Program-made: the position numbers and the translations under genes | Shown here: positions 1 to 64,000 of the stretch, piece by piece | Numbering within the stretch: position 1 is the first letter of the stretch | How the letters are laid out: every line of letters starts with the position of its first letter | Origin: Cyanidioschyzon merolae | Taxonomy: Eukaryota | Strand: one strand, 5' to 3' | NCBI GenBank assembly: GCA_000091205.1 | Contig: AP006491.2 | Length of the DNA stretch: 64,000 nucleotides | Notes under the pieces: generated by a model | Seen by the model: only the letters and a program-made list of their open reading frames with translations | Told to the model about the DNA's origin: nothing | The model's database searches: none

Positions 1-655
1 GGCTACTGTACGAACGCTCGTTCGAGAACGTTGCGAATTATCTTGCTTTCGATGAACGAATGTACTCCAGCAGGAAAGCGACGATGCAATCACTCCGAAA
101 AGTCGACCTCGAATCCGATAACCTTCACTCCTGCAAACATCATGTCGACGCTTCGCATCGTAAAATATCCGAAAAAGAATCAAGAGTCCGGAGCAGAACA
201 AGCCGTTCTGCATTCTATGGTACGCTGATAGGGGTGTAGCGGTACGGGCGCTGCGAAAGCTTCTCACGCTGTACGATCGTCGATAGCGGAACCAGAGTAC
301 CTTCCGATCCGGTAAGATGATCGCCAGCCGCGAAAGCATCCATGACACTGCACCATATCTTCGAGTGACGGGAGCGACCCGCACCGGTCGTCCATTTCAT
401 CCAGAATATGAGTCGGTTCCTAGGAGCATCCGAGTGCAGAGCCTATCAGCAGCGCCTCCCCGAACGCTGCCCCATGAAGCGAAGGATGCCCCCAGCGACG
501 CTCGTTCAGCAGCGCTCGACGCGGCAATGGCGAAGCGTCGACGACGCCCGGTCCCGTGACTCCTCGTTTGCGCTGTAGCGGGCGAGCGCTTTGGCTCTGG
601 GACGCAGTGGTGCCATCGAGGCTTGAATGTCGCTATACATCGCCAGGCGTTGTTG

Positions 656-1723
656 ATGATGCACCTCGGTGCGCACCAAAGCGACGCTTATCTCGGTTGG
701 CTTCCGCCAAACCTATCCCTCAGAGACTTGGATGGTTACACCGTCGCTGACTGCAGCGCACTGCTCGCTCCACGCGGAGGTCGTCTTGTGCTGACTCCAG
801 CTGAGAGCTCGAATGCTTCCGCATCAAGCAATAAGATTGTGCAAGCGGAGATCAATGTGGAATCTAGGCGGCATGCAACGCTGCGTTGGGCGAGTCTGGA
901 CGAGGCGTCCACATCCGAGTTGCTTCTCGGAGCTGTGCACGGCTCCGTGAAGTTCTGGATCTGCGACGAGGCGCGCCAGACGACGTCGTCGTCCGCTGAG
1001 CAGCCCTTCGTATCGAATGGCTCTGGAACTGCTCAAGTCACTGAGAGGCAACTGCGGGTTTTGATGGACCGCGAACCGACACAGCTGGGCGCACGGGGAA
1101 ACCACGTCAGCGGTGAGCAGTCGGGCCGTGCGACGACCGAGGCGCACCTTCGTGCAACTTGTCCCGCGACCCTGAGCAGCCCAGTCGAAAGCGATACCCA
1201 GCTACCACCGGAAGAGTGTGCGCGATGGCGCTTTCTGCGAAAGCAGGCACGCGAACGCCTCGAGCATTTCACTACGAAAACGAACGTTACAGCTTCCGCG
1301 GAGCGGCATGTGCACGAACAAGCACCGACACAGCGTCAATCGACACCTTCAAAGACTCTGCAGGCACAGGGCGCTACATCCGTACCAGAGTCGTCATCCA
1401 ATGATGATGATGGTGATGATGATGATGCTGTGCCCCAGCAAGCGGAGCATTCCATTTGCGAGGAGTCACTCGTACCGTTCGATGCCTCGATGCATTTACG
1501 AACCAAGTACATCAAAAAGTATCGTCGGAAACCCGCCAAATATGCTCGCAAGATTCTCAAGCGCCCACAAGCATACCTACTGCAAGCGAATTGGCTGCCA
1601 GTCGCTGCGGAGGATCGAAGCGAGATCACTGCCCTGCGCATGGGCACCCGAGTCGATGATCATAACCGAGTCGATGGAGCCGTGCTTGTCCGCGAGATGC
1701 CGACACCGTCCACAACCTGGTAG
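656..1723 (+). CDS. hypothetical protein (low-complexity, acidic D-rich tract, basic C-terminus)
   Basis: Track ORF 623..1723 begins with TTG; the first ATG is at 656. Long ORF in GC-rich DNA with no recognisable domain. Could be a frame artefact. Confidence 0.25.
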   Translation: MMHLGAHQSDAYLGWLPPNLSLRDLDGYTVADCSALLAPRGGRLVLTPAESSNASASSNKIVQAEINVESRRHATLRWASLDEASTSELLLGAVHGSVKFWICDEARQTTSSSAEQPFVSNGSGTAQVTERQLRVLMDREPTQLGARGNHVSGEQSGRATTEAHLRATCPATLSSPVESDTQLPPEECARWRFLRKQARERLEHFTTKTNVTASAERHVHEQAPTQRQSTPSKTLQAQGATSVPESSSNDDDGDDDDAVPQQAEHSICEESLVPFDASMHLRTKYIKKYRRKPAKYARKILKRPQAYLLQANWLPVAAEDRSEITALRMGTRVDDHNRVDGAVLVREMPTPSTTW

Positions 1724-2727
1724 TCGTCTCTTTTTGTGTCATGATTGCATATCTGGCGTGTTGCGGAATGGGGCTTCGCGTTTACGCGCAACAGCAGGTG
1801 CGCTACGCGTGAACCGTACCACCGAAACGTCTGACTCCAGCGTAGGAGCCACCGCGTGGCTACATCATCGAGTTGTCATACATGTTGACGCAGCATCCCT
1901 GCTACCGATGCGCCGTGTATCCATGAGGCACCTTCCTCCATCGTTCTATTGTTGTGACTTTATAATTGGTGGCCCCGCCGGCGAACGCGACATACATCCA
2001 TGAGGTACCTGGCGGCTGGCGGTCGCGTCTTGTGCCGTCTGGACGATAACGCTGACACAGACAGCGACTCGTTTGGACGAACGTGTGTCACGCGTTCATG
2101 GTGCATGATAAGGGCGCCGCTTTCTCTCGTGGATGGAGTCAACGGTACAGACCAGGCACTTGTTCAGGTATCGCAGCCGGTACTCTGGCACGAAGGCGTG
2201 CACTAGTTCCGCTTGTACCCATTTGAGAATAAAATGGAATAGGTCCTCCAACACGGGTGTTCACTTTAACTTTTGGACTCTTTCCATTGGCAGCGACAAC
2301 AGCTTTTGTGCGCTTTTTCTGCGACTGCTTCCCTTGGCTCGCTTTGATGATGTGCTTTATGCACGCTGGTCTCTCCTTCGGCCCAGCCTCGTTGTCAGCA
2401 TTCGAAAGATGTTGCTGACGGCAATCAGGTCCCGATTTCACGGCTTTCGGCTGTTGTCCACGCGTTTCATGCACAGGGGGTTGTTGCAATGCACGCTCCG
2501 CTCGCCATACTGAAGTTTGTTGTACACAGCTGCGGTGCACAGTGCGCTTGGATGTCAATGGACTGCGCTCAGGTGTTTCCATATGTCCACCAAACTTCCT
2601 GCTCCGAGCGCTGCCCTGTGGCACATGAACGCTTGCTTCATCGCTCGGTACATGCCTTCGATGGGTGCAGAGAGCTCGCCGCGGTGCCTTTCTCGGCTTT
2701 GGTGTCCGGTACCGTACACCGCTACGA

Positions 2728-3471
2728 TCAGCAGCGTCTTGTGGAGGCTCCCGTGGTCGACTTTTTAGTGTACGCTGCACAAGCAAGCATATGCACTTGC
2801 ATTCGATACAAACGTTGTCGTATGTGATGCTTTCCATGATGAGAAAACAAGTATCGGAACACACATCTCGGACTGGAGATCAAGTTCGGGATTTCGATTC
2901 GTTTACGCTCCCTGCCGTGCAAGGCGGTGATGCACGCTCCACTTGAAGCGATTGCCGCGATGACCCAAGTTCGAGTCCCAGACCCTTGTCTACGCAAACC
3001 GAAGGAACGATAGTGTCTGGGAGCGTATCTCGTGCGAGTGATCATGGTGCTGTCGAGTTCTGTCTCATCGACGGTGATCACAGCGTAAGGATGATTCATC
3101 ACGCGTACAGCATCGATTCCTTGAGGTGGCACGTTCACGGGGAACGTTCGGCATGAGCGCGTACACAAGTGTTCAACGGAAACACTGAAGTTTGTTTCGT
3201 CGTCGATCCGGCAGCGCGAATGCCTGTGCCCACATTCGTTGCCTCGAAACAGAAAGACCGAAAAATTCCAGATTGCAGCTGATTTGAGCGCGCTCCCTAG
3301 ACGCAAAAGCGAAGCCTGGACGCTTGCAAGTGCGAATTCCATCATGATAGCGGTCGTAATCCAGATCTTACGTCGGAGGCTTCGCAAATCCTGCTGAGCC
3401 CCGGGAACGCAACAGATTCCAGCGGGAACACGTCGAAGACGCCACTCCGACACCCCGCCAACGAACCCCAT
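2728..3471 (-). CDS. hypothetical protein (possibly continues in ORF 2139..2864 after a frameshift or intron)
   Basis: ATG-initiated ORF (cat at 3469-3471). A faint 'GNE..GH.H' string was not supported as a metallophosphoesterase because the upstream motifs are absent. Confidence 0.2.
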   Translation of the reverse strand: MGFVGGVSEWRLRRVPAGICCVPGAQQDLRSLRRKIWITTAIMMEFALASVQASLLRLGSALKSAAIWNFSVFLFRGNECGHRHSRCRIDDETNFSVSVEHLCTRSCRTFPVNVPPQGIDAVRVMNHPYAVITVDETELDSTMITRTRYAPRHYRSFGLRRQGSGTRTWVIAAIASSGACITALHGRERKRIEIPNLISSPRCVFRYLFSHHGKHHIRQRLYRMQVHMLACAAYTKKSTTGASTRRC

Positions 3472-3749
3472 TCCTACCTATGCATCAGCGCGCCCGCATT
3501 CCTGCTCCCTGAACATCCAAGCTCCACATCGAAAGCAAACTCAGAAAATAAATCACAAACACCAAAAACGGTGCAAGCAGATCCGTGTTCCATGTAAATC
3601 CTTCCCTTTATGGATCTCCGATCGAGGTCGCGACAGGAGTGCAAGCTATGGGCGTACCCGCGCATCCAGGAGCTGCTCTCGCGATACCCACAACCCCAGA
3701 TGATGCTCCGCGTTGCAGCGTATGCATACTCCAGGTGCCGCGTTTTCGA

Positions 3750-5522
3750 CTACGCCGCCCATCGGTGAACGCTTCCAGAGCGCCCACCTATATAGATCTC
3801 GTTGCGATCCTCGTGGTAGTAGACAGCGGTCACGTCACTGAGCGCTCGACGTTCCTCGAACGAGTCACGATGCGCCCGGATTCGGCCTAGGCAAAGTCCG
3901 GTAGGAATGTGTGCGATCCAGAGTGAGCCGCTGTGGACGTCGTAGATCTCCGAAAGCGGACGCTGCAGTTGACCAGCTCGCAACCGTTCACTGGAGCTAG
4001 TACCGGGTACCGATGCGAACTGGTGATCGCTCGTCGAAGAGGGTGCCTGCAACGTCGGTGTTCCTTTGGCGAGCGATGGTAGCGCAGGTCGTACCTGCGG
4101 ACGCACCCCTGACGCGCTACTATCCCCTGGGGCAGTGGCGCTTGCGTCAGGTGTCGGACCCAGCACAGGTGCTCCATCCATGGACGTCGACGTCGACGAC
4201 GACTGCGGCGTCACTGCGGTATTCGGGTCAGCGTCGGATGCGTCCGGATCGTCGTCACGCGGATGCTCATTCGCGTCGCTCGCTGCCTGATAAGATACCA
4301 AAATATCCTGTGCAGCGGATATGTAGAGGGTATTGTTCGCTGCTGCCGAGATGGCACGGGACGGATGCTGTCTCGAGAGCCGTTGAACAACGGGTCGAGC
4401 ACGAAAGTCCCAAACCTGAATCTCCTGATCCCGGAAGACAAGAAACAATTTGGTCTCGTACAGAAAGATGAAATGGTGAGGCGTCAGGTGCTGTGAACCG
4501 AGAAGCTCCTGCTCCGTACTGGTGCGCAGATCGACGATACGGAGGTTCACGCCCTCCTGTTTCACCAGCAGGCGATCGTGGAAGAGCTCGATGAACTCTA
4601 TCTTGCGAGATCGGTTCAGCAAGTAAAAGAGTTCATGTCGCACGGCGCCGGTTTCGATATCCACAAACTGGAGCGGCACATGGCTTCCGACGCGCTGATA
4701 GATGAGCAACATCACGCCCGGTGACACCTTGATCTCGGCGATAGAGCGACACGCGATCCGGTAGAGGCTTTGGTAGGTTGTCAGGTCCCATACTGTGTAG
4801 CTGCGATCGTTGGCACTGAAGGTAAGCACCTTGCCGTTGACATCGTCAAATTCGACAAACCCCGGCCAACTGAGGCATTCGCTCGTAAAGATAGGGATGC
4901 TGTCTTCAGGCTGGCCTCGCGCGATGGCGTCCATCGGGATGCTGCGACAACGAAGTCGCAGGAAGCGATCTTCGTGCCGCACGGAGACAGTGATGAGCGC
5001 TCGATTGGCCTTGTTGAGGAAGATAGAGCGCACGACTTCATCAGGGCTCAGGTTCAAGCAGCAGAGACGCTTTCGTGTAACAGTCTGGAACGCTGTACAG
5101 ACCCCGTTGGCCGTCAAGGTGAAGAGCAGATCGCCGAAAGCGACGATTTCTACCACGCCGGCACGCCGTTGAAGCAACGGAAGCGAGAAGCTCCGGTTGC
5201 TGTCGTTGGCGTCGTAGGTCTCGCGGAGACGGAGGCCGCGAAAGCGGCACAAGAGCGTTTGTCGATGCAACGCATGTTCGGGCAGAATGCCGGTCTCACG
5301 ACGACGCAGGGCATCGAGCGGCTGGAATCGCCACTGCAGCGCGGAGGAAGCACGCTGCAACCCGTGCCCTGCTCCAGCATTGAAACCGAGTTTCGATGCT
5401 GCTTCGATGGACACGGGCGTCGACGACAAGCCCACCGGCGCTGCCGCACATGAGAATGAACCGCAACCAAGTCTTCGTCGCTTCTTCGTCGCCTGGGTTA
5501 GAGGTTCACAAGCGTCAGCCAT
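3750..5522 (-). CDS. conserved hypothetical WD40/beta-propeller-like protein
   Basis: C-terminal ~590 aa of track ORF 3750..6482 reads like protein, with WD-like strands (e.g. 'EIQVWDFRARP', 'RSYTVWDLTTY', 'IYIGGRSGSVHRW'). The 5' ~320 codons are C/R/S-rich and non-protein-like, so I trimmed to the ATG at 5522 (MADACEPL...). Confidence 0.5.
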   Translation of the reverse strand: MADACEPLTQATKKRRRLGCGSFSCAAAPVGLSSTPVSIEAASKLGFNAGAGHGLQRASSALQWRFQPLDALRRRETGILPEHALHRQTLLCRFRGLRLRETYDANDSNRSFSLPLLQRRAGVVEIVAFGDLLFTLTANGVCTAFQTVTRKRLCCLNLSPDEVVRSIFLNKANRALITVSVRHEDRFLRLRCRSIPMDAIARGQPEDSIPIFTSECLSWPGFVEFDDVNGKVLTFSANDRSYTVWDLTTYQSLYRIACRSIAEIKVSPGVMLLIYQRVGSHVPLQFVDIETGAVRHELFYLLNRSRKIEFIELFHDRLLVKQEGVNLRIVDLRTSTEQELLGSQHLTPHHFIFLYETKLFLVFRDQEIQVWDFRARPVVQRLSRQHPSRAISAAANNTLYISAAQDILVSYQAASDANEHPRDDDPDASDADPNTAVTPQSSSTSTSMDGAPVLGPTPDASATAPGDSSASGVRPQVRPALPSLAKGTPTLQAPSSTSDHQFASVPGTSSSERLRAGQLQRPLSEIYDVHSGSLWIAHIPTGLCLGRIRAHRDSFEERRALSDVTAVYYHEDRNEIYIGGRSGSVHRWAA

Positions 5523-7532
5523 TGGGGTCGCTTCGACCGCGCCAGGCGACACGCGCTGGGATTGGTAGACTCGGGCTGGCCAGTATGCAGTCGTGCGTGC
5601 GCTCGTTTCTTGGCTACAAGTTGCAACATCGTTCGAAATACTTGAGCACTGACTAGACGTCAACGCTGGAAGAGGGAACAGCGTGGACGAAGACTCCGGC
5701 GAGCGCGCAGACTTGCCACGTGGCGAGGCATCTCCGGCAGGAGCGCCCGCATACGTGCGGGTTGCCCCCGGTCGTGGGCTCTGCGCACACAAGTACTGCG
5801 CCGCGTGCCGATCATCTTCGCTGAGCAGCGAACATACGTCACCAGCGAGCTCGGAAGCGCCCGCTGCGTCACTCAGAAGCGCCACAGCTTCTCGGCGCCA
5901 GCGTTCGCACGACGCATTTTCGAAACGCTGTCGGGGAACGTACACCACCGAAGGCGAAAGAAACACCTTGCTCTTTCCAGACCAAACCTGGCGCGGTCCG
6001 CAGTCAGTGCATGCACCCTTGGTACCGTCTGTGTGCACGGCGGAAGACATGAAGCCTGTTGACGGAAACAGGAACTTCACCTCGGGCGCAGTCAACCCAG
6101 GTCCAGGTGTCGACGTGTACTCGCGTGTCTGCACGACTTGTGTACAAAGCGCGTACGTACAGCGCACGTCCAGACGAGTTCTCAGTACCGCTTGTATTTT
6201 GTACGCGCGGTGCTTTCCCCAATACTCAAGGTTTGCACGAGTGTGTGCCCAGACAGACACGTATTCGCGAGCAGCGGGCGAACGGAGTCGCAGCGCAGGC
6301 ACCCCGTGCGGCCCTCCGCAGACTTGTAAAATCGCAACCGCTGCTGCCCTGACTGCGGGTATGAGCGGTGTGTCGCCCGCAGGCCGTTGCGATTTGGAGC
6401 GCGACTGGCGGCGCTGTTGCCGCGTCGAAAGCCGATAACGCCTGGAGGAGGCGGCGGCGGCGGCGCACCGGTGGTGCTTCAATGCACAATGCAGATCGCT
6501 GGGTGCAGATGGGATGAATATGGTCTAATTTGTATATTTATGGTATGTGCCATGGAGGCGGCGGCGGCATGCACGGTAGCCGAGTGGTCGCTGCTGATCC
6601 TGGGCGCGTGCACCTGCAGCAATCCCGCGGGAGATGCGCCGCTGCTGGCAACGCCTGGGGCAGCGGCTACCGCTCTGCACCAGACAGTGTGCCCTGACGT
6701 GCCACCAGCCTCCGATTCGTCATTCCGACGGAGACCAGGGCTTCTGTCTAGTCGGCGATTCGGTTGGGTAACGGGGCATGGCGGGCGCTGATCCCCGTTC
6801 AGGACACGATCCGGGACGACGGGTGCGTCGCCGGCTTCTTCGCTGTGCGGAGACGTGCGCATGCAATTGGGTATTGTTTGGAGGGCGTCGGATCGCTTCC
6901 GCACGAACCGCGGCATCCCCGAGAGCGTGGCGGGTATCGGTATTCGGAAGATCGTCCAGCAGCCAAGATGCACCAGAAACCAATACTCATGCTTCGCTCT
7001 GGAGAAGACGCTTCCTCCGTGCGATCCACCGGGTGCCTTGTGCCTGTCATGAGCATCCATAACGGTAACGCCAACGGCTCTAGCGCCCGCTTCGGCATGA
7101 CACCTCGTGAGCGGGCGTCTCTGTTGGCCCACACTGGTAGACGTCAACTCAAAGCACGCATCGCCCGACGCCGTGTCAGGACTCGCGGGCGGTGTCAGCC
7201 TCGATAGTCGGCGCACACAGACCTGCCCTGAGACCTCCGATACGCCCGATCGGGGACCGTTCGATACGCTGCCTCCCGCGAGCGCATCGGAGGCGAGAGC
7301 ACACCCAGCCAGCGGGCCCGGGGTGCCGTGCGCAGCGGCCAGGCGCGCGCGCACACACACGCGCACGCGTGGCATTCAGCAGTTTCGCACAACGCCACCG
7401 AAACGACGGCGTATGAGAAGACTATCGCGCTCACTTGTTTCGTACAGAGTACTTTACACGCTGCGACGCCCAGTGCGGTAAACTTGTCCCGAGAACGCTC
7501 TACTTCCTTCATAGCTCACTCAGAATTCACAA

Positions 7533-8696
7533 ATGCTCGTTTCGAGTACAGTTTTCGCTAACCACAAGGGCGGATGCGGCAAGTCGGTCCTGTTATTCCA
7601 GTCCGCTGCGGAGTACGCGCTGGCGCACCCTGATCAGCACGTACTGGTCGTGGACATGACCGTGGTTGGCGACCTGACGCGTCTTTTCCTCGGCGGAGAC
7701 TCGTTTGAGCGCTCTTCATCGGTAAGTTTGAGCGACTTTGTGGCTGTCCACGGAGGCACAACCAAACTCCTCTTTGATTGCCTCGCGTTCGAGCTGGGGT
7801 TCCAGTCCGGGGCGCTGCGCGAGACTGCGACCACAGCGAGTGGGAGCAGCGGCAGTGGCCCGCTCTCCTTCGTGAGTCGTTTGCGGCAGACGTTTGGCGG
7901 TGGCACGGGCAGTGAGGACAAGAGCGCTGGTGGCAGCGGAGGTGCCTACCGTTTCCCTGTGGAAAAATACCTGCTTCGTGTCGCAGACGTCAATACACAC
8001 ATTCCTGCAAATATCTACCTATCCATGTCGAGCGGTGGTGGATCCCAGCATCCGTTCCGGCTCACTGAGCGCCTCACTGTGGTCCAGGGCCTTCGCCGCG
8101 CTTTCCAGCAAGCGCCCGCCTCGTATAAGGTTCTGTTCGATACCGACGGCGACCTGCACTTCTCCGACTATACCCGGATCGCTATTGGTGTCGCAGACCA
8201 TTTGGTGGTGCCACTCTTCCCCTCGTTTACGGACTTCCACCGCGTCGAGACGTTTATGGAGGAGCTCTTCCAAATGCGTCAGAACGGAGAGACTGACGCC
8301 AAGGTACAGCTCATGGTCTGGAACAATGTCGATGTGCACTACAATCGGCCATGGTTGCCGGTATCCCGAAACGTGACGCCCACCAAGGCAGCTCAAACGG
8401 TGATTGAGAAACTCAACTCGCTACTGGCTGGGGTCGCAGCTCAGTATAGTACGCTTTTCGTGCAGCCCATTCCGGATAATGCAAGCCCCGTGGAAGCCAG
8501 TGAGCACTTTTCGGAAACGAGCTCCATGATCATGCGAACCTTCGGGGTAACCGGTATGGCTAGCGCGGATCTGGGCATTCCTTTTGCCTGCATGCAACCA
8601 GGCACTCTGACTGGTGGCGCCGTCGAGTACCACGTCAGCGCCGAAATGCTGGAGCTGCTACGCGCGAATGTGCGCGAGCTCGCCGATGTGCTCTGA
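7533..8696 (+). CDS. ParA/MinD-superfamily (SIMIBI) P-loop ATPase with deviant Walker A, unknown function
   Basis: ATG at 7533. N-terminal 'FANHKGGCGKSVLL' matches the deviant Walker A (xKGGxGK[ST]). 'HVLVVDMTVVGD' matches Walker A'. 'YKVLFDTDGDL' matches Walker B. No CxxC (NBP35/Mrp) or MinD-specific motifs. Confidence 0.6.
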   Translation: MLVSSTVFANHKGGCGKSVLLFQSAAEYALAHPDQHVLVVDMTVVGDLTRLFLGGDSFERSSSVSLSDFVAVHGGTTKLLFDCLAFELGFQSGALRETATTASGSSGSGPLSFVSRLRQTFGGGTGSEDKSAGGSGGAYRFPVEKYLLRVADVNTHIPANIYLSMSSGGGSQHPFRLTERLTVVQGLRRAFQQAPASYKVLFDTDGDLHFSDYTRIAIGVADHLVVPLFPSFTDFHRVETFMEELFQMRQNGETDAKVQLMVWNNVDVHYNRPWLPVSRNVTPTKAAQTVIEKLNSLLAGVAAQYSTLFVQPIPDNASPVEASEHFSETSSMIMRTFGVTGMASADLGIPFACMQPGTLTGGAVEYHVSAEMLELLRANVRELADVL

Positions 8697-9169
8697 ACGG
8701 CTGCGGTGATTCTGTGACCTCGAAAGGTCGTATGCCAGACGTATCGTTTTTTCTGACAGTATCAGGTACAATGCAGTGTTCACGCTGGTGCGGAGACAGG
8801 CGACCGTCCGTTGCCGATTTTTCGCAGAATGGCGTTCAGGGCGGAGGCGGTATATCGGCACGAACACAGACACCACGAGCGATGCAGGCCACGCTTCTGA
8901 GTGCGCCAGTGGTGCCGGTGCCGGCACTCGTCGCGGAGCAGGGCATGTTCTCCGACGCTGGCACTGTTCCCGAATATCTGGTTCGTTTTGGAATTCTGTA
9001 ATGTGAAAAAGGTTTCGAGAGCGTGCACCCCGATGAACGGATCACCCTGATGCCAAGTGATGGATTTCCTGTCGTGCCCGAAAAGCGACAAACAGGTAGA
9101 GTTGGTTAGCGACACGAGGACACAGGGTGCGTCCCGCGTCGGCATGCGCGATGCCTGCAGGCAGCGAGC

Positions 9170-9605
9170 ACAGCCCCCAGAGACTGGACTCTAGGATGGA
9201 CGTGACGCGCGGGTACCACTGGTACTGCTCGCAGCACCCGTCGCCTCTGTGTCCGGTAGTCTGTATCCTTGAAGATGGGCGCCCCCCAGAGACTGGACTT
9301 TAGGATGGACGTGACGCGCGGGTACCACTGGTACTGCTCGCAGCACCCGTCGCCTCTGTGTCCGGTAGTCTGCATCCTTGAAGATGGGCGCACCCCAGAG
9401 ACTGGACTTTAGGATGGACGTGACGCGCGGGTACCACTGGTACTGCTCGCAGCACCCGTCGCCTCTGTGTCCGGTAGTCTGTATCCTTGAAGATGGGCGC
9501 CCCCCAGAGACTGGACTTTAGGATGGACGTGACGCGCGGGTACCACTGGTACTGCTCGCAGCACCCGTCGCCTCTGTGTCCGGTAGTCTGTATCCTTGAA
9601 GATGG
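9170..9605. repeat. tandem repeat, ~109-bp unit x ~4
   Basis: Unit 'agactggact(c/t)taggatggacgtgacgcgcgggtaccactggtactgctcgcagcacccgtcgcctctgtgtccggtagtctg(t/c)atccttgaagatgggcgc(c/a)cccc' recurs at ~9181, 9291, 9399 and 9508. Confidence 0.9.
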
Positions 9606-9747
9606 GCGCACGCACGCACGCACGCACGCATACATACATACATACATACATACATACATACATACATACATACATACATACATACATACATACATACATA
9701 CATACATACATACATACATACATACATACATACATACATACATACAG
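9601..9747. repeat. microsatellite (CGCA)n followed by (CATA)n, ~31 units
   Basis: Direct reading: cgcacgcacgcacgcacgc followed by catacatacata... for ~125 bp. Confidence 0.95.
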
Positions 9748-10391
9748 TGCACGGGCGCGACTCTACCGGACGGTGCACGGGTAACGCACGGCCTATGCGC
9801 GGCCGCCTCGTTCACCCGACAGCGACGGCCGCATATAGGCCTGACCACTTCCAGTATATGTTCTTATGGGTGTTTGTGCAAGCGTAATAGTCGCAGGGTG
9901 CCCGGTTACGCGTAAGCGTTCGCTCTGCGTGTTGAGCGTGCAAGCACCGCAGCGTTGCCCTACCGCTGCCGGGTGCCTGCGTAGCGAGCTTTGAACCGCA
10001 TCCTTTCCGCATCGCACGGACCTCTAGACCGTTTCCCCGTGGATACCATGTTAGCTTCTTTCATCCAAACGTATAAACACATCTTTTGTTACGAAAAAGC
10101 CCCAGGTTCAGGCTGGAATAGAGCGCACAAGCATCACATCCGCTGTGCTGCCTGCGATACCGTTCGGCACGGGCGCGCCCGCGTCGCCATCGGCAGGCGC
10201 GCGCGCAGACGAGTGTGCGCGCTGGTGATAGGTCACTGGGGAGGCCTCGCAGGCGCCTCGACAAACGCACTCGAAAAGTTCCGCAAGTATTTTCCTGTAC
10301 TACCCTCTAAATCTGTATAAATCTTATTGGTGACAGGATATTCGACTTTGAAAAGTGCTTTGCGGCATCCGACCTAGCTACTTGTCGGGTG

Positions 10392-10805
10392 ATGCTACGC
10401 GATCGGCTCTACGCTGTCGCCGTTGGTTGTGCAGCTGCGGCAGGGTTTTCTTGGCACTTGTCCCGTCTGGTCGGAGAGCAGCCTGCGCAAGCGGTCGCGT
10501 GCAGACGCGAGCAGCTCGGGACAAGTGGTGTACGACCGCAGCTCCACTACGACTGGCAAAGCGCGGGCCGTAGAGTCATCCCGGACCTGGTGCCTTTTGC
10601 AGCTGCCGGGACAGTGCAGCAGAAGCAGTCGCAGCAGCAGCAGCAGCTTGAAAATCTGGAGCAGTTTCTTCGTCGACGCTGGGCTTTCACGTGGAACGAA
10701 AGCATCAACGCGCTACTGGATGCCTTGCAACAGTTAGATGCGGAACGACTCCAGCGATATCCACGTGAGTTGTGGCAGCGATGGCGGCGACAGCAATCTG
10801 TATGA
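10392..10805 (+). CDS. small hypothetical protein with N-terminal hydrophobic segment and Q-rich stretch
   Basis: Track ORF 10389 starts with GTG; ATG at 10392. 137 aa. Hydrophobic 'YAVAVGCAAAAGFSW' then charged helical C-terminus. No recognised family. Confidence 0.25.
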   Translation: MLRDRLYAVAVGCAAAAGFSWHLSRLVGEQPAQAVACRREQLGTSGVRPQLHYDWQSAGRRVIPDLVPFAAAGTVQQKQSQQQQQLENLEQFLRRRWAFTWNESINALLDALQQLDAERLQRYPRELWQRWRRQQSV

Positions 10806-12308
10806 GCCCCGGGTACCGCGAGTTGCGGATGGATATGCGACTTGCACGAGAAGCCGAAAGATTGATGCGTTTCTGGTGCGCTCCGAGGAGGTTGAATGGA
10901 GGTTCGCGACGCGTTTGACACGGGTCTCGTGGCGCCGCGGATCGTTCTGCAACAACCGGCCGCATGCTCGCTTCGACGCCGTCTGGTACGGTTTCGCAGG
11001 CTTTGGTATCGCATTTCTCGGAAGCAGCGCAAGCGGCATCGGATGCGTGGAAAGAAAGTGAGACACGGGTTGGTTACAGAGCCGTCCCCGGATTCCGGCA
11101 TGCGTTACTCGCGCTTCGTACGCACTGCAAAGCGTACGCGTTCACGTTATCCAGTCGCGCAGCATGCGCATCGCGTCGGTTGCGTCGACTGAGGCGAACC
11201 CCGTGTCGAGCGCATTCCCAGGTGAGTCGGGGTCCCTGGTACGGTTGCAGTCACGCGACGCCTGCGCCCTCGACGATGCGTGCCCGGCGGTGCATGCTCA
11301 GCTTATCAAGCAGCCGCTATGAATACCGCCGCAGCCGCCGCCACGGAAATGCACCATGTGCGTCATCTGGGTTGCACCCGGCACGAGGCTGACATTCGAA
11401 TACTTTTTAAGGAAAGCCCCCGGTGCCGAGGTACACGCGTGCTGCCGCCTGGCATGGACAAACCGTACCCGTTGCCAAATATGCAGAATGCACCTTGCCA
11501 TCCTTACCAAGATACATTGAGATCCTGCACGCGCTCAGGTCGAGGACGCATGCGTGTCATTCACTGCAAACAAGATACTTGCATCTTTCCAGATGCTTCC
11601 GAATGCGTATATGCTGCATACGCTCAGGAGAATGGCAATACCGGGTCCTATACAAACGCTGGGTCTTTACACGAGCTCCATCGCAGAGACGCCCCGCATG
11701 AAATACAGACTAGATCAACCTTGTCACTCGTTGGACGCCGAGCCTACCTACCGCACTACCCCTACAGAGAGCATACGGCTTTGCCAGACTCCAACGGGCA
11801 CCTGTGCGGCGACGACACCAGCATGTCCATGCGGCTGCACGCATTCCATATGCATGCGTGCGCCTCGTGACTGCAGCGTGAAAGGCCGCGCTTGGAGAAC
11901 GCATATAAAAAGCGCTTTGGAACTGTTTGTGACGCTCTTTACGAACTGCGTATGCGTCACTGATGATCGCTGTAGGCGCCGCGAGATTTGTCGACTCGGG
12001 CAGAGCGTCTGGCTTCGCAAACGAGCGCCTTGAACCTGACGCCATCGACGTATAGGCAGCTCGTGGCGAAGATTTCTGGCGCGAGGGTGCATACCATGCA
12101 CGATCCAGGCCGTTTTTCTGTTGCTTACTCGGTGCCATGTTGCTTGCCTGTGTCTCGTTTTGGATCAGGTTCACAGGCGCGATCATGCGCTGGTCACTGT
12201 GGACGCGCGTGGTCGTCCACCGTGCCTTGTTGAGCGTGCTTCGCAACGGTGCGTGTCCATGAGGCAGCCCTGCCGCTGCCCGAGTGTTGAATAAATACCT
12301 CCAGAGCA

Positions 12309-14633
12309 TTACTCCATGGGTCCAGGTCGGGGCAAGCGGGCGGCAAGCAGCAGGCGCCGCAGCAACGTGCGCTCTGTCGACCGGGCCGTAGACTGCCCTG
12401 CTGCGCATGCGCCCGTCTCATCTGGGCTAGCGTGGGAGCGCTCTGTTGACAAGGCATCGTCGCTGCTGTGGCCCCTGATCGGCCAGAAGCGTGTGCGAAA
12501 CCTGGAACTAGCCGCACACATCGTGCTGGGCGCCACCTGTTGTTCTCGTTCTTGCTGCTGCTGCTGCTGCTGCTCCGCTGCTGTGCCGGGTGCGGCAGCC
12601 TCGAGGTCCGCCAAGCCCGACCGAGTCACATCTGTCATTTGAATGCAGTATGCGGAACGACTCCGACGAATGGACAAGGCGTCGTCGTAGCCTTCGTCAA
12701 TTTCATCGTCGGCTTCGTCTTCAGGATCACTATAGTGGCTGCTTGCGCCGATTTCGGCTCGCCTTGGGGCATCAGGACCCGAAATAACCAGATCACCGGC
12801 ACCCTGCACCACTGGATCTCCATACGAGGATCCACTCGGCGGGATTGCAGAGGCTGCCAACGAATCGTAACTCGTCGAGGCCGATGACGGTAGCGGAGCT
12901 GTTCGACCTGCGATAGCCGACGACGACCCGTTTCCCGTGTCATCGGTTCCGTCGAGCGACATCCGCTGATTGTCCAACAACGATACGCCGGGCTGCGAAT
13001 GCAGCGACGCGGTCGAATCCCTGCGATCTTGCGCTGCTGTGGGCAGCAACGAAGGGCCGTCGGTGCCGTCGGCCGATGCCGCCCGCGCAGCACTGCCCGG
13101 GGCATCCGTCGACTTTTTAGGCCTTCGCGGTACGGTTTCGCTGGTGTCTTTGCGACGACCGCGCAGCGCTAGCTTTTTCAGGTCAACCTCCCGAATGGAG
13201 ATGTAGCCCGCGCCGCGCAGCCGCGATAACGGCATTCGCATACCCAGCACCGCGCGACTACTCAACGTGTCGGGAGCGCCGTGCGCACCGTAGCTGCTCG
13301 AGAGCAGCATCGAGGTCGTCGCCGAGCGCGCTAGGTCGATTGAGCGACGCGGAAGGGTTATGTCACTGGTTGCGATTGGCGCTGGGGCACCGCCGCCTGC
13401 TCTGGTGGCGACCGCCTCCGCAGGTCGAGCTGCAGACGCTTCGCAGCTCCGGGAGGTGCCATACCCGGCCACAGTACCGCTGCTGGCGGACAGGAAGCGC
13501 TCGGCATGTGCACGTGTGACGGGCTGTTTGCTCTGCATATCATAGTAAACATCGGATTCGTCCACAATCTCCTGCTTCAGCAAATCTTCAATGATATCTT
13601 CCAAGGTGACGATGCCTAAAAAGTGGCGCTCCTTGGGTCGCTTACTCTGTGGGCGCTCATAAACAATAGCCATATGACTGTGCCCGCGCTGAAACTCTGC
13701 CAGCAGCACCTCCAGGCTGGTGCTTCTCGAGACCTCCAACGGTGCCGTAGCGATCACACAGCGATCCGCGTAGCGCAACATGATATCGCGCACGGTAAGG
13801 CGCTCGCTCGGCGAGTACGCAATAAGACCTTTCACCAGCAGGTAAGCAACGATATTATCGCGGGCACCGTCGTAGAGCGGCACCCGAGAATGCCCCTTGT
13901 GGACCAATTCGAGGGCAAGCCTACTGTCCAGCACCTGATCCAGGGAGAGCATGTACACATCATCAGCAGCAGTCATGACGTCCCCTGCGGTACGTTCGCG
14001 CAGCATCAGGGTCGCCTGCAACATTGCCGACTCCTCGCGGCCGAGGTCGCCGACGTGGTGTTCATCCATGAACTGGAGAAGCGAGCTCAACTCGTTCCGG
14101 TTCATTGCTCGCACGCCTAGCACACTCTTGCCCACGGTCTTGTCGAGAATCCAGGCCAGCGGGAAGGTTATCGGGTAAAAGACAACCAGCACGATACGCA
14201 TGACTCGGGCACAAGCGGCTGCTAGGCGCAAACCATACGCTGGTTGCAGCGCGTACACAACAGGGAGCATGTTGCCGAAGACAAACACCAGCGCGGTCGA
14301 CAGGACCAGCGACATGCCCGTACCGCCCGATAGCAGCGCATCTGCGAGCAGGGCGGTAAGCTCCTGGGCACCCGTACTGATCAGGACGAGCGTCACGAGC
14401 AACAAGTTTCCGCGCCTCCGCAGTGGAAGCAGCGTCAGTGCTTGCTGTTGGTATGCACTCCGCGTGTCCTTGCTTAGCGCTTCCAAATAAACCACATCGA
14501 TAGAGAACAGGGCCTGTGCCAGCGCCGCTGTCACTGCACACAACGCCACCGTTATGAGTAACGCTCCAACGAGTACTGGAAAGCGCACGCGCTCCAGGGA
14601 AGGAACTCCGGCTGCTGGTGCTCGGCCAGACAT
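12309..14633 (-). CDS. CNNM/Mam3-type metal (Mg2+) transporter: DUF21 transmembrane domain + CBS pair, long disordered Ser/Ala/polyQ-rich C-terminus
   Basis: DUF21 TM region ('FPVLVGALLITVALCAVTAALAQALFS...LVLSTALVFVFGNMLPVVYA...'). CBS-pair region ('ESAMLQATLMLRERTAGDVMT...HSHMAIVYE...FLGIVTLEDIIEDLL'). The track 5' end at 14972 is a GTG; the only upstream-most ATG in frame is at 14633 (MSGRAPAAG). An in-frame (GCT/CAG)n at 12553-12583 encodes polyQ. Confidence 0.85.
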   Translation of the reverse strand: MSGRAPAAGVPSLERVRFPVLVGALLITVALCAVTAALAQALFSIDVVYLEALSKDTRSAYQQQALTLLPLRRRGNLLLVTLVLISTGAQELTALLADALLSGGTGMSLVLSTALVFVFGNMLPVVYALQPAYGLRLAAACARVMRIVLVVFYPITFPLAWILDKTVGKSVLGVRAMNRNELSSLLQFMDEHHVGDLGREESAMLQATLMLRERTAGDVMTAADDVYMLSLDQVLDSRLALELVHKGHSRVPLYDGARDNIVAYLLVKGLIAYSPSERLTVRDIMLRYADRCVIATAPLEVSRSTSLEVLLAEFQRGHSHMAIVYERPQSKRPKERHFLGIVTLEDIIEDLLKQEIVDESDVYYDMQSKQPVTRAHAERFLSASSGTVAGYGTSRSCEASAARPAEAVATRAGGGAPAPIATSDITLPRRSIDLARSATTSMLLSSSYGAHGAPDTLSSRAVLGMRMPLSRLRGAGYISIREVDLKKLALRGRRKDTSETVPRRPKKSTDAPGSAARAASADGTDGPSLLPTAAQDRRDSTASLHSQPGVSLLDNQRMSLDGTDDTGNGSSSAIAGRTAPLPSSASTSYDSLAASAIPPSGSSYGDPVVQGAGDLVISGPDAPRRAEIGASSHYSDPEDEADDEIDEGYDDALSIRRSRSAYCIQMTDVTRSGLADLEAAAPGTAAEQQQQQQQEREQQVAPSTMCAASSRFRTRFWPIRGHSSDDALSTERSHASPDETGACAAGQSTARSTERTLLRRLLLAARLPRPGPME

Positions 14634-14870
14634 GACCTCGATCACCAGCAGCCAATCAGGGCTGGAGTTCCCCGACGTACCCCAGTAGCTCGATAGTGTA
14701 CGCGGTACGGAACCTGTTCGGTAACCGCTCAAGACGCCCGCCTGCACCCAGAGGTCCAGGTCGCTGGACGCGTTTACCAGCCAGCACAGCGCCGCGTTCC
14801 GGAGCGTTCGCTCTACGGCCTCCCCGTGTGACTCGAGTTCGGTTTGACGTCCACACGCCCGCCCGCACGC

Positions 14871-14893
14871 ACGCACACACACACACACACAAA
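14871..14893. repeat. (CA)n dinucleotide microsatellite
   Basis: cacacacacacacacacacaaac, just upstream of the CNNM start. Confidence 0.9.
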
Positions 14894-17004
14894 CAGCCAA
14901 GGAAATACGGTACCGGTCGTGGTAGTCGAACAAGGCTGCTGTCGGGGTCGTGCGGGCAGCGCCCCAGCGCACATAGTGCTACCGTTGCGACGCGCCCGCC
15001 TCTACATCCACGGTCGGTGAACATCAAGTGGTGGACTGCTCGCTATTTGCCTGATTTTCGACTTCTATTCCCGGAGTTTCTTCTGGGGTGTACAGGCTCG
15101 ACATTGAAATCCTAGTAAGAAATGCTTACGGATCCATGTATCATAGTATGCGTCTCAGTCACGTCTTTGGAGTGATTTGTTCGACGCTTTGCCGCTGGAA
15201 CTCGGTACGTTCACAGAATCACGATGCCTCACGTCGCCGTCGAACAGGCTTTCGTCGAATAACCGGTATCACGATCAGATTCGCACGTACGGGTTACACG
15301 CTTCTCCTTTGTGCATGTGCGGCATGCTAGAATCATGCACGTTTCAAGCTTTATGCTTGATGGCGCAAGGGCGCAGGAAATCCCACCGCTAGCGTGACGG
15401 CTATGAAAGTCATCGTCGTCTGCTGGCGACATGTTCACCAGCTCAAGCCGAATAATCGCTGAACTTGTCTCATCGGATAATCAATTTCGTTCGAAAGACA
15501 TATCGTTCTCTCTTTGTGGCTTTCTAGGAGACGCCATGCAACTGCGGCACGACACTTGTCGCTGGGTATGCGGCCAGAGGCTCTGGTCTCCTATTGTTTT
15601 GCATGGACATGGGTCCTGTAATTGGACTTTATTCATCGCAGCAATCGTTTCTAGTACAGGCTGCGTCACCGCTTTGTATGAAAGGGGCGTAGACGGATCG
15701 AAACCTTTCGAGTTGGTGTCCAGTCCGGAGTTTCCATCCAGTCCTTTTTCATCACGGATAACATTGCATGCAAAAAATCATTGATCAAATGGAGCAGCGT
15801 GCGCTTGTGCGTGCAGTGGGCAACGTATTCGCCGAGGATTGATACCGCCCAGGAGAAACCCGTGCTCATAGGCCACGGCACCTGATGTCGAAATGGAGAA
15901 GGGAATCGAGTGCATCCTTCCGCACCCAGCAAGGCTATGCATCGAGCATGCACATGTCGCCGAGCGGCGCTCAGAGAAGGACGCGGACGAGATGGTAGTG
16001 GTGTTGGTGATGCTGGTAGTACTGCGAAGGACACTTGGAAAGCCCTAACCACAGTCAAAGGTCATCGCTGCGAGCAGCACACCGGGGCTGTATCCCAAGA
16101 ACATGAGAATTACAAGCGAAGTATAGACCGTAACTACCCTCTGTACATGAAATGCGTAGAAAACTGCTGGGAGCAACGTAACAGGGACTCGAACTGTACC
16201 ATGAACATCCCTCGACTGCTGACAATGCAGCTGAAGGGAAGGATAGACCGGCTTACGTAAAGCCGCCGATGCGGGAGAGGAAACGGGAACAGTCGCAGAA
16301 AAAGCGCGCCAAAGCTTGTGTCGAACAAAATGGGAAGACATTCATGATTTAGGCTATACGCCGGCCTTAGCTTGGCAGACCTGCTCCATGCTATGCTGAG
16401 ACGGGTATGGGCGGCAGACAGACACGCGGATGCGCAAAGCTATGCACCACACACATTCATGGGGTAAACATGCGCATGCTGAATCCGTGATATGTATGGT
16501 TGCAGGCTGATTTTGCTGATGCTGCAGCGACGACACATTTGTGTATAAAACTGTACAGTTTATCCCATAACATACCCTAGGATACCACAGCGCAGTGCGA
16601 TGACGCCTCCTGAATCGCGACCCCATCCGGTAACTACGATAGACTACGCCACACGCTCCGTTTCAGAACGGCGAGTGCCACCACTGCCTACACCCGACTT
16701 TGCCCTGGGCGACGACGACGACGACGACGACTACCCGGTGTCGTTTCATCACCTGCGCTCAGCGAGTTGCCCTGCCGCTCCTTGAATGCACCACCAAAGA
16801 CCGAGCCTGGCGGAGCAGCGAAGCCAAAGCGCTAAGCTCTAGCTCCTGGAGAGGTTCGCGGCGCGCCTGGAGAAAGCGCCTGCAGTGTGGCCAAGGACTC
16901 ACACTGGTCTCCAGAATAGCTTCGGTGCGGCACGCTCGTTACATTGGTGGCACGTTTCCGCGAACTGTGACGGGTAACGAAGCTTTTGAATCGAACGTTG
17001 GTCT

Positions 17005-20000
17005 ATGGGTACCCAGACTCTAGTGCCGGACGAGAAAAGCACGAATGCTACCATAACGTGCGTTCTGCGAGCCACGAACCGCTTTCGAGACTGCTTTGTT
17101 GCAGTGCCGTCGGCGCTGGCAGCGTTCCTTGAAAAGTCTCTGCCTCCTACCGGCAGTTCGACAACCAGCGCGGTGGCAGAGGCGCAACTCGCACGCACTC
17201 TCCAAGAACATGTCGTGCCGTTGCTTCTCAACAACCAGCTGTTGGTCGGCTGGCATCGTGGTCGTCTCTCTCGTACCATAGCTACACGGCTGCGTCCAGA
17301 GGTGGAGATCGCGTCGGAGCTTGCAGCATGCAACGGTCTGCTGGTGCGCGATGCCGCACCTGCCGTGTCGTCGACTGCGCAAACGACTACAGCAGCAGCA
17401 GCAGCAGCAGCAGCAGCGCCCGTGCACCGTAGAGCCTCTGCGGCGGCCAGACCGGACCTGCCAACAGCGTCACCGCCGCCCGGCGACAGCCGAACAAAGC
17501 CGGGGAACAGAGCATCCGCAGATGCCAGTCTGGAAACGGTGACTGTTCAAGTTTCCGTCGTACCCCGAAACGAACTGGAGATAGCGGAGCGTGTTATTCT
17601 CGAAGCGCTGGACGAAGAGAATTGGCAACGGCTGCACCAGCACCGAGAATGGATTGAGCGAGAGCTCCTGCGCCAACTCCGACTTGTACAATGGGATCAA
17701 TGCATCCCTATCTATCTAGTGGATCAGCCACAGCCTGTGCTTGTTACGGTGCGCCAAGTTCGCATCACCGAGACGGTCGCACTGAAGCAGCATTTGCTGG
17801 GCGCTGCCGGCACTCACAACTCGCTCGTGCAGGGATCCGTTCGTGGCTATTGGCTGAGTTTGGGCACTGAATTGGTTTTCGTTCCACCGGGCTGGGCTGC
17901 AGGCTCCGCGACTGACGACGACGGGAATGCGTCGCCGAACGCTGTCTCACACAACATGAAACCAGAGCTTCGGGTCCGCGTAGTACCAGCAGTTGGTGAA
18001 GTCGACGGTCCAGAGTGCCTGGGTGCAACGGGAACCGTCCACCCGGAGACGCTTATAGCCCTGGGCATGCCACGCAAGCAGTTGCTGGATACCAGTAGTA
18101 ACAGCAGCAGCAGCACCAAGACACCTGCAGCGTCGCTGGTGCTCGTGTGGGAGCCAGCGGATGCCGCTACAGATGCTCCGGGGTCAGTGGTGTTGTCTGT
18201 AACCGTCGATTCGAGCGTACCGCCCTTTCACGTTCGAACTGCATACGCACCGCCGTTCTGCTGGGCGCGGGCGCACGACCTCTGCGTTGGAACTGGCCGG
18301 GACTCCTCGGCTGCGTCCTCGATTCGACGCTACGACTGGGGCCAACTGCCTGTTGTGTACGGCAACCAGAGCGGCAAGCAACTGGTGGAATACCTTGTGG
18401 AAGCTTTGGAGCCAGTTTTTGCCGCATATCAAAGCACGCCGCCGGTTCGGTTTTCGCGCTTACAGGGACGCGTTGTGCTCCTCGGCGGTGCCGCTGGCTC
18501 CGGTAAGTCGCATGTCGCCTGGGCAATCGCCATGCATTGTAGCTTGCGCTGTCGTCTGCAACCACGGCCCGTGTACATCCCATGTCGCTCTATCTTCCAG
18601 TCTGGGGCGAGCTACCACAGCGAAGGGATCCGCCAGCTACTCGATGACCTAGTCGGAGGCATGGCTGGTCGACCCGCCGTTCTTGTACTGGACGATTTGG
18701 ATGCGCTTTTGGCTGACGAGACCGGTATCGCCAGCGCTGGAATAACGAACGCTTCCAGTGGACGGGCGCTGGGCTTGCCGAACCTCATGGAGCAGATTGC
18801 TGCCGTCCTGGAACGTTGCACACAGCTCGCCAACGTAGCCATCATCGTTACCGTGACGATGGAACGCGTAGGCACCGCTGCGGGACCGCTGCTCCCCGGC
18901 GGCATAAGCGGTGACGTGCTGGACACGCGACATGAACTTCCCTTGCCCAGCACTGAACAGGAGAAAAGTGCTTTTGCAGGTCGAGTACACGAGAGTGAAA
19001 TTGCCGATCTGCACACCCCGGCAGACTTGCTTAAAGTCGCGCTGCTTCGGAGCATCTTCAAAGATGAAGCAGAGGCGGTATCTGCAACCGGTGCCCTGCA
19101 GCCGCTGCTGGGCAACGCGCTGGTGACCCCGACGGATGTTGCCGGAACTGACCAACCGGTACTCGCGGATCTGGGCGGGCTCGAGAAAGCGAAAACCGTT
19201 CTCGTGGACACTTTCGTGCTACCACTACGCTTTCCAGTCATCTATCGCCAGGCACCGATTCGCTTACCAGCCGGTGTACTGCTCTACGGGATGCCGGGCA
19301 CGGGAAAGACGGCATTAGTGCAAGCCGCCGTTGCCGAAGCGGGCCTCCGGCTTGTGCACATCAAGGGTCCTGAGCTCCTGAACAAGTACGTGGGTGCCAG
19401 CGAAGCCTCCGTGCGAGCGCTCTTCTCCAAGGCACGACAGCAACGGCCTTGTGTGATCTTTTTCGATGAATTCGAAAGCCTTGCCCCGAAGCGAGGCGGG
19501 ACCGGTGAGCGCAGTACCGGCGTCACTGACCGCATCGTGAACGCTTTATTAACGGAAATGGATGGCGTTGAATCTCTGGACACTGGCGTGTTTGTGGTCG
19601 CAGCGACATGTCGCCCGGATCTGGTGGATCCTGCGCTGTTGCGGCCCGGACGTATTGATCAGTGGATTCGACTGGACCCGCCAGCGCACATGTCAGAGCG
19701 TCAAGCGATCCTCCAGCGGTGTACCCGGGACTGGTTCATCATCGATAGGCGCACTGGACAGCCACTTGATGACGCTCAGCGGGAAAAGCTGCTTGCGATG
19801 CTCGCGGAGCAAACATCTGGATCAACGGGAGCCGATCTGGCTGCGCTGTGCTCCTCGACGCTGATCTGCGCTGAGAAGCGCATGGCGGCAGAGGCAGCAT
19901 CGGGAACTGTGCTCGCTGCAGCAACGACTGCGAGCACACTGCACGTGACTGAACAACTTGTGGTGCTACCTGAGGACTTTACTGCAGCACTCAGTACGCA

Positions 20001-20121
20001 CCGCGTTTCGCTGCCTGCGTCGGAGCGTCAACTGTACCTCTGGGCTATGGCGCAGTTTGAGGGCAAGCGCGCCACCGACCAAGCCATGGACCATGGATCG
20101 AGACGCGTGATGTTGCAATAG
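17005..20121 (+). CDS. PEX1: peroxisome biogenesis factor 1 (PEX1) AAA-ATPase, two AAA domains
   Basis: ATG at 17005. N-terminal 'NRFRDCFVAVPSALAAFL' resembles the PEX1 N-domain ('NARDCFLHLP'). D1 Walker A 'GGAAGSGKSHVAWAIA' and degenerate Walker B 'LVLDDLDALL'. D2 Walker A 'GMPGTGKTALV', Walker B 'VIFFDEFESLAPKRG', SRH 'VVAATCRPDLVDPALLRPGRID'. 1038 aa. In-frame (GCA)n polyAla at ~17389-17417. Confidence 0.85.
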   Translation: MGTQTLVPDEKSTNATITCVLRATNRFRDCFVAVPSALAAFLEKSLPPTGSSTTSAVAEAQLARTLQEHVVPLLLNNQLLVGWHRGRLSRTIATRLRPEVEIASELAACNGLLVRDAAPAVSSTAQTTTAAAAAAAAAPVHRRASAAARPDLPTASPPPGDSRTKPGNRASADASLETVTVQVSVVPRNELEIAERVILEALDEENWQRLHQHREWIERELLRQLRLVQWDQCIPIYLVDQPQPVLVTVRQVRITETVALKQHLLGAAGTHNSLVQGSVRGYWLSLGTELVFVPPGWAAGSATDDDGNASPNAVSHNMKPELRVRVVPAVGEVDGPECLGATGTVHPETLIALGMPRKQLLDTSSNSSSSTKTPAASLVLVWEPADAATDAPGSVVLSVTVDSSVPPFHVRTAYAPPFCWARAHDLCVGTGRDSSAASSIRRYDWGQLPVVYGNQSGKQLVEYLVEALEPVFAAYQSTPPVRFSRLQGRVVLLGGAAGSGKSHVAWAIAMHCSLRCRLQPRPVYIPCRSIFQSGASYHSEGIRQLLDDLVGGMAGRPAVLVLDDLDALLADETGIASAGITNASSGRALGLPNLMEQIAAVLERCTQLANVAIIVTVTMERVGTAAGPLLPGGISGDVLDTRHELPLPSTEQEKSAFAGRVHESEIADLHTPADLLKVALLRSIFKDEAEAVSATGALQPLLGNALVTPTDVAGTDQPVLADLGGLEKAKTVLVDTFVLPLRFPVIYRQAPIRLPAGVLLYGMPGTGKTALVQAAVAEAGLRLVHIKGPELLNKYVGASEASVRALFSKARQQRPCVIFFDEFESLAPKRGGTGERSTGVTDRIVNALLTEMDGVESLDTGVFVVAATCRPDLVDPALLRPGRIDQWIRLDPPAHMSERQAILQRCTRDWFIIDRRTGQPLDDAQREKLLAMLAEQTSGSTGADLAALCSSTLICAEKRMAAEAASGTVLAAATTASTLHVTEQLVVLPEDFTAALSTHRVSLPASERQLYLWAMAQFEGKRATDQAMDHGSRRVMLQ

Positions 20122-20135
20122 GGAGGATGCACAGA

Positions 20136-20143
20136 AGGAAGGG

Positions 20144-20188
<45 letters not shown>

Positions 20189-20190
20189 GA
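20136..20190. repeat. (TTGC)n tetranucleotide microsatellite, ~12 units
   Basis: ggttgcttgcttgcttgc...ttgctg, immediately 3' of the PEX1 stop. Confidence 0.95.
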
Positions 20191-21009
20191 TGCTGCAGGC
20201 ACTCGAAAGCGAGGATGCGAGACCAGCGCACGTCCACTCTGGCTGTTCCGTTAGACCGCACTGGTACCGCGTACAGCGATGCACAGCCGGGTCACTGCTG
20301 CGTCGTCTCGTGTGCCCATACCATTCAGTTCGTCGCTGTGGTTATGAGGTTGACGTCCCGTTTCTGGGCTCTGAGCGCCGCGCTGTCAAGTAGGATGCGA
20401 CATCTGGAGCGCGCTCCGGGGTTATCTTTTACTGGGCCTCGCATGATTTTGGCGACCAATTTCCATCATCATGCAGAATCGATATCTGGTGGCTGGGGGA
20501 AACGATAACGCGAGCACTGCATCTCGCTTCGGATCTCATAAACGACATCGAAGCGGACGATACTGCACTCGTGTACGCGCGTGTATGTATCATAATGGCA
20601 GTAACCCACTGTATAACGATATCCGCAGCGCGCAGCACGACCGTCTAACGACCAGCGCGGCGCTTTGGAACGCACTCTACGAGAACGACGTCAAGTGACA
20701 GGTCCCGCCGGCCTGGTACAGGATACTTTGTGCAGCTGGTACACGCTCCAAGGCCAGATCAGTCTGCTTGGAACGAAGCCTCACCGATGGTCTGCATGCG
20801 CTGAACCAGTGAGCCTGTACCGACCTGGAGGCATCGAGAAGGTGCTGTATGCGATCGGCATGACCGAGTTAGACCAGGTGCGGGGAACCAGGTACTGCGG
20901 TCCGTGGCTTGCTCCAACGAAAGCACCGAAACCGGGACGATCCTGGGCTCATTCCACGCATCATTGACGAGCAAGGCGAGCTCCTCCTGGAGCCCGCTCC
21001 CGAGCGCCT

Positions 21010-22975
21010 CCCAAACAGATACATGGACACAGCTGGTACCCGAAACGTTCAGACGCCCAGAAGCATCCGGATATCTGCGCGCGGATATTGCCGGGAACCT
21101 CCTGCTTCAACGATACGCACTGCTTCAAGTTTGTAACGATTCCAAATGAATGCTCCTTGTTGACTCCATATGGGACAAACAGATACATGGACACAGCTGG
21201 TACCCGAAACGTTCAGACGCCCAGCAGCATCCGGATATCTGCGCGCGGGTATTGCCGGGAACCTCCTGCTTCAACGATACGCACTGCTTCAAGTTTGTAA
21301 CGATTCCAAATGAATGCTCCTTGTTGACTCCATATGGGACAAACAGATACATGGACACAGCTGGTACCCGAAACGTTCAGAGGCCCAGCAGCATCCGGAT
21401 ATCTGCGCGCGGATATTGCCGGGAACCTCCTGCTTCAACGATACGCACTGCTTCAAGTTTGTAACGATTCCAAATGAATGCTCCTTGTTGACTCCATATG
21501 GGACAAACAGATACATGGACACAGCTGGTACCCGAAACGTTCAGACGCCCAGAAGCATCCGGATATCTGCGCGCGGGTATTGCCGGGAACCTCCTGCTTC
21601 AACGATACGCACTGCTTCAAGTTTGTAACGATTCCAAATGAATGCTCCTTGTTGACTCCATATGGGACAAACAGATACATGGACACAGCTGGTACCCGAA
21701 ACGTTCAGACGCCCAGAAGCATCCGGATATCTGCGCGCGGGTATTGCCGGGAACCTCCTGCTTCAACGATACGCACTGCTTCAAGTTTGTAACGATTCCA
21801 AATGAATGCTCCTTGTTGACTCCATATGGGACAAACAGATACATGGACACAGCTGGTACCCGAAACGTTCAGACGCCCAGCAGCATCCGGATATCTGCGC
21901 GCGGGTATTGCCGGGAACCTCCTGCTTCAACGATACGCACTGCTTCAAGTTTGTAACGATTCCAAATGAATGCTCCTTGTTGACTCCATATGTGACAAAC
22001 AGATACATGGACACAGCTGGTACCCGAAACGTTCAGACGCCCAGAAGCATCCGGATATCTGCGCGCGGGTATTGCCGGGAACCTCCTGCTTCAACGATAC
22101 GCACTGCTTCAAGTTTGTAACGATTCCAAATGAATGCTCCTTGTTGACTCCATATGGGACAAACAGATACATGGACACAGCTGGTACCCGAAACGTTCAG
22201 ACGCCCAGAAGCATCCGGATATCTGCGCGCGGGTATTGCCGGGAACCTCCTGCTTCAACGATACGCACTGCTTCAAGTTTGTAACGATTCCAAATGAATG
22301 CTCCTTGTTGACTCCATATGGGACAAACAGATACATGGACACAGCTGGTACCCGAAACGTTCAGACGCCCAGAAGCATCCGGATATCTGCGCGCGGATAT
22401 TGCCGGGAACCTCCTGCTTCAACGATACGCACTGCTTCAAGTTTGTAACGATTCCAAATGAATGCTCCTTGTTGACTCCATATGGGACAAACAGATACAT
22501 GGACACAGCTGGTACCCGAAACGTTCAGACGCCCAGAAGCATCCGGATATCTGCGCGCGGGTATTGCCGGGAACCTCCTGCTTCAACGATACGCACTGCT
22601 TCAAGTTTGTAACGATTCCAAATGAATGCTCCTTGTTGACTCCATATGGGACAAACAGATACATGGACACAGCTGGTACCCGAAACGTTCAGACGCCCAG
22701 CAGCATCCGGATATCTGCGCGCGGGTATTGCCGGGAACCTCCTGCTTCAACGATACGCACTGCTTCAAGTTTGTAACGATTCCAAATGAATGCTCCTTGT
22801 TGACTCCATATGTGACAAACAGATACATGGACACAGCTGGTACCCGAAACGTTCAGACGCCCAGCAGCATCCGGATATCTGCGCGCGGGTATTGCCGGAA
22901 ACCTCCTGCTTCAACGATACGCACTGCTTCAAGTTTGTAACGATTCCAAATGAATGCTCCTTGTTGACTCCATAT
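21010..22975. repeat. satellite DNA, 164-bp monomer x ~12 tandem copies (>95% identity)
   Basis: Unit beginning 'cagatacatggacacagctggtacccgaaacgttcagacgcccag...' recurs every 164 bp from ~21017 to ~22821. The track's periodic 104-aa (+) and 77-aa (-) ORFs at 164-bp spacing are artefacts of this array. Confidence 0.95.
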
Positions 22976-23462
22976 GTGAATGTGTGTTTGCGTGCGCATG
23001 GCATGCATGCATCCGATTTTCCCCATCTTTACATATTTGTATCAATATGTTTCGGAGCATGTGCATGGACCGGCCTGCACCCTTCGCGTCCTCTACTCGC
23101 GTATACACGTAACCTTCTCACCGGTTATCCGTGAAGCCGTTTGTTCACGTCGACAGGAATCCTTCAGTCTGCGTATAAACGTATCGATATTTCAGTAGAT
23201 CTGTGTATCCATGCACGTGTGCAATCGGGCGGGAAAAGCTTCAGGGGCACCACGATACCGAGCTCTTGCGTTACGATGGTACAAAAAGAGTCCTGGTCTG
23301 ATGCTTGCGCCGCACGTTTGAAGACGTACGGTATTCAAGCGATTCCTACAAAATACAGGCGAACGAACGAACGAACGAACGACCTAATTTTACTGGGAAC
23401 AGCTCCGGGTTCCATATCAAGGCATGCGTTATGTGCGCACTAGACAAGCGTATCGGGCGGTC

Positions 23463-24758
23463 TCACCAGACTCCGGGGAGGAGCACGTAGGGAACAGCTT
23501 CGCAGTAGGCGCGCCACGCGGCGCCATACTTTTGTCGACAGCGAGCTTCATCACGCTGACTTCGGTGAATCAAAAGCAGCAGTAAATAGAAAAAATATAT
23601 AAACGCAACAAAACGGTACGCTCCGCCAAGCGTCGGCATGCTGAACGCCAGTGCAAGCAGCAAATCTCCGAGGTAGTTCGAGTGACGGGCTACACTCCAC
23701 CAACCAGAGGCTAAAAGTCGACCGCCACCAAAGGTGCGATTCACGGCTTTGGTTGCGGTTCCATGCGTCACACCCGTCTGGGACGTCTCGCGCTCGAGGC
23801 GGTGCCAACGAGGTATGCCGCGCGACCAGCTGACGAACCAGCTGCTAACTGGTCGCTGAGAGTCCCTCTTGAAAGCATCTTTCTGCGAGTTTGCAGAGCG
23901 GAAAATCCATCCACCAAGCACTACGGTAATCAGCGTGCCCAGCAAAAGCCCTACCGACATACGCCGTTGATCGTGCACCAGACACCACGCTGGAGTACTG
24001 AAAACGAACGGGATGAACACCAGGTCGCCCCAGATCAACATCAGACCAAAATGTTCCGCAACAATATCCCAAGTCGTGGTCATCTTGCTCTCGTGCCAAA
24101 AGTAGTCCAGGATGTAACCATTCATGATCAGCTGCGTCAGCAGCATGCGCGTTGTTACACGGCCTAGAGCGTGCCACTGCTTGGCAGCAATGGAGAGGTT
24201 GAGCAACATCCAACCGATCATCGATGGCCGTAGCCAGAAAAACTTGAGCTCAAACCGACCCAAGTGCGGGTTCAGTTCGGCACCGAGAATAAAGTCTCGC
24301 AGCCAAGACCGCTGACTGGGTCCGGTGCTCGCGGAGGCCCGCGATCGCCAACGCTGGCGAAGCAGCAACAACGTGGCAAGACTCCATGCCAGCAGGTTTG
24401 CTGCCGCCAGAAACGCACCCACGTTATCCGCAAGATAGGACCAGGTCCAAGCGCCCAGCCCAGAGCCCAGAGCAGCCCATATCGCCACCGTAGACCCCAG
24501 CACAGCGAGACCGTTGCACTTGTAGTGAATGCGCTTAGAGCCATCCGCGGGAATCGTTCCCGGGTAGACCCAACCGGGAAGCGCTTCGCTCAAAAGGGCA
24601 AGAACACCAATGTAAACGAGCAGCTGGAGCGTTGCCAGGGAAACGTTTCGAAAAGTAAGCGAGCAGCCCAGCTCCCGGGCCGCTACAACAAACCAGCGCC
24701 AGTCGCAGGCGAGGGCCAAACCCACGACAGCAACCAAGAGGGCGTAGGTCAGTGCCAT
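23463..24758 (-). CDS. DHCR7: 7-dehydrocholesterol reductase-like sterol reductase (ERG4/ERG24 family)
   Basis: Sterol-reductase C-terminal signature 'LLASGWWSVARHSNYLGDLLLALAFS'. 'LLNLSIAAKQ' and 'RPSMIGWM' resemble DHCR7. Multi-TM, 431 aa. The track start at 24761 is TTG; ATG at 24758. Confidence 0.85.
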   Translation of the reverse strand: MALTYALLVAVVGLALACDWRWFVVAARELGCSLTFRNVSLATLQLLVYIGVLALLSEALPGWVYPGTIPADGSKRIHYKCNGLAVLGSTVAIWAALGSGLGAWTWSYLADNVGAFLAAANLLAWSLATLLLLRQRWRSRASASTGPSQRSWLRDFILGAELNPHLGRFELKFFWLRPSMIGWMLLNLSIAAKQWHALGRVTTRMLLTQLIMNGYILDYFWHESKMTTTWDIVAEHFGLMLIWGDLVFIPFVFSTPAWCLVHDQRRMSVGLLLGTLITVVLGGWIFRSANSQKDAFKRDSQRPVSSWFVSWSRGIPRWHRLERETSQTGVTHGTATKAVNRTFGGGRLLASGWWSVARHSNYLGDLLLALAFSMPTLGGAYRFVAFIYFFYLLLLLIHRSQRDEARCRQKYGAAWRAYCEAVPYVLLPGVW

Positions 24759-25610
24759 CAACGCTCTGATGTTCGTGACTTGAGCTCAGGGGGCAGACGC
24801 TGCACCCGACTTGCTGGTACTCGCGTCACCCTGCCCAGTGAAGTACGCACCGCACAAGAGGGGCGCTGCGGACGACTCCAACGTCCACAGGATACCGCAC
24901 AGGGGTACCGCTCGGTAAGAGCGAAACGTCCAAGTACAAGAGTGCCTCTACAACTGGAACACGACAAGCAACCTCAACGTTCACGTACGACTGCCGCACG
25001 GAACGTTCCAAGGACGTCTCGGTGAAGCCAATGACTTGGAGTCGAGGTCGTGCGGCGGACGCCAGCGTCGACAGAACGCTGCCGAGCGCACCAGCAACGC
25101 CCGAGGAGACCGACTCAGAAGCGACGCAACTTTAGAAGCAAGCTGTAGACGTCCGGAACTAGTCTGGCTCAGTGCTTAACGAACGGAAGTCTCGTGCGCG
25201 TCCAGAAACATCTGGTTAGACGGACGAACTCTAGACTCTAAAAAGACCGGGAGAAAGCTTGAGAAGAACCCCAGTCTGAAGGACACCTTCTCGCTTTGAG
25301 ACGACGCTGGTGGTGGTGCAGTACCTGAGCCAAGGGCTCTTCGAGCAGGTAACGCGGACACCAGAGACCAGAGGCTGTGCGCTTGAACGTTTAGGTAAGG
25401 GCGCTGCCTCTGATCCCGAGTCTGAGTCCGGGATCACCGAGCAGCAAGCCTGTACTGGACTTGGCGCCCGGGACGTGCCACTGCACAAGCACCGTCCAGC
25501 GCTTCAAACAACAGCACGGTGCCCAGGCTACAGAATTGCATTGTGTATTTGGTTTCGAAACGGCCGGGTAGCAACGCACCCGGCGCTTGGCTGATGACTG
25601 GTTGCGGGGA

Positions 25611-25614
25611 ACAG

Positions 25615-25657
<43 letters not shown>
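25611..25657. repeat. (CTA)n-(CTG)n trinucleotide microsatellite
   Basis: ctactactactactgctgctgctgctgctgctgctgctgctag, intergenic. Confidence 0.9.
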
Positions 25658-25917
25658 AGAATCGCAAACTTTTCTCTGCAGTCCAGTTGTTTAACAACCA
25701 AGCGCCACTAGACTAGCGCTCGTGCAAAACGCCGCGCTGTACTCCGAACTGCTTCAGTGCAGTCCCGGTACCGCAGCCGGTGCACCTACGCCATATCTTG
25801 AACGACGACTCGGTGCATGCCCGGGGGAAACACGACGCGGCCACGGGACTCGACTCTGGTGACGCGACACAACAGACAGGGCACCGCTTCGCGAGCACAA
25901 CGCACCGGCATACCGCA

Positions 25918-28728
25918 ATGTCGTCACTTGAGCCGGGAAAATACCCGAGCGGACCCCGTCTTGTGCGACCTCGGATCGAACTCTTCCGGGAGGGATGCCC
26001 CTGCGGCAGCATTGCCGCCGGCCAAGTCCAGCTCTATCCGCAAGGCCTGCCTGCCGAGGCGCTCAAAACGCTGGAGACCCAAACACGAGACGTTGCCAAC
26101 GTCGACCAGCTCGACTGGGAGGCGCTGCACGCTGACTGGTTCGCAGCACAACGCTCGCATGGTCTACGTCAGAAAGCGACCAATCATCGCCTCCCAATAC
26201 CAAAGCACCCTCTGAACTTACAGTTCAGCGCCGATGAAGTGCTCGTTGGACCCGCTCTGGAACCAGTCGCATCGACACCTGAAACCAAGAGCACACGCGA
26301 ATCCACATCTTCATCTACCGTGGAACAGGACAAACTCGACCTCTCCCGTCAACAAGTGATTCTCCGAGGCCATGCGGTACTCCAGGTCGGTGATGCCGCC
26401 ATCCGGGCCCCCGGCATGCTCCTGGATATGCCACGCGGCATCGTGCAGGCCGCGGGACCCGTCATCTGTCGATGGGGGGCGTATCAGAATCCGCCACTGG
26501 CGGCTCCGTCAACCTCTTCTGTGGCGGATGCTCCTTCAACGTCACAGGCAGAGGACTGGTCGCCTCACGGCGGTGTTCTGGTGGGCGGGCGCTGCACCTA
26601 CGACCTGGAGCAGCGCCGACTGACCTGTGATCGGGTCGCGGGTGCACTGCGGATCCACAGGGCGGTACCTGACCAGGAAGAGCATTTACTGCCAGCTCTG
26701 GAGACGTTTGATGAGGTCACCGCGCTTGGCCTACCCTGGGGCCGAAGCTTCTTCCGTCGTCTGAAGGACAGTGAACCGCAGGGTGCTCGCGGCTGGCAAA
26801 CGCGCTCTCGAGCTTCGAACAGCGCCTACCGACAAACGGCACAGACGAATATCGTTCAACCGGAGGCTGCTGCTGCTGCTGCTGCTGGAAGCCGCCCTCA
26901 TGACAGGGATATGCAAACTCTCGCAACAATGAGTACCTACGACCCCGAGGCCGCTTACTTGCGGCTTCGTGCGGAACGAGTGCAACTTCGTATGGGACCC
27001 GCACGCCTTCGCGAATGGGTCGCCGACCAACCCCGGCTCGCGGAGGCTATTCACTTCAGCGAACGTGCCCTCTACGATGCGCGACTCGAGTGGGATCCCA
27101 GTAGTGGACCGAAACACCCCGGTGCACAGCTCGAGGCGAGTCGGTTGTGCTGGCACGACCGGCCACACCAGGAGCCGGAAATGCGTATCCAGCGTGCGCT
27201 GCTGAAGGTCAACAAACGTTTGGCGCTGCCCGTGTTGCAGCGTCAACTGAGCCTCGGCCAAGGAGGTCTCTCTCCTGCCGCTCTCGACCAGTTGTTGGAT
27301 CTGGGTCGCAGTATGACGCGATTTGCGTACGATGTGGAGCAGCACGGCGGTTTCTACCTCTCTTGGCCGCTCTGGACGGATTCACTCCAGGCACCAGCTG
27401 GTACTCGTGTACACGGGCAAGTCGATCTTCTGACGCGCTTGGCGGCTTCGATACCTTTTCTGCGTCGTTGGGTTCTGCACGCATCGCTCGCGTTGCGTAA
27501 CCAGAGAACCAGTTTTGGTCGCATTCGTGCACATGTGCAGTTCTGGCTCGAGCAGCCGTCAACGTCGGCTCGGAGTAGCGGACGCATCGCTGTCGTAGCG
27601 GGCAGTGGCGAGGCGTCAGACGACGACCGTTTGGTGCCTGCTGGTGCTACGGCAGGTGCCGCGCATCCGACGGAGGCCAGCTCGCGGTTAACTGCGGAAA
27701 ACCCCCGCCAGCGTCAGCAGATGCGGCAGGCGCTCGTAGCGGACGCTGCACTTGCAGCAGCGCGTAGCAGCACATCGAGCCGCAACTCGACGGAGTTGAA
27801 CGTGAGCGCTGCGAGACGCCCCGCTCTTCGCGATGGATTGCGTAGCTCGGGGCGTGTCGAGCTGCTTTTCGGTGGATCGCGATCCTTCCAGCTATCGTAT
27901 CATTCGGATGAGGTTGCGTTTCAGCCGTTTCTGCCCCTGGAGGTGCACGCTACCGCAGACGAGGTCACATGGCCGCTTCCACGCAGCTGTCCGTGGACCC
28001 GACTCGGCCGTCACTGGCTCGCGCGAGGTACGCTCTGGCAACGGCGACGTGTTTCGGCACCGGAGCCACGAGCCCGCGTCCTCGAGGGTGTGCATATCGG
28101 GTACGAACGGGTGGATGCGGCGGTGCTGCCGTCGAGTGCACTGCTATCGACTGTGCCCGCTCGTAGCGTTGTCCGAACGGACGAGCGGGTCCAGCGGATG
28201 GTGATTCAGTACGGAGTGCAGGTAGAGAGCCTGCTCTATGCAGGTCGACGCACGCGTGCCCAGCGCACTCGACCGTACCTGGCGAGTTTTGCGGCGTTGG
28301 ATGCTCGACTCGAACGTACGCGATGCTCGTTTGACCAAGAGCCGTGGACGCTACGCGGTGCGCTGGTAGGCGGTCTACGCGCCCAGTTCGGATGTTTCCA
28401 GCGTCGCTTTTTGGACGCCACCGGATTCCTCATACGCGTGCGACAATCGTTTGGAGTGCCGAGTCCACTGCTTTACCAGTACGAGGCGTTTCCGACGAGT
28501 CTGCACCTGGGTTGCGGTCAACAGGTCTGGGGACCCTTGCGCGTAGCCGCTGAACGGGTCTGGCTCTACTGCAGCGGGTACTCGTCGCCGTTGTGCGCTG
28601 CAAAGGACTCGTTTGTGCCGCTAGAGACCAATTACGTTGTTGAATGGCAACAACCAACGTTTAAGATTGGCATGATTTGGAGTGCTGAACGCCACCAGGG
28701 CCAAGTGCGCGCCTCCATGACCTGGTAA
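25918..28728 (+). CDS. large hypothetical protein (936 aa), no recognised domain
   Basis: Track ORF begins at a GTG (25780); first ATG at 25918. Uninterrupted 2.8-kb ORF with protein-like composition, flanked by clear genes on both sides and non-overlapping. Includes in-frame (GCT)n polyAla. Confidence 0.5.
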   Translation: MSSLEPGKYPSGPRLVRPRIELFREGCPCGSIAAGQVQLYPQGLPAEALKTLETQTRDVANVDQLDWEALHADWFAAQRSHGLRQKATNHRLPIPKHPLNLQFSADEVLVGPALEPVASTPETKSTRESTSSSTVEQDKLDLSRQQVILRGHAVLQVGDAAIRAPGMLLDMPRGIVQAAGPVICRWGAYQNPPLAAPSTSSVADAPSTSQAEDWSPHGGVLVGGRCTYDLEQRRLTCDRVAGALRIHRAVPDQEEHLLPALETFDEVTALGLPWGRSFFRRLKDSEPQGARGWQTRSRASNSAYRQTAQTNIVQPEAAAAAAAGSRPHDRDMQTLATMSTYDPEAAYLRLRAERVQLRMGPARLREWVADQPRLAEAIHFSERALYDARLEWDPSSGPKHPGAQLEASRLCWHDRPHQEPEMRIQRALLKVNKRLALPVLQRQLSLGQGGLSPAALDQLLDLGRSMTRFAYDVEQHGGFYLSWPLWTDSLQAPAGTRVHGQVDLLTRLAASIPFLRRWVLHASLALRNQRTSFGRIRAHVQFWLEQPSTSARSSGRIAVVAGSGEASDDDRLVPAGATAGAAHPTEASSRLTAENPRQRQQMRQALVADAALAAARSSTSSRNSTELNVSAARRPALRDGLRSSGRVELLFGGSRSFQLSYHSDEVAFQPFLPLEVHATADEVTWPLPRSCPWTRLGRHWLARGTLWQRRRVSAPEPRARVLEGVHIGYERVDAAVLPSSALLSTVPARSVVRTDERVQRMVIQYGVQVESLLYAGRRTRAQRTRPYLASFAALDARLERTRCSFDQEPWTLRGALVGGLRAQFGCFQRRFLDATGFLIRVRQSFGVPSPLLYQYEAFPTSLHLGCGQQVWGPLRVAAERVWLYCSGYSSPLCAAKDSFVPLETNYVVEWQQPTFKIGMIWSAERHQGQVRASMTW

Positions 28729-29511
28729 TGCGCCCCGGTAAAGCGTAGGGCATTCTGTTTCTATTTCGTATCCGAAAGCAGCGTTGCTCAGTGAGCGCGC
28801 CGGAGCGCAGCATGCGCCGACGTTTTCTGCGTCCTGAAGAGTGGCGATGGTATGGCGAGCGCAGTGCGGAGTGAGGATGCGCAGGCGTTGAAGCACGTGC
28901 GACGCTTTGGAGACGCTGGTGAGGCAAACGCACTTTGCCTGCAACGGCGTGATGCGTTCTTGGTGCATTGCTTGATCGCCAGCGCACCCAGTGCACCAGT
29001 GGCATGCGCGCTTGAACATTGTTTCAGGCGTGAAAACGCAGCAGGTAGCGGTCTGGGCTCGCAGGTCTCTAGTCCCCGGCAGCAAAGCGACGCAGCGATC
29101 TTCTGAGCGCTAGATCAAGTTCGTAGGGCGCTCGCGAAAGCTGTGGCGTACGTTCGTGGAGTAGTGACGTGCACGGAAACGTTTCGGAGCGAGACGAGGC
29201 GCTTCGGGTGCCGTCGCTGCGGATGCCGCTGCCACAACGGCACCAGCGTCTACCCTGTGGGTGAAACCCCCGGTGGTATCGCTGTTCGTACGCTCCAACG
29301 GATTCAAGGCCGTGCACTGGACAGGCGCGACAACGGACATGGTGTATTACCGCCCCGACGAGGTCCATGCCCATGCTATTCGTTCTAGGGCATGCAAGTG
29401 GGGTCCGGATCCGGAGGATCTCCAGCCGCCAGCTCATCGCGAATTACACCTCGGATCTGCAGCATCAGTGACCGAGCGCTGGCGACACGAGGTGTCTATC
29501 TCGAGCCGACT

Positions 29512-30519
29512 CTAAGCGGCAAGCACGTACTTACCCAGAAGTATTCCCAGTAAAATCGCCATCACAAGTTGCACCCACGGTAGGATGAGTAGCGTTGGAT
29601 GTGGTGAGGCACCCAACGCGCCCGTGCTCGAACTCTTGAGCAAGCGGCTGGCGCTCTCGAGTCGCGACTTGAGCAGGGCCACCTCTGCCTGACTCCGCGC
29701 CAGCTCGCGCCGCAGTCGAGCCGTCTCCGACTCTTCTCGTGTCTCCGTCTCTGTCATGTGATCCGGGGTGATTGCTGCTGCTGCTGCTGCTGCTGCTTTC
29801 GACTGCTCCGTTGCAGCATCGTCCCAGTGCACAGAGGGCGCCGCCGCTGAACCACCACCCGCCCCGACACCTGCCATCCGTACCGCGTCACCGTCGAGGC
29901 GCTCGCTTGCTTGCGCGCTCGCCGATGCCGGCGGTGTGCCTGCATCCATACCAGAGGCCGCTGACTTGCCTCCACTGTCCACGGACTGCGACATTCGCGC
30001 TCGGTAGCTCTGGAGCATATTCTCCAAAGTATCCTGATTAAACAGGAACTCACAGCGAAACTTTTGTTCGAAAACCTCCTCACGATCAACGGTATCGAAC
30101 AGACCCGCGTCGAAGGACCGGTTTTCCAGTAACAAGCCTTGGATTAAAAACTTATCCTCGAGTTCCTTGCTGAGCTCCTGTTTCAGACCGTCATAGGTGA
30201 GCACGTCGGCAGCGGGTGTGGCGCTGGTGGCGTCGCCACCGCTCGAGCGGCTCTCCGCCTGCCGTACCAACGCGGCGCACGCGTCCGCAACCACTCGCTT
30301 TAGCGGTTGTAGCTGCACCTGAAGGTCAAGCGTCTCTCCGGGTGCTAGTTTTGCCGCGTTTGGCTTGACACAGTAGCGCTTCGGACGCGTTGTTTTGACC
30401 TTGAACCCCACGTGATCGTTCGCCTCGTTGCGAAGCTTCAGCGTGAGCAGTGTCGGTTTCTCCAGTGAGTCTATATGGAACGTAAACCGCGTCTCAGACA
30501 CGTTCAAAATACGATCCAT
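29512..30519 (-). CDS. VAMP-associated protein (VAP/Scs2 family): MSP domain + coiled coil + C-terminal TM anchor
   Basis: ATG at 30517-30519. MSP signature 'GFKVKTTRPKRYCVKPNAAKLAPGETLDLQVQLQP' (VAP consensus FKVKTTAPRRYCVRPNSG). Coiled-coil 'RLRRELARSQAEVALLKSRLE'. C-terminal TM 'LILPWVQLVMAILLGILLGKYVLAA'. Confidence 0.8.
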   Translation of the reverse strand: MDRILNVSETRFTFHIDSLEKPTLLTLKLRNEANDHVGFKVKTTRPKRYCVKPNAAKLAPGETLDLQVQLQPLKRVVADACAALVRQAESRSSGGDATSATPAADVLTYDGLKQELSKELEDKFLIQGLLLENRSFDAGLFDTVDREEVFEQKFRCEFLFNQDTLENMLQSYRARMSQSVDSGGKSAASGMDAGTPPASASAQASERLDGDAVRMAGVGAGGGSAAAPSVHWDDAATEQSKAAAAAAAAITPDHMTETETREESETARLRRELARSQAEVALLKSRLESASRLLKSSSTGALGASPHPTLLILPWVQLVMAILLGILLGKYVLAA

Positions 30520-30625
30520 GGTGTAGTCAACACGTTTTCTCAGCAGCGTTGATCAGTGCTCAGAAACGAAGGTGTTCGAGTCCCTGCGCTCGCTCGGTAA
30601 TCGCTAACCGTTAAAGGGGTTGGGT

Positions 30626-30667
30626 AGCGGAGGCAATCCATCGATCGATCGAGCGATCGATCGATGG
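30626..30667. repeat. perfect 42-bp palindrome (hairpin-capable inverted repeat)
   Basis: 'gcaatccatcgatcgatcga|gc|gatcgatcgatggattgc': 20-nt arms are exact reverse complements. Lies upstream of VAP and adjacent to the 150-bp satellite. Confidence 0.9.
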
Positions 30668-30809
30668 ATTGCAGCAGCGCCCTGGGGGTGGCGCGGCGGC
30701 AGCGCGCACTGCATCGCGCGATGCATCGATGCTGATTCGGGGCGAGGGGGTGGCGGCGGCGGCGGCGGCACAGCGGAGCATCGCGCGCGATTTTTCGTAC
30801 GATAGTGGG

Positions 30810-32170
30810 TCTCGGATGGATGTTTTTCAGGAGAAAACGTTTCCTTAGGCCAGCGTTCTCCGATTATGCGCATTTTTCTTTTCTTTTTGGGTTTGTTTTC
30901 AGTGCGCGGTGAGGTATCCACCGAATGCTCTACCTCCAAGTTACATTACCTAAGAAGGTCTCGGATGGATGTTTTTCATGGAGAAAACGTTTCCTTAGGC
31001 CAGCGTTCTCCGATTATGCGCATTTTTCTTTTCTTTTTGGGTTTGTTTTCAGTGCGCGGTGAGGTATCCACCGAATGCTCTACCTCCAAGTTACATTACC
31101 TAAGAAGGTCTCGGATGGATGTTTTTCATGGAGAAAACGTTTCCTTAGGCCAGCGTTCTCCGATTATGCGCATTTTTCTTTTCTTTTTGGGTTTGTTTTC
31201 AGTGCGCGGTGAGGTATCCACCAAACGCTCTACCTCCAAGTTACATTACCTAAGAAGGTCTCGGATGGATGTTTTTCATGGAGAAAACGTTTCCTTAGGC
31301 CAGCGTTCTCCGATTATGCGCATTTTTCTTTTCTTTTTGGGTTTGTTTTCAGTGCGCGGTGAGGTATCCACCAAATGCTCTACCTCCAAGTTACATTACC
31401 TAAGAAGGTCTCGGATGGATGTTTTTCATGGATAAAACGTATCCTTATGCCAGCATGCTCCGATTATGCGCATTTTTCTTTTCTTTTTGGGTTTGTTTTC
31501 AGTGCGCGGTGAGGTATCCACCGAATGCTCTACCTCCAAGTAACATTATCTAAGAAGGTCTCGGATGGATGTTTTTCATGGAGAAAACGTTTCCTTAGGC
31601 CAGCGTTCTCCGATTATGCGCATTTTTCTCTTCTTTTTGGGTTTGTTTTCAGTGCGCGGTGAGGTATCCACCAAATGCTCTACCTCCAAGTTACATTACC
31701 TAAGAAGGTCTCGGATGGATGTTTTTCATGGAGAAAACGTTTCCTAAGGCCAGCGTTCTCCGATTATGCGCATTTTTCTTTTCTTTTTGGGTTTGTTTTC
31801 AGTGCGCGGTGAGGTATCCACCGAATGCTCTACCTCCAAGTAACATTATCTAAGAAGGTCTCGGATGGATGTTTTTCATGGAGAAAACGTTTCCTTAGGC
31901 CAGCGTTCTCCGATTATGCGCATTTTTCTCTTCTTTTTGGGTTTGTTTTCAGTGCGCGGTGAGGTATCCACCAAATGCTCTACCTCCAAGTTACATTACC
32001 TAAGAAGGTCTCGGATGGATGTTTTTCATGGAGAAAACGTTTCCTAAGGCCAGCGTTCTCCGATTATGCGCATTTTTCTTTTCTTTTTGGGTTTGTTTTC
32101 AGTGCGCGGTGAGGTATCCACCGAATGCTCTACCTCCAAGTAACATTATCTAAGAAGGTCTCGGATGGAT
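30810..32170. repeat. satellite DNA, 150-bp monomer x ~9, with 300-bp (dimeric) higher-order structure in the distal half
   Basis: 'tcggatggatgtttttcatggagaaaacgtttccttaggccagcgttctccgattatgcgcatttttcttttctttttgggtttgttttcagtgcgcggtgaggtatccacc(g/a)aatgctctacctccaagttacattacctaagaaggtc' recurs at 30812, 30961, 31111 and so on. Alternating variants (ccgaatgc/ccaaatgc; taagaagg/tcTaagaagg) give the 300-bp period seen in track ORFs at 31565 and 31865. Confidence 0.95.
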
Positions 32171-32499
32171 GATGGATTCTGCATTGCGCGATGGATACCG
32201 GTAAACAAGTTCCATGACCTATGCTTCCACACGGATGTCCTGATCGTATTACATGGAACGGGTCCAGGTTCGTGACTCGGACGTACTCGCGGAGGTGTGG
32301 CTCTGTTTCGACGTTCATCGGCACGAGTCTCTCTGTGGGATTTTTATGTGTGAATGCCTCCTCTTCGGTTCGATCATCTGCAGCCTGAAGTATTCCGGTC
32401 GATCCATTTCGTCTGGTGCTATTATCAGACGCCAAATGATCGTGATGGCAGCGTTCAAGTCCCGTTGTCTCTGTTCTTTGTTGTTGTGCACGCATTACC

Positions 32500-33200
32500 T
32501 GGACGGGCGGTGGTCGCGATCTGCGCTTTCCGTGCCATGTTCATCTTCTTTGTCTGAAACTTCGGTGTGCCTTTCGACGCGGTGATGCTTTGCAATACCA
32601 GGGTTTTCCCGTAAACGCACCAAAACATTCTTCTTCGAGGAATGAAATATGGAGCGTGAACGCTTCTTTTAGCGATCGGTGCACGCTCTTGACGAGTGCA
32701 CACGGCTAACCTGAGTAGGTCCCTCGGGTTCCGCGCCCGGTGCTGTGCCCCGAGATCCAGGAACTCCTCAGGGGAATGCCCTCGGCGAGTACGCTACCTG
32801 CTGCATACGCAAGCGAACGCTGTTTGATTCAATAAGGTATTTGTAAAATGCAAGTTTGTCAACGATGAAACATGCAGCAGATGGAAACTCCATACTGGAG
32901 AACAAGCCGAGAAATAAACCTCGATAAGTGTATGCTCCACTCGTGCGAAGCAGAGACGCATGCTCCATCAGAGGCGATCGCTGGGATGACGAAGATCCGA
33001 CTCCAAAACCTCGCTCGATGTAAACGTAAGAGAGGGAATGCCCTGGCAGATGTCATGCTGCTGTTGAATTCCGGGTCCTCGATGGCCACAACGAGTGGAC
33101 GATTTGTCTTTCAAAGATAATTCACTTTGTGACGGAACAAGTTCAGTGAGCTTTTGGTAAGAACTTGTGAACAAGTCGTGAAGGCATGACTTCAAGTTGC
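32500..33200. repeat. dispersed repeat element, copy A (paralogous to 60880..61600), same orientation
   Basis: 32527-32590 matches 60905-60965 ('ccatgttcatcttctttgt..ttcggtgtgcctttc'). 33121-33180 matches 61541-61590 ('gagcttttggta.gaacttgtgaacaagtcgt'). Spacing is similar (~600 bp). Minus-strand ORFs in both copies share 'DLFTSSYQK(L/S)TEL'. Confidence 0.7.
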
Positions 33201-34680
33201 ATACGTCGTCCATCCGGCGCCGGCGATGACTTTTCGACGGCATGCTTTGAAACAGAGGGTTCGAAAATTTTGAAGAATCCGTGATCTGAGCATGCCATAC
33301 GTAAGGCAAGGACAAGGCCGAGGGGTCGTACCCATGCATGGGATTATGATATCGATTCCCTGATGAACCCGTGCTCGTGTTCGTCGTGAACCATCTTGAT
33401 CCCGGTGACCTAAAGAATTCCAACGGCGTCGAAGAAGCCTCTCCAAAACGAATGCCGAAAATCCTGAAACGACGTATCAATTCATTAGCCCTTATTGCTG
33501 GACTTCGAGGTTCGATGCGCAACATCTATACAAGCTCGGAAAGTGATCGAAATGCTCGAACAGAGCGAGCTTCTCATTGTTCCATTTTCATTTGATACAA
33601 GTGTCAGCAGCAATGTTCTCATCCGAGGCGATCAGTGCATCGGGGATGTCCACCGCGGCGCTTGGCGATCCGCTGGGATTTATCCGTACATCGGGCGAGC
33701 AATCTTTTACCCAGAGACTTAGGATCCAAGGTTACAGACACATCTGGGATGCGCCCGGTAGCATCGTCTACTCACGTATGCCCAATCGTACATGTAATTC
33801 GATTTTCATACAGCGACGTTGTCACCCAAGGCGCTATGTACATCTCAAATGTCCTTGCTGGGTTTTCAAGTCTCGGTGCACTCCGCTGATGACACTGCTC
33901 AACGCGTTCAGTTCAGGCTCTACCAGAGACCAACACGACAATCGCAAGATCAGGTCAGACGCAAGCAATACCAAATGGATACCGTCGAGCTGGCACGCGC
34001 CGTCGCGTGTTCCCGTCGGCTCCAGCACATGCTGCAACAGTAAGTCGCATCGTACAGGGGCGCCATTCGGGCTGCGTTTCGATCGTCTGAGCTATCATTA
34101 CATGACCAGTGCGAGAAACACGAGATTCGCACGATGGCTATGCGTGCTGGTTCCAGCCAGCTCTCAGCGTGGCTGTCGATCTATGTACACGGAACCGGAA
34201 ATGCACATGCGCTCCTTGCGTTGAATACCGAAGCGGTGAGTGAATCCTGCAGTTCACGCTGATACCTCGGTTCTCAATTCCTGATCCATGCGAGCACTCC
34301 AAGACACTATGCACAGCTCCGAGCTTCGCTCATGCCGCGAACCAAGCCCAGTATAACCATCTGCATCCCGAGTCATACGCGGATTCGAAAAAACGAACGA
34401 CGACCTAAGCCGTACCCCCGCATCAGCCTGAACCAGATTCCGAATACAAAGCTTACCATTGTAGAAGGCTGATGCCCTGCACTGAGCGAAACCCAGTAAA
34501 CCCTGACTCAGCATACTCGCGTACACCAGCGAAGGCCTTATGGCGCATGTCCGTGACAAGAGTCGTGTGGCAATGCGCATCCATGCGAACATGCCGTGTG
34601 GAGCTGCGCTGTACCCGCAAGGCTCGATACCGCCGCCATAACCCGGCAGCTACGAAACGTCAGCTCGCCTCGTGTACAAT

Positions 34681-35550
34681 CTACAAATGATTTGTTCCCG
34701 TCCCATGGCAGCGCTTACAGGTCAGCATACCCTTGTGTTGGCAGACGGGGCACGGTCGACACACGGTCGACGGATTTCCAAGACGCTCGCGTGCCTCTGC
34801 GTCACCCGCTTGCGCCCGCTCAACGAGCTGATTCATCTCCTCATAGCTGGGAAACGCGGAAACGTATCGGCAGCCAGCACCGCGACACCACGGGCACTGC
34901 CGCGCGCCCGCGCCGTCGCACCAGATACAGCGATCCATGTAGCTACTGAGCGGCGAGCCGAACCCGTCACTCGGATTCCGCTTTCGCCGGTAATACACAA
35001 CCGAGACTCCCCGCGATGCCGCACTGTCCGCAGCACCCGAGCCGGAACGTCTGCACGTGCAATCGTCAACGTCCTGAGCACAGGAACCGGTCCGTGCCTG
35101 CAGGGTGCTGCCTTCACAAGCACAGTCCGTCACTCCAGCAGCTGAAGCGTCCACAAGCGGTGCACGGTTGCCGGACGGCTGCGGACTCGACTGACTCTCT
35201 GGCGTAGCGGCTCCTGTTTCTGTACCTGTGCTTCTGTTTGGGTTCACCGTACGCGTGCCCGTAAGTACGCTCTGCCGCAGCTCGGACGCGAAGCGTGCCT
35301 GGAAACTAACTTCCGGGTGATACACGCCCGGACGCTCAGCCCACGCCGACAACTCCATCGCCACCGAGACCGCGTCGCGCTCATACGCTCGCTCCAGGCT
35401 GCGCCGCGTCGTCGCCCCGCCCTCGCCCAGCGCTCGTAGCTGCTGCCACCGACTCGAGTATCGACTCCGTTTCTCTACTGTCTGACCATAAATGCGCCAA
35501 CTATGTCTACTCGAAAGAAGTCTATCACCTTTCGTTCCGAGAACAAACAT
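34681..35550 (-). CDS. DnaJ-type zinc-finger (CxxCxGxG x4) protein, BSD2-like
   Basis: C-terminal 'CIWCDGAG...CPWCRGAG...CPVCQHKG...CKRCHGTG' gives four CxxCxGxG repeats typical of the DnaJ cysteine-rich domain, in a small non-J-domain protein. The track start at 35574 is GTG; ATG at 35550. Confidence 0.6.
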   Translation of the reverse strand: MFVLGTKGDRLLSSRHSWRIYGQTVEKRSRYSSRWQQLRALGEGGATTRRSLERAYERDAVSVAMELSAWAERPGVYHPEVSFQARFASELRQSVLTGTRTVNPNRSTGTETGAATPESQSSPQPSGNRAPLVDASAAGVTDCACEGSTLQARTGSCAQDVDDCTCRRSGSGAADSAASRGVSVVYYRRKRNPSDGFGSPLSSYMDRCIWCDGAGARQCPWCRGAGCRYVSAFPSYEEMNQLVERAQAGDAEARERLGNPSTVCRPCPVCQHKGMLTCKRCHGTGTNHL

Positions 35551-36289
35551 TGTCGTTCCCTCGGAGCTGTGCACAAAACACCGAACACTTTTGAAATGCT
35601 AGCAACTTTAGAAGCAACTGCAGAGGCGTTCACCACAATGTCAACGGAAGCCGCTACCCGCGAACGGTGATGGCGCTCTTGCCGGCAAAGCGCCTCCGTC
35701 AAAACGCCGCCATCACCGCTGACGCGCGTCGCCATCTCCATCGACACGCCATCGATCGCCAAGATCTTACACCACGCAGCGGCCTGCGTTACCCCGAGCT
35801 GGGCGCTTGGTATCAGTGCACGGTGTAGCATCCATCGACCGACGCCCAAGCCCCATAACCGATACTTCTGCTCGGATATACTGGTTGCTTTGTAGGTTCT
35901 ATCGTGCGCCAAGTGTGTGTCGTGAGCGTCCGCGGCAGCGCCCATAGCGCCGGTGCGGTCGCTGCACGGAGACAGAACATCGTTTCCGTACCACTGAGGG
36001 CGTCGGATCAAGGAATGCTACGCCTGACACGGACTCGGGGCTGGTTATCATTCTGGGAGCCTGCAAGCTACACATACAGAAATACTGCCTGGGGAAGCGC
36101 GAAAAATGATATGCTTGGAGTCCACTAGGAACAACGCGACGCCCAAACGCACACGAAACACCTCCAGTCCCAGAATGAAATGCCTTGCGTACGAGTTGCT
36201 CAGATCTCGCTGAAGCGTCCGTCGCTGGGCAAATCATGAAGCACAATCCTGGTAACTCGTCCGGCTCGCAGGAGCTTCCGCCTAGGAGA

Positions 36290-39105
36290 TAAACTTTCGG
36301 CAATGCGGAAAGCTTTTCGACTTTTAAAGATAACCGTGGTGGCGGAAAGAAATCCTTTTCTCGTTATTACTAGGTGTCTAGTTTCTGTTCTTTTTTTCTA
36401 AAGTGCGCTCGATACGCGCACCTCTATATCTGGCAGGCATCAGACACGACGCGCATGCCGCCGTTGAAGGAAAACGCTATTCTGATCCTTCGCGTGTTGT
36501 TCTAAACTACAAGATGCATTTGCGTTAGAGCCCCAGCAAAGTATAGATTTTAGTTCTAGTGTGTTTCAACCCTAAGATTAACGTATGCAAGAGTTTTTCG
36601 CGGTTTATAACGGAAGCGTTCAAAATGCGTTCATTTTCAAAAATCAACATATACAGGAATTTTATGGGGATGCAGGTCGAGGACCCTGGGAGCACCGCTG
36701 TCGCCGACTGCCGGAAGAAAACCAAAACCAATGCCGAACCCAGAGGAACAAGACGACACCAAGGAGCAAAAGCGTGAGGCTCGGCGTCAGAAGCTGCGAG
36801 AAAGTCGACACTACCACGAGATAATTGTGAACGCATGTCTACTTGGACATACCAAGAATCCGTACAAGGAAAGGTTGCGGGACGCCATCAGAAACCGTAA
36901 CGAGTCGTACTCCAGGGGCATTATAAAGGCTTCGTCAGGGCTGATGCATTCGGTGGAGACGTATCGCGACGTGACGCACATCAAAACAGTCGAGGTTCCG
37001 GAGGAGGTTTTCGACAGGACCTTCATTAGGCACCTAATGCTTGGCAGAGAAGGAACCTCGATGAGAAATGAGCGAGTGCATGCCCTCCATGAAAACTGCG
37101 GCGAACAGCGCTTCAACGGTACTCGGTACGGCGAGAACTGGAAGATTTGCTGGTACGGGACGATGGAGTACCTCAGGAACCTGAAGAACCATTTGAACGT
37201 GAACCTCGGACGTTTCATGATACGCTCTATTTTTTTCGCTGTATCCGGGTCTCTCTCGCAAAGGGATATGGATCATCATCGATGGCATCTTTAACGATCG
37301 TAAGAATGAAGAGGAGATCGACTTTGGCGACTAGTAGACATCACGCTGGAGAAGGAATGCGGCTTCTGTAATCCGTACGGCTATTCAAGAGCACCGTGCG
37401 GTCTTGGCGCTGGCGAATCCAGTAGAAAAGATATCAGAGTTGAAAAAAGATGAAATGTACGTTATGCCCTCATCCTCCGCAATTTCGTGTTTTTGGACCG
37501 AGAACTCGAACGCAAAGCGGAGCTGAAGCTGAGTGAGTGGACAAATGACGAATCGGAGACACGGAAGGGTGCCCTAATGGGGAAGCGCTTCAACGTCGTT
37601 CCGTTGTGCAACATCAAGTCGCACTTTGTGAGTATCGACTCTGGCGTCCTTTACTGCATCAAGAAGGAGATCTGTCCGGAGTTCGATGTAAGGAAGATAG
37701 AGTTCACCGGCGAGAACCGGGAGACGTGCTGGAAGATCATCTTCGATTTCAAAAGTGTCAGATTGCGCAAGAAAACGGTATGCACTGGGATTATCGAAAG
37801 CGAATGGGTATGCATATGTGTTCACAACAGGCGCTTGAAGGTAAATCATCTTGTTCCGTCTTCGTTGGCGCCCTCGGCGAAGCGTGAAGAAAACAACGAG
37901 ACGCGCTCTGGAACACATGATCCGCAGGAGAGCGACTCTGTCGCTGGCGCGGACCCTGGGAATACGAACATCGTGACCATCGCTGCACCTTTTGTTGGGT
38001 AGATGGCAATGACCGCAACCTACGTCAGAAAGACATGCGTGTTCTAAAGTTCTCAGGAGCGAGGTACTATCGAGAATCGGGAATAATGAATGCGAGGAAG
38101 AAAACAGAGAAATGGAACGCAGAAGTGCAAGAGCACCTGGTAGCGATCAGCCAGGTGACGAAGCGCGGAGCGAACTTTCGAGCTTTTCTGGAGTTCATGA
38201 AAATTCTTGCTGCTGATGACGAGGCGCATTGGAAAGCGTATCCAAAAGCCCAGGTAAGCCCGTCAGCGTTTGAATCTGTACAGAGGGAAGCAGCGTACAT
38301 TCGTCACCTTTTCAATGAGTTGAGCGCCCTCAAAGAGCATGAAAGTCAAAGGCTCGTGGTGGCAAACTGAGCAGGGCGTCGGGTGCCCTGCCCAAAGGGT
38401 GTACACCAGCCCCGTCGACATGAGCGTACAACGAATGCGCACAGCGTTTTCACACCATACCGATGGATGAGTTCCGAGCATCCTATACACACCATGCATT
38501 GGGTTGTACGCTTCAGAGGGTCGATATGGAAAAGTGTCAGCGGAGCCCTGAGGGTGTAAAAAAGTCCGGAGCGCTGACGGTACAGCGAATGGAACCGAGG
38601 GCGCAAGTTCGAGGACTGCTTGCATTCGTAAGTACAAGCAATGATGGCAAGAAACGTATGCAGTTTGTGAACCAAGACTTTCATGCCGCTATCAATACCA
38701 GACGAGGAGTTTTCATGAACATGAGACCCGCAGCGCAGACAGAATCCAACTTTGTGGGGCCACCTCCCAAAGCTGCGTTCTACAAGGAGAAGCTGAAACC
38801 GACAGCGGACGGCGGGTCCATGAAAAACGCTACGAGCCGTCTGTTTGTGGGCGCACCAGTACACCGCACATAGGCGCGAGACATTTTTTGCTCTGCAGGT
38901 CACATATATTGGCGCTCATCAAACGTCGAGGCTGGATATCTACATCAAATTCGCAAAAAATACTCAAGACAGGAACAGAGCGAGCAGATGCATGTTCCAG
39001 TTTAGACAAAAGCGAAAGTAGGGTGCTGCGCGCTCGACCACTCGTCTACCGGTATACGAGTCCGAGGAACGAGCCTGCACCGGGGAAAGCTCGTGCCAAA
39101 ACAAC
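36290..39105. mobile_element. AT-richer (~48-50% GC by eye versus ~58-60% around it) inserted island carrying TnpB/Fanzor-like ORFs; putative transposon or Fanzor-associated element
   Basis: Abrupt composition shift. All substantial ORFs (36731-37294, 37487-38002, 38035-38370, 38463-38873) are on the + strand, opposite to both flanking host genes. The block lies between the DnaJ-ZnF gene and the UBA1 3' end. Confidence 0.55.
36731..38873 (+). pseudogene. TnpB/Fanzor-like RuvC nuclease, split over 4 ORFs in 3 frames (pseudogene or intron-containing gene)
   Basis: RuvC-I-like 'VAGADPGNTNIVTIA' at the end of ORF 37487-38002 (TnpB/Fanzor consensus (I/V)DxGxxNxxT; Fanzors often 'IDPG'). 'RVYTSPVD' (the YTS motif that precedes the Zn finger in TnpB) at ~38395-38420 in another frame. 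RuvC-III-like 'FVNQDFHAAINTRRG' (consensus DxNAAxNIxxxG) at ~38680-38725. Order and ~240-aa spacing fit TnpB. The Zn-finger cysteines are degenerate. GT-AG-like sites 'CAGgtaagc' at 38250 and 'gtaag' at 37306. Confidence 0.45.
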
Positions 39106-39111
39106 GCACCC

Positions 39112-42100
39112 TTACCGACGAAAACGATAGCGTACAAATGGTACCTCAACTTCCTCACCAGTGGAGGCATCTTCTGCCATGACTTCGAAAACCAGGAAGC
39201 GGTCCTTGTCGGTCAGTTGTATTTTTCCAACGGCTTGCGCAAGCTCAGTAAGCGGCGTCGCGCGGCGTTCCGCGGCCTTTTTCGGTGCTAACCAGCCTGA
39301 AAAGAGGATCGCAACGCCACACGACATCATGCTGATATGGAGACCAAGCTCGCGCTCAAAATGCTCCATGAACTCGGCCAACGTCAGATCGTGTCCATTT
39401 CCATCTACCTCGATACGATCCCACAGCGAGAACGTACGGTTACCGCTGGGTGACATGGGCTGCAACGGGGCCTGGATTGGTTCGCTAAAGTTGAAAAGTG
39501 AAAGTGCCAGGTTCACGTAGCTGTTGCGGAAGCGCTCGAGCACCTTGACGCGATCGACGAGCGGGACGCTCGTTCCGTTCGTCACAGCGGAGCTCGTGCT
39601 GATCGCGGAGAAACTCGAAGCTGAAAGCGCCCGTGGATTCGTCCTCAAGATCGGACGGATCTGAGCGAGCTTGTAGATCTCGAGACACACGAGCCCTGCC
39701 ACCAGCGCGGTACTCGTGGCAATCGCGGGTATGATTCGCCCCGCGATGCCTCGTGACTTGTGCTTGTCCGCCAGCGGTATCCCATAATTCAAAGCGCGCA
39801 AATTGCTCGCAGCGGTGACGAAATCCATGTCCCAGCGATCCTCGTCGTCTTTCTCGAACTCCAACGGATAGAGGGACAAGCTGGCAAATGATTCGGGTGG
39901 CGGCAAGCGCGCCAACAGCTGCTCAATGCGTTGTTGGTCGACATTGGCGGTCACAGCGGCGCCGCTTGCTTGCGCCTCCTCCTCAGAAGCGGCAATCTTG
40001 ACACCAGAACTCGGTTGGAAAGCAGGTACCGAAACATTCGCAACGATCGCTCGTACCTGCTCGCGATCTGTGCAGAGAGGTATTCCGAACGTCTCTGCGC
40101 GCAGGTTTGCCGCCGCTACAATGAACTCAAGGTGCAACGGATCTGCAGGATCGAAACGAAGCGGCGTCGGCGCCCGTTTCGTCCCGCTCCAAAATGGCTG
40201 TCCCGAGCTGTCAACCATATCTGGCGGAAACGCGTGAAGTAGCTGGCGAATATTGTTGACGTAGAGTTCTTCGAACTTGTTGCGCGCCCAAACCACGCAG
40301 TCCTTGAAGTTTTGCGGGCGATACGTCTGCAGGTTCTCAAGTACGTTCTCCAAAGCTCCAGAAAATATGCCGGGTCCCTGTTTCTCTAGCTCTGCGATGT
40401 ACTCAGAGCCTCGCTCCAGGTACTGCTTGGTATCCTCGATGGAGGCCTTGAAGAGGCCCTCAAACAAATCGCGAGCCCATTGAAGCGTATGTTCGATTCT
40501 GTAGGGGAAATTTTTCAGCGTACACATGGGAATGCTTCGCTCCGGCGGGTCGCGCGACGATCCGTATGACTCGGTGAGATAGGGAACCACCACTTGGGTG
40601 CTGCCTTTGGTGCCTAGCGTGCCGGAATCCAGCAGAGGTTTCAGATAGTAAACGCAGCGCTGATCGATATATAAACGAGCGTCAACATTATCCAAGGCCG
40701 TGCAAACCCCATCGAGCGGCTCCCAGAAATCATCGCTGAAGACATGCTCGGTGTCCGGTCCAACGCGCATCTCGAGCGCTCGAACGTTGAGCTCCGGATT
40801 CAGCCGCAGAGCGGCATCGCGTGCCGCCAGGGACTTGCTGCGGCCAATGTCGGTTGCTCGGAAGAGAAACTGCCGATTCAGATTGCTCCGTTCTATCGTG
40901 TCCATATCGGTAATTGCAATCGATCCACCATGACTCGCGAGTCCCAGTCCCATGCACGCCCAACATTTGAGGAGCTCTGCAGCAATCGCTCCGGCCCCAA
41001 CACAAAAGTAGGCCAGATCGTGAATCGTATCCTGCAACGCACGGCCAAAGACTGCAATCTGTCCGTCATAGCGTGTCCCCCGGGGAGCGCACTCCAGCTC
41101 GTTTGGCAACGGCGTCGGTAACGCCTCCATGGCGTTGAACGAAAAGATCTGGTGAATGGGGGTAAACTTGCCGGTGACTGCCTTGAGAACCTCCTGTGCG
41201 GCGATCCCACCAAGAATCGATGCCATCGGAGCGAGCTCCCCGTATACGGTTCTGACAAACGCGTTAAGCAATGCATCGTGCTTTTCTTGAATATCGGCGG
41301 GTAGCATGCGCTTGAACGCCGCAACTTCAGCCTCAGTACCAGGCGCAGGCAACCGTCCGAATTTTGATAGAGCCTGAAACATGGCATGCAATGCAAAGGT
41401 TCGCTCCTCATTCATAAAGTCCAGCGATGCAAACCAATTCGGGTCCACCACGTCTGAGAGCGTGGCGCTCTCTGGATCCCATGTCGACGCTGCCATTCTA
41501 TACAGCAGCTCAACCGGGTGAAAGTGCACCGTGCGGGGTACTTTCACTTCAGTGACGATGCCACCCCGTCGGTAGACGCCGGCCTCACGGGTGTCAGCGT
41601 CAATCACAAAAGTATACGGACTCGTGATCTGAACGACACGAAACATCCGGTTGGGTTCATTGAACATGGGCATTCCGTCCACCTCGGTGAACATGACATA
41701 CATTCCTTCCTCCAGGTCATGCCGCTGATCATCGAGGCAGGTGACGCACGCCTTTTCCTCATTCGAAATATGGCTGATATGCGCGGATCGTGGCTCCTCT
41801 CCGTTGTCATCGATAACTGTATGGGCGTCGCCAAAATCGTTGAGGACGTAGCCGAATACTCCTCGTGACTGAACGATCGTCAGTGGCACCCTAACCGATC
41901 GGCAGACGCGATCGAGCTCGATGTGCCTATCGATGGAGAGCTCGTTCACTAGCACAACTGCTGCAAACCCACGAATACGATCTGGATCAATGAGTTCCGC
42001 CCAGGACGCCGCGTCCTCCGTGTACACGTGACAGTACGGGTTCAGCTCCACTAGGTGCGGTACCACGACCGTATGAAGTGGTGTCCCCAGCAGTGACGCA

Positions 42101-42378
42101 TCGCAAGCGTAAAAATTGGCGGCCATATGCTGCAAAGCTAGTGGTGCTGGATCATAGACGTGGAGCGCATGGAAGCCAGCCAGCGCCAGGTCTTTCGCGA
42201 TCTCCGTTCCCGTCCCTGTGAGTCCAATCACCAGCACTGAAGCTCCTGCGAGGCGACGTTGCGCCTCGTGACCCAGCACGTACAGTTGACGCGAGTACAG
42301 GGACTCGTCTATGGCCCCGCTCTCTGCTTGCGTGCGCGACACGCGTTCCGGTGGGACAGAGTCCCCCAGCCGCAACAT
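39112..42378 (-). CDS. UBA1: ubiquitin-activating enzyme E1
   Basis: 'YSRQLYVLGHEAQRRL' (E1 N-terminal hallmark). Two ThiF/MoeB folds ('VLVIGLTGTGTEIAKDLALAG' and 'YFCVGAGAIAAELLKCWACMGLG'). Catalytic-Cys region 'PMCTLKNFPYRIEHTLQWAR'. C-terminal UFD. The track start at 42552 is GTG; the first ATG is at 42378, 25 codons before YSRQLY. About 1089 aa in one ORF. Confidence 0.9.
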   Translation of the reverse strand: MLRLGDSVPPERVSRTQAESGAIDESLYSRQLYVLGHEAQRRLAGASVLVIGLTGTGTEIAKDLALAGFHALHVYDPAPLALQHMAANFYACDASLLGTPLHTVVVPHLVELNPYCHVYTEDAASWAELIDPDRIRGFAAVVLVNELSIDRHIELDRVCRSVRVPLTIVQSRGVFGYVLNDFGDAHTVIDDNGEEPRSAHISHISNEEKACVTCLDDQRHDLEEGMYVMFTEVDGMPMFNEPNRMFRVVQITSPYTFVIDADTREAGVYRRGGIVTEVKVPRTVHFHPVELLYRMAASTWDPESATLSDVVDPNWFASLDFMNEERTFALHAMFQALSKFGRLPAPGTEAEVAAFKRMLPADIQEKHDALLNAFVRTVYGELAPMASILGGIAAQEVLKAVTGKFTPIHQIFSFNAMEALPTPLPNELECAPRGTRYDGQIAVFGRALQDTIHDLAYFCVGAGAIAAELLKCWACMGLGLASHGGSIAITDMDTIERSNLNRQFLFRATDIGRSKSLAARDAALRLNPELNVRALEMRVGPDTEHVFSDDFWEPLDGVCTALDNVDARLYIDQRCVYYLKPLLDSGTLGTKGSTQVVVPYLTESYGSSRDPPERSIPMCTLKNFPYRIEHTLQWARDLFEGLFKASIEDTKQYLERGSEYIAELEKQGPGIFSGALENVLENLQTYRPQNFKDCVVWARNKFEELYVNNIRQLLHAFPPDMVDSSGQPFWSGTKRAPTPLRFDPADPLHLEFIVAAANLRAETFGIPLCTDREQVRAIVANVSVPAFQPSSGVKIAASEEEAQASGAAVTANVDQQRIEQLLARLPPPESFASLSLYPLEFEKDDEDRWDMDFVTAASNLRALNYGIPLADKHKSRGIAGRIIPAIATSTALVAGLVCLEIYKLAQIRPILRTNPRALSASSFSAISTSSAVTNGTSVPLVDRVKVLERFRNSYVNLALSLFNFSEPIQAPLQPMSPSGNRTFSLWDRIEVDGNGHDLTLAEFMEHFERELGLHISMMSCGVAILFSGWLAPKKAAERRATPLTELAQAVGKIQLTDKDRFLVFEVMAEDASTGEEVEVPFVRYRFRR

Positions 42379-43978
42379 GCTTGTCCGGCGGTTTTTCCAA
42401 CTACCCGAAGGCGACTCACCGTCAGGGCCCCGTAACAGACGTTTGCTTCCGGTTCCCGTCTTGACGCTTTTCGCTTTTTCGCACAAACCTGCGCACAAAT
42501 ACAGCTGAAGACGACGCCTGCCGCTGATCGCTTTGTCGACTTTGTTCACCACCGTTTAGGGCAAGCGAGCAACCTAACCAGCTTATGAGACGTCCCAGAG
42601 CAACTTTTCCGTTCAAACGCTTGTCACCTGAGCACTTCCCCGATGAACTATGGGCACACAGTCAATTTAGACGATCCTGAACACAACGTCAGTCCCGAAC
42701 ATGCACCTGCACTCATTCGGCGCACGCAGGCAACGCACCGACTCCTGTCGTCACGCTGGCAGCGCTGGCGCCGCCTTTCGGGCGCGCGCTGCGGCGATTG
42801 CGTGCGGCTGTCGATGATGCGTGACAGCGCATTCGTGGCGTGGCACGACGCGCGGGAACATTCGCACATTCACCACCACAAACGCACACACGCATATCCC
42901 GTATGCATGCCACACACGTCTTGCTATTTTGGAAGACTGCAGAAGGCAGGCAGCGTGCCTCATATGCCGGCACGAAACCGGTGATCAGCAACGAGACGTC
43001 AACGCTCCCGCAGACGTTTTTCTCGCATGAATACCAGTCCAGTGGCACTCTGGGGACAAAGTGCTTGAGCGATCAGATGGCGTCCCTGGTGCCGAGTCTC
43101 CGGCAGATGCCGCACCGAGCCAGGGCCGCGCTCCTCTGCCTGCGCAGGTGACGGATCGAGGCATGCCGGGCAAGTCCGCCGTCGACGCCGCAGGAACATG
43201 AACAGGCGATGCCGAGCGCGTCCATCAGATTTTTTGTGGCGGATGACTGAAGAACCTGATGAAAACTCCCCGGATGCGCGTGCGCTACAAGCGATCAGGG
43301 CAGAGACCGCATCACCTCAAGGGATGCGATGAGGCGCTATGAGTCCCAGAATGGTGCGCTCCTCAGGCGTATCGGCTTGATGGGTCGTGTGTAATCTCCC
43401 GGATACCGAGGATGCCTCACAGGTATGCTGTGGTGCCCCAACTGTCGCCCTGCAGCGACAGATGGGCATTCCGATTCGTGTCCAGGCGTCGTTTCATGGG
43501 CAGGTGGCCAGGTGCGTATGCAGGAGCACGGCGACTATTACGTGCAGCGGGCACCGAGGACCACTGGAATGATCGCGCTTGCTTGCGTGGCGCGTATCAG
43601 AGGACGGGCGCGAGTCTTCTGGTATAGACCTGATCCAGAGGTAACGATTATTCCACACGAATGAACCTGGACTAGATGCACTGCGTAACAACCGTCCGCT
43701 TACGGGCTCTGTGCACACTTTCGTCCATCGTTGCATACCGGAACAGCAGAACAGTAGTGTCCGAAATCATCCATGTTTCGAAGCCGCTGCACGCAGAACT
43801 GAATGACTCGAGACTGTGCCGCCGGAACGCCCCTTCAAGCGCAGCATTGCCATACGAGTGCACCGGTGTACGTCAAGCGCGCTGTGCCCCCGCGTCTCTC
43901 TCCATTCCATGAGGACAGAACGACAACATCCCGAAATCGTCCTTGCCCTAGTAGAGAGGCCGCGCGAACAAGCGGATC

Positions 43979-44914
43979 ATGCCGCTGCACCTGAGGCGCC
44001 GACACATGCAACCAGCAGCAGGGGCAGCAGTGTGGCGAAGGCAGTACGCGATCACCGGCATGGATCCTCCTCCAGACGCCGACGCCCAAAGCGCTGCCCT
44101 TAAATTAGGGCGGATCCGGCCTCTAAGGCCAATGTGGTTGCGAACGTTTACCGCAGCGCGTTTTCGCAACGCGAACGCACGAGCGACGGGCCTGCTTCAC
44201 CACAGCCGGCTACGAGTCCGACATCGGCTGCATATGTCTGGGGCTGGCCAACCGATACCACTTGTGGCGGTGCTGGCGTTCGACCGCCCGGACGCTCGCG
44301 AGTTGCGTCGCGCGAACCGCACTGCACACTTGGAGTGGGCGACGCAGCAGCCGTGGATACGGCTCGGTGGCCCTTTGAGTGACACTAGCGCCACGGAACG
44401 CGAAAAAGAAAAAGTCATAGGCTCCTTCCTTGGTTTACAGACGGGATTTGTGGAACATCTCAAACAAGATCCATACACACAAGTTGGTCTCTTCGAACGA
44501 AGCGAGCGTTACGTGTGGCGCGTTTCCGTCGGCTCTCTTGCCAGTTTCCCACCAGACGCTGTGGAGCTCTCGCCACGTCATCAGGACAGATTTTATCTTA
44601 TCTGGGGTGTTGATAAGCCCGGTGCCCTCGAACGCCGGCTCGCTCAACGCGAAAAGCATCTAGCTTGGCTCCGAGCCAGCGAAACGCGCTGTGTGATTGC
44701 CGGTGCCGTTTTCGAGGAGGCACCTCCCAGTGGCGACGCGGCAAGTGCAAGTAAGCCACGAGGAACGATTTTAATTGTTCGGGGCTTTAACGATGTGCAT
44801 GAGTTGCGTTCATGGCTCGCAGGGGATCCGTACCAAGAGAGCAACGTCTTCGAGCACATCCATATTTTCGGGTTCCAGCCGATTATTTGTCGCGTTGATT
44901 CAAATTCGCCGTGA
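43979..44914 (+). CDS. tandem YciI-like (Dabb) domain protein with Arg-rich N-terminal presequence-like extension
   Basis: ATG at 43979. Two repeats of the YciI-like pattern ('PLVAVLAFDRPDARELRRANRTAHLEWA...GGPL' and 'RFYLIWGVDKPGALERRLAQREKHLAWL...GAVFEE...GTILIVRGFNDVHELRSWLAGDPY'). N-terminal ~85 aa rich in R/A/P. Confidence 0.6.
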   Translation: MPLHLRRRHMQPAAGAAVWRRQYAITGMDPPPDADAQSAALKLGRIRPLRPMWLRTFTAARFRNANARATGLLHHSRLRVRHRLHMSGAGQPIPLVAVLAFDRPDARELRRANRTAHLEWATQQPWIRLGGPLSDTSATEREKEKVIGSFLGLQTGFVEHLKQDPYTQVGLFERSERYVWRVSVGSLASFPPDAVELSPRHQDRFYLIWGVDKPGALERRLAQREKHLAWLRASETRCVIAGAVFEEAPPSGDAASASKPRGTILIVRGFNDVHELRSWLAGDPYQESNVFEHIHIFGFQPIICRVDSNSP

Positions 44915-46020
44915 ATGGAAGCGGATGCCGAAGCACAGGATATACAAGCTGCATGCGTTCTTGCACCAGCACCGGCACCGTTCGAAGGCGGCAGGCGACG
45001 CCGAGGCACGCGCTTCCATGGCAGCTTCGAATGCGTGCCGGACACGCGACGCTCGTGCATGCACCTATGGCGGGCATTCCACGGACCAGGCTCGCTGCGC
45101 TGCACAAGCAGACACCTGGGGGATAGACAGCTGTCGTGGGAACGTCGTATTGGCGCCTTGGTACGTCATGTCGCTTGGATGCACCAGAAAACGCCCACTC
45201 GTACGGTGCGTCACAGCCGAAAATTGCAGGACACGCACGGAGACTTGTTGCTGTTCCCGCTTTGATGAAGTAGCGGGAGGAAGCGCGCATTGCGTTGGAT
45301 TTGAGCTCTGCGTAGGCGGTGCCAAATGGATCTACTGGTTCAGTGGTGACGCGCGCTGTAGTTACGTGCGAGGCGCTCGAATTAAGACTCTAGCGCAACA
45401 TTCGCGGATAGTCGAAACGTATACAAGTCTCTAGGCGGTGTATATAAAGAAGAGCATTCCAGCCGTAAAACACGCGCTCAGATACAGTGCGCAACACGTC
45501 TACTCCAGCTAGTCGACTGCGTTTGCAACTCTCAATGGACGTTATCGCGTGTGCGCGCGTTCCCTAGGGCTGGACTCGAAGCGACGCTCTCTCGCTCTTG
45601 TTCGACGAGGAGAGGTATCGGTATTGATCAAGAAACACGTAAACATAGCGCCGCTCTGCAGTCTGCGGCGTTGTGGTACATCCAACGTTCGTGTGATTCG
45701 CACCCGGTTCTTCCAACGCAGACATAAATAACCCTCGATGCCGCCGTCGTTCTGTACCAGCTTGCTCAAGCATCCATCTGTTGATCAAGGACACGCGTGA
45801 GGCATCGAGGCGATTCTGCAATCCACATACGCAGGTGCCTCGCTCGATAACATCCGGAGCATCGACGGACACTGTGCTATATTCCATGGAGAGCCACTGC
45901 TAGGCAGGACACCTGGAACGCCTCTCCCAGGATCCCAAGTCAGATGCAGCGTGAGCGCTCCACAATGCCCAAGCGCAGCTTCCAATGAAGCATCGGTGAT
46001 CACGCGCTCTAGGCCATGAA

Positions 46021-46662
46021 CTAGATATTAGCCAGCGCCTCGTCACTGGGAGTTGGTCGTTTGAGCATCGGCCTCGTGAGCACAACAGCAGCGCCGACCA
46101 TAGCTCCAAGTGAATTCGCAAGCACATCCGCAAGCTCGAACCGGCGACGCACAAAGGGAATCAACGCTTGCAGTGTTTCAACTGCCAAACCTAGAAGAAC
46201 TGAAACAGCAACACTACGCCAAAATAGTGTCCATAGCGAAAGCTTCGTTCGGGTGGCGCTCGCGGAGACACGGTCAGCCGCTGCGGGCAACCGCTTCCAG
46301 TTGCCGCAAGTGCCGACCGTGCCCGCCTCAAGCTCCAGACCAGGCTCGATGTGAGCCGGCGCGAACCGCTCGCGGCCAACTTGGTAAGACTCACAAAGTT
46401 GTGTCGTCGTCAGCTCGGAACCTCGGGACTCAGAGGTGCTCGAAACGTCGTCCAGGAACACCGGTCGCTGCCAAGACAGCAAAGCTACGAGTGCGGCGAC
46501 CACAGCGTATGCCAGAAAGTGGAGTTGGAGGTCCACACGCCACGGCCAGTGCTGCAACAGTCCCTGCGCTGTAAACGAAGTAGGGCACAACGAGCCACCA
46601 ACCACTAAAAAAGTCCAACACGCGAGGCCAAAGCTCAGCCACCGGAGGCGCCGGGCGTCCAT
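46021..46662 (-). CDS. VanZ-like family membrane protein
   Basis: Multi-TM small protein with 'AVETLQALIPFVRRRFELADVLANSLGAMVGAAVV' (VanZ ExxQ..P.R...D...N..G motif). The track start is GTG at 46677; ATG at 46662. Confidence 0.55.
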   Translation of the reverse strand: MDARRLRWLSFGLACWTFLVVGGSLCPTSFTAQGLLQHWPWRVDLQLHFLAYAVVAALVALLSWQRPVFLDDVSSTSESRGSELTTTQLCESYQVGRERFAPAHIEPGLELEAGTVGTCGNWKRLPAAADRVSASATRTKLSLWTLFWRSVAVSVLLGLAVETLQALIPFVRRRFELADVLANSLGAMVGAAVVLTRPMLKRPTPSDEALANI

Positions 46663-48039
46663 GGCTGCAGCGAGCACTGTGGCCCCGCCAGTTCTGGACG
46701 AGATGTTGGCTCTGCGCTTCGTCTACGAAGCACATGAGCCTGACGCTGTGTTGCGCATTCAGAGGGCCGGCTTGCGCGTCTTCAGAGTACTGCTTCCCGG
46801 ACGCCGTTGCTCAGGAGCAGCTGGAACTTTTGCTGCGCTATCGGCGACCTTGTGATAGACGCAGCGTGCAGCCATTGCATCCCGGTTCGGTGTGCTGACG
46901 CTAGGCACTCGACACCCAGAGGATCGCACAAGCGAACCAGTGCTATGATCTCCAGAGGTAAGTTTGTGTGATGGTGAAAGTGATGGTGATGATGGTTTTG
47001 GTTGTTGCCCAAGGACCCTGGAGGTCTGTTGCTGAACGTTGGACGTTCTCTCGGATGCAGGTAACCCGCTTGCAATTGAGAATCCCCGATACCTGTTTAA
47101 ACGATCCGACATCCGAAAAACTATCGTCCGCAGCGCTGCCCCTCTGAGACGGTCATTGATGGATCACGCAGATCTTCCAGTCAGAAGCGCAGCTTCTCGG
47201 TCGGTGCTGAGAGTGAAGCATCTATCGCGTATGTGTCTTCATGGAAAAAGCGACGCACTCCTGTCTCTTCGCACATGCTCACGGTCACGCGTTGCTGCGG
47301 AATATGCACCAGTTGACCGCACCGCCTGATCAGCGCCTGAGGCGAACATGAGAACGTGCTGCGCAGCGCATGTGCGGCCCCGAAACGATTCCTCTCTAGC
47401 GCTCGATCCACTGATGGAATGAAGGTCGCGTCCGAGACTCCGCCACCGCGACGAAGCGATGCTACCAAGATGACGCATCTGATGATGCTGAGCGGTGAAC
47501 GGGTTCTCGCCTGCGTCCATGCGTGCGTGCGTCCTCGTATAGCGCCCCAGTTTTCCATACTGGACGGTAACGTGGCATTTACTGATCGCTTCGCACACAG
47601 GCAGTGTCAATGTGCACACGAACGCGTGTATGAGCATCGACTCTGGGGCGCGCTACTCTTCTGGCTCGCGACCACGTCCAGGCCGGTAACCGGGCACGCA
47701 CACCGGTCTTCCATATAGCGCTTTTCCGAATTCCGTAAACACTTTTCCAGAAGGTTTCCCTTGCCGCTGTTTGTCCCAACGCATGGCTGAAGCTTTGAAG
47801 CGCCCGGAGCTCATCAGATGAGCGCAGGCGTGGAAGCGAGCGCGACTCGATCGCGATGCACGGCGTCTCCCTCGAGTCGGCGCCCTCTGTGTGGTATAGA
47901 AAAGCCGTTCTAGCTCTATGAACTATCTGCTCCAGCGGTTCAGGCGCAAAGGCGGAGACGGAACTGCAGGTTCTAGGCACACACGATAGGTCGTATGAAC
48001 CGACCAGAATATCCTAGAAGAAGTATAGGTCGTGTAACT

Positions 48040-48175
48040 TGGAGGTAGGGTGTTTCATGGATACTTCACCGTGCACTGAAAAAAACACAAAAAGAAAGGA
48101 AAAAGCGCACAATCGGAGAACGCTGGCACAAGTAAACGTCTTGTCCATGAAAAAACAAGAAGAAAAAAATGCATG
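48040..48175. repeat. solo, diverged, inverted copy of the 150-bp satellite monomer
   Basis: 'ggaggtagggtgtttcatggatacttcaccgtgcactgaaaaaaacacaaaaagaaaggaaaaagcgcacaatcggagaacgctggc' is roughly the reverse complement of the 30810-32170 monomer ('...gccagcgttctccgattatgcgcatttttcttttctttttgggtttgttttcagtgcgcggtgaggtatccaccgaatgctctacctcc'). Confidence 0.75.
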
Positions 48176-48495
48176 GCGTCTGCGCGAACAGCCGCTGCGG
48201 AGCAGCGTACCCGCCACGTCAACCGATATTGAACGAGGTGTTGGAGTCTCGAATGCCTGGGAGCGTGCCCCTACTCAGGTGCTTATCTATTAAATAAACG
48301 TCGCTGGAGCTATCGAATATTGGAGCGAGGTGCTCGCTATACTTGCTTGTGAATCGAACCGGCGAAGCGGGCGCTTTGCTCGGAGGTTCTCGCGAGGTCG
48401 GGTGGGCCGCTACCTCTGCCACAGGCATCGGCAGGTGCAGCGCACCGTGCACGTGGTGCCTCTTGGAGACGCGGCCCGCGTAGCGCTGGCCTTCT

Positions 48496-48532
48496 CGTCG
48501 CCGGTGTGTGTGTGTGTGTTTGTGTGTGTGTG
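48496..48532. repeat. (GT)n dinucleotide microsatellite
   Basis: gtgtgtgtgtgtgtgtttgtgtgtgtgtgtg. Confidence 0.9.
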
Positions 48533-49058
48533 TGAGAGGACTATGGGGCTTTTGCGAGACCTCTACGGGACGCCGTTTCCGCTCTACCTAGCCGCCTTCA
48601 CTGCGGTATTTCTGGTTCAGCTCCGTGCAGCTCGTCTTGATTTGAATCTCGTGCGCCAACGGCTTCGACAAAGGTTTTCGGAAACCGCGCGAAATCTCGG
48701 CTCGGCAACGACCGGAGCCTCCGTATCAACAACGGCTACTCCGACCGAGGCGGGCGCGTCGGTGAGAAACCCTCCACAAGCGTCGCCGGCGTCACAGTCG
48801 AAAAAGTCTGGCTCACGTACAGCGGGACAGTTCGGACGAGTTGAATAGCCTCAGCGCCGAGAAACTCGGCCTATGCGAGATGGAACCATAGGCCGCATAA
48901 CACGCCTCATCGCACATTCTCGTGAACAAGTCGGGTACAGCGCGGCTCATTTGACTGAAAGACGGATGCATTTACTCCGGTTACAGCCGGGTTGACGTAC
49001 GCTCGGAACCAAGGCTCGCATTGGAGGTTGTTTTTTTCAACCTTGCGCCCTGGATGCA

Positions 49059-49937
49059 TCACCGAATAGCTTCGAGAACCTTGCTGAAATAGAAGCGCGT
49101 CGCCGTGAATGCCGACGACTGCACCCGCCAACCGTTGCGTTCTAGGGTCTCGCGAATTTCCTTCTCTGAATGTAAGTAAGCTCGAGTCGCCTTACTGGGA
49201 CCGGGGAAAAAGTCCCCAATGCGTTTCAGCAGCACGTAGTAAAGCGTTCGGGGTGCAAACGAAAGAATCAAGCGCTGCCGGGCGATTTTCGACAAGTGGT
49301 CGATCATGTCCGCAGCCTGCGCTGTAGGATAGTGGATCAGGACGTCTATGCAGCACACAGTATCGAAGCGCTCAGTTTCGGGGATGGACTCGAGGTCTGC
49401 GGTGCGAAACGCACAACGAGCAAACTGGTCAGCGGTGAGCAGCTGCTCTGCCCGCGTACGCGCCTCTGTAGTCATGGCAGTCGAGATGTCGCATGCCAGG
49501 AGATACCTGGGGTTGCGCTGCGCGATAGGAATGGCCAGAGAGCCGACCCCGCAACCAACGTCCAGAACAGTGTGTGTAGCCCAGTCCACGGAGGCTGCAT
49601 CAAGCATACCCAGTACCTTGTGTACGGTTTCCGCGTGCCCTAACCGGATGTCACGCTGAACGCGGTTTACCTGTTCGGAATCGGAGTAAATTCGACGCCA
49701 GCGCTCGAATCCAGTGGTGTTAAAGTAGTCCGTAACAACTTGTTTGTCATCAAGCTTTCGACAAAGCAGCCTAGGACGCGGAGCGCTTCTTGCTACTCGT
49801 CGCCCGTGCACTGAAACTCTCCGAGCGCCAAACGGGGCGCAACCTAGCGGTGAGCAGCGCACTGGGGGTTCGCGTTCACCCGAAGGATTCTGTTTCGCTA
49901 ACGCGCTACGGACAGCAGACGCCTGAATGATGAACAT
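49059..49937 (-). CDS. chlM: Mg-protoporphyrin IX O-methyltransferase (chlorophyll biosynthesis), with N-terminal transit-peptide-like extension
   Basis: ATG at 49935-49937. The mature region matches ChlM motifs. The first set is 'VTDYFNTTGFERWRRIY...QVNRVQRDIRLGHAETV...VLDVGCGVGSLAIP...'. The second set is 'CIDVLIHYP...RLILSFAPRT...LKRIGDFFPGPSKATRAYLH...TRFYFSKVLEAI'. These match my recollection of cyanobacterial and plant ChlM, not a database search. First ~65 aa are rich in A/S/R/P with no acidic residues. Confidence 0.85.
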   Translation of the reverse strand: MFIIQASAVRSALAKQNPSGEREPPVRCSPLGCAPFGARRVSVHGRRVARSAPRPRLLCRKLDDKQVVTDYFNTTGFERWRRIYSDSEQVNRVQRDIRLGHAETVHKVLGMLDAASVDWATHTVLDVGCGVGSLAIPIAQRNPRYLLACDISTAMTTEARTRAEQLLTADQFARCAFRTADLESIPETERFDTVCCIDVLIHYPTAQAADMIDHLSKIARQRLILSFAPRTLYYVLLKRIGDFFPGPSKATRAYLHSEKEIRETLERNGWRVQSSAFTATRFYFSKVLEAIR

Positions 49938-51556
49938 GGAATCCCCAGGCGCTTCTACCGAAGATCGCTTACAACGATAGCAAGAGACGTCTGCGTTGCC
50001 TATATCGTGGAAACCTCGTCCGTGGATACCCCTATGAGTAAGGGATTGGCGACGGAGCTGGGATTGTCTGTCTTACACCAGCGGCGGCATCGCCCGGCGA
50101 GTACCGCTATCGACGCGACGCTGGGATACGGCAAGAGCGCAGCAGATGCTTTCGCTTCTGCAGGGTGCCGCTTCTGGAATGCCGTAGATAGTCACTGGCA
50201 ACGAGACCGGGTAGAGGTAGCGGTGGCGCGATTTCCAGCTGTATACGGGTTGCTTGGAAACTTCCGGGGGAGTCTGGAACGGTTTAGAGATCCTCAAGCC
50301 CGAAACCTATGGACGTGGTGCTCGGCGGCGATCGGTGTCTGCGCTGCTGCCTGACGCTGCAGAGACCGCAAGGGAGCTCGCGTATCCGGTCTTCTTCCGT
50401 TCTCCAGTGCGACCGGGTTTGAAAAGCGTGACACGTGAACTCTCGGGGTTACACTATTGCCCTCGAACGTAAAGTTTTCTCAGGAGAGTGGCCTCGGAAC
50501 CCCATGAGGCTGGATTGTGGCATGATAATCTCGTCATTTATATCGAGTAATAGTACAGTATTCTCGTTCACCCTTTCCCCAGGAAAACCTTTCCAGTTGT
50601 ATCTGAACCCCGCCCGAGTCTCGTTGCATGGCCCAGCCCATACCATTGCAGTATCGTGCTGCGGGACGTCATGCAACTCTGTGGCTCCAGGCCACTGATT
50701 TCTTCATCGCAAGCCTTTTGCGTTGCAGCACACTGCCCATACGGTGTACGGAACGATTCCCGGGGAAGTTCGCTCCACACAGCGCCGCTAGACGCTGCCC
50801 ATGCGCGAGGACTATATCGTAAGATCGATTCTCTTTGCTGTCGATGTCAGGCGCACACATACACACACCAGACCGACTTGCCCACAGCGCCGCACAGTGT
50901 CGCGTCCATAAGCGCGCCGCCGCTGCTACTCGAATACTGGACCAGCACCAGCAGCAAATCAAATGCCTTTACGTTGACTAGGTGAACACATAGGGTCGAT
51001 CCATTTGCACACGCGCAATATCCTTTGCCAGAGATTCGTGCCTATGATACAGGAAGGTTGACGGCTTTGGCCCGAGGAGGTCGCCTGTGGAACATCGGCC
51101 TGGTTCCCGCTTTCTGCTTATCGACGACGTTAGCACGACCGCCTTGCAGGATGCTCTCGAATGCGGCACCGTCCCCGTAGATCCGCATGGTACGAGACGC
51201 ACTCGGCGATATTGAAATGAGTCTGCATGGGGTTGCCCGCGCACACGCAGTGGCAGCACGTCTGATGCCGTGTAGCCAATTGCTGCCGCTGTAGACGAAG
51301 GCGCTGGAGCAGCGCCAAACAGACCCGCAACCCCTTGGCGGCCGAGAGCGGACGGCATGATCAGCTGTGTTGGGGTTGCTCGGCGCGGTTCGGCATCATC
51401 CCCCGAGGCAAGCCTCCGACGTGATTCCCTGTGCAGTGGCGGTCATTACATCATTCGACGCCGACGGGCGGGCGTATGGCAACTCGAAGCAGAAGGCAAC
51501 GAGGCTCCCACCCGTGTCGCTGTGACGTTTGTTAAATGGTGTGCGCATAGGCATCT

Positions 51557-53611
51557 CTACGAAGGTGGCGCTGCCGCAGACTTGAGATTTGGATCCTTCT
51601 TGATAAGCTCTTCTGCCTCGCGTTGCTCCCGTGCCATCGCCTCGGTGAACTGCCGATCCAAGCTACGAGCCGCAGCCAGCCACATGATGATGATGGATGC
51701 GAGAAAGACCGCGAGGAATGGCGTGCTGGCGGCCAAGGATCCAGTAGCGAAAATAAGGGCTTGCTGGATGAATGAGCCTCCCGACTTGCCCAGCGGGTTC
51801 CCGATCACATCGATGGCAGCTTTGCCCTTGCTCTTCGACTCTGCATCCAGTGGGATATACGCCATCTCCTTGCAAGGATCAAACAGGGAATACTTGCTGC
51901 CCTTTGAAGCGATGTTCTGCGCCGCACCGATGAGTACCGCCAGGAAGAGAGGCGTCGTGCCGAGCGCGGCAACGACTGGGCTCAGCTGCTTTGCGAATAG
52001 GGTTAGCGCAAAGAACATCATGCCCGTGATGCCTAGCGTAATCGGAGTGATCATTGCAGCCACGCCCCATCCGAAGCGGCGGAAGATGATACGGCTTGCC
52101 AACATCATGATAATGGTGAACGAGCCCGTGCAAGTCGAGAACCAGCCCATGAAGGTCGAATATGCGTTCGGGTCTGGATACTGCTCACGGAGCTTGCTCT
52201 TCCACGAGACCTCCACAATATTGATGGACATGCCGTACGCGATCACCAGAAGGGCCAAGTTGCGAATATACGGCGACGCGGCCAGAAACTTGGCTGACTC
52301 GACAAGACCCAGCTTGGTTTTCGTCTTGGCTTTCTTCTGACGCGCCGGATCGACCAATGTCGGATCCGTCATTACTTTGCGCTGCATGTAGTAGAAAACT
52401 CCCACGATGATTGATCCGCATACCGCCACTGCCCCCATTAAATAGCGCAAGCTCACGAGCCATCCGTCAACACCGGGCGGCAGATGTTGACGTATATCCG
52501 ATACGAAACGAACGTACTGACCCGAAAAGATCAGCGCAACGTTAGCCATCAGACCAAACACAGGGTACCACTTCTTCGCCTCGTCTACGGTGGTCACCTC
52601 ATTCGCAAATCCCCAGAACAAGAGCGAAACCACCACGGAACCCCAAAGCTCCGCGAGCGTATAGAACACTGCGGATGTCCAGTGCCCGATAATCGCCAGC
52701 GGAGGCGCGAATGTCGGTGGCAAATACTGCAGCGCCCAGCTCACAAACCCGCTAGGGTGCAAAAACGCCCTATTGGGATAAAGAAACCACGCATAGCTCA
52801 AGAAGAAAAGGAGGAAAGGCGCTATGCAGATGTAGAAAACAGTCTCCCGAGAGAACACATTCGTGAGCTTCGAGTACAAAATCGTAAACAGCACTGCACC
52901 GGGCAAGTTCGCATAGGTCTTCAAAAAGGGAATAATCTCTGCACCGGCCGCAGTTACAACCAGCACGTCCTTTGTATCACGCAGGATAGTGTAGTTGAAG
53001 AGAATGAGGAAGAACATAAGACCAAGGGGTATGATTTTGCGCAGCTCCCGGCTCGGCGGTGCAGGCGAGCTACTCCCGTTCGTACCGACCATGCCGTCAC
53101 CGTTCGTGCCGTACGCACTCGAGCCTGCTGCGGAAGCATCGGCCTTCAGAACGAGGCCCTCTTTTGCCTGGTCCTCTGGCTTCTGCAACCCATCCTTCTT
53201 TTGGGAACCCTTCTGCCACGAAGCCAGCAGCGCCGCTACCCCACCAAGCGCCAAGCCTACCAGTGCGCCAAGCGGCGTACCCCAGAGACGTGATGCCGGC
53301 GCCGCCGCTGCCGCCGCTGTCGCAAGTTGCGGCTGCTGAATAGACTTTTCAACTTTGGCCTCGCGATTCTGGACGATGCCAGTGCGTGGCACCACAACAA
53401 TCTGCGTCGATGTCGAGGCGGCGTTCTCTGCACCCGTGCCTGTACCTGCGCCAACACCCTCAGAGACTGCCACCAGTACGTGCCCAACGCGGGTTTTGGA
53501 ACGGTTGCGGGTACAGCTTCCGCGCTGCACACCAAGAAACCCCCTGTTCCGATAAGTCCCTCGAGGAAGAGACTGAAACGCTCTGAATGTCGTTGTGAAA
53601 CCAAGCATCAT
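51557..53611 (-). CDS. plastid-type ATP/ADP translocase (nucleotide transporter, TLC/NTT family) with ~190-aa N-terminal extension
   Basis: ATG at 53609-53611. TLC-family core ('KIIPLGLMFFLILFNYTILRDTKDVLVVTAAGAEIIPFLKTYANLPGAVLF...LWGSVVVSLLFWGFANEVTTVDEAKKWYPVFGLMANVALIFSGQYV...'). About 12 TM segments, 684 aa. Confidence 0.85.
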   Translation of the reverse strand: MMLGFTTTFRAFQSLPRGTYRNRGFLGVQRGSCTRNRSKTRVGHVLVAVSEGVGAGTGTGAENAASTSTQIVVVPRTGIVQNREAKVEKSIQQPQLATAAAAAAPASRLWGTPLGALVGLALGGVAALLASWQKGSQKKDGLQKPEDQAKEGLVLKADASAAGSSAYGTNGDGMVGTNGSSSPAPPSRELRKIIPLGLMFFLILFNYTILRDTKDVLVVTAAGAEIIPFLKTYANLPGAVLFTILYSKLTNVFSRETVFYICIAPFLLFFLSYAWFLYPNRAFLHPSGFVSWALQYLPPTFAPPLAIIGHWTSAVFYTLAELWGSVVVSLLFWGFANEVTTVDEAKKWYPVFGLMANVALIFSGQYVRFVSDIRQHLPPGVDGWLVSLRYLMGAVAVCGSIIVGVFYYMQRKVMTDPTLVDPARQKKAKTKTKLGLVESAKFLAASPYIRNLALLVIAYGMSINIVEVSWKSKLREQYPDPNAYSTFMGWFSTCTGSFTIIMMLASRIIFRRFGWGVAAMITPITLGITGMMFFALTLFAKQLSPVVAALGTTPLFLAVLIGAAQNIASKGSKYSLFDPCKEMAYIPLDAESKSKGKAAIDVIGNPLGKSGGSFIQQALIFATGSLAASTPFLAVFLASIIIMWLAAARSLDRQFTEAMAREQREAEELIKKDPNLKSAAAPPS

Positions 53612-54779
53612 AGCGACCTCTATAACGATTGAACTTGTTCGACGTGCGTGTATGTCCTACAACAACCCGACACGCATTCGAATTCGCATACGCACGCATC
53701 CGGCGCACGCATGCACCGACGGTGATGAAACGCCATCGCGATGCGTGCGCAGCATGCGGCGGTGGTGGCGGTGGCGGTGCCGGTGGCGATGCCGGTGGCC
53801 AACTCCCGTACGTTGGGTCTGTAGGCGGCATCGCGATCGCCCTGCGATGCGGCTACGGCGGCGTCGGTACGCTTCCGCCGCGGCCCGATGCGCTACGAAA
53901 TCCGTTGACAGCGCGGTGACGTCGCGCGCGTCGAGCCTCGGATGCGGCGTTCTATCGCGTGTAGCGATGCTGCTGATTTTTTTCATTGACAAAACGCTTA
54001 ATTTGACCACGGGTCCTCGAATGAACGATGATCATTGACGACTAGGGTGATCGGCCATCGTAAAGCACCCTGCATCCGGGTTCCATCACCTGTTCTCTGA
54101 TGTAATGATCGTTTTTACGTTCTATCGTGCGCCGAGTACCTGCTTTTGAGCGCCTGATAGAACGCCTGTAGCGTCACGCATGGAGTAGCGGGAGCACCGA
54201 CGCGTCCTGCATGCTATCCTGCGGAATCCTGGTGATGCAGCTCTGAAAAGCGGTATCTATGGCGGTCGCGCTGAAATATGTGCTTTCGACGGATTCGCTG
54301 CAACCGTTGAAGGTTCGGTTCCAGATGGTGTCGGTGTTCTGCGTGCTCGAGCGAGCAGGCTCTGGTGTATGATGCGGGCTGCCTGGTGCTTAGCGTCTGG
54401 ATGCAACGGATGCGCTTTCGCAAACAGTTCGTTATGTGCCGTTTGCGTTCGAAACTTGTTACCTTTCAGGAGCGAATGAAGCTTTCCACAGTACCCGTTT
54501 GAAAGGGTCTTTTAGAATGTAAAATCGGGGAATCTGAACAGAATACACGGGATTTGCGGTTGCTGTGCGCAAGCGAGGAAGAGCGCTTGATCAGCGCTGC
54601 TTCGTGGCATGTCGGGCTGGTCAGCATCGATTGTGCTCGTCCCAGCGAATCCAACCGCGCTTCTACACAGGATCACGCCCGGTCAGCGGCTCTGAATCGA
54701 ACTTTTTCTGTCGACTGCTCCGAGTCGCATGTCGTTTTCTGTTTCGCACATGCACATCAACCATGGTTTTCAGTGGATT

Positions 54780-55394
54780 TTAGCATAAACCATTATCTGA
54801 TCTGTAGCAGCGAAGTGCCCAGACTGCAGCCTCCAGGGACAAACCGAAGGCCACACCGACAGCCGCGCCTACCCAAGAGAGTGGCACTGCCCGCAAGCCA
54901 GTTGCACCGTCCACAACCTGTTCATGGATGAGATCCGTGAGCACAGCTCCGAGCCACCAGCCGAACGCGCCGAGGGCCAGACTGCCGAAAAGGAGCTGGC
55001 TAAGGAGGAGGGCGTCTCGGTTCCCGGAACCCGTGTGCAACGGGGCAGTCGCCTGTTTCCTCAGAGACTGCGTACACTGCTCATACTCGAGTCGTGCGAG
55101 GAACGCTCGGAACCTTTGCCGCGCTTCATCGTCAGCGCTTAACGAAGTGTCATCCTGCGGCAACTGCCAGCGCACGAGCGTGCTCTGAACGAGTTCACGC
55201 ACCGCATCCTGGGTGTATCCCGAACCGAGCGCGACGTCCAGCAGCTCTCTGTGCGATATCCAGCACTTCTCGAAGGTCGCTGTGTCGTCAAGCACTGAAC
55301 CAGGCCCGGAAATGACATCGCGCTGGCTGCGCCCCTGAGTCGCTGCTCTCAGAAAGGCGCGAACTTTGGGGTCTGTGGCGTCGAGCCACGGCAT
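54780..55394 (-). CDS. hypothetical protein with C-terminal transmembrane segments (possibly tail-anchored)
   Basis: The track start at 55409 is TTG; ATG at 55394. Soluble N-terminal region then 'LLFGSLALGAFGWWLGAVL' and 'WVGAAVGVAFGLSLEAAVWAL'. No recognised family. Confidence 0.3.
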   Translation of the reverse strand: MPWLDATDPKVRAFLRAATQGRSQRDVISGPGSVLDDTATFEKCWISHRELLDVALGSGYTQDAVRELVQSTLVRWQLPQDDTSLSADDEARQRFRAFLARLEYEQCTQSLRKQATAPLHTGSGNRDALLLSQLLFGSLALGAFGWWLGAVLTDLIHEQVVDGATGLRAVPLSWVGAAVGVAFGLSLEAAVWALRCYRSDNGLC

Positions 55395-55866
55395 AGAGCC
55401 GACCAGCAAACCTCTCCACGAACTGACGACGATTCGCTGCTCGTGTACTCCTGGCTCGCGCAGCCGGTGTCCGTGTCACGCTTCACAGGGCAGACACAAC
55501 GCAGTGTTCGTGTCCTACGGAACGGTAACGGTCGAGTCAGACGTCGCGTACGACAGCAGGCAGCGCGCAAGCTTGTCTGCTGAAGCAACACCACCGCTTA
55601 ACGCACACTAGTTCGACTCGAGTGACACGCTCGAGTACGTCTCTTTGTTGTGTGTGCGTACGCATCGAGGTTTCGTGAACGTTTATAGTGCATGTTTGCA
55701 GCACCGACACTCACGGCACCCGCTCGACCGTAGCATCTAGCCAACTCGCTACGTTGCACCAGTGTCGTGCGTCACGGAACGCCACGTTGCGGAGCGCACC
55801 TGGACCCTAACGACGACTGCTGCCTGCTCATCACCGTTGCTTTATTGGAAGCACACCAATAGTTTT

Positions 55867-56508
55867 ATGGGTGCAGCGGCAGCAGCGCCTCGTTGCCTTG
55901 TGCTTGCCGGCCCTTCGGGTGTCGGCAAGGGAACCGTGCTTGCGCGTCTCAGTCAAGTGCTCCCGGACGTCTTCGGCTTCTCCGTATCGCATACGACGCG
56001 GGCACCGCGTCCTGGTGAGTGCGACGGGCGCGAATATCACTTTGTCACGGAGGAGGAGTTTCAGCGAGCCCGCGCTGAAGGCCGCTTCCTCGAAACTGCA
56101 TCCGTGCATGGTCAGTGGTACGGAACGAGCTGGGAGGCCATTGAACGTGTACGTCGCACTGGACGAATCTGCGTACTGGACATTGATGTGCAGGGCGTGC
56201 GCAGCATCCGAGCTGCAAAGCTTCCAGCGCTCGTCGTTTTCTTGCGACCGCCGAGCATGGCGGAGCTGGAGCGACGTCTCCGTGGTCGCGGGACGGAGGA
56301 CGAGGCCAAAATCCAACGCCGCCTCGAGACTGCTGCCGAAGAGCTGCGGATAGCACATGAAGAACCCTCGCTCTTCGATGCTATTATCGAGAACCAGGAT
56401 CTCGAAGAGACCTGCGCACAGATACGAAAACTGCTTGACGAGGACGTGCAGGCGCTTCGCGGTGTGCGCGAGGCTGGAGCAGCATCCGCTGCACAGCGAA
56501 CGAGTTGA
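55867..56508 (+). CDS. GUK1: guanylate kinase
   Basis: P-loop 'LVLAGPSGVGKGTVLARL'. GMP-binding 'FSVSHTTRAPRPGECDGREYHFV'. 'VLDIDVQGVRSIR' and lid 'RRLRGRGTEDEAKIQRRL'. The track start at 55762 is GTG; ATG at 55867 (MGAAAAAPRCLVLAGPSGVGKG). Confidence 0.85.
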   Translation: MGAAAAAPRCLVLAGPSGVGKGTVLARLSQVLPDVFGFSVSHTTRAPRPGECDGREYHFVTEEEFQRARAEGRFLETASVHGQWYGTSWEAIERVRRTGRICVLDIDVQGVRSIRAAKLPALVVFLRPPSMAELERRLRGRGTEDEAKIQRRLETAAEELRIAHEEPSLFDAIIENQDLEETCAQIRKLLDEDVQALRGVREAGAASAAQRTS

Positions 56509-57632
56509 AAGCATTAGTGTGTGCTATGCAGCTGGATCAGGTTTGAGCACTGAACTGGAATCTGGAAAGGCACCGTTGGAGCTGGTGTTGGATCATGAGT
56601 TCGCGTGGATGGAGCGGTAAGCGCAGACGCGTCCGGCGGTACGACAATGGGCCTTTGCACCTCATTTTCTGGATGCGAGCAGGGATCCCCTGGACTGTCG
56701 ATCGTGCAGTGGCATCAGAGAGCCTGCTGAGGCACTTGCTCTGGTCGCTTTGCTTTCATTTGTGCGCGCCAGGCCTATGCTATAGAGCTGGATGCACACG
56801 AACTCGTGCGTCATCGCGCAGGCTGATGACCTGAATCGACAGCGTGCTTATCACTTCGCTTATCATCGCGGGAGCGCATGGAATGCCTCTGGTTCAGTGC
56901 TCGATGGACCATACGGAGGCGTTGCGCTCGCCACGAGTGATTGCTCGCTTTCCTGTTATGGTGGCAACAGGATACCATGCTCTCAAACGACTGCATTAAG
57001 TAAGGGTGCTTTTTGGTATACGTGGTGTGATCCGGGAGCTGCAGGGCGCTGCGAACGCATGAGCGACAAGCGTTTGTGCTTTTTCATATAGGATAAGGAC
57101 GTACCGCTCGAATGGAGATTGCCCGAATACATCGACAATCTGATACTGACAGTACTTGTATTCGTCAAAGTCATTTATCTAGCGAACGACCTGGCGTTTT
57201 GAATAGAGCTTGACGGAATGCATAAACGAGCTGACACCTTTGGCATTCCATCTATTCGACTTCTCTTTACGACGAATAACAACGCATCCTTCAAAAAGGG
57301 ATTCCTCGAATGCGTAGACGAACTGATACCGTCCACCACTGCCAGATCCAATCTAACGCATACGAACCTACACCACGACGCGGAAACGCTGATTTACGCT
57401 ACAGAAAATGGCGGCCACACCTGCACCTTAACGCTGCACCAAACCAAGTCGCTTGGACAAACCCTATATCATAAGCGGATGAGGACGAGGCACCAGGCAC
57501 TGACGGAATCGGAAGCTTCCGCGTCCCCGAGCGCAGCGATACCCAGACTGGTCTGTTCACGGGCTCGCAAACAACACAGCCTGCTACTCGGACGTTACCC
57601 CATCGCTGGGCAACCCGCAGCACACCTGGCGT

Positions 57633-59429
57633 TCAGCGAATCGTGCCTCCTTGAATGGTGGCGGCTCGACACGGTCCTTTATCCGTCGTAAACGGAATGT
57701 CACCGTAACGAGCCTCACAAGACGGATCCGTGCTCGTGCGGAAATGTTCTGCAACTTTCTCGAATATTTTCTTCTTCGGATTCAGCTGCGCATCCGGCTG
57801 GTTATCGCGGTCTGCATCTGTACCGGGAAAGTAGACGCGGTCTCCGGGCTTGGCTCCAGGAGGCGGCTTGACGAGTTCCACTTGTGTCCCGTCGGCTGAG
57901 GTGGCGCAGAGCACCATCGCCTCGGAAACAATACCGCGCATTTTCACGGGTTTGAGGTTTGCCACCACGATACACGGCCCGAGTAGCTCTGCTGCATCGG
58001 GGATGTACTTGCGGAGGCCACTGCACACCGTAACGGGACCGCTGTCTCGACCAATATCGATTTCCTCGACATAGAGTGCGTCGGCATCGGGGTGCGGCTT
58101 TGCAGTGAGAATCTCCCCGACCCGAATATCGACGCGAGCGAGCGGAGACCGGTCCTCTTTTGTGGATGTGGGCGATGGACCAGCAGCTTTCGGTGGTGGT
58201 GCTTCAGGAGTCTTGGTTTTTGAGAGTTTCATTGCGGGAGCTGCGTTCTCCATAGACGCAGGAGGCGTCTCGTGATCGACTTGTTCAGAGCGCGTCTCTG
58301 TATCCTCTGAGGCAGCCTTTGTGGTCGACATGGTATCGGCGGCGTTTGCCTGCGCAGGTCGAGGCGATACGCTATTGTATTCCGAGTCGTTACCACTGGC
58401 ATCATCAGTGGCGCGCTTCCGCTCTCCAAGCGATGCCGTATCCGCCGCCTGTGCTTGTCCAGAACCGCCAGTCGCTGATGCCTGGCTACGGCGCTGCTTC
58501 GTGGTTGCCTTACCCCAAGCGCTTACTTGTTTTGCCCCATTTGCACTTTCGTTTGCGGTACCGATGCCGCCGCTGACGTCAACGGCATTGGCAACGGCCT
58601 CGAATGCTGCCTCTTCGTCGTCCACGTTGCTCACTGCTCGACTGCTAGCATCAGCTGATGCCTGGCGGCCCCGAGTGCCCTTGGTTTTGCGCCTCGTTCC
58701 TGAACCAGCACCCACACCTGCGCCGCTATCGCGCTCGCTGTCCTTCACCGCAGAGGTGATTCCCGCTGTGGCATCTGATGCTGCCTCGTCTGGGATGGAA
58801 CTAAACACGAGCCGTATTTCACCCGCATTCTGGTTGTCGCTGTCCGGAGACCACAGCTTATCGATCAGCGCCTCATCCTGCAAATCCAGGATCTCGTAGT
58901 CGAAGAGCGCGTGTGCCACCGGCGGAAGCACGATATGGAACGTCTCCTGGTCGCCGAATTCATGCACAGCGTGCTGTGTGAAATCAAACCAATCCCAGAG
59001 ATTCAGCATCTCCTCCGAATCGTACCTGGTTTCCGATGAACGATTCCACCGTGCAATTACCGGCCGAACGGCAAAGAGGGCGACGACGTCTGCAACGGTT
59101 AATTTGGTACCCATGAGGAAACGTTTCCTCTCCCGGTTTATCATGGACGGCAGGATCTCTTTGGCCAATCGTTCCGGATCCTCGCGCCGCAGCCTGTGCA
59201 GAAACTGTTGCACTGCTTGGCCGCGCTCCGTCACGTCAGACTTGCTTCCCCAGAGTTCAGAGTTCTCCGGGATAGCGCTTCTGCAGGTCTCAATGATCGC
59301 GTCGAGGTCAGTGTAGTCTGGTAGCGCAGTAACTTGGGAGCAGAGAGCGCGCCAGTGGGTGCGCGCTAGTGGCGGTACGCCATAGAAGGTCGTAATCGCG
59401 CCTGTATCGTACCGGTCCGTGAACATCAT
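57633..59429 (-). CDS. Arc1p/AIMP1-like aminoacyl-tRNA-synthetase cofactor: GST-like N-domain, low-complexity linker, C-terminal EMAPII/Myf tRNA-binding OB-fold
   Basis: C-terminal 'ARVDIRVGEILTAKPHPDADALYVEEIDIG...VTVCSGLRKYIPDAAELLGPCIVVANLKPVKMRGIVSEAMVLCAT...VELVKPPPGAKPGDRVYF' is the EMAPII/Arc1p tRNA-binding signature. N-terminal 'FLMGTKLTVADVVALFAVRPVI' is GST-C-like. The track's first ATG at 59729 is followed by ~100 non-protein-like codons, so a start at ATG 59429 (MMFTDRYD) is more plausible. Confidence 0.65.
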   Translation of the reverse strand: MMFTDRYDTGAITTFYGVPPLARTHWRALCSQVTALPDYTDLDAIIETCRSAIPENSELWGSKSDVTERGQAVQQFLHRLRREDPERLAKEILPSMINRERKRFLMGTKLTVADVVALFAVRPVIARWNRSSETRYDSEEMLNLWDWFDFTQHAVHEFGDQETFHIVLPPVAHALFDYEILDLQDEALIDKLWSPDSDNQNAGEIRLVFSSIPDEAASDATAGITSAVKDSERDSGAGVGAGSGTRRKTKGTRGRQASADASSRAVSNVDDEEAAFEAVANAVDVSGGIGTANESANGAKQVSAWGKATTKQRRSQASATGGSGQAQAADTASLGERKRATDDASGNDSEYNSVSPRPAQANAADTMSTTKAASEDTETRSEQVDHETPPASMENAAPAMKLSKTKTPEAPPPKAAGPSPTSTKEDRSPLARVDIRVGEILTAKPHPDADALYVEEIDIGRDSGPVTVCSGLRKYIPDAAELLGPCIVVANLKPVKMRGIVSEAMVLCATSADGTQVELVKPPPGAKPGDRVYFPGTDADRDNQPDAQLNPKKKIFEKVAEHFRTSTDPSCEARYGDIPFTTDKGPCRAATIQGGTIR

Positions 59430-60582
59430 TCGAAGTCGCAAGCAGTCACCGGGATCTGTGTTAGAGTACCTCGCTTTATTGGCGTGTTTCCGTGCGCGCA
59501 CAGTAGTACCGGGGAGCCAGCATATCTGCAGACCAGCTGCGTTCACCCTGTGGTGTACGAACGCACTCGCACAACGCATCTTGAATCGGACGCGGGCAGA
59601 AGCAGTTGCAGAGGCAGGCGCTAGCGCCGCGCCCGACCGGGCCACAATGCAGCCGCGCCAGCTTACCTCGACACCAGTCCAGTGGCAGTATCCTAGCCCG
59701 TGGCAACCCCGGAATCGACCCGCTTCCATCCTGTGTACGTCCAGCCACGCAAATGGCTTTTTTGCTCGACGCTCGAATCGGTTTCACAAGTCGTCTGTGA
59801 ACGCTCACACACCAACGGGCAAGATTCGATGCTGCGTACGCGCTCGATCAGCGCCGGAGCGGCCACGCTGAAAGGCGTCGAGCGCCCAGCACGGCCAGCG
59901 ATCTTCCGAATAAGATGAGACATAACTTCCATATACGGACCGTACCTGTTGCGGGGCATCGCGAGGCCCGCAGCAATGCTCCCCCACTAGACCGACGTTG
60001 ACGAAGGGGATCACAAAAATGCACCACCCAAGAGGTTGTGGTGCAGAATCCAAGCACCCGTTTCATTTGATGGCTTGTCAGCGCGGAGAGTGCTGCTTTC
60101 CGGCGTGCACACGGGCCCGTGTTTCACCGCTGAGCCTCTAAACGATCCGCTCGCGCGCGCACACACATACACACCCCAGGGCTGGGAGCGTGCCGGCATT
60201 GCTGCATGCATGGGTGCATGCCTGTCAGTGCCGCTTTGGATGCACGCATGAAAGATTTTGGTGTTACATCGGAATTGCCGACTATAGCTACCGGGAGGAC
60301 GCTCCGGTGTGTGCTCCAGTCTAGCGGTATCTTGCGCTTTACCGCCAGTGTAACTAACCTGTTCTGTCTGGTTCGTCGCGAAGGTGCAAAACCAGTCATG
60401 AGAGCGAGCGAGCGAGCGCATTGGAAGCGACTCGGACACCGGCGCCGCACGCCCGTTTCACTTGCAGCCCATGCATCCTGCACCGAGGAACAGCGGCTGT
60501 CATCTCAGCAGCGAGCACCGTCTCGATCACGCAGCGCAGCCATGCATCGGTTGATGCGGCTTGTAACTCTGCCCACATATAC

Positions 60583-60625
60583 ACACACACACACACAGAC
60601 ACAGACACAGACACAGACACAGACA
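60583..60625. repeat. (CA)n then (ACAGAC)n microsatellite
   Basis: cacacacacacacagacacagacacagacacagacacagacacac. Confidence 0.9.
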
Positions 60626-60879
60626 CACAGACCGATGTCAGAGCCATATGGAACAGTTGCTGTAACCTGCATCGGTCCTATGCACCAAAGCTTGAGCACC
60701 TGTTGACTGTCTACGACAACAGCTTTTGCGGGCGTTTAAGCGACGACTCCAATTCCTCTATCCAGTGTTCGGCTGTTAGATACGCAGATGTGTTCTGTCG
60801 TTCCAGCTCCATTGTCAGCAGTCGAGGGATGTTCAAATAAGCGTTCACGTCTGGATTTCGCTGCTTGCGGCCATGGTCG

Positions 60880-61600
60880 ACGCAATCATGCGCAGACGGA
60901 TGTTGCGATCTACGTTTTGCATGCCATTTTCATCTTCTTTGTATAAAGCCTCGGTGCGCCTTTCACAATGGCGACGCCTAACTGTGGTCAGGTTTCTGTG
61001 CATCTCCAACACACCTCGTCCTCCAAAGTATGCTCGGCGACGCGTCAGCGCTTGTTTCATCGCTTAGTCCATGGCCCCTAATGGGCCCAGATGCCTCCCC
61101 TCTGATATCCTCCCCCATTTCCACTCCCAGCGCAGTACCCAACGATCATGTGCTTCTTCCGGGCGATCGCTTTGGGGATGACGCTGTCTGCTGCACGCGC
61201 ATGCGTATGCTGTCGCATCCGCTGGAGGATTTGAGGATCGCGATATTGTTTTTGATGAAAAAAAAACTGAAAAGACGAACCGGTCTTGCGAACGAGTCAA
61301 GAGACCTCGACCCCTATACGCTGCCCTCGTAGAAAGCGGTGCCGCACGCTCCACCGACAGCCATCCCTCTCATCATTGAATCCCAAGTCCAAGATCCTTT
61401 TCTATGCAAACAGAATATACTAAAGCCTCTCAGAGCATTTACGTGACAGGTATCATGGTCGTGCGGAATGCGCTTTCGTCCACGGCAGCATGGAGTGTGG
61501 GGTTTGTCTTTCGAATGGAACCCATTATATGACATGAGAAGCTCAGTGGACTTTTGGTATGAGCTTGTGAACAAGTCGTCAACGGAGAGCATATATGTCT
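60880..61600. repeat. dispersed repeat element, copy B (paralogous to 32500..33200)
   Basis: See copy A. The shared segments are in the same order and orientation. Confidence 0.7.
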
Positions 61601-61744
61601 ATCTTCGACAATCCAGTAGCTTGCAAAGCTGCCTTGAGGAAAGGCAAAACATGGAGGCCTATACCTGCGAGCTAAATAGGGGTATCGATTCGTTCACAAA
61701 GTCCTGTTCGAGAGCGTCGCGAATGAACTCGTTTCCGATGACGT

Positions 61745-62335
61745 AGGGAATTCAAGTTCCAAAGAGTCAGCGAACCGAATCCGAGAAGACCACCAAACAT
61801 CCTCGAACGACTTGCAGGTCAGGAAACCCTCATTGCCGGACTTGGAATGTCGAGGCCGCACGCTTAGAATGTGCCCTGGAAAGATGCTCAAGGCCAGGAG
61901 CAGTGCGATAAGTCCAGGGCAGCAACTTCAGGTAGAACAGGTTCACAAGTTCCAAAGAGTCAGCGAACCGCATCCGAGAAGACCACCAAACATCCTCAAA
62001 CGACTTGCAGGTCAGGAAACCCTCATTGCCGGACTTGGAATGTCGAGGCCGCACGCTTAGAATGTGCCCTGGAAAGATGCTCAAGGCCAGGAGCAGTGCG
62101 ATAAGTCCAGGGCAGCAACTTCAGGTAGAACAGGTTCACAAGTTCCAAAGAGTCAGCGAACCGAATCCGAGAAGACCACCAAACATCCTCGAACGACTTG
62201 CAGGTCAGGAAACCCTCATTGCCGGACTTGGAATGTCGAGGCCGCACGCTTAGAATGTGCCCTGGAAAGATGCTCAAGGCCAGGAGCAGTGCGATAAGTC
62301 CAGGGCAGCAACTTCATGTAGAACAGGTTCAAATG
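61745..62335. repeat. tandem repeat, 193-bp unit x 3
   Basis: 'gttccaaagagtcagcgaaccg(a/c)atccgagaagaccaccaaacatcctc(g/a)aacgacttgcaggtcaggaaaccctcattgccggacttggaatgtcgaggccgcacgcttagaatgtgccctgg...' at ~61757, 61950 and 62143. The track ORFs with 193-bp spacing on both strands are artefacts. Confidence 0.9.
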
Positions 62336-62768
62336 TGTACAATGGAATCCCGCGTCGATCGCGGCGCTGGCGAGTGGCTTGTCGTTTTTTTCGAACATAG
62401 GGTTCGGTTCTCGCTGATCCCTCACGCCGTAGGCAGGCGTCTCGCGTTGCGCTGCTCGTTTCCAGGCCGCTGCTGAGCCACTTTCGGGGCACGGGCCGGT
62501 GCTATGTTTTTCAAGTCACCACGCGCACCGCTGGCTTCCGCTGTGCTTTTTCTAGGCTGGAACTTGGTGTTGTGTTTGTCGGCGGTCCCGGTGGCGCGCT
62601 TCGTCTACGAACTCCCTGTCTGGGACCTCCGGGCGGAGCGCTTAGTGGCCAGAGAAACGCGCGCTGCGCTGCTTGCGCAGCTCCAGGAGTCGGCAGCGAC
62701 GACTTCGCCGAGCTCTAGCAAGTAGCCGTGACGAGACTTGAAGCACAGGCGGCGGCCGCAACAGCTCC

Positions 62769-64000
62769 ATGCCGCCTGCTGACAACGACTCGCTCGCGGG
62801 TTTCCTGCGTCAGCGTGCCGCGATCGCTCGCGCTCGCGGTTCATCTAGAGAGGCGCAAATACTCGAGCGCTCCGCCAAGTCGCTTGAGTGCTTCCCGGTA
62901 GTTGTCGGAGACCTTCGCTCAGCCCGTCAAGTGCCCGGGGTTGGCGCGACGGCTCTGAGGCACTTGCGGGACTTGTCTGCGGAGTTCGCAGCAAGCGAAG
63001 AAGTGACGCGAAGCGCTGCGCCACCAACGGCTTGCTCGGGAGCGAGCAACACATTCCAGCAACCACAAAAGGCACTGCATGATGCTCTGCAACCCTGCAC
63101 ACGATCATCGAGCAGTACCAGCGATACCGTACATGGAAAGAATAGCTACTCGGATGCTCAGCGAGCAGAGCATTCAGCAAAGAAACATACACAAAGCGTT
63201 GATCTAAACACGCCGAGTGCCGCCACAGACAAGAGCTTGCGGCGCTATTGCCCACGCGTCGGCACTGCAGCTGCGGCACTGCTACTTGGCCTGTGGGATC
63301 TGGACGGAGGGCCAGCTACCAAGTCGGAAATCGTCAACGCAGCGCAACGCTATACCATGGTGCCGCTGGTGCGCCTTCATCGCGGCTGGAGGAATTACCA
63401 CCGGCGCGAGGCTGAGGATCACGCTTCGACGGCGCCTTTCACGTGGTATGACGGCTGGTCGTCTATGAACAGCGCCCTCATTCGACGAGGTTTGGTGGTG
63501 GTCAGCCAGTCAACGCGGCCCCGAAGCTATATGCTCACGGAGACCGGCGCTACGGTTGCGACATCCCTAATACAACGCAGGCCCGCAGTGGACGACGATA
63601 CGCAAACATCAGTGGATGATCCGGCTACGAGCCGAGTCGATGGCGCGGGAGCCGTTCCTCCGCTGGTAACGCTACGCGGTACCGCAGAGCAGCGAGTGCC
63701 GGGTCGCGATCCGCTTCGTGCTGCAACCGGCGTGCGCGAGCGCGTCCCTGCACAGTACCCAGCCTGCGGCACAGGGCATGCACACTGCCCAGCAGAGGTC
63801 CCGAGTCGGCTGCGGGTTCACCTAGTACTGGACTCGCGGGAGAAACCAGAATTCCAAGCGCTTCTGCGGCAACTGGGTATCGTGTTCTGGGTGCGTTCGT
63901 TACCAGCCGGTGACGCGCTCTGGGTTGCAAGCAAGGACGCATCCATGGAGCAGACGACCACTGCGACGCCAGGAACGACGCCTCCCGAACAAGCCCACGT
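62769..64000 (+). CDS. MUS81: crossover junction endonuclease MUS81, N-terminal ~410 aa (ORF open to window end)
   Basis: I translated this by hand from ATG 62769; there is no stop through 64000, so it is absent from the track. N-terminal HhH ('FPVVVGDLRSARQVPGVGATALRHLRD'). Winged-helix ('YCPRVGTAAAALLLGLWDLDGGPATKSEIVNAAQRY...YMLTETGATVATSL'). ERCC4 nuclease start ('RVHLVLDSREKPEFQALLRQLGIVFWVRSLPAGDALWVA'), compared with human MUS81 'YRVLLCVD..E...LLRELQRLHV....RKLHVGDFVWVA'. Confidence 0.8.
   Translation, partial: MPPADNDSLAGFLRQRAAIARARGSSREAQILERSAKSLECFPVVVGDLRSARQVPGVGATALRHLRDLSAEFAASEEVTRSAAPPTACSGASNTFQQPQKALHDALQPCTRSSSSTSDTVHGKNSYSDAQRAEHSAKKHTQSVDLNTPSAATDKSLRRYCPRVGTAAAALLLGLWDLDGGPATKSEIVNAAQRYTMVPLVRLHRGWRNYHRREAEDHASTAPFTWYDGWSSMNSALIRRGLVVVSQSTRPRSYMLTETGATVATSLIQRRPAVDDDTQTSVDDPATSRVDGAGAVPPLVTLRGTAEQRVPGRDPLRAATGVRERVPAQYPACGTGHAHCPAEVPSRLRVHLVLDSREKPEFQALLRQLGIVFWVRSLPAGDALWVASKDASMEQTTTATPGTTPPEQAH

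Follow-up and report, generated by a model that had tools for sequence, protein, structure and literature searches.

A predicted ParA-type ATPase in the nuclear genome of Cyanidioschyzon merolae and its eukaryote-type family

To which branch of the deviant Walker A ATPases does a ParA-like open reading frame in the nuclear genome of the red alga Cyanidioschyzon merolae belong, and what might its product do there? The accepted eukaryotic relatives of the ParA/MinD ATPases are the organellar MinD proteins, the Fe-S carriers NBP35, Cfd1, Ind1 and HCF101, and Get3. The positioning ATPases of the group are treated as bacterial and archaeal systems in a 2024 review (PMC11407121). The frame lies in a stretch of 64,000 nucleotides of contig AP006491.2 (assembly GCA_000091205.1), here called the window. 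An initial annotation, made from the letters alone, saw in it a ParA/MinD-like protein of unclear affiliation and suggested either organelle targeting or horizontal acquisition. In the literature searched we found no mention of CMI023C, the reference gene at this position, and nothing linking ParA-like proteins with these algae.

The gene appears to be longer than its reference model (Table 1). XP_005536221.1 (CMI023C of C. merolae 10D, a 'hypothetical protein' of 346 aa) is 100% identical to residues 42-387 of the translated frame. Since the model begins at Met42, strand β1, the P-loop, helix α1 and strand β2 are all missing from it. The longer frame is considered real because a stop closes the reading frame six codons before its ATG, the start Met is shared by the orthologues of a Cyanidioschyzon-like genome (86% identical) and of Cyanidium caldarium (72%), and conservation across the family extends to residues 1-41, which AlphaFold models with pLDDT above 90. 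Judged from these comparisons, the 387-residue frame is the true product of CMI023C, and the truncated reference model needs correcting. The truncation is probably also why the gene is still listed as a hypothetical protein. The orthologue of Cyanidiococcus yangmingshanensis, F1559_004103 (223 aa), is N-terminally truncated too, and both annotations look wrong. Below, residue numbers refer to the 387-residue protein.

Table 1. Features of the ParA-like gene and its surroundings, in window coordinates
Feature	Position	Strand	Residues	Remarks
Upstream neighbour, large DUF7899 protein	3750-6482	-		715-850 aa called
Complete CDS, ParA-type ATPase	7533..8696	+	1-387	ATG start, 387 aa, TGA stop; equals CMI023C plus 41 N-terminal codons
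Strand β1 and deviant Walker A, FANHKGGCGKS	7554..7586	+	8-18	K12 signature lysine, K17 P-loop lysine; pLDDT above 90
Walker A'/switch I, VLVVDMTVVGD	7641..7673	+	37-47	D41 invariant, D47 nearly invariant
Met42 codon, start in reference model CMI023C	7656..7658	+	42	Cyanidium, Galdieria and the family at large keep residues 1-41
Family-specific insertion after switch I	7695..7967	+	55-145	From the AlphaFold model
Walker B/switch II, VLFDTDGD	8130..8153	+	200-207	D203 invariant; T204 and D205 nearly invariant
C-terminal half of the ATPase core	8310..8693	+		pLDDT 94-98; motifs conserved in the family
109-bp unit, 4.0 copies (98% matches)	9174-9609			About 480 bp downstream of the CMI023C stop
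Perfect (CATA)x29.5 microsatellite	9629-9746			Follows the 109-bp repeat; source of spurious 'MYVCMYVC...' ORFs

The coding sequence has the marks of a maintained nuclear gene. Against the 86%-identical orthologue pN/pS is about 0.10 (pN 0.077, pS 0.75) and against Cyanidium about 0.24 (pN 0.178, pS 0.76). Saturation of synonymous sites (pS about 0.75) is the reason for giving pN/pS in place of dN/dS. With synonymous sites saturated and the protein held, these comparisons indicate that CMI023C is under strong purifying selection. Its GC3 is 0.68, against 0.59-0.67 in neighbouring long ORFs, and the gene order DUF7899, ParA-like, CNNM transporter, PEX1-like AAA ATPase is common to the window and Cyanidium. 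The gene is also present in Galdieria partita and G. sulphuraria, and the distribution and gene order indicate that it is vertically inherited within the Cyanidiophyceae. The orthologues that the initial annotation had proposed to seek in related algae thus exist. Bacterial contamination and pseudogene status were considered and rejected. No ParB or McdB gene and no centromere was found beside CMI023C, whose neighbours on this eukaryotic chromosome are the DUF7899, CNNM and PEX1-like AAA genes. ARAGORN detected no tRNA genes in positions 1-64000 of the window.

The motifs read by the initial annotation, NHKGGCGKS, VLVVDMT and VLFDTDGD, are all present, and the residues of nucleotide binding and dimerisation (K12, K17, S18, D41 and D203) are intact. 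Among 26 family members, G13 and G16 of the Walker A are invariant, with K12, G14 and K17 kept in at least 90%. Over the whole protein the invariant or nearly invariant positions are K12, G13, G14, G16, K17, D41, D47, G54, G55, N154, N160, D203, T204, D205, D234, R237, N264, P283, F309, F326, G348 and P350. The VLFDTDGD stretch aligns with the Walker B region of MipZ and ParF. In Pfam the protein matches MipZ (6e-6, above the gathering score, in residues 185-251 only), AAA_31 (6.5e-5) and CbiA (2e-3), and no MinD model; NCBIfam NF041546, ParA_partition, gives 1.9e-7, at 30.9 bits against a cut-off of 180, and PHROG 164, 'ParA-like partition protein', 3.9e-15. The matches in Pfam and PHROG dispose of the concern that the Walker motifs might be coincidental. 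The best PDB sequence match is again MipZ (0.013). None of the Pfam, NCBIfam or PDB sequence models aligns beyond about residue 266, and the region that holds the DNA-binding residues of Soj/ParA (e.g. Soj R189) is not aligned by the sequence models; the protein is acidic (pI 5.6), with no hydrophobic segment long enough to span a membrane.

The structure prediction accounts for the part that the sequence models miss. With 26 diverse family sequences AlphaFold gave a model of pLDDT 88.2 and pTM 0.86 (with five close orthologues only, pLDDT was 45). The ParA core is complete in the model, and the extra length is mainly the insertion after switch I. This consists of helices at 55-61, 66-73, 77-99 and 112-121 with two Gly/Ser-rich, low-confidence loops (100-112 and 122-136); its length varies across the family and it is shorter in a bacterial sister family (see below). 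The best structural matches are partition and positioning ATPases, namely ParA, McdA, the pSM19035 delta protein and pNOB8 ParA. They are followed by FleN, BcsQ, 3pg5, FlhG and NifH (scores of 17.8-19.6), MipZ (16.5), Cfd1 (15.5) and Get3 (13.1-13.8), a ranking with which Foldseek agrees. The C-terminal half, called divergent in the initial annotation, is indeed beyond the reach of the sequence models, yet it is conserved within the family, in the motifs LMVWNNVD (N264), TPTKAAQ (P283), MRTFGVTG and LGIPFACM (G348, P350) and the C-terminal helix 370-387, all of which align column for column with a bacterial family of about 349 residues. In the predicted model it folds as ParA C-terminal halves normally do, its sequence having diverged too far for the sequence models. 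With the deviant Walker A, the switch I and Walker B aspartates and the ParA/MinD fold all in place, the CMI023C protein belongs, as a ParA-type protein, to the ParA/MinD superfamily (deviant Walker A, SIMIBI class), and the view that this superfamily has a member in a red-algal nuclear genome is borne out.

Among characterised proteins, those most like CMI023C are the small bacterial and archaeal ParA ATPases of partition and positioning: Soj/ParA type Ib (PDB 8ray, 2bek), McdA (PDB 6noo), pSM19035 delta and pNOB8 ParA. They have the same deviant Walker A, signature lysine, switch I Asp and Walker B Asp and, by analogy, would share the same ATP-sandwich dimer cycle. CMI023C, however, is only 14-17% identical to them, has about 150 extra residues, mostly in the one insertion, and is nucleus-encoded with no ParB/McdB gene or centromere nearby. 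A partition ParA of ParABS type was rejected on the lack of a ParB neighbour and the NF041546 score far below the cut-off. MinD was rejected for want of a C-terminal amphipathic membrane-targeting helix, a transit peptide and a match to any MinD model in Pfam or NCBIfam.

The usual eukaryotic members of the superfamily fit no better. NBP35/Cfd1/Ind1/HCF101 (Mrp) and Get3/ArsA have the deviant Walker A P-loop and a dimeric ATPase fold, like CMI023C. As the initial annotation held, there is no CxxC Fe-S motif, the protein having just three cysteines (15, 83 and 353), and there are no Get3/ArsA features. The Mrp group was rejected on the missing CxxC cluster ligands and the lack of a PF10609 match, and Get3/ArsA on the lack of a PF02374 match, of a helical client-binding subdomain and of a zinc CxxC; neither NBP35/Cfd1 nor Get3, named beforehand as the best matches that would overturn the assignment, is the best match, and their family-specific motifs are absent. 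MipZ is an alphaproteobacterial FtsZ inhibitor and is ParB-dependent. It is the best match by sequence in Pfam and the PDB via the Walker B/switch II segment 'DTxG...PL...DF', but membership was rejected, the match being limited to residues 185-251. BcsQ, an automatic JGI label for the CMI023C protein, was likewise set aside, since the combination of a TIGR03371 score above the cut-off and association with cellulose synthase genes was not found.

Where, then, are its relatives? An exhaustive profile search of 1.84 billion cluster representatives returned 380 matches at E<=1e-3; with the limit set to <=1e-10 there were 105, and with <=1e-30 there were 20. Many of the matches, 340-430 aa in length, spanned the full protein. 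The features that define the family are N..P.N.YL, DTDGD(L), (V/I)WN, TP.K, F...S..MR.F, G.PF, the C-terminal helix and an N-terminus at β1, and the CMI023C protein has full-length homology and all of them. The named members are four Cyanidiophyceae (including Galdieria), the cryptophyte Hemiselmis tepida, a cluster containing Amoebophrya, the lycophyte Diphasiastrum complanatum, where the gene sits on a 75-Mb scaffold, and a marine picoeukaryote; MMETSP transcripts and one EukProt TSA sequence were also found. The picoeukaryote member, P0058, turns up on 186 contigs in metagenomes of Tara Oceans and other sources. The genome is eukaryotic and compact; P0058 lies beside Fcf1, SET, ATP-citrate lyase and FKBP genes, and the lineage was assigned from these neighbours. 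On sequence, this is a previously undescribed ParA family whose named members are all eukaryotic, where the word eukaryotic is based on some ten members with a name or a telling gene context, most family members coming from short environmental contigs.

When 185,579 prokaryotic species genomes were scanned with the family-specific DTDGDL pattern, no full-length relative was found; the seven loci returned were all generic ParA proteins matching only residues 1-103. An IMG/VR scan and a BFVD fold search gave no viral or giant-virus relative. Within the family, K12 or K17 is lost in P0026 and P0041, and because of these few losses ATPase activity would not be universal. Domain fusions occur (P0028/P0171/P0172, P0103, P0176), with an N-terminal thioredoxin domain containing CPPC in one cluster and N-terminal ankyrin repeats in one protein. 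In a 1520-aa Amoebophrya model the ParA-like protein is joined to WDR3, probably through a merged gene model; the Fcf1 gene downstream of the picoeukaryote member encodes another small-subunit processome factor, probably by coincidence.

A large prokaryotic sister family could be found by searching with C-terminal halves only, full-length alignments having given seven matches, swamped by P-loop words. Its members are 'ParA family proteins' of about 349 aa from Legionella, Vibrio, Nostoc, Moorena, Desulfobulbaceae, Halobeggiatoa and Methanosarcina. An hhalign comparison of the two families gave probability 100 and E 4e-44 over 320 columns, the C-terminal half included. In a neighbour-joining tree with a small outgroup of generic ParA proteins, the eukaryote-type clade has a bootstrap of 94/100, the bacterial-type clade 98/100 and the Cyanidiales subclade 84/100. 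The CMI023C protein shares with the sister family full-length homology, a similar length, an N-terminus directly at β1 and the motifs GG after switch I, N..P.N.YL, F...(L/M)R.F..(A/T)G, G.P and the C-terminal helix. It differs at Walker B (DTNPSF in the prokaryotic proteins, DTDGDL in the eukaryote type) and switch I (DMCPQAN as against DMT..GD), and identity between them is about 21-22%.

Unlike the nuclear CMI023C, the prokaryotic genes are cargo of mobile elements. They are solitary, lying beside a MobA/MobL relaxase in Legionella and directly after an integrase in Vibrio, and in Enterobacterales (Proteus, Salmonella and E. coli) they occur on Col-type plasmids of 4-5 kb, of which they take up about a quarter. 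Their products are 64-81% identical across phyla (Legionella, Vibrio, Nostoc, Moorena, Methanosarcina). They have no ParB and no conserved neighbour, the downstream small ORFs being mutually unrelated, and no NCBIfam model scores above its cut-off; PADLOC gave no defence-system match for them or for the CMI023C protein. No function is transferred from the bacterial proteins to CMI023C. With a bacterial mobile-element ParA family as its sister group, the eukaryote-type family may as a whole go back to an ancient bacterial source.

The protein offers little room for a targeting signal. Strand β1 runs from residue 2 and the P-loop from residue 12; cleavage of a presequence would cost the protein its P-loop. 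Among the eukaryote-type members that are full length and begin with Met, 65 in all, 49 have no N-terminal extension before β1. The other 16 have short extensions of varied nature: acidic stretches, a thioredoxin domain and, in a single case, a signal-peptide-like sequence. The last belongs to the Hemiselmis tepida cluster (P0016/P0164), with a 25-residue hydrophobic extension (MPRGWGWALLFCFALVAQF...), and because it resembles a signal peptide the Hemiselmis protein may be differently targeted in cryptophytes. The CMI023C protein has neither a transmembrane segment nor a PTS1 nor a tail like that of MinD; it ends in ...LRANVRELADVL, an acidic C-terminus in a packed helix with pLDDT about 96. 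In view of this lack of presequence, transmembrane segment, PTS1 and MinD-like tail, the protein is most likely cytosolic or nuclear.

Both suggestions of the initial annotation as to how such a gene came to be in a nuclear genome can now be weighed. Were CMI023C an organelle-targeted MinD/ParA relative, placing the division site or positioning nucleoids inside the plastid or mitochondrion, it would make sense that the named members come mostly from plastid-bearing lineages and that the Hemiselmis sequence carries its signal-peptide-like extension. That is very unlikely for CMI023C, given β1 at residue 2, the stop just upstream, the start conserved among orthologues, the prevalence of extension-free members, a C-terminus that is an acidic, well-packed helix rather than a MinD-type amphipathic tail, and the absence of any Pfam or NCBIfam MinD match. 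Amoebophrya is not known to have a plastid, and the family includes its cluster. The claim of organelle targeting was accordingly not upheld.

Horizontal acquisition fared differently according to its date. A recent, Cyanidiales-specific transfer of a bacterial mobile-element ParA would place CMI023C among the roughly 1% of HGT-derived genes reported in these extremophiles, and its nearest prokaryotic relatives are indeed mobile-element cargo genes. Rossoni et al. 2019 (PMC6629376) also list an HGT orthogroup in Cyanidioschyzon, OG0002871, with the description 'MRP family ... parA', but the orthogroup is described as Cyanidioschyzon-only and Mrp-like, a poor fit to CMI023C. With so low an identity to the bacterial family, a place inside the eukaryote-type clade among cryptophyte, lycophyte, alveolate and picoeukaryote sequences, GC3 close to that of the neighbours, synteny with Cyanidium and presence in Galdieria, a recent transfer is highly improbable. 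What may survive of the suggestion is an older event, at the origin of the family.

The reading that best explains the data as a whole, and which we consider probable, is that CMI023C is a functional nuclear gene encoding a 387-residue ParA-type ATPase of the eukaryote-type family that acts as a cytosolic or nuclear ATP-driven switch. A switch mechanism is proposed because it is established for all characterised ParA/MinD ATPases. By analogy with these, the protein, remaining in the cytosol or nucleus, would on binding ATP form a nucleotide-sandwich dimer in which the signature lysine K12 reaches the ATP of the partner subunit. The dimer would bind a surface or a partner, partner-stimulated hydrolysis would reset dimers to monomers, and the cycle could so position or assemble a cargo. 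The likely partner-binding elements are the insertion that follows switch I, 90 residues long, and the C-terminal motifs peculiar to the family. No partner analogous to ParB, MinE or McdB was identified.

What such a switch would act on may be imagined in two ways. It might be the first ParA-type cargo-positioning system of the eukaryotic cytoplasm or nucleus, its ATP-bound dimers using chromatin or the surface of an organelle as a matrix for placing or partitioning a low-copy structure; the system would be derived from an ancient bacterial mobile-element ParA and kept in several algal lineages. We regard this as tentative and rather doubtful; in C. merolae the candidate cargoes would be the single-copy organelles or a nuclear body. 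It is also conceivable, though unlikely, that the ParA fold has been turned to other ends and that the ATP-dependent dimer is an assembly or regulatory factor for one complex, forming no gradients and positioning no cargo. Complex-specific factors of this kind are FlhG/FleN for flagellar number, BcsQ for cellulose synthase and Get3 for client hand-over. Large family-specific insertions beside switch I are consistent with such a role, as are the ankyrin (protein-interaction) and thioredoxin (redox) fusions in family members and an acidic protein with no evident basic DNA- or membrane-binding tail. The best structural matches, however, are true partition and positioning ATPases, and no result pinpoints a partner complex.

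The most immediate gain is practical, in that the truncated CMI023C reference model is to be corrected. A puzzle in its own right is the bacterial sister family, whose gene, solitary and strongly conserved, is carried as cargo by small plasmids and islands. Genetic manipulation is feasible in C. merolae, each cell of which contains a single nucleus, a single plastid and a single mitochondrion, so that the function of CMI023C should be directly testable by localisation and knockout. For the superfamily as a whole, a conserved ParA-type protein without a presequence would extend the eukaryotic side by one more branch, represented in red algae, a cryptophyte, an alveolate cluster, a lycophyte and a picoeukaryote.

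What the first reader, a model, noticed from the sequence alone, without database searches (positions are those of the whole stretch)
21010..22975. Nucleosome-sized (164-bp) 12-copy satellite between convergent PEX1 and DHCR7 genes
The array is highly homogeneous (a few SNPs per unit such as ggg/gtg and cag/aag), so it is young or actively homogenised. The unit length is close to a nucleosome repeat. The array fills the gap between two convergently transcribed genes. In compact algal genomes such arrays are uncommon. It may mark a centromere-proximal or subtelomere-like domain, or it may be a genome-wide satellite family.
Basis: seen in the sequence. Interest (0 to 1): 0.5.

Follow-up and report, generated by a model that had tools for sequence, protein, structure and literature searches.

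The report
Single-locus 164-bp intergenic tandem repeat

Summary
Window 21012..22979 holds exactly 12 head-to-tail units of 164 bp. The units are about 99% identical, differ at only 5 columns, and the array has sharp edges.

The window is Cyanidioschyzon merolae 10D chromosome 9, a red alga. The flanking genes are convergent: PEX1, and a gene annotated as C-14 sterol reductase rather than DHCR7.

- **Single locus.** Every other copy of the unit I recovered lies at this same site with identical junctions. These are 15 distinct wild metagenome contigs, 96-99% identical in the spacers.
- **Copy number in wild relatives.** The contigs show 1 unit, 2 units, or end inside the array. Short-read collapse cannot be excluded.
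- **Not exceptional locally.** The window holds three other, unrelated long-unit arrays (109, 150 and 193 bp), so neither the array nor its "nucleosome" length stands out.
- **No functional signal.** There is no 10-bp WW periodicity, RNA family, coding potential, telomere repeat or GC dip relative to neighbouring spacers.
- **Published centromeres.** C. merolae centromeres are described as single, short, low-GC and without a repeat pattern.

Unit variants are shared with wild copies and fail the four-gamete test. This fits ongoing unequal exchange or gene conversion.

Verdict: a locus-specific long-unit minisatellite of low interest.

The parts
21012..22979 (.). Tandem array of 12 complete 164-bp units. 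GC is 50.5%. Five columns vary (43, 50, 74, 84, 162).
   Evidence: TRF, unit table, sequence, pairwise identity.
21012..21175 (.). First unit, joined directly to the left spacer (...GAGCGCCTCC|CAAACAG). Every wild contig that spans this junction has it identical. In many of them the first unit carries A at column 7.
22816..22979 (.). Last unit, joined to the right spacer (...CCATATGTGA|ATGTGTGTTTG). It carries T at column 162, as does the terminal unit of every wild contig. Interior units 6 and 11 also carry T162.
20122..21011 (.). Non-repeat spacer of 890 bp between the PEX1 stop and the array. GC is 57.8%. Identity to wild relatives is 97.6-99.4%.
20144..20188 (.). (TTGC)11 microsatellite starting 23 nt after the PEX1 stop codon. 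Two wild contigs end inside it.
22980..23462 (.). Non-repeat spacer of 483 bp between the array and the sterol reductase stop. GC is 49.9%. Identity to wild relatives is 97.9-98.8%.
17005..20121 (+). PEX1 (AAA ATPase, 1038 aa). Exact match to BAM79937 / XP_005536223 of C. merolae 10D.
23463..24761 (-). ERG4/ERG24-family sterol reductase. The annotated protein of 431 aa starts at 24758. Exact match to BAM79938, "probable C-14 sterol reductase".

Best explanation
This is a locus-specific, non-coding, long-unit minisatellite (a VNTR-type tandem repeat). It lies in the 3'-3' spacer between PEX1 and the C-14 sterol reductase gene on chromosome 9 of Cyanidioschyzon merolae 10D.

A 164-bp stretch of ordinary spacer DNA was duplicated head to tail without detectable microhomology at the junction. 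The resulting direct repeats then became a substrate for unequal sister-chromatid exchange, replication slippage and gene conversion. These processes expand and contract the array and keep shuffling a handful of old unit variants. The units therefore stay about 99% alike.

The array most likely has no sequence-specific function.

Shown: the array, its exact boundaries, its restriction to one locus in all data searched, the presence of unit-to-unit junctions in wild relatives, and the sharing and recombination of unit variants.

Inferred: the recombination mechanism, the neutrality, and any real copy-number difference between 10D and wild strains.
For: - Twelve exact units with sharp edges.
- No other copy in the window.
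- All 15 distinct wild contigs that carry the unit carry it at this same site, in the same phase and with identical junction sequences.
- Six contigs traverse with 1 unit and six with 2 units. Three end inside the array, at or after a unit-to-unit junction.
- Variants at columns 43, 50, 74 and 162 are shared between 10D units and wild copies. Columns 50 and 74 show all four allele combinations.
- The unit differs from wild copies about as much as the neighbouring spacers do: 97.6-99.4%, against 99.0-99.9% for coding sequence.
- Stop codons occur in all six frames and the unit-derived ORFs have no Pfam hit.
- No Rfam family or tRNA was found.
- The single-strand fold is no better than shuffles, z = -0.3.
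- Three other unrelated long-unit arrays lie in the same 64 kb, so this is a recurrent and unspecialised kind of sequence in this genome.
Against: - The complete 16.5-Mb 10D genome could not be searched here, so single-locus status rests on the window, 15 wild contigs and an exact 40-mer scan that would miss diverged copies.
- Copy number in wild strains is unresolved, because short-read assemblers collapse such arrays. The 150-bp array also appears as about 1.1 copies in wild contigs.
- No chromatin, transcript or CENH3 data could be overlaid, so a function is unproven rather than excluded.
Confidence: 0.85

Rival explanations
1. Functional cis element. The array acts as a terminator or insulator between the two convergent genes, as a nucleosome-phasing array, or as a nucleation site for H3K27me3 repressive chromatin.
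For: The array lies between two convergent 3' ends. H3K27me3 covers about half of the annotated repetitive elements in C. merolae (PMC5405695). The unit contains a short palindrome (CCGGATATCTGCGCGCGGATAT...) and a duplicated CTGCTTCAA motif.
Against: - Another convergent pair in the window (DUF3769 gene and VAP gene) manages with a 783-bp spacer and no array.
- Wild relatives are assembled with 1-2 units.
- There is no 10-bp WW periodicity.
- The periods of the four arrays differ widely.
- The flanking genes (locus tags CMI023-CMI028) do not occur in the three held supplementary files of the H3K27me3 paper; I did not check whether those files list the target genes.
- The unit diverges like neutral spacer.
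Confidence: 0.06
2. Centromeric or pericentromeric satellite of chromosome 9.
For: The array is 2 kb, gene-free and has GC 50.5%. This is close to the published description of C. merolae centromeres as 2-3 kb with mean GC 48.4% against 55% genome-wide.
Against: - Published centromeres are one per chromosome with "no other apparent pattern", meaning not satellite-based.
- The GC is the same as the non-repeat right spacer and as several other intergenic stretches in the window at 31-34 kb and 36-39 kb.
- The monomer is locus-specific.
- The prior is about 1 in 100-200 intergenic spacers on the chromosome.
Confidence: 0.02
3. Member of a dispersed or subtelomeric satellite family, or a transposon-derived tandem array.
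For: Several long-unit arrays cluster in this 64-kb window, making up 6.8% of it.
Against: - The four arrays share no sequence similarity beyond a chance 10-mer.
- There is no second monomer copy in the window or in any wild contig outside this site.
- There is no telomere repeat.
- There are no Pfam or transposon signatures.
- Subtelomeric elements are at most 20 kb, whereas locus tag CMI023C places the window tens of kilobases inside the chromosome.
Confidence: 0.03
4. The copy number of 12 is partly an assembly artefact of the 10D reference. The array is real but the count is wrong.
For: The array is 2 kb of 99%-identical units, longer than a Sanger read. Wild short-read assemblies show only 1-2 units or break inside the array.
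Against: The reference was finished from BAC and plasmid clones to "100% complete" (PMC1955436). The irregular order of unit variants gives assembly anchors and is not what a padded artefact would look like. This rival changes only the count, not the nature of the feature.
Confidence: 0.04

Closest known systems
Minisatellites / VNTR loci with interspersed unit variants (for example human MS32-type loci, analysed by minisatellite variant repeat mapping)
   Same: It is a single-locus, head-to-tail, non-coding array. A few variant unit types are interspersed along it. The terminal units are distinct. There is evidence of exchange between units.
   Different: The unit of 164 bp is longer than the classical 10-100 bp. 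Copy-number polymorphism between individuals is suggested but not proven, because the wild contigs are short-read assemblies. The organism is haploid and divides mitotically in culture, so sister-chromatid rather than meiotic exchange is the likely driver (inference).
Nucleosome-length centromeric satellites (human alpha satellite of 171 bp, Arabidopsis 178-bp repeat; from established knowledge)
   Same: The unit length is in the 150-180 bp range and the units are highly homogeneous.
   Different: The array is only 2 kb, sits at one locus, lies between active genes and shows no higher-order repeat. C. merolae centromeres are described as non-repetitive low-GC regions. CENH3 binding was not testable here.
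C. merolae regional centromeres (Kanesaki 2015 and Maruyama 2008, as cited in 10.1101/096016 and PMC11005252)
   Same: Similar size (2-3 kb) and GC slightly below the genome mean.
   Different: Those regions are reported to have no apparent sequence pattern. This region is a perfect tandem array whose GC matches ordinary spacers.
C. merolae subtelomeric homologous elements and the interspersed WSV486-like repeats (Nozaki 2007, PMC1955436)
   Same: They are repetitive DNA in the same genome.
   Different: The subtelomeric elements reach up to 20 kb, carry genes and are shared between chromosome ends. The WSV486-like repeats are about 3.2 kb, dispersed in 253 copies and carry a truncated ORF. 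The 164-bp unit is tandem, has no ORF, sits at one locus and is internal to the chromosome.

Membership tests
Minisatellite / VNTR (locus-specific tandem repeat) | Head-to-tail tandem units of tens to a few hundred bp with high identity | tested here: met
   164 bp x 12.0 copies, 99% matches, no indels.
Minisatellite / VNTR (locus-specific tandem repeat) | Confined to one genomic locus | tested here: met
   There is no other copy in the window. All 15 distinct wild contigs that carry the unit are syntenic. Limit: the whole 10D genome was not searchable.
Minisatellite / VNTR (locus-specific tandem repeat) | Copy number varies between individuals or strains | tested here: inconclusive
   10D has 12 units. 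Wild contigs show 1 or 2 units or break inside the array. Short-read collapse cannot be separated from real variation.
Minisatellite / VNTR (locus-specific tandem repeat) | Interspersed unit variants reshuffled by exchange between units | tested here: met
   The four-gamete test fails for columns 50 and 74. Variants are shared with wild copies. Terminal-type T162 units occur in the interior at units 6 and 11.
Centromeric satellite | Bound by CENH3 and located at the centromere | not testable with these tools
   The chromosome 9 CENH3 coordinates (Kanesaki 2015) are not in the held library. Secondary sources say the centromeres have no repeat pattern.
Centromeric satellite | The same monomer family forms large arrays, usually on several chromosomes | tested here: not met
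   A single 2-kb array. The monomer was found nowhere else.
Subtelomeric repeat | Lies next to telomere repeats or within the terminal duplicated elements (at most 20 kb in C. merolae) | tested here: not met
   AATGGGGGG repeats are absent from the window. The window starts near locus CMI023C, so about 22 loci lie between it and the chromosome end. Element size is from PMC1955436. The distance in kilobases is inferred, not measured.
Nucleosome-positioning repeat | About 10-bp periodicity of WW dinucleotides, and a unit length tied to the nucleosome repeat length | tested here: not met
   WW periodicity power is 0.56 against a shuffle mean of 0.65, and 53% of shuffles score as high. Neighbouring arrays have periods of 109, 150 and 193 bp. 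The nucleosome repeat length of C. merolae was not found in the literature.
Structured RNA gene or protein-coding repeat | Match to an RNA family or stable fold, or an open reading frame through the units | tested here: not met
   Rfam gave 0 hits at E<=1 and ARAGORN found 0 tRNAs. Fold z = -0.3. 164 is not a multiple of 3 and stops occur in all six frames. No Pfam hit.

The most novel reading that the evidence does not exclude
The array is a fast-evolving VNTR that has really expanded from 1-2 units in natural Cyanidioschyzon populations to 12 units in the laboratory strain 10D. Its size would then affect local chromatin (for example H3K27me3 deposition or nucleosome phasing), or 3'-end formation and transcriptional interference between the convergent PEX1 and sterol reductase genes. 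On this reading, the several long-unit arrays in this "simplest" eukaryotic genome would form a class of rapidly mutating regulatory spacers.
Probability: 0.05. Interest if true: 0.4.

Novelty: new member of a known kind. Interest (0 to 1): 0.13.

Why it matters
It matters little for biology. It is one more intergenic minisatellite in a genome whose complete sequence has been public since 2004/2007.

It has some practical value:
- It is a candidate VNTR marker for typing Cyanidioschyzon strains and populations. The unit-variant maps differ between 10D and the wild contigs.
- It is a caution that short-read metagenome assemblies of this alga collapse or break at such arrays.
- It corrects the impression that this minimal genome lacks tandem arrays. 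Four long-unit arrays occupy 6.8% of this 64-kb window.

Tried and rejected
- **Six-frame ORF query.** I used a 409-aa six-frame translation of the unit to exploit the 5.8-billion-protein collection as an index of unit-containing contigs. It returned nothing. It also missed a known positive control, the ORF cluster P0065-P0069 that overlaps the unit. That result is therefore uninformative.
- **Shorter ORF query.** A 133-aa query recovered two ORF clusters, both at this locus. It again missed the control cluster, so the method is not exhaustive.
- **Exact look-up of unit ORFs.** This found only ORFs anchored in the right flank, which are locus-specific by construction.
- **PEX1 contig look-up.** An exact-sequence look-up of the 10D PEX1 protein found no contig on record. 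The sterol reductase protein was used instead.
- **Kanesaki 2015.** The paper with centromere coordinates is not in the library. A Hi-C / centromere literature search gave no coordinates for chromosome 9.
- **Gene-ID searches.** Searches for CMI023-CMI028 in paper texts and in the three held supplementary files of the H3K27me3 paper gave nothing.
- **Literature searches.** No nucleosome repeat length for C. merolae was found. No description of non-telomeric minisatellites in Cyanidioschyzon turned up among the titles and abstracts returned.
- **Structure and sequence tests.** The Rfam gathering scan of the whole window, the E<=1 scan of the spacer (20100..23500), ARAGORN, the DNA fold and the periodicity test were all negative.
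- **Trypanosomatid strand-switch region.** I considered this early because of the long intronless ORFs. I rejected it once gene orientation was seen to alternate and the organism was identified.
- **DHCR7 versus ERG24.** I ran no further search on this. The public annotation and the best matches among solved structures both say delta-14 reductase. No phylogeny was made.

Full report
**1. The observation**

Tandem Repeats Finder reports a 164-bp period, 12.0 copies, 99% matches, no indels and score 3846 at 21012..22976. Cutting the sequence in register gives exactly 12 complete units at 21012..22979. Only 13 bases differ from the consensus, all at five columns (43, 50, 74, 84, 162). Mean pairwise identity between units is 98.97%.

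The edges are abrupt: the 164 bp on each side are 20-23% identical to the consensus, which is chance level. There is no partial unit and no microhomology at either junction.

**2. Where the window comes from**

- The left gene (17005..20121, +) is identical to BAM79937, [quoted passage not shown].
- The right gene (23463..24761, -) is identical to BAM79938, "probable C-14 sterol reductase".
- Their accessions are consecutive, so no protein gene is annotated between them.

Pfam assigns the right gene to ERG4_ERG24. Its only matches among solved structures are delta(14)-sterol reductases. The PEX1 label holds, and the DHCR7 label is unverified and probably wrong.

The genes are convergent, as stated. 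The array takes up 59% of the 3341-bp spacer, 890 bp from the PEX1 stop and 483 bp from the reductase stop.

**3. Whether the monomer occurs elsewhere**

Inside the window no other copy exists. The best off-array match is a 20-bp chance hit.

The sterol reductase protein is encoded, identical in sequence, on many metagenome contigs. Ten of these were fetched (L001-L010). They are collinear with the window and 98.6-99.3% identical over the long alignments of the four loci compared.
- Each carries the 164-bp unit at the same site, in the same phase and with identical junction sequences.
- Six carry one unit and four carry two.

An exact scan of the metagenome contig collection used an invariant 40-mer from the unit. 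It found only two contigs. One was already known. The other (L012) ends inside the array after 2.4 units.

Two further contigs, reached through a PEX1 variant, end 1.3 and 1.02 units into the array. A protein-level search with unit-derived ORFs found two more contigs, again at this locus, with two units each.

Every recovered copy, on 15 distinct wild contigs, therefore lies at this one locus.

There are two limits. The full 10D genome could not be searched. The exact 40-mer and ORF methods would also miss diverged copies, and the ORF method demonstrably missed a positive control.

**4. Age and homogenisation**

Variants at columns 43, 50, 74 and 162 that distinguish units within 10D also distinguish the wild copies. 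These polymorphisms are therefore older than the split between 10D and the wild lineages, whose spacers differ by 0.6-2.4%.

Within 10D, columns 50 and 74 occur in all four combinations. This requires exchange between units, or recurrent mutation.

T at column 162 marks the terminal unit next to the right flank in 10D and in every wild contig, yet it also appears in interior units 6 and 11. Only one variant in 1968 bp is absent from every wild copy (column 84, unit 12).

Unit-to-unit junctions exist in at least nine wild contigs. The picture is an old array kept uniform by turnover, not a newly born one.

Whether wild strains really have fewer units cannot be decided. These are short-read assemblies, and several break exactly at the array. 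The neighbouring 150-bp array is likewise reduced to about 1.1 copies in wild contigs.

**5. Tests of the proposed meanings**

*Centromere.* Secondary sources citing Kanesaki 2015 and Maruyama 2008 describe one 2-3 kb CENH3 region per chromosome, with GC 48.4% against 55% genome-wide and "no other apparent pattern". [quoted passage not shown] The array's GC (50.5%) is no dip. It equals the adjacent unique spacer (49.9%) and other intergenic stretches at 31-34 kb and 36-39 kb.

*Subtelomere.* There is no AATGGGGGG repeat in the window. The gene at 7533..8696 is CMI023C, so about 22 numbered loci lie between the window and the chromosome end. At about 3.5 kb per protein gene this is several tens of kilobases (an inference). 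The subtelomeric homologous elements reach at most 20 kb.

*Nucleosome length.* The unit has no 10-bp WW periodicity, with 53% of shuffles scoring as high. The other long-unit arrays in the window have periods of 109, 150 and 193 bp. No nucleosome repeat length for this alga was found.

*Rarity.* Four unrelated long-unit arrays make up 6.8% of this 64-kb window. They are 109x4 at 9174..9609, 164x12 here, 150x9.1 at 30808..32171 and 193x3 at 61753..62331. They occur in convergent spacers as well as tandem ones.

**6. Tests for a hidden gene or element**

- Rfam gave no match at gathering thresholds over the whole window, and none at E<=1 over the spacer.
- ARAGORN found no tRNA.
- Single-stranded folding is no better than shuffles, z = -0.3.
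- 164 is not a multiple of three, and every frame on both strands has stops.
- The longest unit-derived ORFs have no Pfam match.
- The unit contains only a short GC-rich palindrome and a 9-bp motif repeated 18 bp apart.
- It diverges from wild copies at the same rate as the flanking spacers and faster than coding sequence.

**7. Explanation**

The best-supported reading is a single-locus, long-unit minisatellite. A 164-bp piece of ordinary 3' spacer was duplicated. The direct repeats then expand, contract and homogenise by unequal sister-chromatid exchange, replication slippage and gene conversion.

The array, its boundaries, its locus specificity, the wild unit-to-unit junctions and the recombined shared variants are shown. 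The mechanism of turnover and the lack of function are inferred.

Rivals:
- A cis-acting role between the convergent genes, or as an H3K27me3 target. H3K27me3 covers about half of the annotated repeats in this alga (PMC5405695). The flanking gene IDs do not occur in the held supplementary files of that paper.
- A centromeric satellite.
- A dispersed or subtelomeric family.
- A miscounted reference assembly.

None has positive evidence.

**8. Novelty and score**

The sequence has been public since the 2004/2007 genome papers. Ensembl runs Tandem Repeats Finder on this genome (PMC11050394). I found no paper that describes this array, or non-telomeric minisatellites in Cyanidioschyzon. It is a new member of a well-known kind. 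Interest is low. The main uses are as a strain-typing marker and as a warning about collapsed tandem arrays in metagenome assemblies of this alga.

Noticed in passing
window 30808..32171: A second large array of 150 bp x 9.1 copies at 97% identity. It is T-rich and has the lowest GC in the window (43-44%). It lies between the 5' end of the VAP-like gene (29512..30519, -) and the next gene. Wild contigs L001 and L002 show it as about 1.1 copies. It is unrelated in sequence to the 164-bp unit. By composition alone it would be a better low-GC candidate than the array under study, but nothing else points to a centromere.
   Followed up: partly
window 9174..9746: An array of 109 bp x 4 copies (98% identity, GC 61.5%), followed 20 bp later by a perfect (CATA)29.5 microsatellite. 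Both lie in another convergent spacer, between CMI023C and the CNNM-domain gene.
   Followed up: no
window 61753..62331: An array of 193 bp x 3 copies (98% identity), about 2 kb upstream of the tyrosine-tRNA ligase gene (57633..59729, -). It is unrelated to the other arrays.
   Followed up: no
window 20144..20188; L015 and L016 ends: A (TTGC)11 microsatellite starts 23 nt after the PEX1 stop codon. Two wild contigs terminate inside a longer (TTGC)n run at the same place, so it is probably length-polymorphic.
   Followed up: partly
window 7533..8696 (+): The ORF is 387 aa from its first ATG, and identical 387-aa proteins are called on many metagenome contigs. GenBank CMI023C (BAM79935) is annotated as 346 aa. 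The annotated start may be too far downstream. JGI names the protein a BcsQ (ParA/MinD-like) ATPase.
   Followed up: no
window 17005..20121 and wild PEX1 proteins P0002-P0015: PEX1 length varies from 1035 to 1039 aa among wild relatives that are more than 90% identical. A (CAG)9 run at 17390..17417, which encodes a poly-alanine tract, is a likely source. This was not checked.
   Followed up: no
window 36000..39100: A stretch of about 3 kb with no ORF of 250 aa or more, GC about 48-52%, and consistently positive GC and AT skew. Its content is unknown.
   Followed up: no
L018 99..262: The terminal unit in this more divergent wild contig carries 10 differences from the consensus, mostly G-to-T, within 260 bp of the contig end. 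They look like assembly or sequencing errors rather than real divergence.
   Followed up: partly
tool behaviour: The word-indexed protein search failed twice to return a cluster (P0065-P0069) that shares 40 identical consecutive residues with the query. Negative results from that tool with short ORF queries should not be read as absence.
   Followed up: yes

Follow-up and report, generated by a model that had tools for sequence, protein, structure and literature searches.

The tandem array at positions 30808-32171 of the window, the 64-kb stretch of chromosome 9 of the red alga Cyanidioschyzon merolae 10D that was analysed here, is best explained as the tail of a retrotransposon that was amplified locally into a minisatellite, with the 3′ end of a LINE serving as the repeat unit; we assign this reading a probability of about 80%. 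For the narrower claim that the array unit is of LINE origin, the evidence laid out below leaves hardly any room for doubt.

A 150-bp array with a young two-unit period

The window contains a single array at 30808-32171, reported by TRF with a period of 150, 9.1 copies, 97% matches, 0% indels and a score of 2581. It is built from nine head-to-tail units and a closing 15-mer (unit 1 is 149 bp long, units 2-9 are 150 bp each), amounts to 1364 bp (1.36 kb) at a single locus, and has a GC content of 43.8% against 56.8% for the window. The features that make up the array and its dimers are as follows.

30808..32171, minus strand: tandem array (TRF, unit table and match to the LINE model)
31258..31557, plus strand: oldest of three 300-bp dimers, units 4-5 (A/B sites shared; unit 5 with five private changes)
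31558..32157, plus strand: two identical 300-bp dimers, units 6-7 and units 8-9 (pairwise differences and lag-300 identity)

In a base-by-base alignment, units 2, 3 and 4 lie one or two sites apart from one another, unit 5 carries five private changes, and one T absent from unit 1 is the sole indel in the array. From unit 4 on, five unit positions alternate (39 T/A, 73 T/C, 116 G/A, 135 T/A and 142 C/T, with 135 and 142 changing together), and the order of the variants across units 4-9 is A-B-A-B-A-B. Identity within units 4-9 is 98.8% at a lag of 300 compared with 95.7% at a lag of 150, and the pairwise difference matrix shows no differences between units 6 and 8 or between units 7 and 9. Three 300-bp dimers (units 4-9) are therefore preceded by three or four undifferentiated monomers. 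The initial annotation, made from the sequence alone, had described a 150-bp tandem repeat with an emerging dimeric higher-order period, and both hold: TRF recovers nine units at 97% matches, and the alternation proved consistent at every unit from the fourth to the last, with identity higher at lag 300 than at lag 150. Its ccgaatgc/ccaaatgc variant is the G/A site at unit position 116, but the extra-T variant that it described as alternating is a C>T substitution, the only length difference being the T missing from unit 1.

With head-to-tail monomers and a multi-monomer period that is backed by shared diagnostic variants, the array has the structure of a satellite with a higher-order repeat, but not the length or the spread across many loci, being a single 1364-bp array among the matches listed apart from its orthologues. 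The identity of units 6-7 and units 8-9 is the most recent duplication, which took place in a two-unit register, and the young dimeric structure therefore points to unequal exchange in that register.

The unit is the end of a LINE 3′ UTR bounded by a 15-mer

All units align to a model of the 3′ portion of the LINE (LINE-HMM, 1717 positions), matching positions 1556-1695 on the minus strand with E-values of about 1e-27 to 1e-35, tail included. By this alignment, the 150-bp unit corresponds in antisense to the last ~140 bases of the LINE together with an A5 tail. Read on the minus strand, each unit runs from a 15-mer through ~130 nt of the end of the LINE 3′ UTR to the A5 tail. The 15-mer, GGTCTCGGATGGATG (CATCCATCCGAGACC in LINE orientation), is present in exactly 10 copies at a spacing of ~150 bp, with start positions from 30808 to 32157, and it is found at every junction between units as well as at the array's two ends. 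In LINE orientation the layout is nine repetitions of CATCCATCCGAGACC, LINE 3′ fragment and A5, then one extra CATCCATCCGAGACC, then unique flank. The two outermost copies are listed here.

30808..30822, plus strand: left 15-bp direct repeat GGTCTCGGATGGATG, which follows the last A tail; putative 3′ target-site duplication (TSD)
32157..32171, plus strand: right, closing copy of the 15-mer; putative 5′ TSD, its 3′ part ATCCGAGAC collinear with the LINE

A 15-mer at the junctions and at both ends is the arrangement expected if one 5′-truncated insertion with a 15-bp TSD had been tandemized via that TSD, and the 15-mer fits the TSDs of the LINE family in both length and position. Nine of its 15 nt (ATCCGAGAC) are collinear with the LINE consensus at a posterior of about 0.6, and the 6 nt that follow ATCCGAGAC read CTTCT- in the array versus GAAGTA in the consensus. 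We read this overlap as probable microhomology at the 5′ junction; because ATCCGAGAC is collinear with the consensus, the 15-mer could be partly element-derived and not pure target DNA.

Beyond the closing 15-mer lies unique flank that is conserved in the metagenome contigs L020, L044 and L066. On the left of the array, the flank has no significant homology to the LINE; a decayed unit was considered there and rejected, as local alignment scored no higher than for shuffles (p about 0.43). Among the metagenome contigs, neither an empty site nor an allele with a single insert was recovered for the array locus.

A dispersed LINE family is the source of the unit

A 23-nt motif common to the array and to the solo copy near 48 kb was scanned against JGI hot-spring metagenome contigs. 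The motif matches at least 120 contigs, nearly all of them with a single copy on an otherwise unique contig, and flank comparison separates about 62-63 distinct loci among the matches listed. Beyond the 300-bp part, copies at non-orthologous loci have more than 1.4-1.7 kb of upstream sequence in common. In contig L029, the upstream ORF is contiguous with the shared 3′ end and matches RVT_1 (Pfam E=1.5e-18); this ORF carries the motifs FIDFQKAFDT, RGLRQGD and LLADDVVLL, and part of it aligns at 85-91% identity to proteins with the annotation 'retroelement, alive [C. merolae 10D]'. The linkage of the RT ORF to the 3′ end was read from the metagenome contigs, the longest of these loci ending inside the RT region. 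A full-length LINE with an endonuclease domain was not recovered from these contigs, and no RT ORFs were found directly upstream of the very short copies at the listed loci.

The LINE 3′ UTR is roughly 590 nt long. Across 56 distinct copies among the matches listed, all 3′ ends fall at the tail, while the 5′ ends are scattered from LINE-HMM 2 to 1617, with three at or beyond the start of the model, ~20 within a few bases of CCTCGAG (LINE-HMM 1399-1411) and the rest dispersed. A-rich tails are visible in the alignments of the copies. An unanchored TSD test, with shuffled upstream/downstream pairings as controls, gave a score of at least 10 for 24 of the 56 distinct copies among the matches listed compared with 8 of 820 shuffled pairings, and TSD lengths in the family are ~10-27 nt. 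TCG directly follows the A tail in 18 of 62 copies among the matches listed, against a background of 2.3%, and the upstream TSD copy carries the same ATCG; LINE insertions thus show an apparent preference for sites next to ATCG-like sequence, with a suggested target of about C|ATCG. Judged from these sequences, and because the longer copies extend into an RT ORF, by at least 1.7 kb in the upstream direction, the family is a dispersed non-LTR (LINE) retrotransposon that has an RT ORF and A tails, with TSDs and 5′ truncations. The link to a mobile element that was initially suspected is thereby borne out, as the unit is the 3′ end of a dispersed LINE. The proposed direction, a satellite unit that can itself disperse, is reversed: the LINE loci, with their RT ORF, A tails and TSDs, are the source.

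The solo copy near 48 kb is a separate insertion

A search with the array unit found an inverted copy at 48026-48154 on the minus strand (nhmmer E=1.5e-28, 85% identity over 131 bp). The concern that this copy might be too diverged to be homologous does not apply at this level of similarity. Homology to metagenome loci continues from 48155 to 47870, well past the monomer, and defines a larger element with its own flanking repeats.

47870..48169, plus strand: solo copy, a 300-bp short-form or 5′-truncated LINE (LINE-HMM 1404-1687, E=2.3e-75; ortholog in L001)
47856..47868, plus strand: 5′ TSD of the solo copy, ATGCACGGCGTCT (direct-repeat comparison)
48169..48181, plus strand: 3′ TSD of the solo copy, ATGCATGGCGTCT (12 of 13 nt identical to the 5′ copy)

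The element starts with CCTCGAG at 47870 and ends in the A-rich tail CATGAAAAAACAAGAAGAAAAAAA, which extends up to 48169, and its TSD is 13 bp long. It is an independent LINE-type insertion, twice the length of the monomer and with a TSD of its own. What had been described as a stray monomer is accordingly one part of a 300-bp retroposon, and its adjacency to a (GT)n tract is incidental, as the (GT)15 tract at 48504-48534 lies ~335 bp from the element and outside it. Inspection of the flanks and termini, which the initial annotation had proposed as a way to look for TSDs or MITE-like ends, revealed the former as the 13-bp pair and gave no sign of the latter: the termini, CCTCGAGTCGG... and ...CATGAAAAAA, form no terminal inverted repeats. 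Their absence from the element, along with the variable TSD length in the family, rules out a MITE. The A-rich tail, the 13-bp direct repeat and the lack of terminal inverted repeats indicate target-primed reverse transcription. The 286-bp boundary at 47870 was also considered as the full length of the family and was discarded, since it was limited by the query and other copies extend further.

Other arrays and wild alleles

An independent array of the same LINE end is present at another locus, on contig L084, where a 116-bp period is repeated 4.9 times with 92% matches. Its layout is again a direct repeat, a LINE 3′ fragment and an A tail, repeated and then closed by the direct repeat TGGATCGATGGAT, the 3′ part of which once more overlaps LINE sequence. 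As far as its sequence can tell, this second array supports a general mechanism with the TSD in the junction. Arrays in the 150-bp phase were found in none of the at least 120 matches listed beyond the orthologues L020, L044 and L066.

The orthologous environmental arrays have the same flanks as the 10D array and the same polymorphic sites in other combinations; one wild last unit, for example, reads 39A, 73C, 116A, 135A and 142T. These contigs cover at least 3.6 units (L020), at least 2.4 units (L044) and 2 units with both flanks (L066, a possible assembly collapse), and the strict A-B-A-B order of 10D was not seen in the short stretches that they cover. Reshuffled variants of this kind would fit ongoing exchange or conversion.

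Genomic neighbourhood and the centromere question

The ORFs around the array include those for a Mg-protoporphyrin methyltransferase, an E1 ubiquitin-activating enzyme, a PEX1-like AAA ATPase and a sterol reductase, all of them long and uninterrupted. The ChlM ORF is 100% identical to XP_005536230.1, and the VAP-like ORF matches BAM79940.1 exactly; the array is located 289 bp upstream of this VAP-like gene, which lies on the left of the array. Only three annotated proteins separate the VAP-like gene (BAM79940) from ChlM (BAM79944), and the stretch from 30.5 to 39.1 kb contains at most one ORF of at least 200 aa. Metagenome contig L001 is 99.4% identical to window positions 39051-55009, with the solo copy present. 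In total, the 64-kb window holds five LINE-derived features, namely the array and four separate copies or fragments, of which the three besides the solo copy are the following.

32206..32249, minus strand: old diverged LINE fragment of 44 bp, 35 bp to the right of the array (3′-end model 152-195; nhmmer)
35811..37048, minus strand: older LINE copy, degraded to three collinear pieces (LINE-HMM 39-244, 270-418 and 1363-1610)
53974..54196, minus strand: old diverged LINE 3′ fragment upstream of an ADP/ATP translocase gene (LINE-HMM 1452-1690, E=4e-12; also in L001)

With nhmmer, the fragment at 32206-32249 has an E-value of 4e-5 when the whole window is searched and of 2.6e-7 when only the flank is. 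The part of the LINE that it represents overlaps the part found in the unit, which makes it a remnant of its own that does not continue the array. The three pieces of the copy at 35811-37048 have E-values of 5e-6, 5e-9 and 4e-44, and its last ~100 nt are absent. The three other minisatellites in the window have no matches to the LINE-HMM and were ruled out as products of the same LINE.

The initial annotation had likened the dimeric period to that of centromeric satellites. This analogy is not carried by the distribution of the repeat, which forms a single 1.36-kb locus near the VAP-like gene, with no other 150-bp-phase array among the matches listed apart from its orthologues. C. merolae centromeres are characterised, in a passage of 10.1101/096016 that cites Kanesaki 2015, as 2-3 kb low-GC regions (48.4% GC) with no shared sequence pattern. 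The local composition matches the published one, with 44% GC for the array and about 49-50% GC for the stretches 30-34 kb and 36-38 kb. We allow a slim chance that the array and the gene-poor, low-GC stretch around it at 30.5-39.1 kb, with its LINE remnants, form or lie directly beside the CENH3-bound centromere of chromosome 9. In that case, a LINE-derived satellite with a nascent higher-order repeat would be part of a C. merolae centromere.

Proposed origin and alternative explanations

For the specific route by which the LINE tail was amplified, a step seeded by the TSD is the best fit, and we regard it as moderately probable. Target-primed reverse transcription would have placed a 5′-truncated copy 289 bp upstream of the VAP-like gene, producing the 15-bp TSD CATCCATCCGAGACC, the 3′ part of which had microhomology to the LINE at the truncation point; the empty allele would then read ...AATCCAT-CATCCATCCGAGACC-CACTATCG.... 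Slippage or unequal exchange between the TSD copies could have generated the first dimer with the TSD in its junction, or else a second insertion into the same target could have done so. Unequal sister-chromatid exchange on 150 bp of homology would have expanded the dimer to nine units, and an exchange offset by two units would have left the two identical 300-bp dimers as a nascent higher-order repeat. The units are ~85% identical to the solo copy and the family model, compared with 94-100% among themselves; the amplification is therefore much younger than the divergence of the element, or the array has been homogenised. A nested history more complex than one insertion is possible, because the left flank is without LINE homology while the right flank carries an old fragment. 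The array is most likely a neutral by-product without a dedicated function.

The array, with its 5′ boundary common to all nine units, could also have arisen in one step at insertion, by RT template jumping (from ~1556 back to the poly(A)) or by a rolling circle and reinsertion. The existence of a second array of the same LINE end in L084 is in keeping with such an origin, and rolling-circle and multi-insertion routes are discussed in PMC5932611. However, the 15-mer occurs at every internal junction and also after the last A tail, beside the unique flank, a pattern that one would expect from a TSD in the junction but not from template switching on RNA alone. The graded divergence, in which units 1-5 differ and units 6-7 equal units 8-9, points instead to stepwise events, and the wild arrays with reshuffled variants also speak against a single step, which we consider improbable. 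Much less probable still is an independent satellite family with a 150-bp unit, homogenised in a centromere-like manner and with monomers that sometimes disperse. The tandem structure with a dimeric higher-order period and the low GC relative to the window would be accounted for in this way, but the dispersed copies reach far beyond the monomer, with lengths from 300 bp to more than 1.7 kb; they have A tails and TSDs, run into the RT ORF and have boundaries that never match the phase of the monomer, and among the at least 120 matches listed the 150-bp array is found at the orthologous locus only.

A further alternative concerns the element from which the unit was taken. Short copies form a discrete class of ~290-300 bp with a 3′ end common to the LINE (~20 distinct copies among the matches listed), and this short form reflects either a hot-spot of truncation or a SINE-like derivative that has no head. 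The cluster of 5′ ends at CCTCGAG, to which the solo copy belongs, and the TSD found immediately upstream of the start in many of these copies would be accounted for if both the unit and the solo copy came from a separate non-autonomous, SINE-like retroposon of ~300 bp that borrows the LINE 3′ end. In the longer copies, however, this sequence continues without a break into the 3′ UTR and RT ORF, ARAGORN and Rfam revealed no tRNA, 5S, 7SL or snRNA-like head, and a 6-bp hairpin predicted just upstream in the LINE consensus may stall reverse transcription at CCTCGAG. We therefore hold a separate SINE-like source to be possible yet the weaker candidate; the array unit is a shorter fragment on either view. 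ARAGORN found 0 tRNA-like genes in the window, and an E-value search of positions 30000-49000 placed no Rfam families on the element. A SINE with a tRNA-like head was consequently rejected, its A/B-box-like motifs having been seen by eye only.

Comparison with known systems

Local amplification of a LINE tail, as preferred here, presents each step in the birth of a satellite from a retrotransposon within a fully sequenced 16.5-Mb genome: the source LINE, its short TSD-flanked copies, an insertion amplified with TSD junctions, and a two-unit period that is one duplication old. It is an ordinary case, a clean example that introduces no new principle and leaves the understanding of TE-derived satellites unchanged. 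For C. merolae, 26 class I non-LTR elements have been reported, three of them with intact RT (Nozaki et al. 2007, PMC1955436). That count covers RT-related elements only, and the paper describes neither the many short 3′-end copies with their TSDs and target preference nor tandem arrays derived from them; our results suggest that C. merolae has many more short LINE-derived insertions than the quoted 26 retroelements. The family described here resembles these elements, which NCBI annotates as 'retroelement, alive', in the RT ORF upstream of its 3′ end, at the partial-length identity given above.

Tandems of transposable elements with the TSD in the junction, followed by unequal exchange, are known for R1 and other Drosophila elements (McGurk & Barbash 2018, PMC5932611). 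The present array is like the Drosophila melanogaster R1 array and non-LTR dimers in that it stems from a non-LTR element, with 5′-truncated units joined tail-to-internal and a putative duplicated target in the junctions, and in its later growth by unequal exchange, which here we infer. Unlike the R1 array, its unit comprises no more than the final ~140 nt of the 3′ UTR and not a near-complete element, its target is an ordinary intergenic site and not rDNA, and its junction repeat is partly collinear with the element itself. Satellites seeded by transposable elements are well known more generally (reviewed in PMC9659126 and PMC12628747), as in the case of Tetris in Drosophila virilis (PMC4079207), and the array shares with them a fragment of a dispersed element that becomes a monomer and then evolves in concert. 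In contrast to these satellites, it is tiny (1.36 kb) and confined to one locus in the gene-dense euchromatin of a 16.5-Mb genome, and its source is a LINE 3′ end where theirs is a foldback element or MITE. Finally, the alternating diagnostic variants with a two-monomer period, which unequal exchange in a shifted register is expected to give, are like those of centromeric alpha-satellite higher-order repeats, which differ in scale: there, a homogenised array reaches chromosome scale, whereas here three dimers occupy 0.9 kb.

Tandem and inverted arrangements of the LINE 3′ end

The 150-bp array, whose units are antisense 3′ ends of the dispersed LINE, has an orthologous counterpart on the hot-spring metagenome contig Ga0080006_1154464 (locus L066, 1906-2225), in which both unique flanks are present and only two units are found. 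This two-unit assembly represents either real copy-number variation or a collapse of the repeat in short-read data. The same contig also carries the locus of the solo 300-bp LINE copy, as L010.

A second, independent tandem array from the LINE 3′ region was detected in L084 (contig Ga0078972_1002689, 2810-3367), with a 116-bp unit in 4.9 copies at 92% matches. This array, also seen in L093, L094 and L025, contains two junction types, GGAGGATCTTTGG and GATGAGAAAATGG. At a further locus (L011, ~2096-2325; the same locus in L049, L070 and L082), two LINE 3′ ends are inverted tail-to-tail, with their A/T tails touching.

Other tandem repeats in the window

Further tandem repeats in the window include three large minisatellites and three perfect or near-perfect microsatellites:

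9174-9609, minisatellite, 109 bp x 4, 98%
9629-9746, microsatellite, (CATA)29.5
20144-20188, microsatellite, (TTGC)11
21012-22976, minisatellite, 164 bp x 12, 99%
48504-48534, microsatellite, (GT)15
61753-62331, minisatellite, 193 bp x 3, 98%

As the 164-, 109- and 193-bp minisatellites matched neither the LINE nor any of the ~1 Mb of related loci, they are local arrays. The (GT)n tract that the initial annotation had linked to the solo copy is the (GT)15, which lies ~335 bp from the element and beyond its target-site duplication (TSD).

Coding potential and genomic setting of the array

A 189-amino acid ATG open reading frame (30866-31435, + strand) runs across units 1-4 of the array and ends in unit 5, which is mutated. 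It stays open from one unit to the next solely as a result of the unit length, 150 bp being a whole number of codons (50). No identical protein was present in the protein collection searched, and the open reading frame therefore probably lacks a gene annotation.

The array and LINE debris are included in an 8.6-kb region (30520-39111) with unusually few genes and low GC, in which the single open reading frame of at least 200 amino acids with a Pfam match is a weak, zinc-finger-like one at 34681-35574. BAM79940 (the VAP-like gene) and BAM79944 (ChlM) are separated by only three annotated proteins.

Insertion sites and 5′ ends of LINE copies

In many insertions among the metagenome loci (for example L102, L081, L047, L034, L030 and L118), TSDs starting with ATCG directly follow the A tail, and TCG stands directly behind the tail in 18 of 62 LINE copies compared to a background of 2.3%. 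Together, these sequence patterns suggest that the LINE uses a sequence-preferring endonuclease.

The interval separating the array from the start of the VAP-like gene contains a 40-bp, ATCG-rich near-palindrome (GCAATCCATCGATCGATCGAGCGATCGATCGATGGATTGC, 30633-30672), built of the same ATCG motif that is the apparent target preference of the LINE.

About one-third of distinct LINE copies share a CCTCGAG start (model positions ~1399-1411; window position 47870 in the solo copy), directly upstream of which longer copies carry a 6-bp hairpin (ACCCGA...TCGGGT). This recurrent start marks either a site of reverse transcriptase stalling or the beginning of a headless, SINE-like sub-element.

Follow-up and report, generated by a model that had tools for sequence, protein, structure and literature searches.

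Identification of a decayed CMe-1A copy beside UBA1

Within the 64-kb stretch of DNA analysed here (the window), the segment next to the 3' end of UBA1 can very probably (about 0.95) be assigned to CMe-1A, a DNA transposon without terminal inverted repeats (TIRs) found in Cyanidioschyzon merolae 10D, of which it is an old and inactive copy. We observed that positions 83–3015 of the CMe-1A consensus (from Additional file 2 of PMC3627910) matched window positions 35838–38772 with 80.3% identity and 26 gap columns in blastn, and that a semi-global alignment of all 3169 consensus positions gave 77.8% identity over 3206 columns. The initial annotation had proposed a fragmented TnpB/Fanzor-like RuvC nuclease gene in an algal mobile element, and this match, together with the Fanzor1 profile and fold presented below, bears the proposal out. 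The features of the locus are the following.

34681–35574, − strand: flanking gene on the left side of the element
~35753–38902, + strand: whole CMe-1A copy (consensus 1–3169; element of 3,169 bp), from the semi-global alignment; homology firm at 35838–38772
35753–36392, + strand: non-coding 5' part, counterpart of TE-N2_CMe (consensus 1–635), GC 0.57; 78% identity to consensus 83–635
36393–36663, + strand: untranslated leader from the TE-N2-like part to the Fanzor ATG (consensus 636–905); 82% identity
36664–38873, + strand: Fanzor1 (CMe-1) pseudogene, from alignment to the consensus CDS 906–3110
37332–37337, + strand: two in-frame TAG stops in a row in place of the consensus Lys-Lys (consensus-guided, codon-by-codon translation)
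37949–37978, + strand: RuvC-I ADPGNTNIVT, catalytic Asp codon 37952–37954; aligns to GADPGNTNIIT of CMe-1, invariant D484 of alignment A2
38255 (W>*), 38368 (G>*), 38421 (R>*), + strand: further in-frame stops (consensus-guided translation)
38463–38483, + strand: RuvC-II MDEFRAS, catalytic Glu codon 38469–38471; aligns to VDEFRTS of CMe-1, invariant E656 of A2
38670–38708, + strand: RuvC-III NQDFHAAINTRRG, catalytic Asp codon 38676–38678; consensus NRDFNAAINIRRC
38874–38902, + strand: degenerate right end, from an alignment of 41 distinct right ends with the consensus and the window, and the indel list
39112–42378 (ORF to 42552), − strand: ubiquitin-activating enzyme E1 (UBA1), outside the element; Pfam ThiF, E1_FCCH, UBA_E1_SCCH and E1_UFD

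Read from its first ATG (1,088 aa), UBA1 is identical to the C. merolae 10D protein BAM79942.1 / XP_005536228.1; the 1,146-aa version given by the ORF finder had no exact database match. The PEX1, ChlM and TyrRS ORFs are likewise identical to BAM79937.1, BAM79944.1 and BAM79947.1 of this strain, and with these four exact protein matches the host genome is that of C. merolae 10D. Both flanking genes lie on the − strand, opposite to the element, as had been stated. The UBA1 stop codon is ~210 bp from the right end of the element, and the start of the 34681–35574 gene is ~180–260 bp from its left end, which lies upstream of that gene. The transposon copy occupies the intergenic space separating these two genes.

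CMe-1A is present in C. merolae in ~150 copies without TIRs, each ~80% identical to the consensus; it encodes a single-exon, 734-aa Fanzor1, its 5' 635 bp are 95% identical to TE-N2_CMe, and its authors considered the family old (Bao & Jurka 2013, Mobile DNA 4:12; PMC3627910). The window copy shares genome and layout with this element, and its 80.3% identity equals the divergence reported for typical copies. No TIRs were found in 35650–39000, where the sole inverted repeat was an internal 14-nt pair. The parts of the element are, in order, a ~635-bp non-coding, TE-N2_CMe-like 5' module, the leader, the intronless 734-aa Fanzor1 ORF and a short right end bearing palindromes. In contrast with the CMe-1A consensus and with "some individual" copies, which are intact, the window copy is non-coding.

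The edges of the element are degenerate: on the 5' side, the first ~85 bp were barely alignable to CMe-1A, and on the 3' side ~60–130 bp aligned poorly. The ends given for this copy are therefore approximate and define no target-site duplication, and CMe-1A was likewise published without defined termini (PMC3627910). Three metagenome contigs that carry UBA1 (L002–L004) break at 38950–39014, which fits with a repeat ending just upstream. The boundaries first given (36290–39105) had to be moved, since the element starts ~450–540 bp earlier, including a GC-richer 5' part that had been missed, and ends at ~38902. The GC content of 36290–39105 is 0.501 versus 0.568 for the whole window, at the 3rd percentile of windows of the same size. 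The block is therefore AT-rich, as initially described, but not uniquely so: a stretch at 29.9–34.5 kb, containing a 150-bp × 9 tandem array, has an even lower GC content.

Self-BLAST of the island revealed no second full copy within the window. Three TE-N2-like fragments are present elsewhere in it, and at least 71 related loci were found in metagenomes, both of which point indirectly to a multicopy family. Most metagenomic copies start in the region that corresponds to the leader (start points at consensus ~640–690). An Rfam scan of 35400–39200 returned only a chance-level lncRNA match (E = 0.87), and ARAGORN detected no tRNA genes in the window.

Profile and predicted fold place the CMe-1 family in Fanzor1

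The stitched translation of the window copy retrieved 42 homologues with E values down to 1e-214, and the family comprises 2,155 representatives at E ≤ 1e-3 (50% clustering). A Pfam scan gave no matches for the individual ORFs or for a hand-stitched 717-aa translation; the sole precomputed Pfam label on the homologues was DUF8286 (PF26935), for which we found no paper mentioning it in the literature. Against the PDB, neither phmmer with the stitched window protein nor a narrow profile of 13 close homologues (A1) gave anything significant. Only the broader profile of 39 diverse members (A2) bridged to the solved Fanzor1 structures (9cf0, 1.3e-21; 8gkh, 3.7e-16; 9cer, 7.4e-11).

The structure was modelled for P0001, an intact relative, rather than for the broken window copy; P0001 shares ~71% identity with the CMe-1 consensus and, depending on the tblastn segment, 54–64% with the window copy. 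The AlphaFold model (pLDDT 79.7, pTM 0.78) matched SpuFz1 in Foldseek with E = 8e-18 and a target-normalised TM of 0.69. The top seven PDB matches of this model were all solved Fanzor1 chains (E from 8e-18 to 1e-14), and remote fold matches to Cas12b/Cas12f followed at E from 1e-3 to 0.1. As judged from the profile and the modelled fold, these results confirm that the CMe-1 family belongs to Fanzor1.

The split RuvC domain could be followed in order in the window copy, with D (in DPG, a Fanzor signature motif; bioRxiv 10.1101/2023.08.09.552727), E and D. These residues are invariant or nearly so in the 39-member alignment A2, and their codons are kept in the window copy. The proposed RuvC-I and RuvC-III motifs are indeed read in the frames whose translations align with the corresponding motifs of the family. 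On the other hand, the VYTS string (~38400), taken at first for a pre-zinc-finger motif, is an out-of-frame reading of a stretch in which the consensus encodes ...KGTTPAPTTRTY...; the true RuvC-II is MDEFRAS, which in the profile alignment also aligns to LLDEYKTS of SpuFz1.

The C4 zinc ribbon forms part of the defining Fanzor1 motif of Bao & Jurka (PMC3627910). Between RuvC-II and RuvC-III, no CxxC pair was found in the window copy or in the CMe-1 consensus, and the zinc-finger cysteines are absent from 37 of the 39 diverse clade members. Consequently, their absence from the window copy does not indicate decay, as had been proposed, but is shared by the clade as a whole, the intact consensus included. 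The Pfam TNB-domain model PF07282 was matched by 16 of the 39 members, suggesting that the TNB domain is retained and that its metal ligands were lost.

Frameshifts and stops make the window copy a pseudogene

The start codon of the consensus has its counterpart in the ATG at 36664, and downstream of it we counted seven frameshifting indels (36688, +1; 37228, +1; 37451–37456, −3/+2; 37987, −1; 38244, +1; 38303, −1; 38389, +2), as well as C-terminal deletions at ~38843–38856. When the CMe-1 protein and 50+ homologues were searched by tblastn, their matches followed the frame path 2>3>2>1>2>1>3 along the pseudogene, in line with the series of ORFs running through three frames of the + strand noted from the start. 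It had also been stated that all sizeable ORFs lie on this strand; this is incorrect, given that ORFs of 185, 135, 124 and 114 aa lie on the − strand, versus 187, 171, 136 and 111 aa for the + strand. Because seven frameshifts and five premature stops interrupt its ORF, the window copy cannot make a Fanzor1 protein, so that the preference for decay over activity in the initial annotation proved right. The decay was not recent as it had been qualified there, considering the ~20% divergence from the consensus and the age that its authors assign to the family.

The consensus-guided translation of the window copy is 67.6% identical to CMe-1. Substitution rates relative to the consensus at codon positions 1, 2 and 3 were nearly even (0.184, 0.156 and 0.224), and the changed codons comprised 83 synonymous versus 230 non-synonymous cases. 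In related strains, the orthologous locus is 99.1–99.4% identical and carries the same insertion, with one additional 1-nt indel inside the ORF remnant. Between strains, the element showed 13.7–14.6 SNPs per kb, UBA1 3.4–4.0 and the upstream gene 1.1; the SNP density of the element is thus ~4 times that of UBA1 and the highest among the segments of the locus. The element sequence therefore drifts without constraint.

Introns, recoding, an assembly error and domestication were all rejected on four grounds taken together: the colinearity with an intronless consensus, how many lesions there are, the recurrence of these lesions in metagenome assemblies made independently (99% identity), and the absence of constraint.

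Alternative explanations for the locus

According to one alternative, this would be an active Fanzor gene whose frame is restored by the splicing of short introns; two GT-containing strings, CAGgtaagc at 38247 and gtaag at 38630, had been put forward as donors, and introns do occur in Fanzor genes from certain other eukaryotes. Nevertheless, both strings align base for base to coding sequence (CCCGGTGGGC and GTGAGTAC, respectively), and a single ORF runs without interruption through the family consensus, as it does through dozens of metagenomic homologues. Relative to the consensus ORF the window copy is colinear, with length differences of only 1–3-nt indels and no intron-like insert, and its five stops fall inside aligned codons, which speaks against rescue by splicing. 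Moreover, substitutions are not concentrated at the third codon position, and the whole C. merolae genome reportedly contains about 27 introns. We consider this explanation highly improbable. Even less credible, to the point of being negligible, is the idea that RuvC-like motifs arose by chance in non-coding or unrelated DNA that is no Fanzor relic. The lack of direct Pfam or PDB sequence matches for the single ORFs and the stitched translation would agree with it, but it is contradicted by the E values of the homologues, by the 2.9 kb that are 80% identical at the nucleotide level to a published element, and by the solved Fanzor1 structures that were matched by the family profile as well as by the structural model.

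The relic could also have been co-opted, with its TE-N2-like 5' module serving as a promoter or regulator of the adjacent − strand gene, or with the remnant giving rise to a non-coding RNA. The position of the left end, a short distance upstream of the start of this gene, and the presence of the insertion in all related strains sampled are compatible with such a role. However, an insertion shared among 99%-identical strains says little about selection, the SNP density of the element tops that of the locus, and no Rfam family matched the element. This makes co-option improbable, and an old, inactive CMe-1A copy remains the reading that we favour.

The right end of the element

Downstream of the stop codon, the family consensus has two palindromes, which are conserved among the 41 right ends; the homology of these ends breaks off abruptly after ...GAA(A/C)GGCG. 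This region is partly deleted in the window copy, where the first palindrome has lost its 5' arm. No consensus structure was supported when 21 right ends were folded with RNAalifold; hand-specified hairpins had 80.5% paired cells versus at most 62% in slid controls, with almost no compensatory changes (weak covariation). By homology with characterised Fanzor1 systems, a putative omegaRNA would be transcribed from the right end of the element into the flank.

Comparison with characterised nucleases

SpuFz1 of Spizellomyces punctatus (PDB 8GKH, 9CEU–9CEZ) has the same overall fold as P0001, and the motif order DPG...DE[FY][RK]T[ST]...NRD is common to the CMe-1 family and the Fanzor1 proteins SpuFz1, Parasitella (9CF0) and Guillardia (9CER), although their sequence identity to this family is only ~15%. 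Saito et al. (2023, PMC10432273) describe a CCCC zinc ribbon in the NUC/TNB domain that SpuFz1 and TnpB have in common, and it is absent from the CMe-1 clade; likewise, the 30-nt inverted repeats of SpuFz1 elements have no counterpart in CMe-1A. The split RuvC D-E-D core is shared with TnpB (IS200/IS605, IS607) and Cas12, and profile A2 had no direct match to TnpB or Cas12 PDB chains. Unlike bacterial TnpB, CMe-1 resides in a eukaryotic host and has no TnpA partner gene, and its N-terminal helical (REC-like) region is much larger than that of TnpB/Cas12. From homology, the RuvC D-E-D of intact relatives would cleave double-stranded DNA where a guide RNA directs it. Because the clade lacks the zinc ribbon of all biochemically characterised Fanzor1 proteins, the nuclease activity of its intact members is a prediction.

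Significance for the CMe-1 family

The family, the alga that hosts it, the number of copies and the presence of Fanzor1 have been known since 2013, and Fanzor biochemistry was published in 2023–2024, so nothing new is left at the locus itself. Our analysis upheld the call made from motifs, corrected the boundaries and one motif, and removed the option of an active, intron-containing nuclease. What may be of interest to specialists concerns the family rather than this dead copy, namely the clade without a zinc ribbon and the way in which TE-N2-like sequence is variably associated with the Fanzor core. The joint reading of these two aspects is tentative, and we regard it as unlikely in its entirety. 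In a very large Fanzor1 clade, the ribbon was lost while D-E-D stayed invariant, which suggests that intact members from thermoacidophilic red algae might be active, zinc-independent omegaRNA-guided nucleases. TE-N2_CMe, in turn, might be a separate partner element that lands repeatedly, and in both orientations, next to the left and right ends of the Fanzor core, instead of forming a constant 5' portion of a single transposon.

Identity of the Island With the Transposon CMe-1A

The initial annotation had proposed a fragmented TnpB/Fanzor-like nuclease gene at 36290-39105, 3' of UBA1. The nuclease gene and its mobile context were correctly identified, and the element is a copy of CMe-1A. Fanzor1 and Fanzor2 were defined by Bao and Jurka (2013, PMC3627910), who reported a 3,169-bp CMe-1A consensus with ~150 copies in C. 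merolae, each ~80% identical to it. According to the same paper, CMe-1A encodes a 734-aa, single-exon Fanzor1 protein (CMe-1) and lacks TIRs, target-site duplications were not established, and its 5' 635 bp share 95% identity with TE-N2_CMe, a non-coding repeat in its own right. Using the consensus DNA and protein from its additional files, we observed that consensus 83-3015 corresponds to window 35838-38772 (blastn, 80.3% identity, 26 gap columns), and a semi-global alignment placed consensus 1-3169 at 35753-38902 (77.8%). These alignments and the C. merolae 10D host identify the locus as one of the ~150 published copies. Among the window's ORFs, PEX1, ChlM and TyrRS match 10D proteins exactly (BAM79937.1, BAM79944.1, BAM79947.1). 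The element starts ~450-540 bp upstream of 36290, a boundary that had been set too late because the TE-N2-like 5' module (GC 0.57) does not look AT-rich.

The proposed AT-richness held in that GC is low over 36290-39105 (0.501 vs. 0.568 for the whole window; 3rd percentile among same-size windows), but the 29.9-34.5 kb region, which contains a tandem array, is lower still. The + strand ORF chain was borne out (187, 171, 111, 43 and 136 aa, spanning three frames), as was its orientation opposite to both flanking genes; the statement that all sizeable ORFs are on this strand was inaccurate, since − strand ORFs reach 185 aa.

39112-42552 (ORF; 39112-42378 from the first ATG), − strand, UBA1, full E1 domain set, exact match to BAM79942.1
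34681-35574, − strand, flanking ORF, weak match to a BSD2-like cysteine-rich domain
30808-32171, tandem repeat, 150-bp unit, 9.1 copies, 97% identity

The part of the window with the lowest GC and a strong T skew is due to this array, which also yields an artefactual repetitive 189-aa ORF (30866-31435).

The Fanzor1 Copy Is Inactive

Lesions were scored against the intronless CMe-1A consensus CDS (906-3110). We found seven frameshifting indels (36688 +1, 37228 +1, 37451-37456 −3/+2, 37987 −1, 38244 +1, 38303 −1 and 38389 +2), C-terminal deletions of 18 and 3 nt, and right-end deletions of 10 and 2 nt. Codon-by-codon translation along the alignment gave five in-frame stops, at 37332, 37335, 38255, 38368 and 38421. 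Substitution rates were almost even across codon positions (0.184/0.156/0.224), and changed codons comprised 83 synonymous and 230 non-synonymous cases, close to the expectation for unconstrained change. In closely related strains, represented by three independent metagenome assemblies, the orthologous locus was 99.1%-99.4% identical and carried the same insertion; between-strain differences per kb were 13.7-14.6 in the element, 3.4-4.0 in UBA1 and 1.1 in the gene upstream, and included one more 1-nt indel within the remnant of the ORF. Judged by its sequence, the window copy is dead.

An active, intron-containing gene had been the other possibility, with splicing at 'CAGgtaagc' (38247) and 'gtaag' (38630) restoring the frame. 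Both sites align to coding sequence: the former to consensus CCCGGTGGGC (Pro-Arg-Trp-Ala), where the frame change is a 1-nt insertion, and the latter to GTGAGTAC (Val-Ser-Thr). Compared with the intronless ORF, the window copy contains no additional stretch, and therefore there is nothing for splicing to remove; this reading was rejected.

The Family Belongs to Fanzor1

Neither the single ORFs nor a hand-stitched 717-aa translation matched Pfam or PDB sequences. In a set of 5.8 billion proteins, the stitched protein had 42 homologues (E down to 1e-214, 50%-60% identity), of which one (P0042) came from ENA and the other 41 were unbroken ORFs from JGI metagenome contigs; their sole label was DUF8286. 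Searched back onto the window (tblastn), they gave one colinear match hopping between frames, from ~36690 to 38850. A 13-sequence HMMER profile retrieved 2,155 proteins at E ≤ 1e-3, 340 of them at E ≤ 1e-30, from 1.84 billion representatives, and 39 diverse full-length members were aligned. In this alignment, the Asp of RuvC-I and the Glu of RuvC-II do not vary, and the Asp of RuvC-III is almost invariant. The Fanzor relationship, not detected with the window translation alone, was confirmed with the alignment profile, which matched solved Fanzor1 structures from three organisms, Parasitella (9cf0, 1.3e-21), Spizellomyces (8gkh, 3.7e-16) and Guillardia (9cer, 7.4e-11) with the DPG, DE[FY][RK]T[ST] and NRD motifs in register. 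The Pfam Cas12f1-like TNB model was matched by 16 of the 39 members.

Structure prediction agreed. We modelled a metagenomic homologue, P0001 (~71% identical to the CMe-1 consensus; 54%-64% to the window copy, per tblastn segment), with AlphaFold2 (mean pLDDT 79.7, pTM 0.78). Its seven best PDB matches were all Fanzor1 chains (E = 8e-18 to 1e-14, target-normalised TM ≤ 0.69), with Cas12 effectors far behind.

The RuvC-I and RuvC-III motifs noticed initially are genuine; 'VYTS' was an out-of-frame reading, and RuvC-II lies elsewhere:

37949-37978, + strand, RuvC-I, ADPGNTNIVT
38463-38483, + strand, RuvC-II, MDEFRAS
38670-38708, + strand, RuvC-III, NQDFHAAINTRRG

From RuvC-II to RuvC-III, the intact CMe-1 consensus reads VDEFRTSYTHHELGC...RGLLALVSTTSDGKK...NRDFNAAINI. 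The missing zinc-finger cysteines do not indicate decay, being absent from this consensus too, and the CxxC between the two motifs is absent in 37 of the 39 diverse clade members (retained in two). The CCCC finger is conserved between SpuFz1 (Spizellomyces punctatus Fanzor1) and TnpB (Saito et al. 2023, PMC10432273), whereas the CMe-1 clade (2,155 representatives at E ≤ 1e-3, sampled through the 39 members) lacks this ribbon and keeps D-E-D. The region examined was P0001 residues 656-725 (window 38463-38708). We found no mention of this clade-wide loss in the Fanzor literature searched.

Directly before RuvC-I lies a ~25-aa acidic repeat (..KHEE.K.A.PATQEV.DND.VVDA..), which occurs in 2-4 tandem copies in metagenomic homologues and once in the CMe-1 consensus and in the window copy. 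In P0001 (locus L005) it spans residues ~375-470 (window counterpart ~37850-37945) and is predicted to be disordered (AlphaFold, pLDDT < 50).

Element Ends and the TE-N2 Module

We fetched at least 71 metagenomic loci of the family and built an alignment of 41 distinct right ends. Homology ends sharply after ...GAA(A/C)GGCG; the TTyG that comes next is loosely conserved. Before this stop lie two palindromes, TGCCGCCA...TGGCGGCA and a second that reads CGTTCGA-CTT-TCGAACG in one variant; the window copy has lost the 5' arm of the first. RNAalifold, run on 21 right ends, gave no supported consensus fold; the pairs that we specified for a putative structure were paired in 80.5% of cells vs. ≤ 62% in slid controls, and compensatory changes were very few. 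The window copy showed no TIRs, Rfam match or tRNA. Three short contigs (L002-L004; JGI 3300053682, 3300057138, 3300057248), 100% identical to the window over UBA1, all break at 38950-39014, just beyond the right end; such a break is typical of a repeat boundary and independently marks the return of unique sequence.

Most metagenomic copies among the loci fetched start at consensus ~640-690 and lack the TE-N2 module. Pieces resembling TE-N2 adjoin left ends, often inverted, and also occur 20-60 bp beyond right ends. Because their placement and orientation vary and most Fanzor cores lack a contiguous module, TE-N2 looks more like an independent element, repeatedly found in association with the core, than like one of its fixed components. 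At several left ends (L016, L018/L019, L022, L025, L033), an inverted ~200-bp segment (consensus ~84-280, window 35838-36045) lies ~100-150 bp upstream of the core; at L007, L022, L024/L025, L034 and L035, a TE-N2 left end lies downstream of the right end. Elsewhere in the window, three further fragments align with the initial ~250 bp of the CMe-1A consensus:

47870-48049, − strand, TE-N2_CMe-like fragment
53987-54154, + strand, TE-N2_CMe-like fragment
32206-32247, + strand, TE-N2_CMe-like fragment

With 72%-86% identity to the consensus and no Fanzor ORF nearby, they are identified as dispersed solo copies of the non-coding module. The 150-bp tandem array stops ~35 bp short of the fragment at 32206.

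The window copy is thus a known transposon copy, old and inactive, and lies in the genome from which the family was originally described.

Follow-up and report, generated by a model that had tools for sequence, protein, structure and literature searches.

Two open reading frames on the minus strand of the window, by which we mean the whole 64,000-nucleotide stretch of Cyanidioschyzon merolae DNA analysed here, encode proteins of plastid function: ChlM, the Mg-protoporphyrin IX O-methyltransferase, at 49059..49937 (292 amino acids plus stop) and NTT, the plastid ATP/ADP (nucleotide) transporter, at 51557..53611 (684 amino acids plus stop). They are separated by a spacer of 1,619 bp (49938..51556), in agreement with the initial annotation of two plastid-function genes lying 1.6 kb apart on one strand. 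By exact-sequence look-up, ChlM is residue-for-residue identical to BAM79944.1 of C. merolae 10D, a Mg-protoporphyrin O-methyltransferase, and NTT to BAM79945.1 / XP_005536231.1, a chloroplast ADP,ATP carrier, with both BAM entries located on a single 810,151-bp nuclear chromosome-scale record. These are thus genes already annotated in C. merolae and the locus itself is known, and the exact matches confirm the earlier deduction of a plastid-bearing source. That deduction had also drawn on a BSD2-like zinc-finger reading frame elsewhere in the window (34681-35574, minus strand), which does contain CxxCxGxG motifs but reaches only 22.7 bits against Pfam BSD2_CRD, below the 27-bit cutoff.

Gene order around the two genes

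The initial annotation had pointed out the tandem arrangement, and the two genes could in principle form a functional unit, for example one of co-regulated plastid genes with common control elements, given that they share a strand and a gap of 1.6 kb and that Cyanidiococcus keeps the NTT-then-ChlM order, the orientation and the flanking genes. The entire neighbourhood is syntenic in Cyanidiococcus, however, including the guanylate kinase, tRNA-binding protein, VanZ-like, YCII and E1 enzyme genes, so the pair simply reflects general colinearity, and the gene after NTT in Cyanidium is one for a RecD2-like helicase and not ChlM. Nor is the spacer DNA conserved, there being no similarity, and no possible alignment, between the C. 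merolae spacer and the 948-bp spacer of Cyanidiococcus; scans of 49938..51556 turned up neither an RNA family nor a tRNA. As plastid-targeted proteins probably make up a sizeable share of algal nuclear genes, chance neighbours of this kind would be frequent. A functional unit is therefore very improbable, and the adjacency, which has no detectable meaning and is shared with the sister genus Cyanidiococcus only, being absent in Cyanidium, looks like a lineage-specific accident of gene order, with nothing to indicate functional coupling.

ChlM and its presequence

ChlM scores 214.4 bits against the BchM/ChlM equivalog model TIGR02021, for which the cutoff is 158.9 bits, and 125.5 bits against Pfam Mg-por_mtran_C (PF07109). 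It also aligns with the solved ChlM of Synechocystis sp. PCC 6803 (4QDJ/4QDK) in a full-length match, residues 61-292 being colinear with residues 5-229 of the cyanobacterial enzyme (231 bits), a likeness that takes in the GCGVGS SAM-binding loop, RRIY and DVLIHYP. In the C. merolae protein the SAM-binding motif reads DVGCGVG, with GCGVG at residue 128, while Tyr84 lies within RRIY and His202 within VLIHYP. Having passed the ChlM-specific model and aligned with 4QDJ, the gene is the bona fide ChlM it was first taken for and not some other SAM methyltransferase.

The alignment to 4QDJ and the motif positions define a mature enzyme at residues 61-292 (49059..49757, minus strand), preceded by a presequence at residues 1-60 (49758..49937, minus strand) that is transit-peptide-like in its composition and low conservation, and which the Synechocystis protein lacks. 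Cyanobacterial similarity begins at residue 61, and the extension is therefore about 60 residues long, not the ~65 given originally; its description as long and arginine-rich holds, but it is acid-poor and not acid-free, opening with MF and containing 12 K/R against 2 D/E (E21 and E23) for a net charge of +10. Identity to the Cyanidiococcus protein is 31% with indels across residues 1-60 compared with 78% across residues 61-292, and DNA similarity begins only at 49751. Judged by sequence, ChlM would be synthesized in the cytosol and taken up by the plastid, with the basic N-terminus of ~60 residues as a putative rhodophyte-type transit peptide, and would there methylate Mg-protoporphyrin IX with S-adenosylmethionine as part of the chlorophyll pathway.

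The NTT core and its place among nucleotide transporters

The TLC transporter core of NTT, as delimited by its Pfam and TIGRFAM spans, occupies residues 188-655 (51647..53050, minus strand) and corresponds to the 12-helix core of the solved NTTs. It matches Pfam TLC (PF03219) with 623 bits over precisely these residues and TIGR00769 with 631 bits, has an AlphaFold2 (AF2) pLDDT of mostly 80-97 and, against Cyanidiococcus, a dN/dS of 0.02; the charged C-terminal tail that follows (residues 656-684 plus stop, 51557..51646, minus strand) has a dN/dS of 0.08. Arabidopsis thaliana NTT1 (AtNTT1; 9J3J/9J3L/9J3M), another TLC-family member, is colinear with residues 189-667 over its chain residues 27-501 (594 bits to 9J3J; 58.6% identity over the core alignment), and the second solved NTT, 9J3N, gives 496 bits.

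In a neighbour-joining tree NTT falls within the Cyanidiales (100/100), then within a red-lineage group (98/100) that also holds the NTT1 proteins of diatoms and other red-derived complex plastids, such as that of Thalassiosira pseudonana, and then within a plastid group (100/100) separate from the Chlamydiota, so it does not group with bacterial or parasite TLCs. Together with the full-length TLC and TIGR00769 matches, this placement bears out the first identification as a TLC-type ATP/ADP translocase of the plastid. The TLC family is mostly bacterial, and a chlamydial, rickettsial or contaminant gene in place of a plastid transporter might be suspected from bacterial relatives that reach 48-58% identity. 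Chlamydial NTTs (for example Protochlamydia amoebophila NTT1; 9J3N), the bacterial group usually considered the source of plastid NTTs, share the TLC core at this level but form a separate tree group and lack an N-terminal extension, their matches starting at about residues 181-207, whereas the C. merolae protein has a eukaryote-type extension. Its neighbours are also typically eukaryotic (a ubiquitin E1 enzyme and an MSP-domain protein, for instance), and a bacterial origin of this kind is refuted by the exact identity to a protein on the C. merolae nuclear record and by the nesting of NTT among plastid NTTs. As a member of the TLC family, NTT would be a cytosol-made, plastid-imported transporter of the inner envelope that exchanges ATP and ADP. 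One study (PMC11632070) reports from a cell-based assay that some red-algal NTTs, with those of Cyanidiococcus and Gracilariopsis named, surpass the plant protein in how readily they export ATP, and a C. merolae NTT strain was also built and assayed.

The NTT start codon

Ahead of the core lies an extension of 187 residues with a hydrophobic stretch at residues 109-133, matching the ~190-residue extension with an internal hydrophobic stretch that the initial annotation had described. Two possibilities were raised there, namely that the whole extension is presequence or that the annotated ATG lies too far upstream. Under the latter, translation would begin at Met174 (or Met199) and the 'extension' would be untranslated leader, as might be suggested by Met174 being the next in-frame methionine, and the only other one before the core, and by the shorter metagenomic gene calls of some relatives. 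This we strongly disfavour, as residues 61-173 are under protein-level purifying selection (dN/dS 0.03-0.36), and the sequence ahead of Met174 keeps its reading frame in three genera in spite of indels, opens with a conserved MLGF phenylalanine motif and holds a module found in ~45 red-type NTTs. A start at Met174 would mean the loss of every conserved N-terminal element and leave an inner-envelope protein without any targeting signal.

The MLGF start is common to Cyanidioschyzon, Cyanidiococcus and Cyanidium, and 15 codons ahead of the annotated ATG the frame contains a stop codon. Phenylalanine occurs among the first 10 residues in all 24 of the 24 long red-type NTTs, in keeping with the dependence on phenylalanine reported (PMC2222254) for transit peptides of glaucophytes and of the red lineage. 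The annotated first ATG is correct, and in place of the original pair of options we favour a third, in which ~60 transit-peptide-like residues are followed by a conserved module.

A conserved helix within the NTT extension

From its N-terminus onward, the extension would comprise a fast-evolving transit peptide of ~60 residues, a segment of moderate conservation, a strongly conserved helix and, adjoining the core, a charged linker. The orthologue from Cyanidiococcus yangmingshanensis (CCYA_CCYA11G3199 / KAF6002099.1; 84% identical over its full length), with which the C. merolae protein has the MLGF start, the helix and the linker in common, serves as the comparison for the dN/dS values given here. 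Residues 1-60 (53432..53611, minus strand), set apart by composition and fast evolution, start with MMLGF, contain 9 K/R and no D/E in the first 50 residues, and have a dN/dS of 0.64, 35% identity with indels and an AF2 pLDDT below 50. Only this part appears to behave like a transit peptide, being basic, acid-poor and fast-evolving with an N-terminal phenylalanine. Residues 61-108 (53288..53431, minus strand) are under intermediate constraint (dN/dS 0.36), with Pro75, in a (V/I)P motif, and Pro105 conserved as alignment columns; DNA similarity to Cyanidiococcus starts within this segment at 53341, or about residue 91. The Gly/Ser-rich linker, defined by dN/dS (0.06) and alignment at residues 134-187 (53051..53212, minus strand), includes an NGDG motif and LVLK156/A157DA, the latter aligned with the AtNTT1 stretch FICKAEAAAAGDG, and pLDDT is below 50 at residues 148-185.

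Between the last two segments, residues 109-133 (53213..53287, minus strand) form a hydrophobic helix, termed TM0, recognized by Kyte-Doolittle (KD) hydropathy, dN/dS, column statistics and AF2. Its best 19-residue KD mean is 1.94 and its dN/dS is 0.03, purifying selection as strong as that on the core; identity is 88% to Cyanidiococcus and 80% to Cyanidium, compared with 26-29% in the flanks. The helix has a face of small residues (G115, G119, G123 and A126/A127) and a basic cluster directly after it, and in a 43-sequence alignment columns 115, 119, 123 and 126/127 hold small residues in at least 84% of sequences and columns 132-134 basic residues in 60-67%. AF2 models a helix at residues 113-140 (pLDDT 53-68) but does not place it against the core with confidence.

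About 45 red-algal-type NTTs, many of which were assigned to this type by similarity and N-terminal motifs, have R/K after an internal hydrophobic 19-mer. AtNTT1 is likewise nuclear-encoded with an N-terminal extension, and shares the [IV]-x-K-A-[DE]-A and GDG/NGDG motifs right ahead of the core, but its extension is ~109 residues long and has no hydrophobic helix (best KD 19-mer 1.05). No TM0-like helix was found in 120 angiosperm NTTs (maximum KD 1.29), in one green-algal-type NTT or in bacterial NTTs, which match only downstream of it. Diatom-type NTT1 proteins share a ...PP.xERKKL.PL motif ahead of helix 1, but their extensions are only ~80-110 residues long and their hydrophobic part constitutes a signal peptide right at the N-terminus, followed by a GF/SP-type motif, with no internal helix bearing a basic C-terminal flank. 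The NTTs of Porphyridium and Erythrolobus show no clear helix, so that either some red algae lack TM0 or the gene models in question have been truncated. Overall, the data favour the extension beyond about residue 60 being a conserved red-algal N-terminal NTT module with a predicted membrane helix.

Retention or removal of TM0

The extension up to about K156/A157 could be a long bipartite presequence, consisting of a stromal transit peptide and, behind it, a conserved hydrophobic element for sorting or insertion that serves only in inner-envelope import. Once this presequence was cut off completely, a mature 12-helix protein of ~57.6 kDa, equivalent to that of plants, would be left. The plant transit peptide ends, we presume, at about FICKAEAAAAGDG of AtNTT1, which aligns with LVLK/ADASAAG of C. 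merolae (residues 153-163) and with VMK/AE, MK/AD and PLxM/S of other red-type NTTs, always downstream of the helix, as expected if the helix is removed. The [IV]-x-K/A-[DE]-A motif common to plants and Cyanidiales and the lack of confident helix docking in the AF2 model point the same way, as does a published alignment in PMC11632070, where the whole C. merolae extension is marked as targeting sequence and twelve helices are counted. Complete removal nevertheless seems to us possible but rather unlikely. TM0 is conserved in sequence across the Cyanidiales and not merely in hydrophobicity, while its flanks drift, and with its small-residue face its conservation exceeds what is usual for generic sorting signals. 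The basic cluster lies after the helix and not before it, with no AxA-type site downstream, a layout of a stable membrane anchor and not of a cleavable signal peptide.

We infer instead that TM0 is kept in mature NTT as an extra, 13th, N-terminal membrane helix specific to red-algal NTTs. From the positive-inside rule, and from the termini of bacterial Tlc proteins, which are cytoplasmic, the N-terminus would lie in the intermembrane space, with the basic flank and the linker on the stromal side.

We put at roughly 85% the probability that the locus consists of two ordinary intron-less nuclear genes for plastid-imported ChlM and NTT, with the NTT start correct and its extension made up of several parts including a helix. 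What this adds to a known locus is one modest detail, the conserved, red-alga-specific helix inside the NTT extension; if it is retained, mature NTT would have a mass of ~66-67 kDa, as opposed to ~57.6 kDa if the protein is cut near A157.

Gene identities at the locus

The two genes, those for the Mg-protoporphyrin IX O-methyltransferase (ChlM) and the plastid ATP/ADP transporter of the TLC family (NTT), are uninterrupted minus-strand reading frames of 292 aa (49059-49937) and 684 aa (51557-53611), respectively, with 1,619 bp between them. This agrees with the initial annotation, which had placed them 1.6 kb apart on the same strand and given both a plastid function, a view borne out by a ChlM product that passes its equivalog model and an NTT product that falls within the plastid NTT group. 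Exact-sequence look-up returns identical proteins from C. merolae 10D, namely BAM79944.1/XP_005536230.1 (‘Mg-protoporphyrin O-methyltransferase’) and BAM79945.1/XP_005536231.1 (‘chloroplast ADP,ATP carrier protein’), so that the window, with a G+C content of ~57% throughout, is part of a C. merolae nuclear chromosome. The surroundings are ordinary eukaryotic genes, encoding guanylate kinase, a tRNA-binding-domain protein, VanZ-like, YCII-domain and MSP-domain proteins and a ubiquitin-activating E1 enzyme.

By its sequence, ChlM is assigned to the ChlM/BchM family of Mg-protoporphyrin IX O-methyltransferases. The equivalog model TIGR02021 (EC 2.1.1.11) matches aa 64-289, covering positions 1-217 of its 218, with 214.4 bits against a curated cutoff of 158.9; the runner-up among methyltransferase models scores only 43.8 bits. 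PF07109 (Mg-por_mtran_C), the C-terminal domain specific to the family, is complete, with all 97 profile positions matched at aa 196-292 (125.5 bits). Against the solved Synechocystis ChlM (4QDJ; 231 bits), the alignment begins at aa 61, extends to the C-terminal residue and takes in the SAM-binding loop GCGVGS, RRIY and DVLIHYP. The class I SAM-binding glycine-rich loop DVGCGVG (GCGVG at aa 128), Tyr84 of RRIY and His202 of VLIHYP are identical in 4QDJ; the aligned Tyr and His are the counterparts of Y28 and H139 of the Synechocystis enzyme, which we take to be catalytic. As the protein passes both models and aligns with the solved enzyme, it does not group with non-ChlM methyltransferases, and its description as a bona fide chlorophyll-pathway enzyme can be kept.

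Gene order and neighbouring reading frames

Cyanidiococcus, the closest genus, has the NTT-then-ChlM order on the same strand, with every flanking gene unchanged; in Cyanidium, the gene after NTT encodes a RecD2-like helicase and the adjacency to ChlM is absent. DNA conservation with the Cyanidiococcus locus is confined to coding parts, the ChlM-NTT spacer being unalignable and no conservation being seen there or upstream of NTT in the DNA comparison. Neither an Rfam search (gathering threshold, 47000-56000) nor a tRNA search across the whole window gives a hit within the two genes or their surroundings. A functional cluster or co-regulated pair was considered and rejected, given the lost adjacency in Cyanidium and the unconserved spacer, and there is no evidence that the tandem is more than gene order inherited within a compact genome.

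Several smaller reading frames lie nearby. Two antisense frames inside NTT, at 52484-53293 (+; 269 aa) and 51357-52340 (+; 327 aa), are read as shadow ORFs within G+C-rich coding sequence. Between the guanylate kinase gene and NTT, a frame of ~204-209 aa at 54780-55409 (-), with a hydrophobic C-terminal part and no Pfam match, corresponds in position to a called, domain-less 209-aa gene of the Cyanidiococcus locus (7885-8514). Convergent with ChlM and ending 210 bp from its stop, a 101-aa frame at 48543-48848 (+; MGLLRDLYGTPFPLYLAAFTAVFLVQLRAARLDLNLV...) is kept at the syntenic site of both Cyanidiococcus assemblies (58-59% amino acid identity over 73 aa; tblastn E ~1e-22) with the same Met start, and neither assembly has a called gene there. 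Exact look-up of two neighbouring small frames gives no match, the 101-aa sequence being absent from the protein collection, and this frame may encode an unannotated small membrane protein. Further away, the frame at 34681-35574 (-) that had been named BSD2-like begins with MF and does carry two pairs of CxxCxGxG-type zinc-finger motifs, but scores 22.7 bits against Pfam BSD2_CRD, under the 27-bit cutoff; ‘DnaJ-type zinc-finger protein’ is therefore the safer label.

The NTT core and its plastid affiliation

NTT is placed by profile matches in the TLC nucleotide transporter family (PF03219; TIGR00769; TC 2.A.12). PF03219 matches aa 188-655 over profile positions 21-491 of 491 (623.4 bits) and TIGR00769 scores 631.3 bits, with a curated cutoff of 387.2; the protein is colinear with two solved NTTs, Arabidopsis NTT1 (AtNTT1; 9J3J, 594 bits) and 9J3N (496 bits), and the AF2 model of the core is all-helical with pLDDT mostly 80-97. 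Its closest database relatives are from Cyanidiococcus (84% identity over the full length), Cyanidium and other red algae, followed by lineages with red-derived plastids, while 80 bacterial relatives, mainly Chlamydiota, share 48-58% identity and match only from ~aa 181-207 onwards. The N-terminal extension (aa 1-187) thus has no apparent bacterial counterpart, and it shows features of a transit peptide.

A neighbour-joining (distance) tree of 28 taxa and 475 columns, with 100 bootstraps and a limited bacterial sample, nests NTT within the Cyanidiales (support 100), a red and red-derived group (98) and a plastid NTT group (100), with chlamydial and other bacterial NTTs separate. Lying in the plastid group (100/100) and apart from the bacterial proteins, NTT does not fall with bacterial or parasite TLCs, and its earlier naming as a plastid TLC-type ATP/ADP translocase is upheld. 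In the same tree, the complete NTT encoded by contig RGQD01000535.1 (2,221 bp), binned as ‘MAG: Betaproteobacteria bacterium’, sits with land-plant NTTs and has an Ala/Pro-rich N-terminal extension of eukaryote type; the contig very probably derives from a green alga and was placed in a bacterial MAG by mis-binning.

Predicted transit peptides and the NTT start codon

Both proteins begin with what are predicted to be stromal transit peptides of rhodophyte type, whose cleavage positions are estimates. A Phe motif near the N-terminus has been reported in transit peptides of glaucophytes and the red lineage (PMC2222254), and N-terminal Phe, basic character and acid-poverty are found in both ChlM and NTT. 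The first 60 residues of ChlM lack a cyanobacterial counterpart, start with MF (F2) and contain 12 K/R; the ~65-aa A/S/R-rich N-terminus claimed for it is therefore acid-poor, and not acid-free as had been stated, since two of these residues are acidic (E21 and E23). Against the Cyanidiococcus orthologue, this segment retains 31% identity, with indels, compared with 78% for the remainder, and DNA similarity starts no earlier than aa 63, behaviour expected for a transit peptide. NTT has F5, 9 K/R and zero D/E in aa 1-50, and Phe occurs among the first 10 residues of 24 of 24 long NTTs of red-algal type. In both proteins the presequence evolves much faster than the mature part, the figures for NTT being 35% identity and dN/dS 0.64 at aa 1-60 versus 95% and 0.02 in the core.

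It had been asked whether the annotated first ATG of NTT is too far upstream. The sequence evidence upholds this ATG: 15 codons 5′ of it there is an in-frame stop, the MLGF start is common to three genera and the early Phe is present in all 24 long red-type NTTs. The sole alternative Met is residue 174, and a start there was rejected, as it would remove sequence clearly under protein-level selection.

A constrained module within the NTT extension

Segment-wise comparison with Cyanidiococcus NTT shows that the extension is not a uniform targeting sequence. Beyond the rapidly evolving aa 1-60, dN/dS falls to 0.36 at aa 61-108 (60% identity), 0.03 in the hydrophobic stretch at aa 109-133 (88%) and 0.06 in the linker at aa 134-187 (77%). 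Against the more distant Cyanidium, aa 109-133 retain 80% identity and the flanks drop to 26-29%. The ~190-aa extension with an internal hydrophobic stretch described initially is hence real (187 aa, with the stretch at aa 109-133), and the accompanying question of whether all of it is presequence receives a divided answer, with ~60 transit-peptide-like residues followed by a constrained module containing a predicted membrane helix. AF2 models a helix at 113-140 (pLDDT 53-68), with aa 1-84 and 148-185 disordered, and gives no confident docking of this helix on the core. A thylakoid-type signal peptide at aa 109-133 was rejected: basic residues follow the hydrophobic core, and there is neither an AxA site nor a twin-arginine motif.

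An internal hydrophobic 19-mer is found in ~45 NTTs of red-algal type (as judged from similarity and N-terminal motifs), with a Kyte-Doolittle mean mostly of 1.6-2.0, ~65-80 aa ahead of helix 1 and with an R/K cluster directly after it. Across 43 aligned sequences, positions 115, 119, 123 and 126/127 hold small residues in at least 84%, a pattern that reads as a helix-packing face, and positions 132-134 are basic in 60-67%. No clear helix is seen in the Porphyridium and Erythrolobus sequences. Other NTTs differ: angiosperm proteins (n=120) have extensions of ~109 aa without such a stretch (Kyte-Doolittle maximum 1.29), a single green-algal-type sequence and the chlamydial NTTs also lack it, and in diatom-type NTTs its place is taken by a signal peptide right at the N-terminus.

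A profile of the N-terminal module, built from 22 sequences and searched against 1.84 billion representatives clustered at 50%, gives only 9 matches. Among the four examined by sequence, three are NTT fragments and the fourth, a repetitive secreted protein, was dismissed as a low-complexity false match; proteins of 5,271 and 1,296 aa, each matched in many short stretches, are probably low-complexity cases too. The module looks NTT-specific at this search sensitivity, the 50% clustering making the search uninformative on taxonomic spread.

Retention or removal of the predicted helix

We favour, with a probability of roughly 0.4-0.5, a reading in which the mature NTT of red algae keeps an extra, conserved membrane helix at its N-terminus, the 13th, which has a packing face of small residues and a basic flank on the stromal side and which plant, diatom-type and chlamydial NTTs do without. 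Basic residues cluster directly after this helix, and the stretch leading into helix 1 is basic as well; the positive-inside rule would then put the linker between the two on the stromal side, so that the added helix would cross the inner envelope with its N-terminal end facing the intermembrane space, giving a mature transporter of 13 helices.

The main rival, which we regard as less likely, is that all 156 N-terminal residues are cleaved away as a bipartite presequence. The AtNTT1 stretch FICKAEAAAAGDG, around which the plant transit peptide presumably ends, aligns downstream of the helix, at C. merolae LVLK156/A157DASAAG, and a plant-like end at K156/A157 could thus mean removal of the entire segment. 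Such a presequence sits less easily with conservation of the helix sequence itself, beyond hydrophobicity alone, and it is for this reason that retention of the helix is preferred. The two outcomes differ in predicted mature mass, ~66-67 kDa with the helix retained versus 57.6 kDa if 156 aa are removed.

In two alignments of red-lineage NTTs, florideophyte-type and diatom-type sequences share a Met-Ser (P-L/M-x-M-S, L-Y-M-S) in the columns just before the AGNG motif. The site aligns with AtNTT1 FICKAE, and several short database entries (~505-517 aa) start exactly at that Met; either the gene calls behind these entries may be truncated, or this Met may mark a conserved site of processing or of alternative initiation.

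Implications for red-algal nucleotide transporters

This is a known locus, as the published C. merolae genome has annotations for both genes. The NTT itself (XP_005536231.1) has been cloned and assayed for ATP/ADP exchange after expression in Synechococcus (strain SynBD1; PMC11632070), the text consulted giving explicit assay results only for other red-algal NTTs. In that paper's alignment of the C. merolae protein, the extension is marked with the conserved Phe and treated wholly as targeting sequence, and twelve transmembrane helices are counted (PMC11632070). In the literature searched, we found no description of the red-algal N-terminal helix and no paper other than this one that mentions C. 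merolae NTT, and only this conserved helix is a modestly new point.

A 13th helix, if true, could tune transport or mediate oligomerization or partner binding, and might bear on the different ATP export reported for red-algal and land-plant NTTs. The position of the mature N-terminus matters practically to anyone expressing or modelling red-algal NTTs: with a constrained helix in the red-algal extension that the solved plant and the chlamydial NTTs are missing, full-length, transit-peptide-truncated and fully truncated constructs may differ, and the choice among them matters when red-algal versus plant directionality is used in arguments about early plastid bioenergetics.
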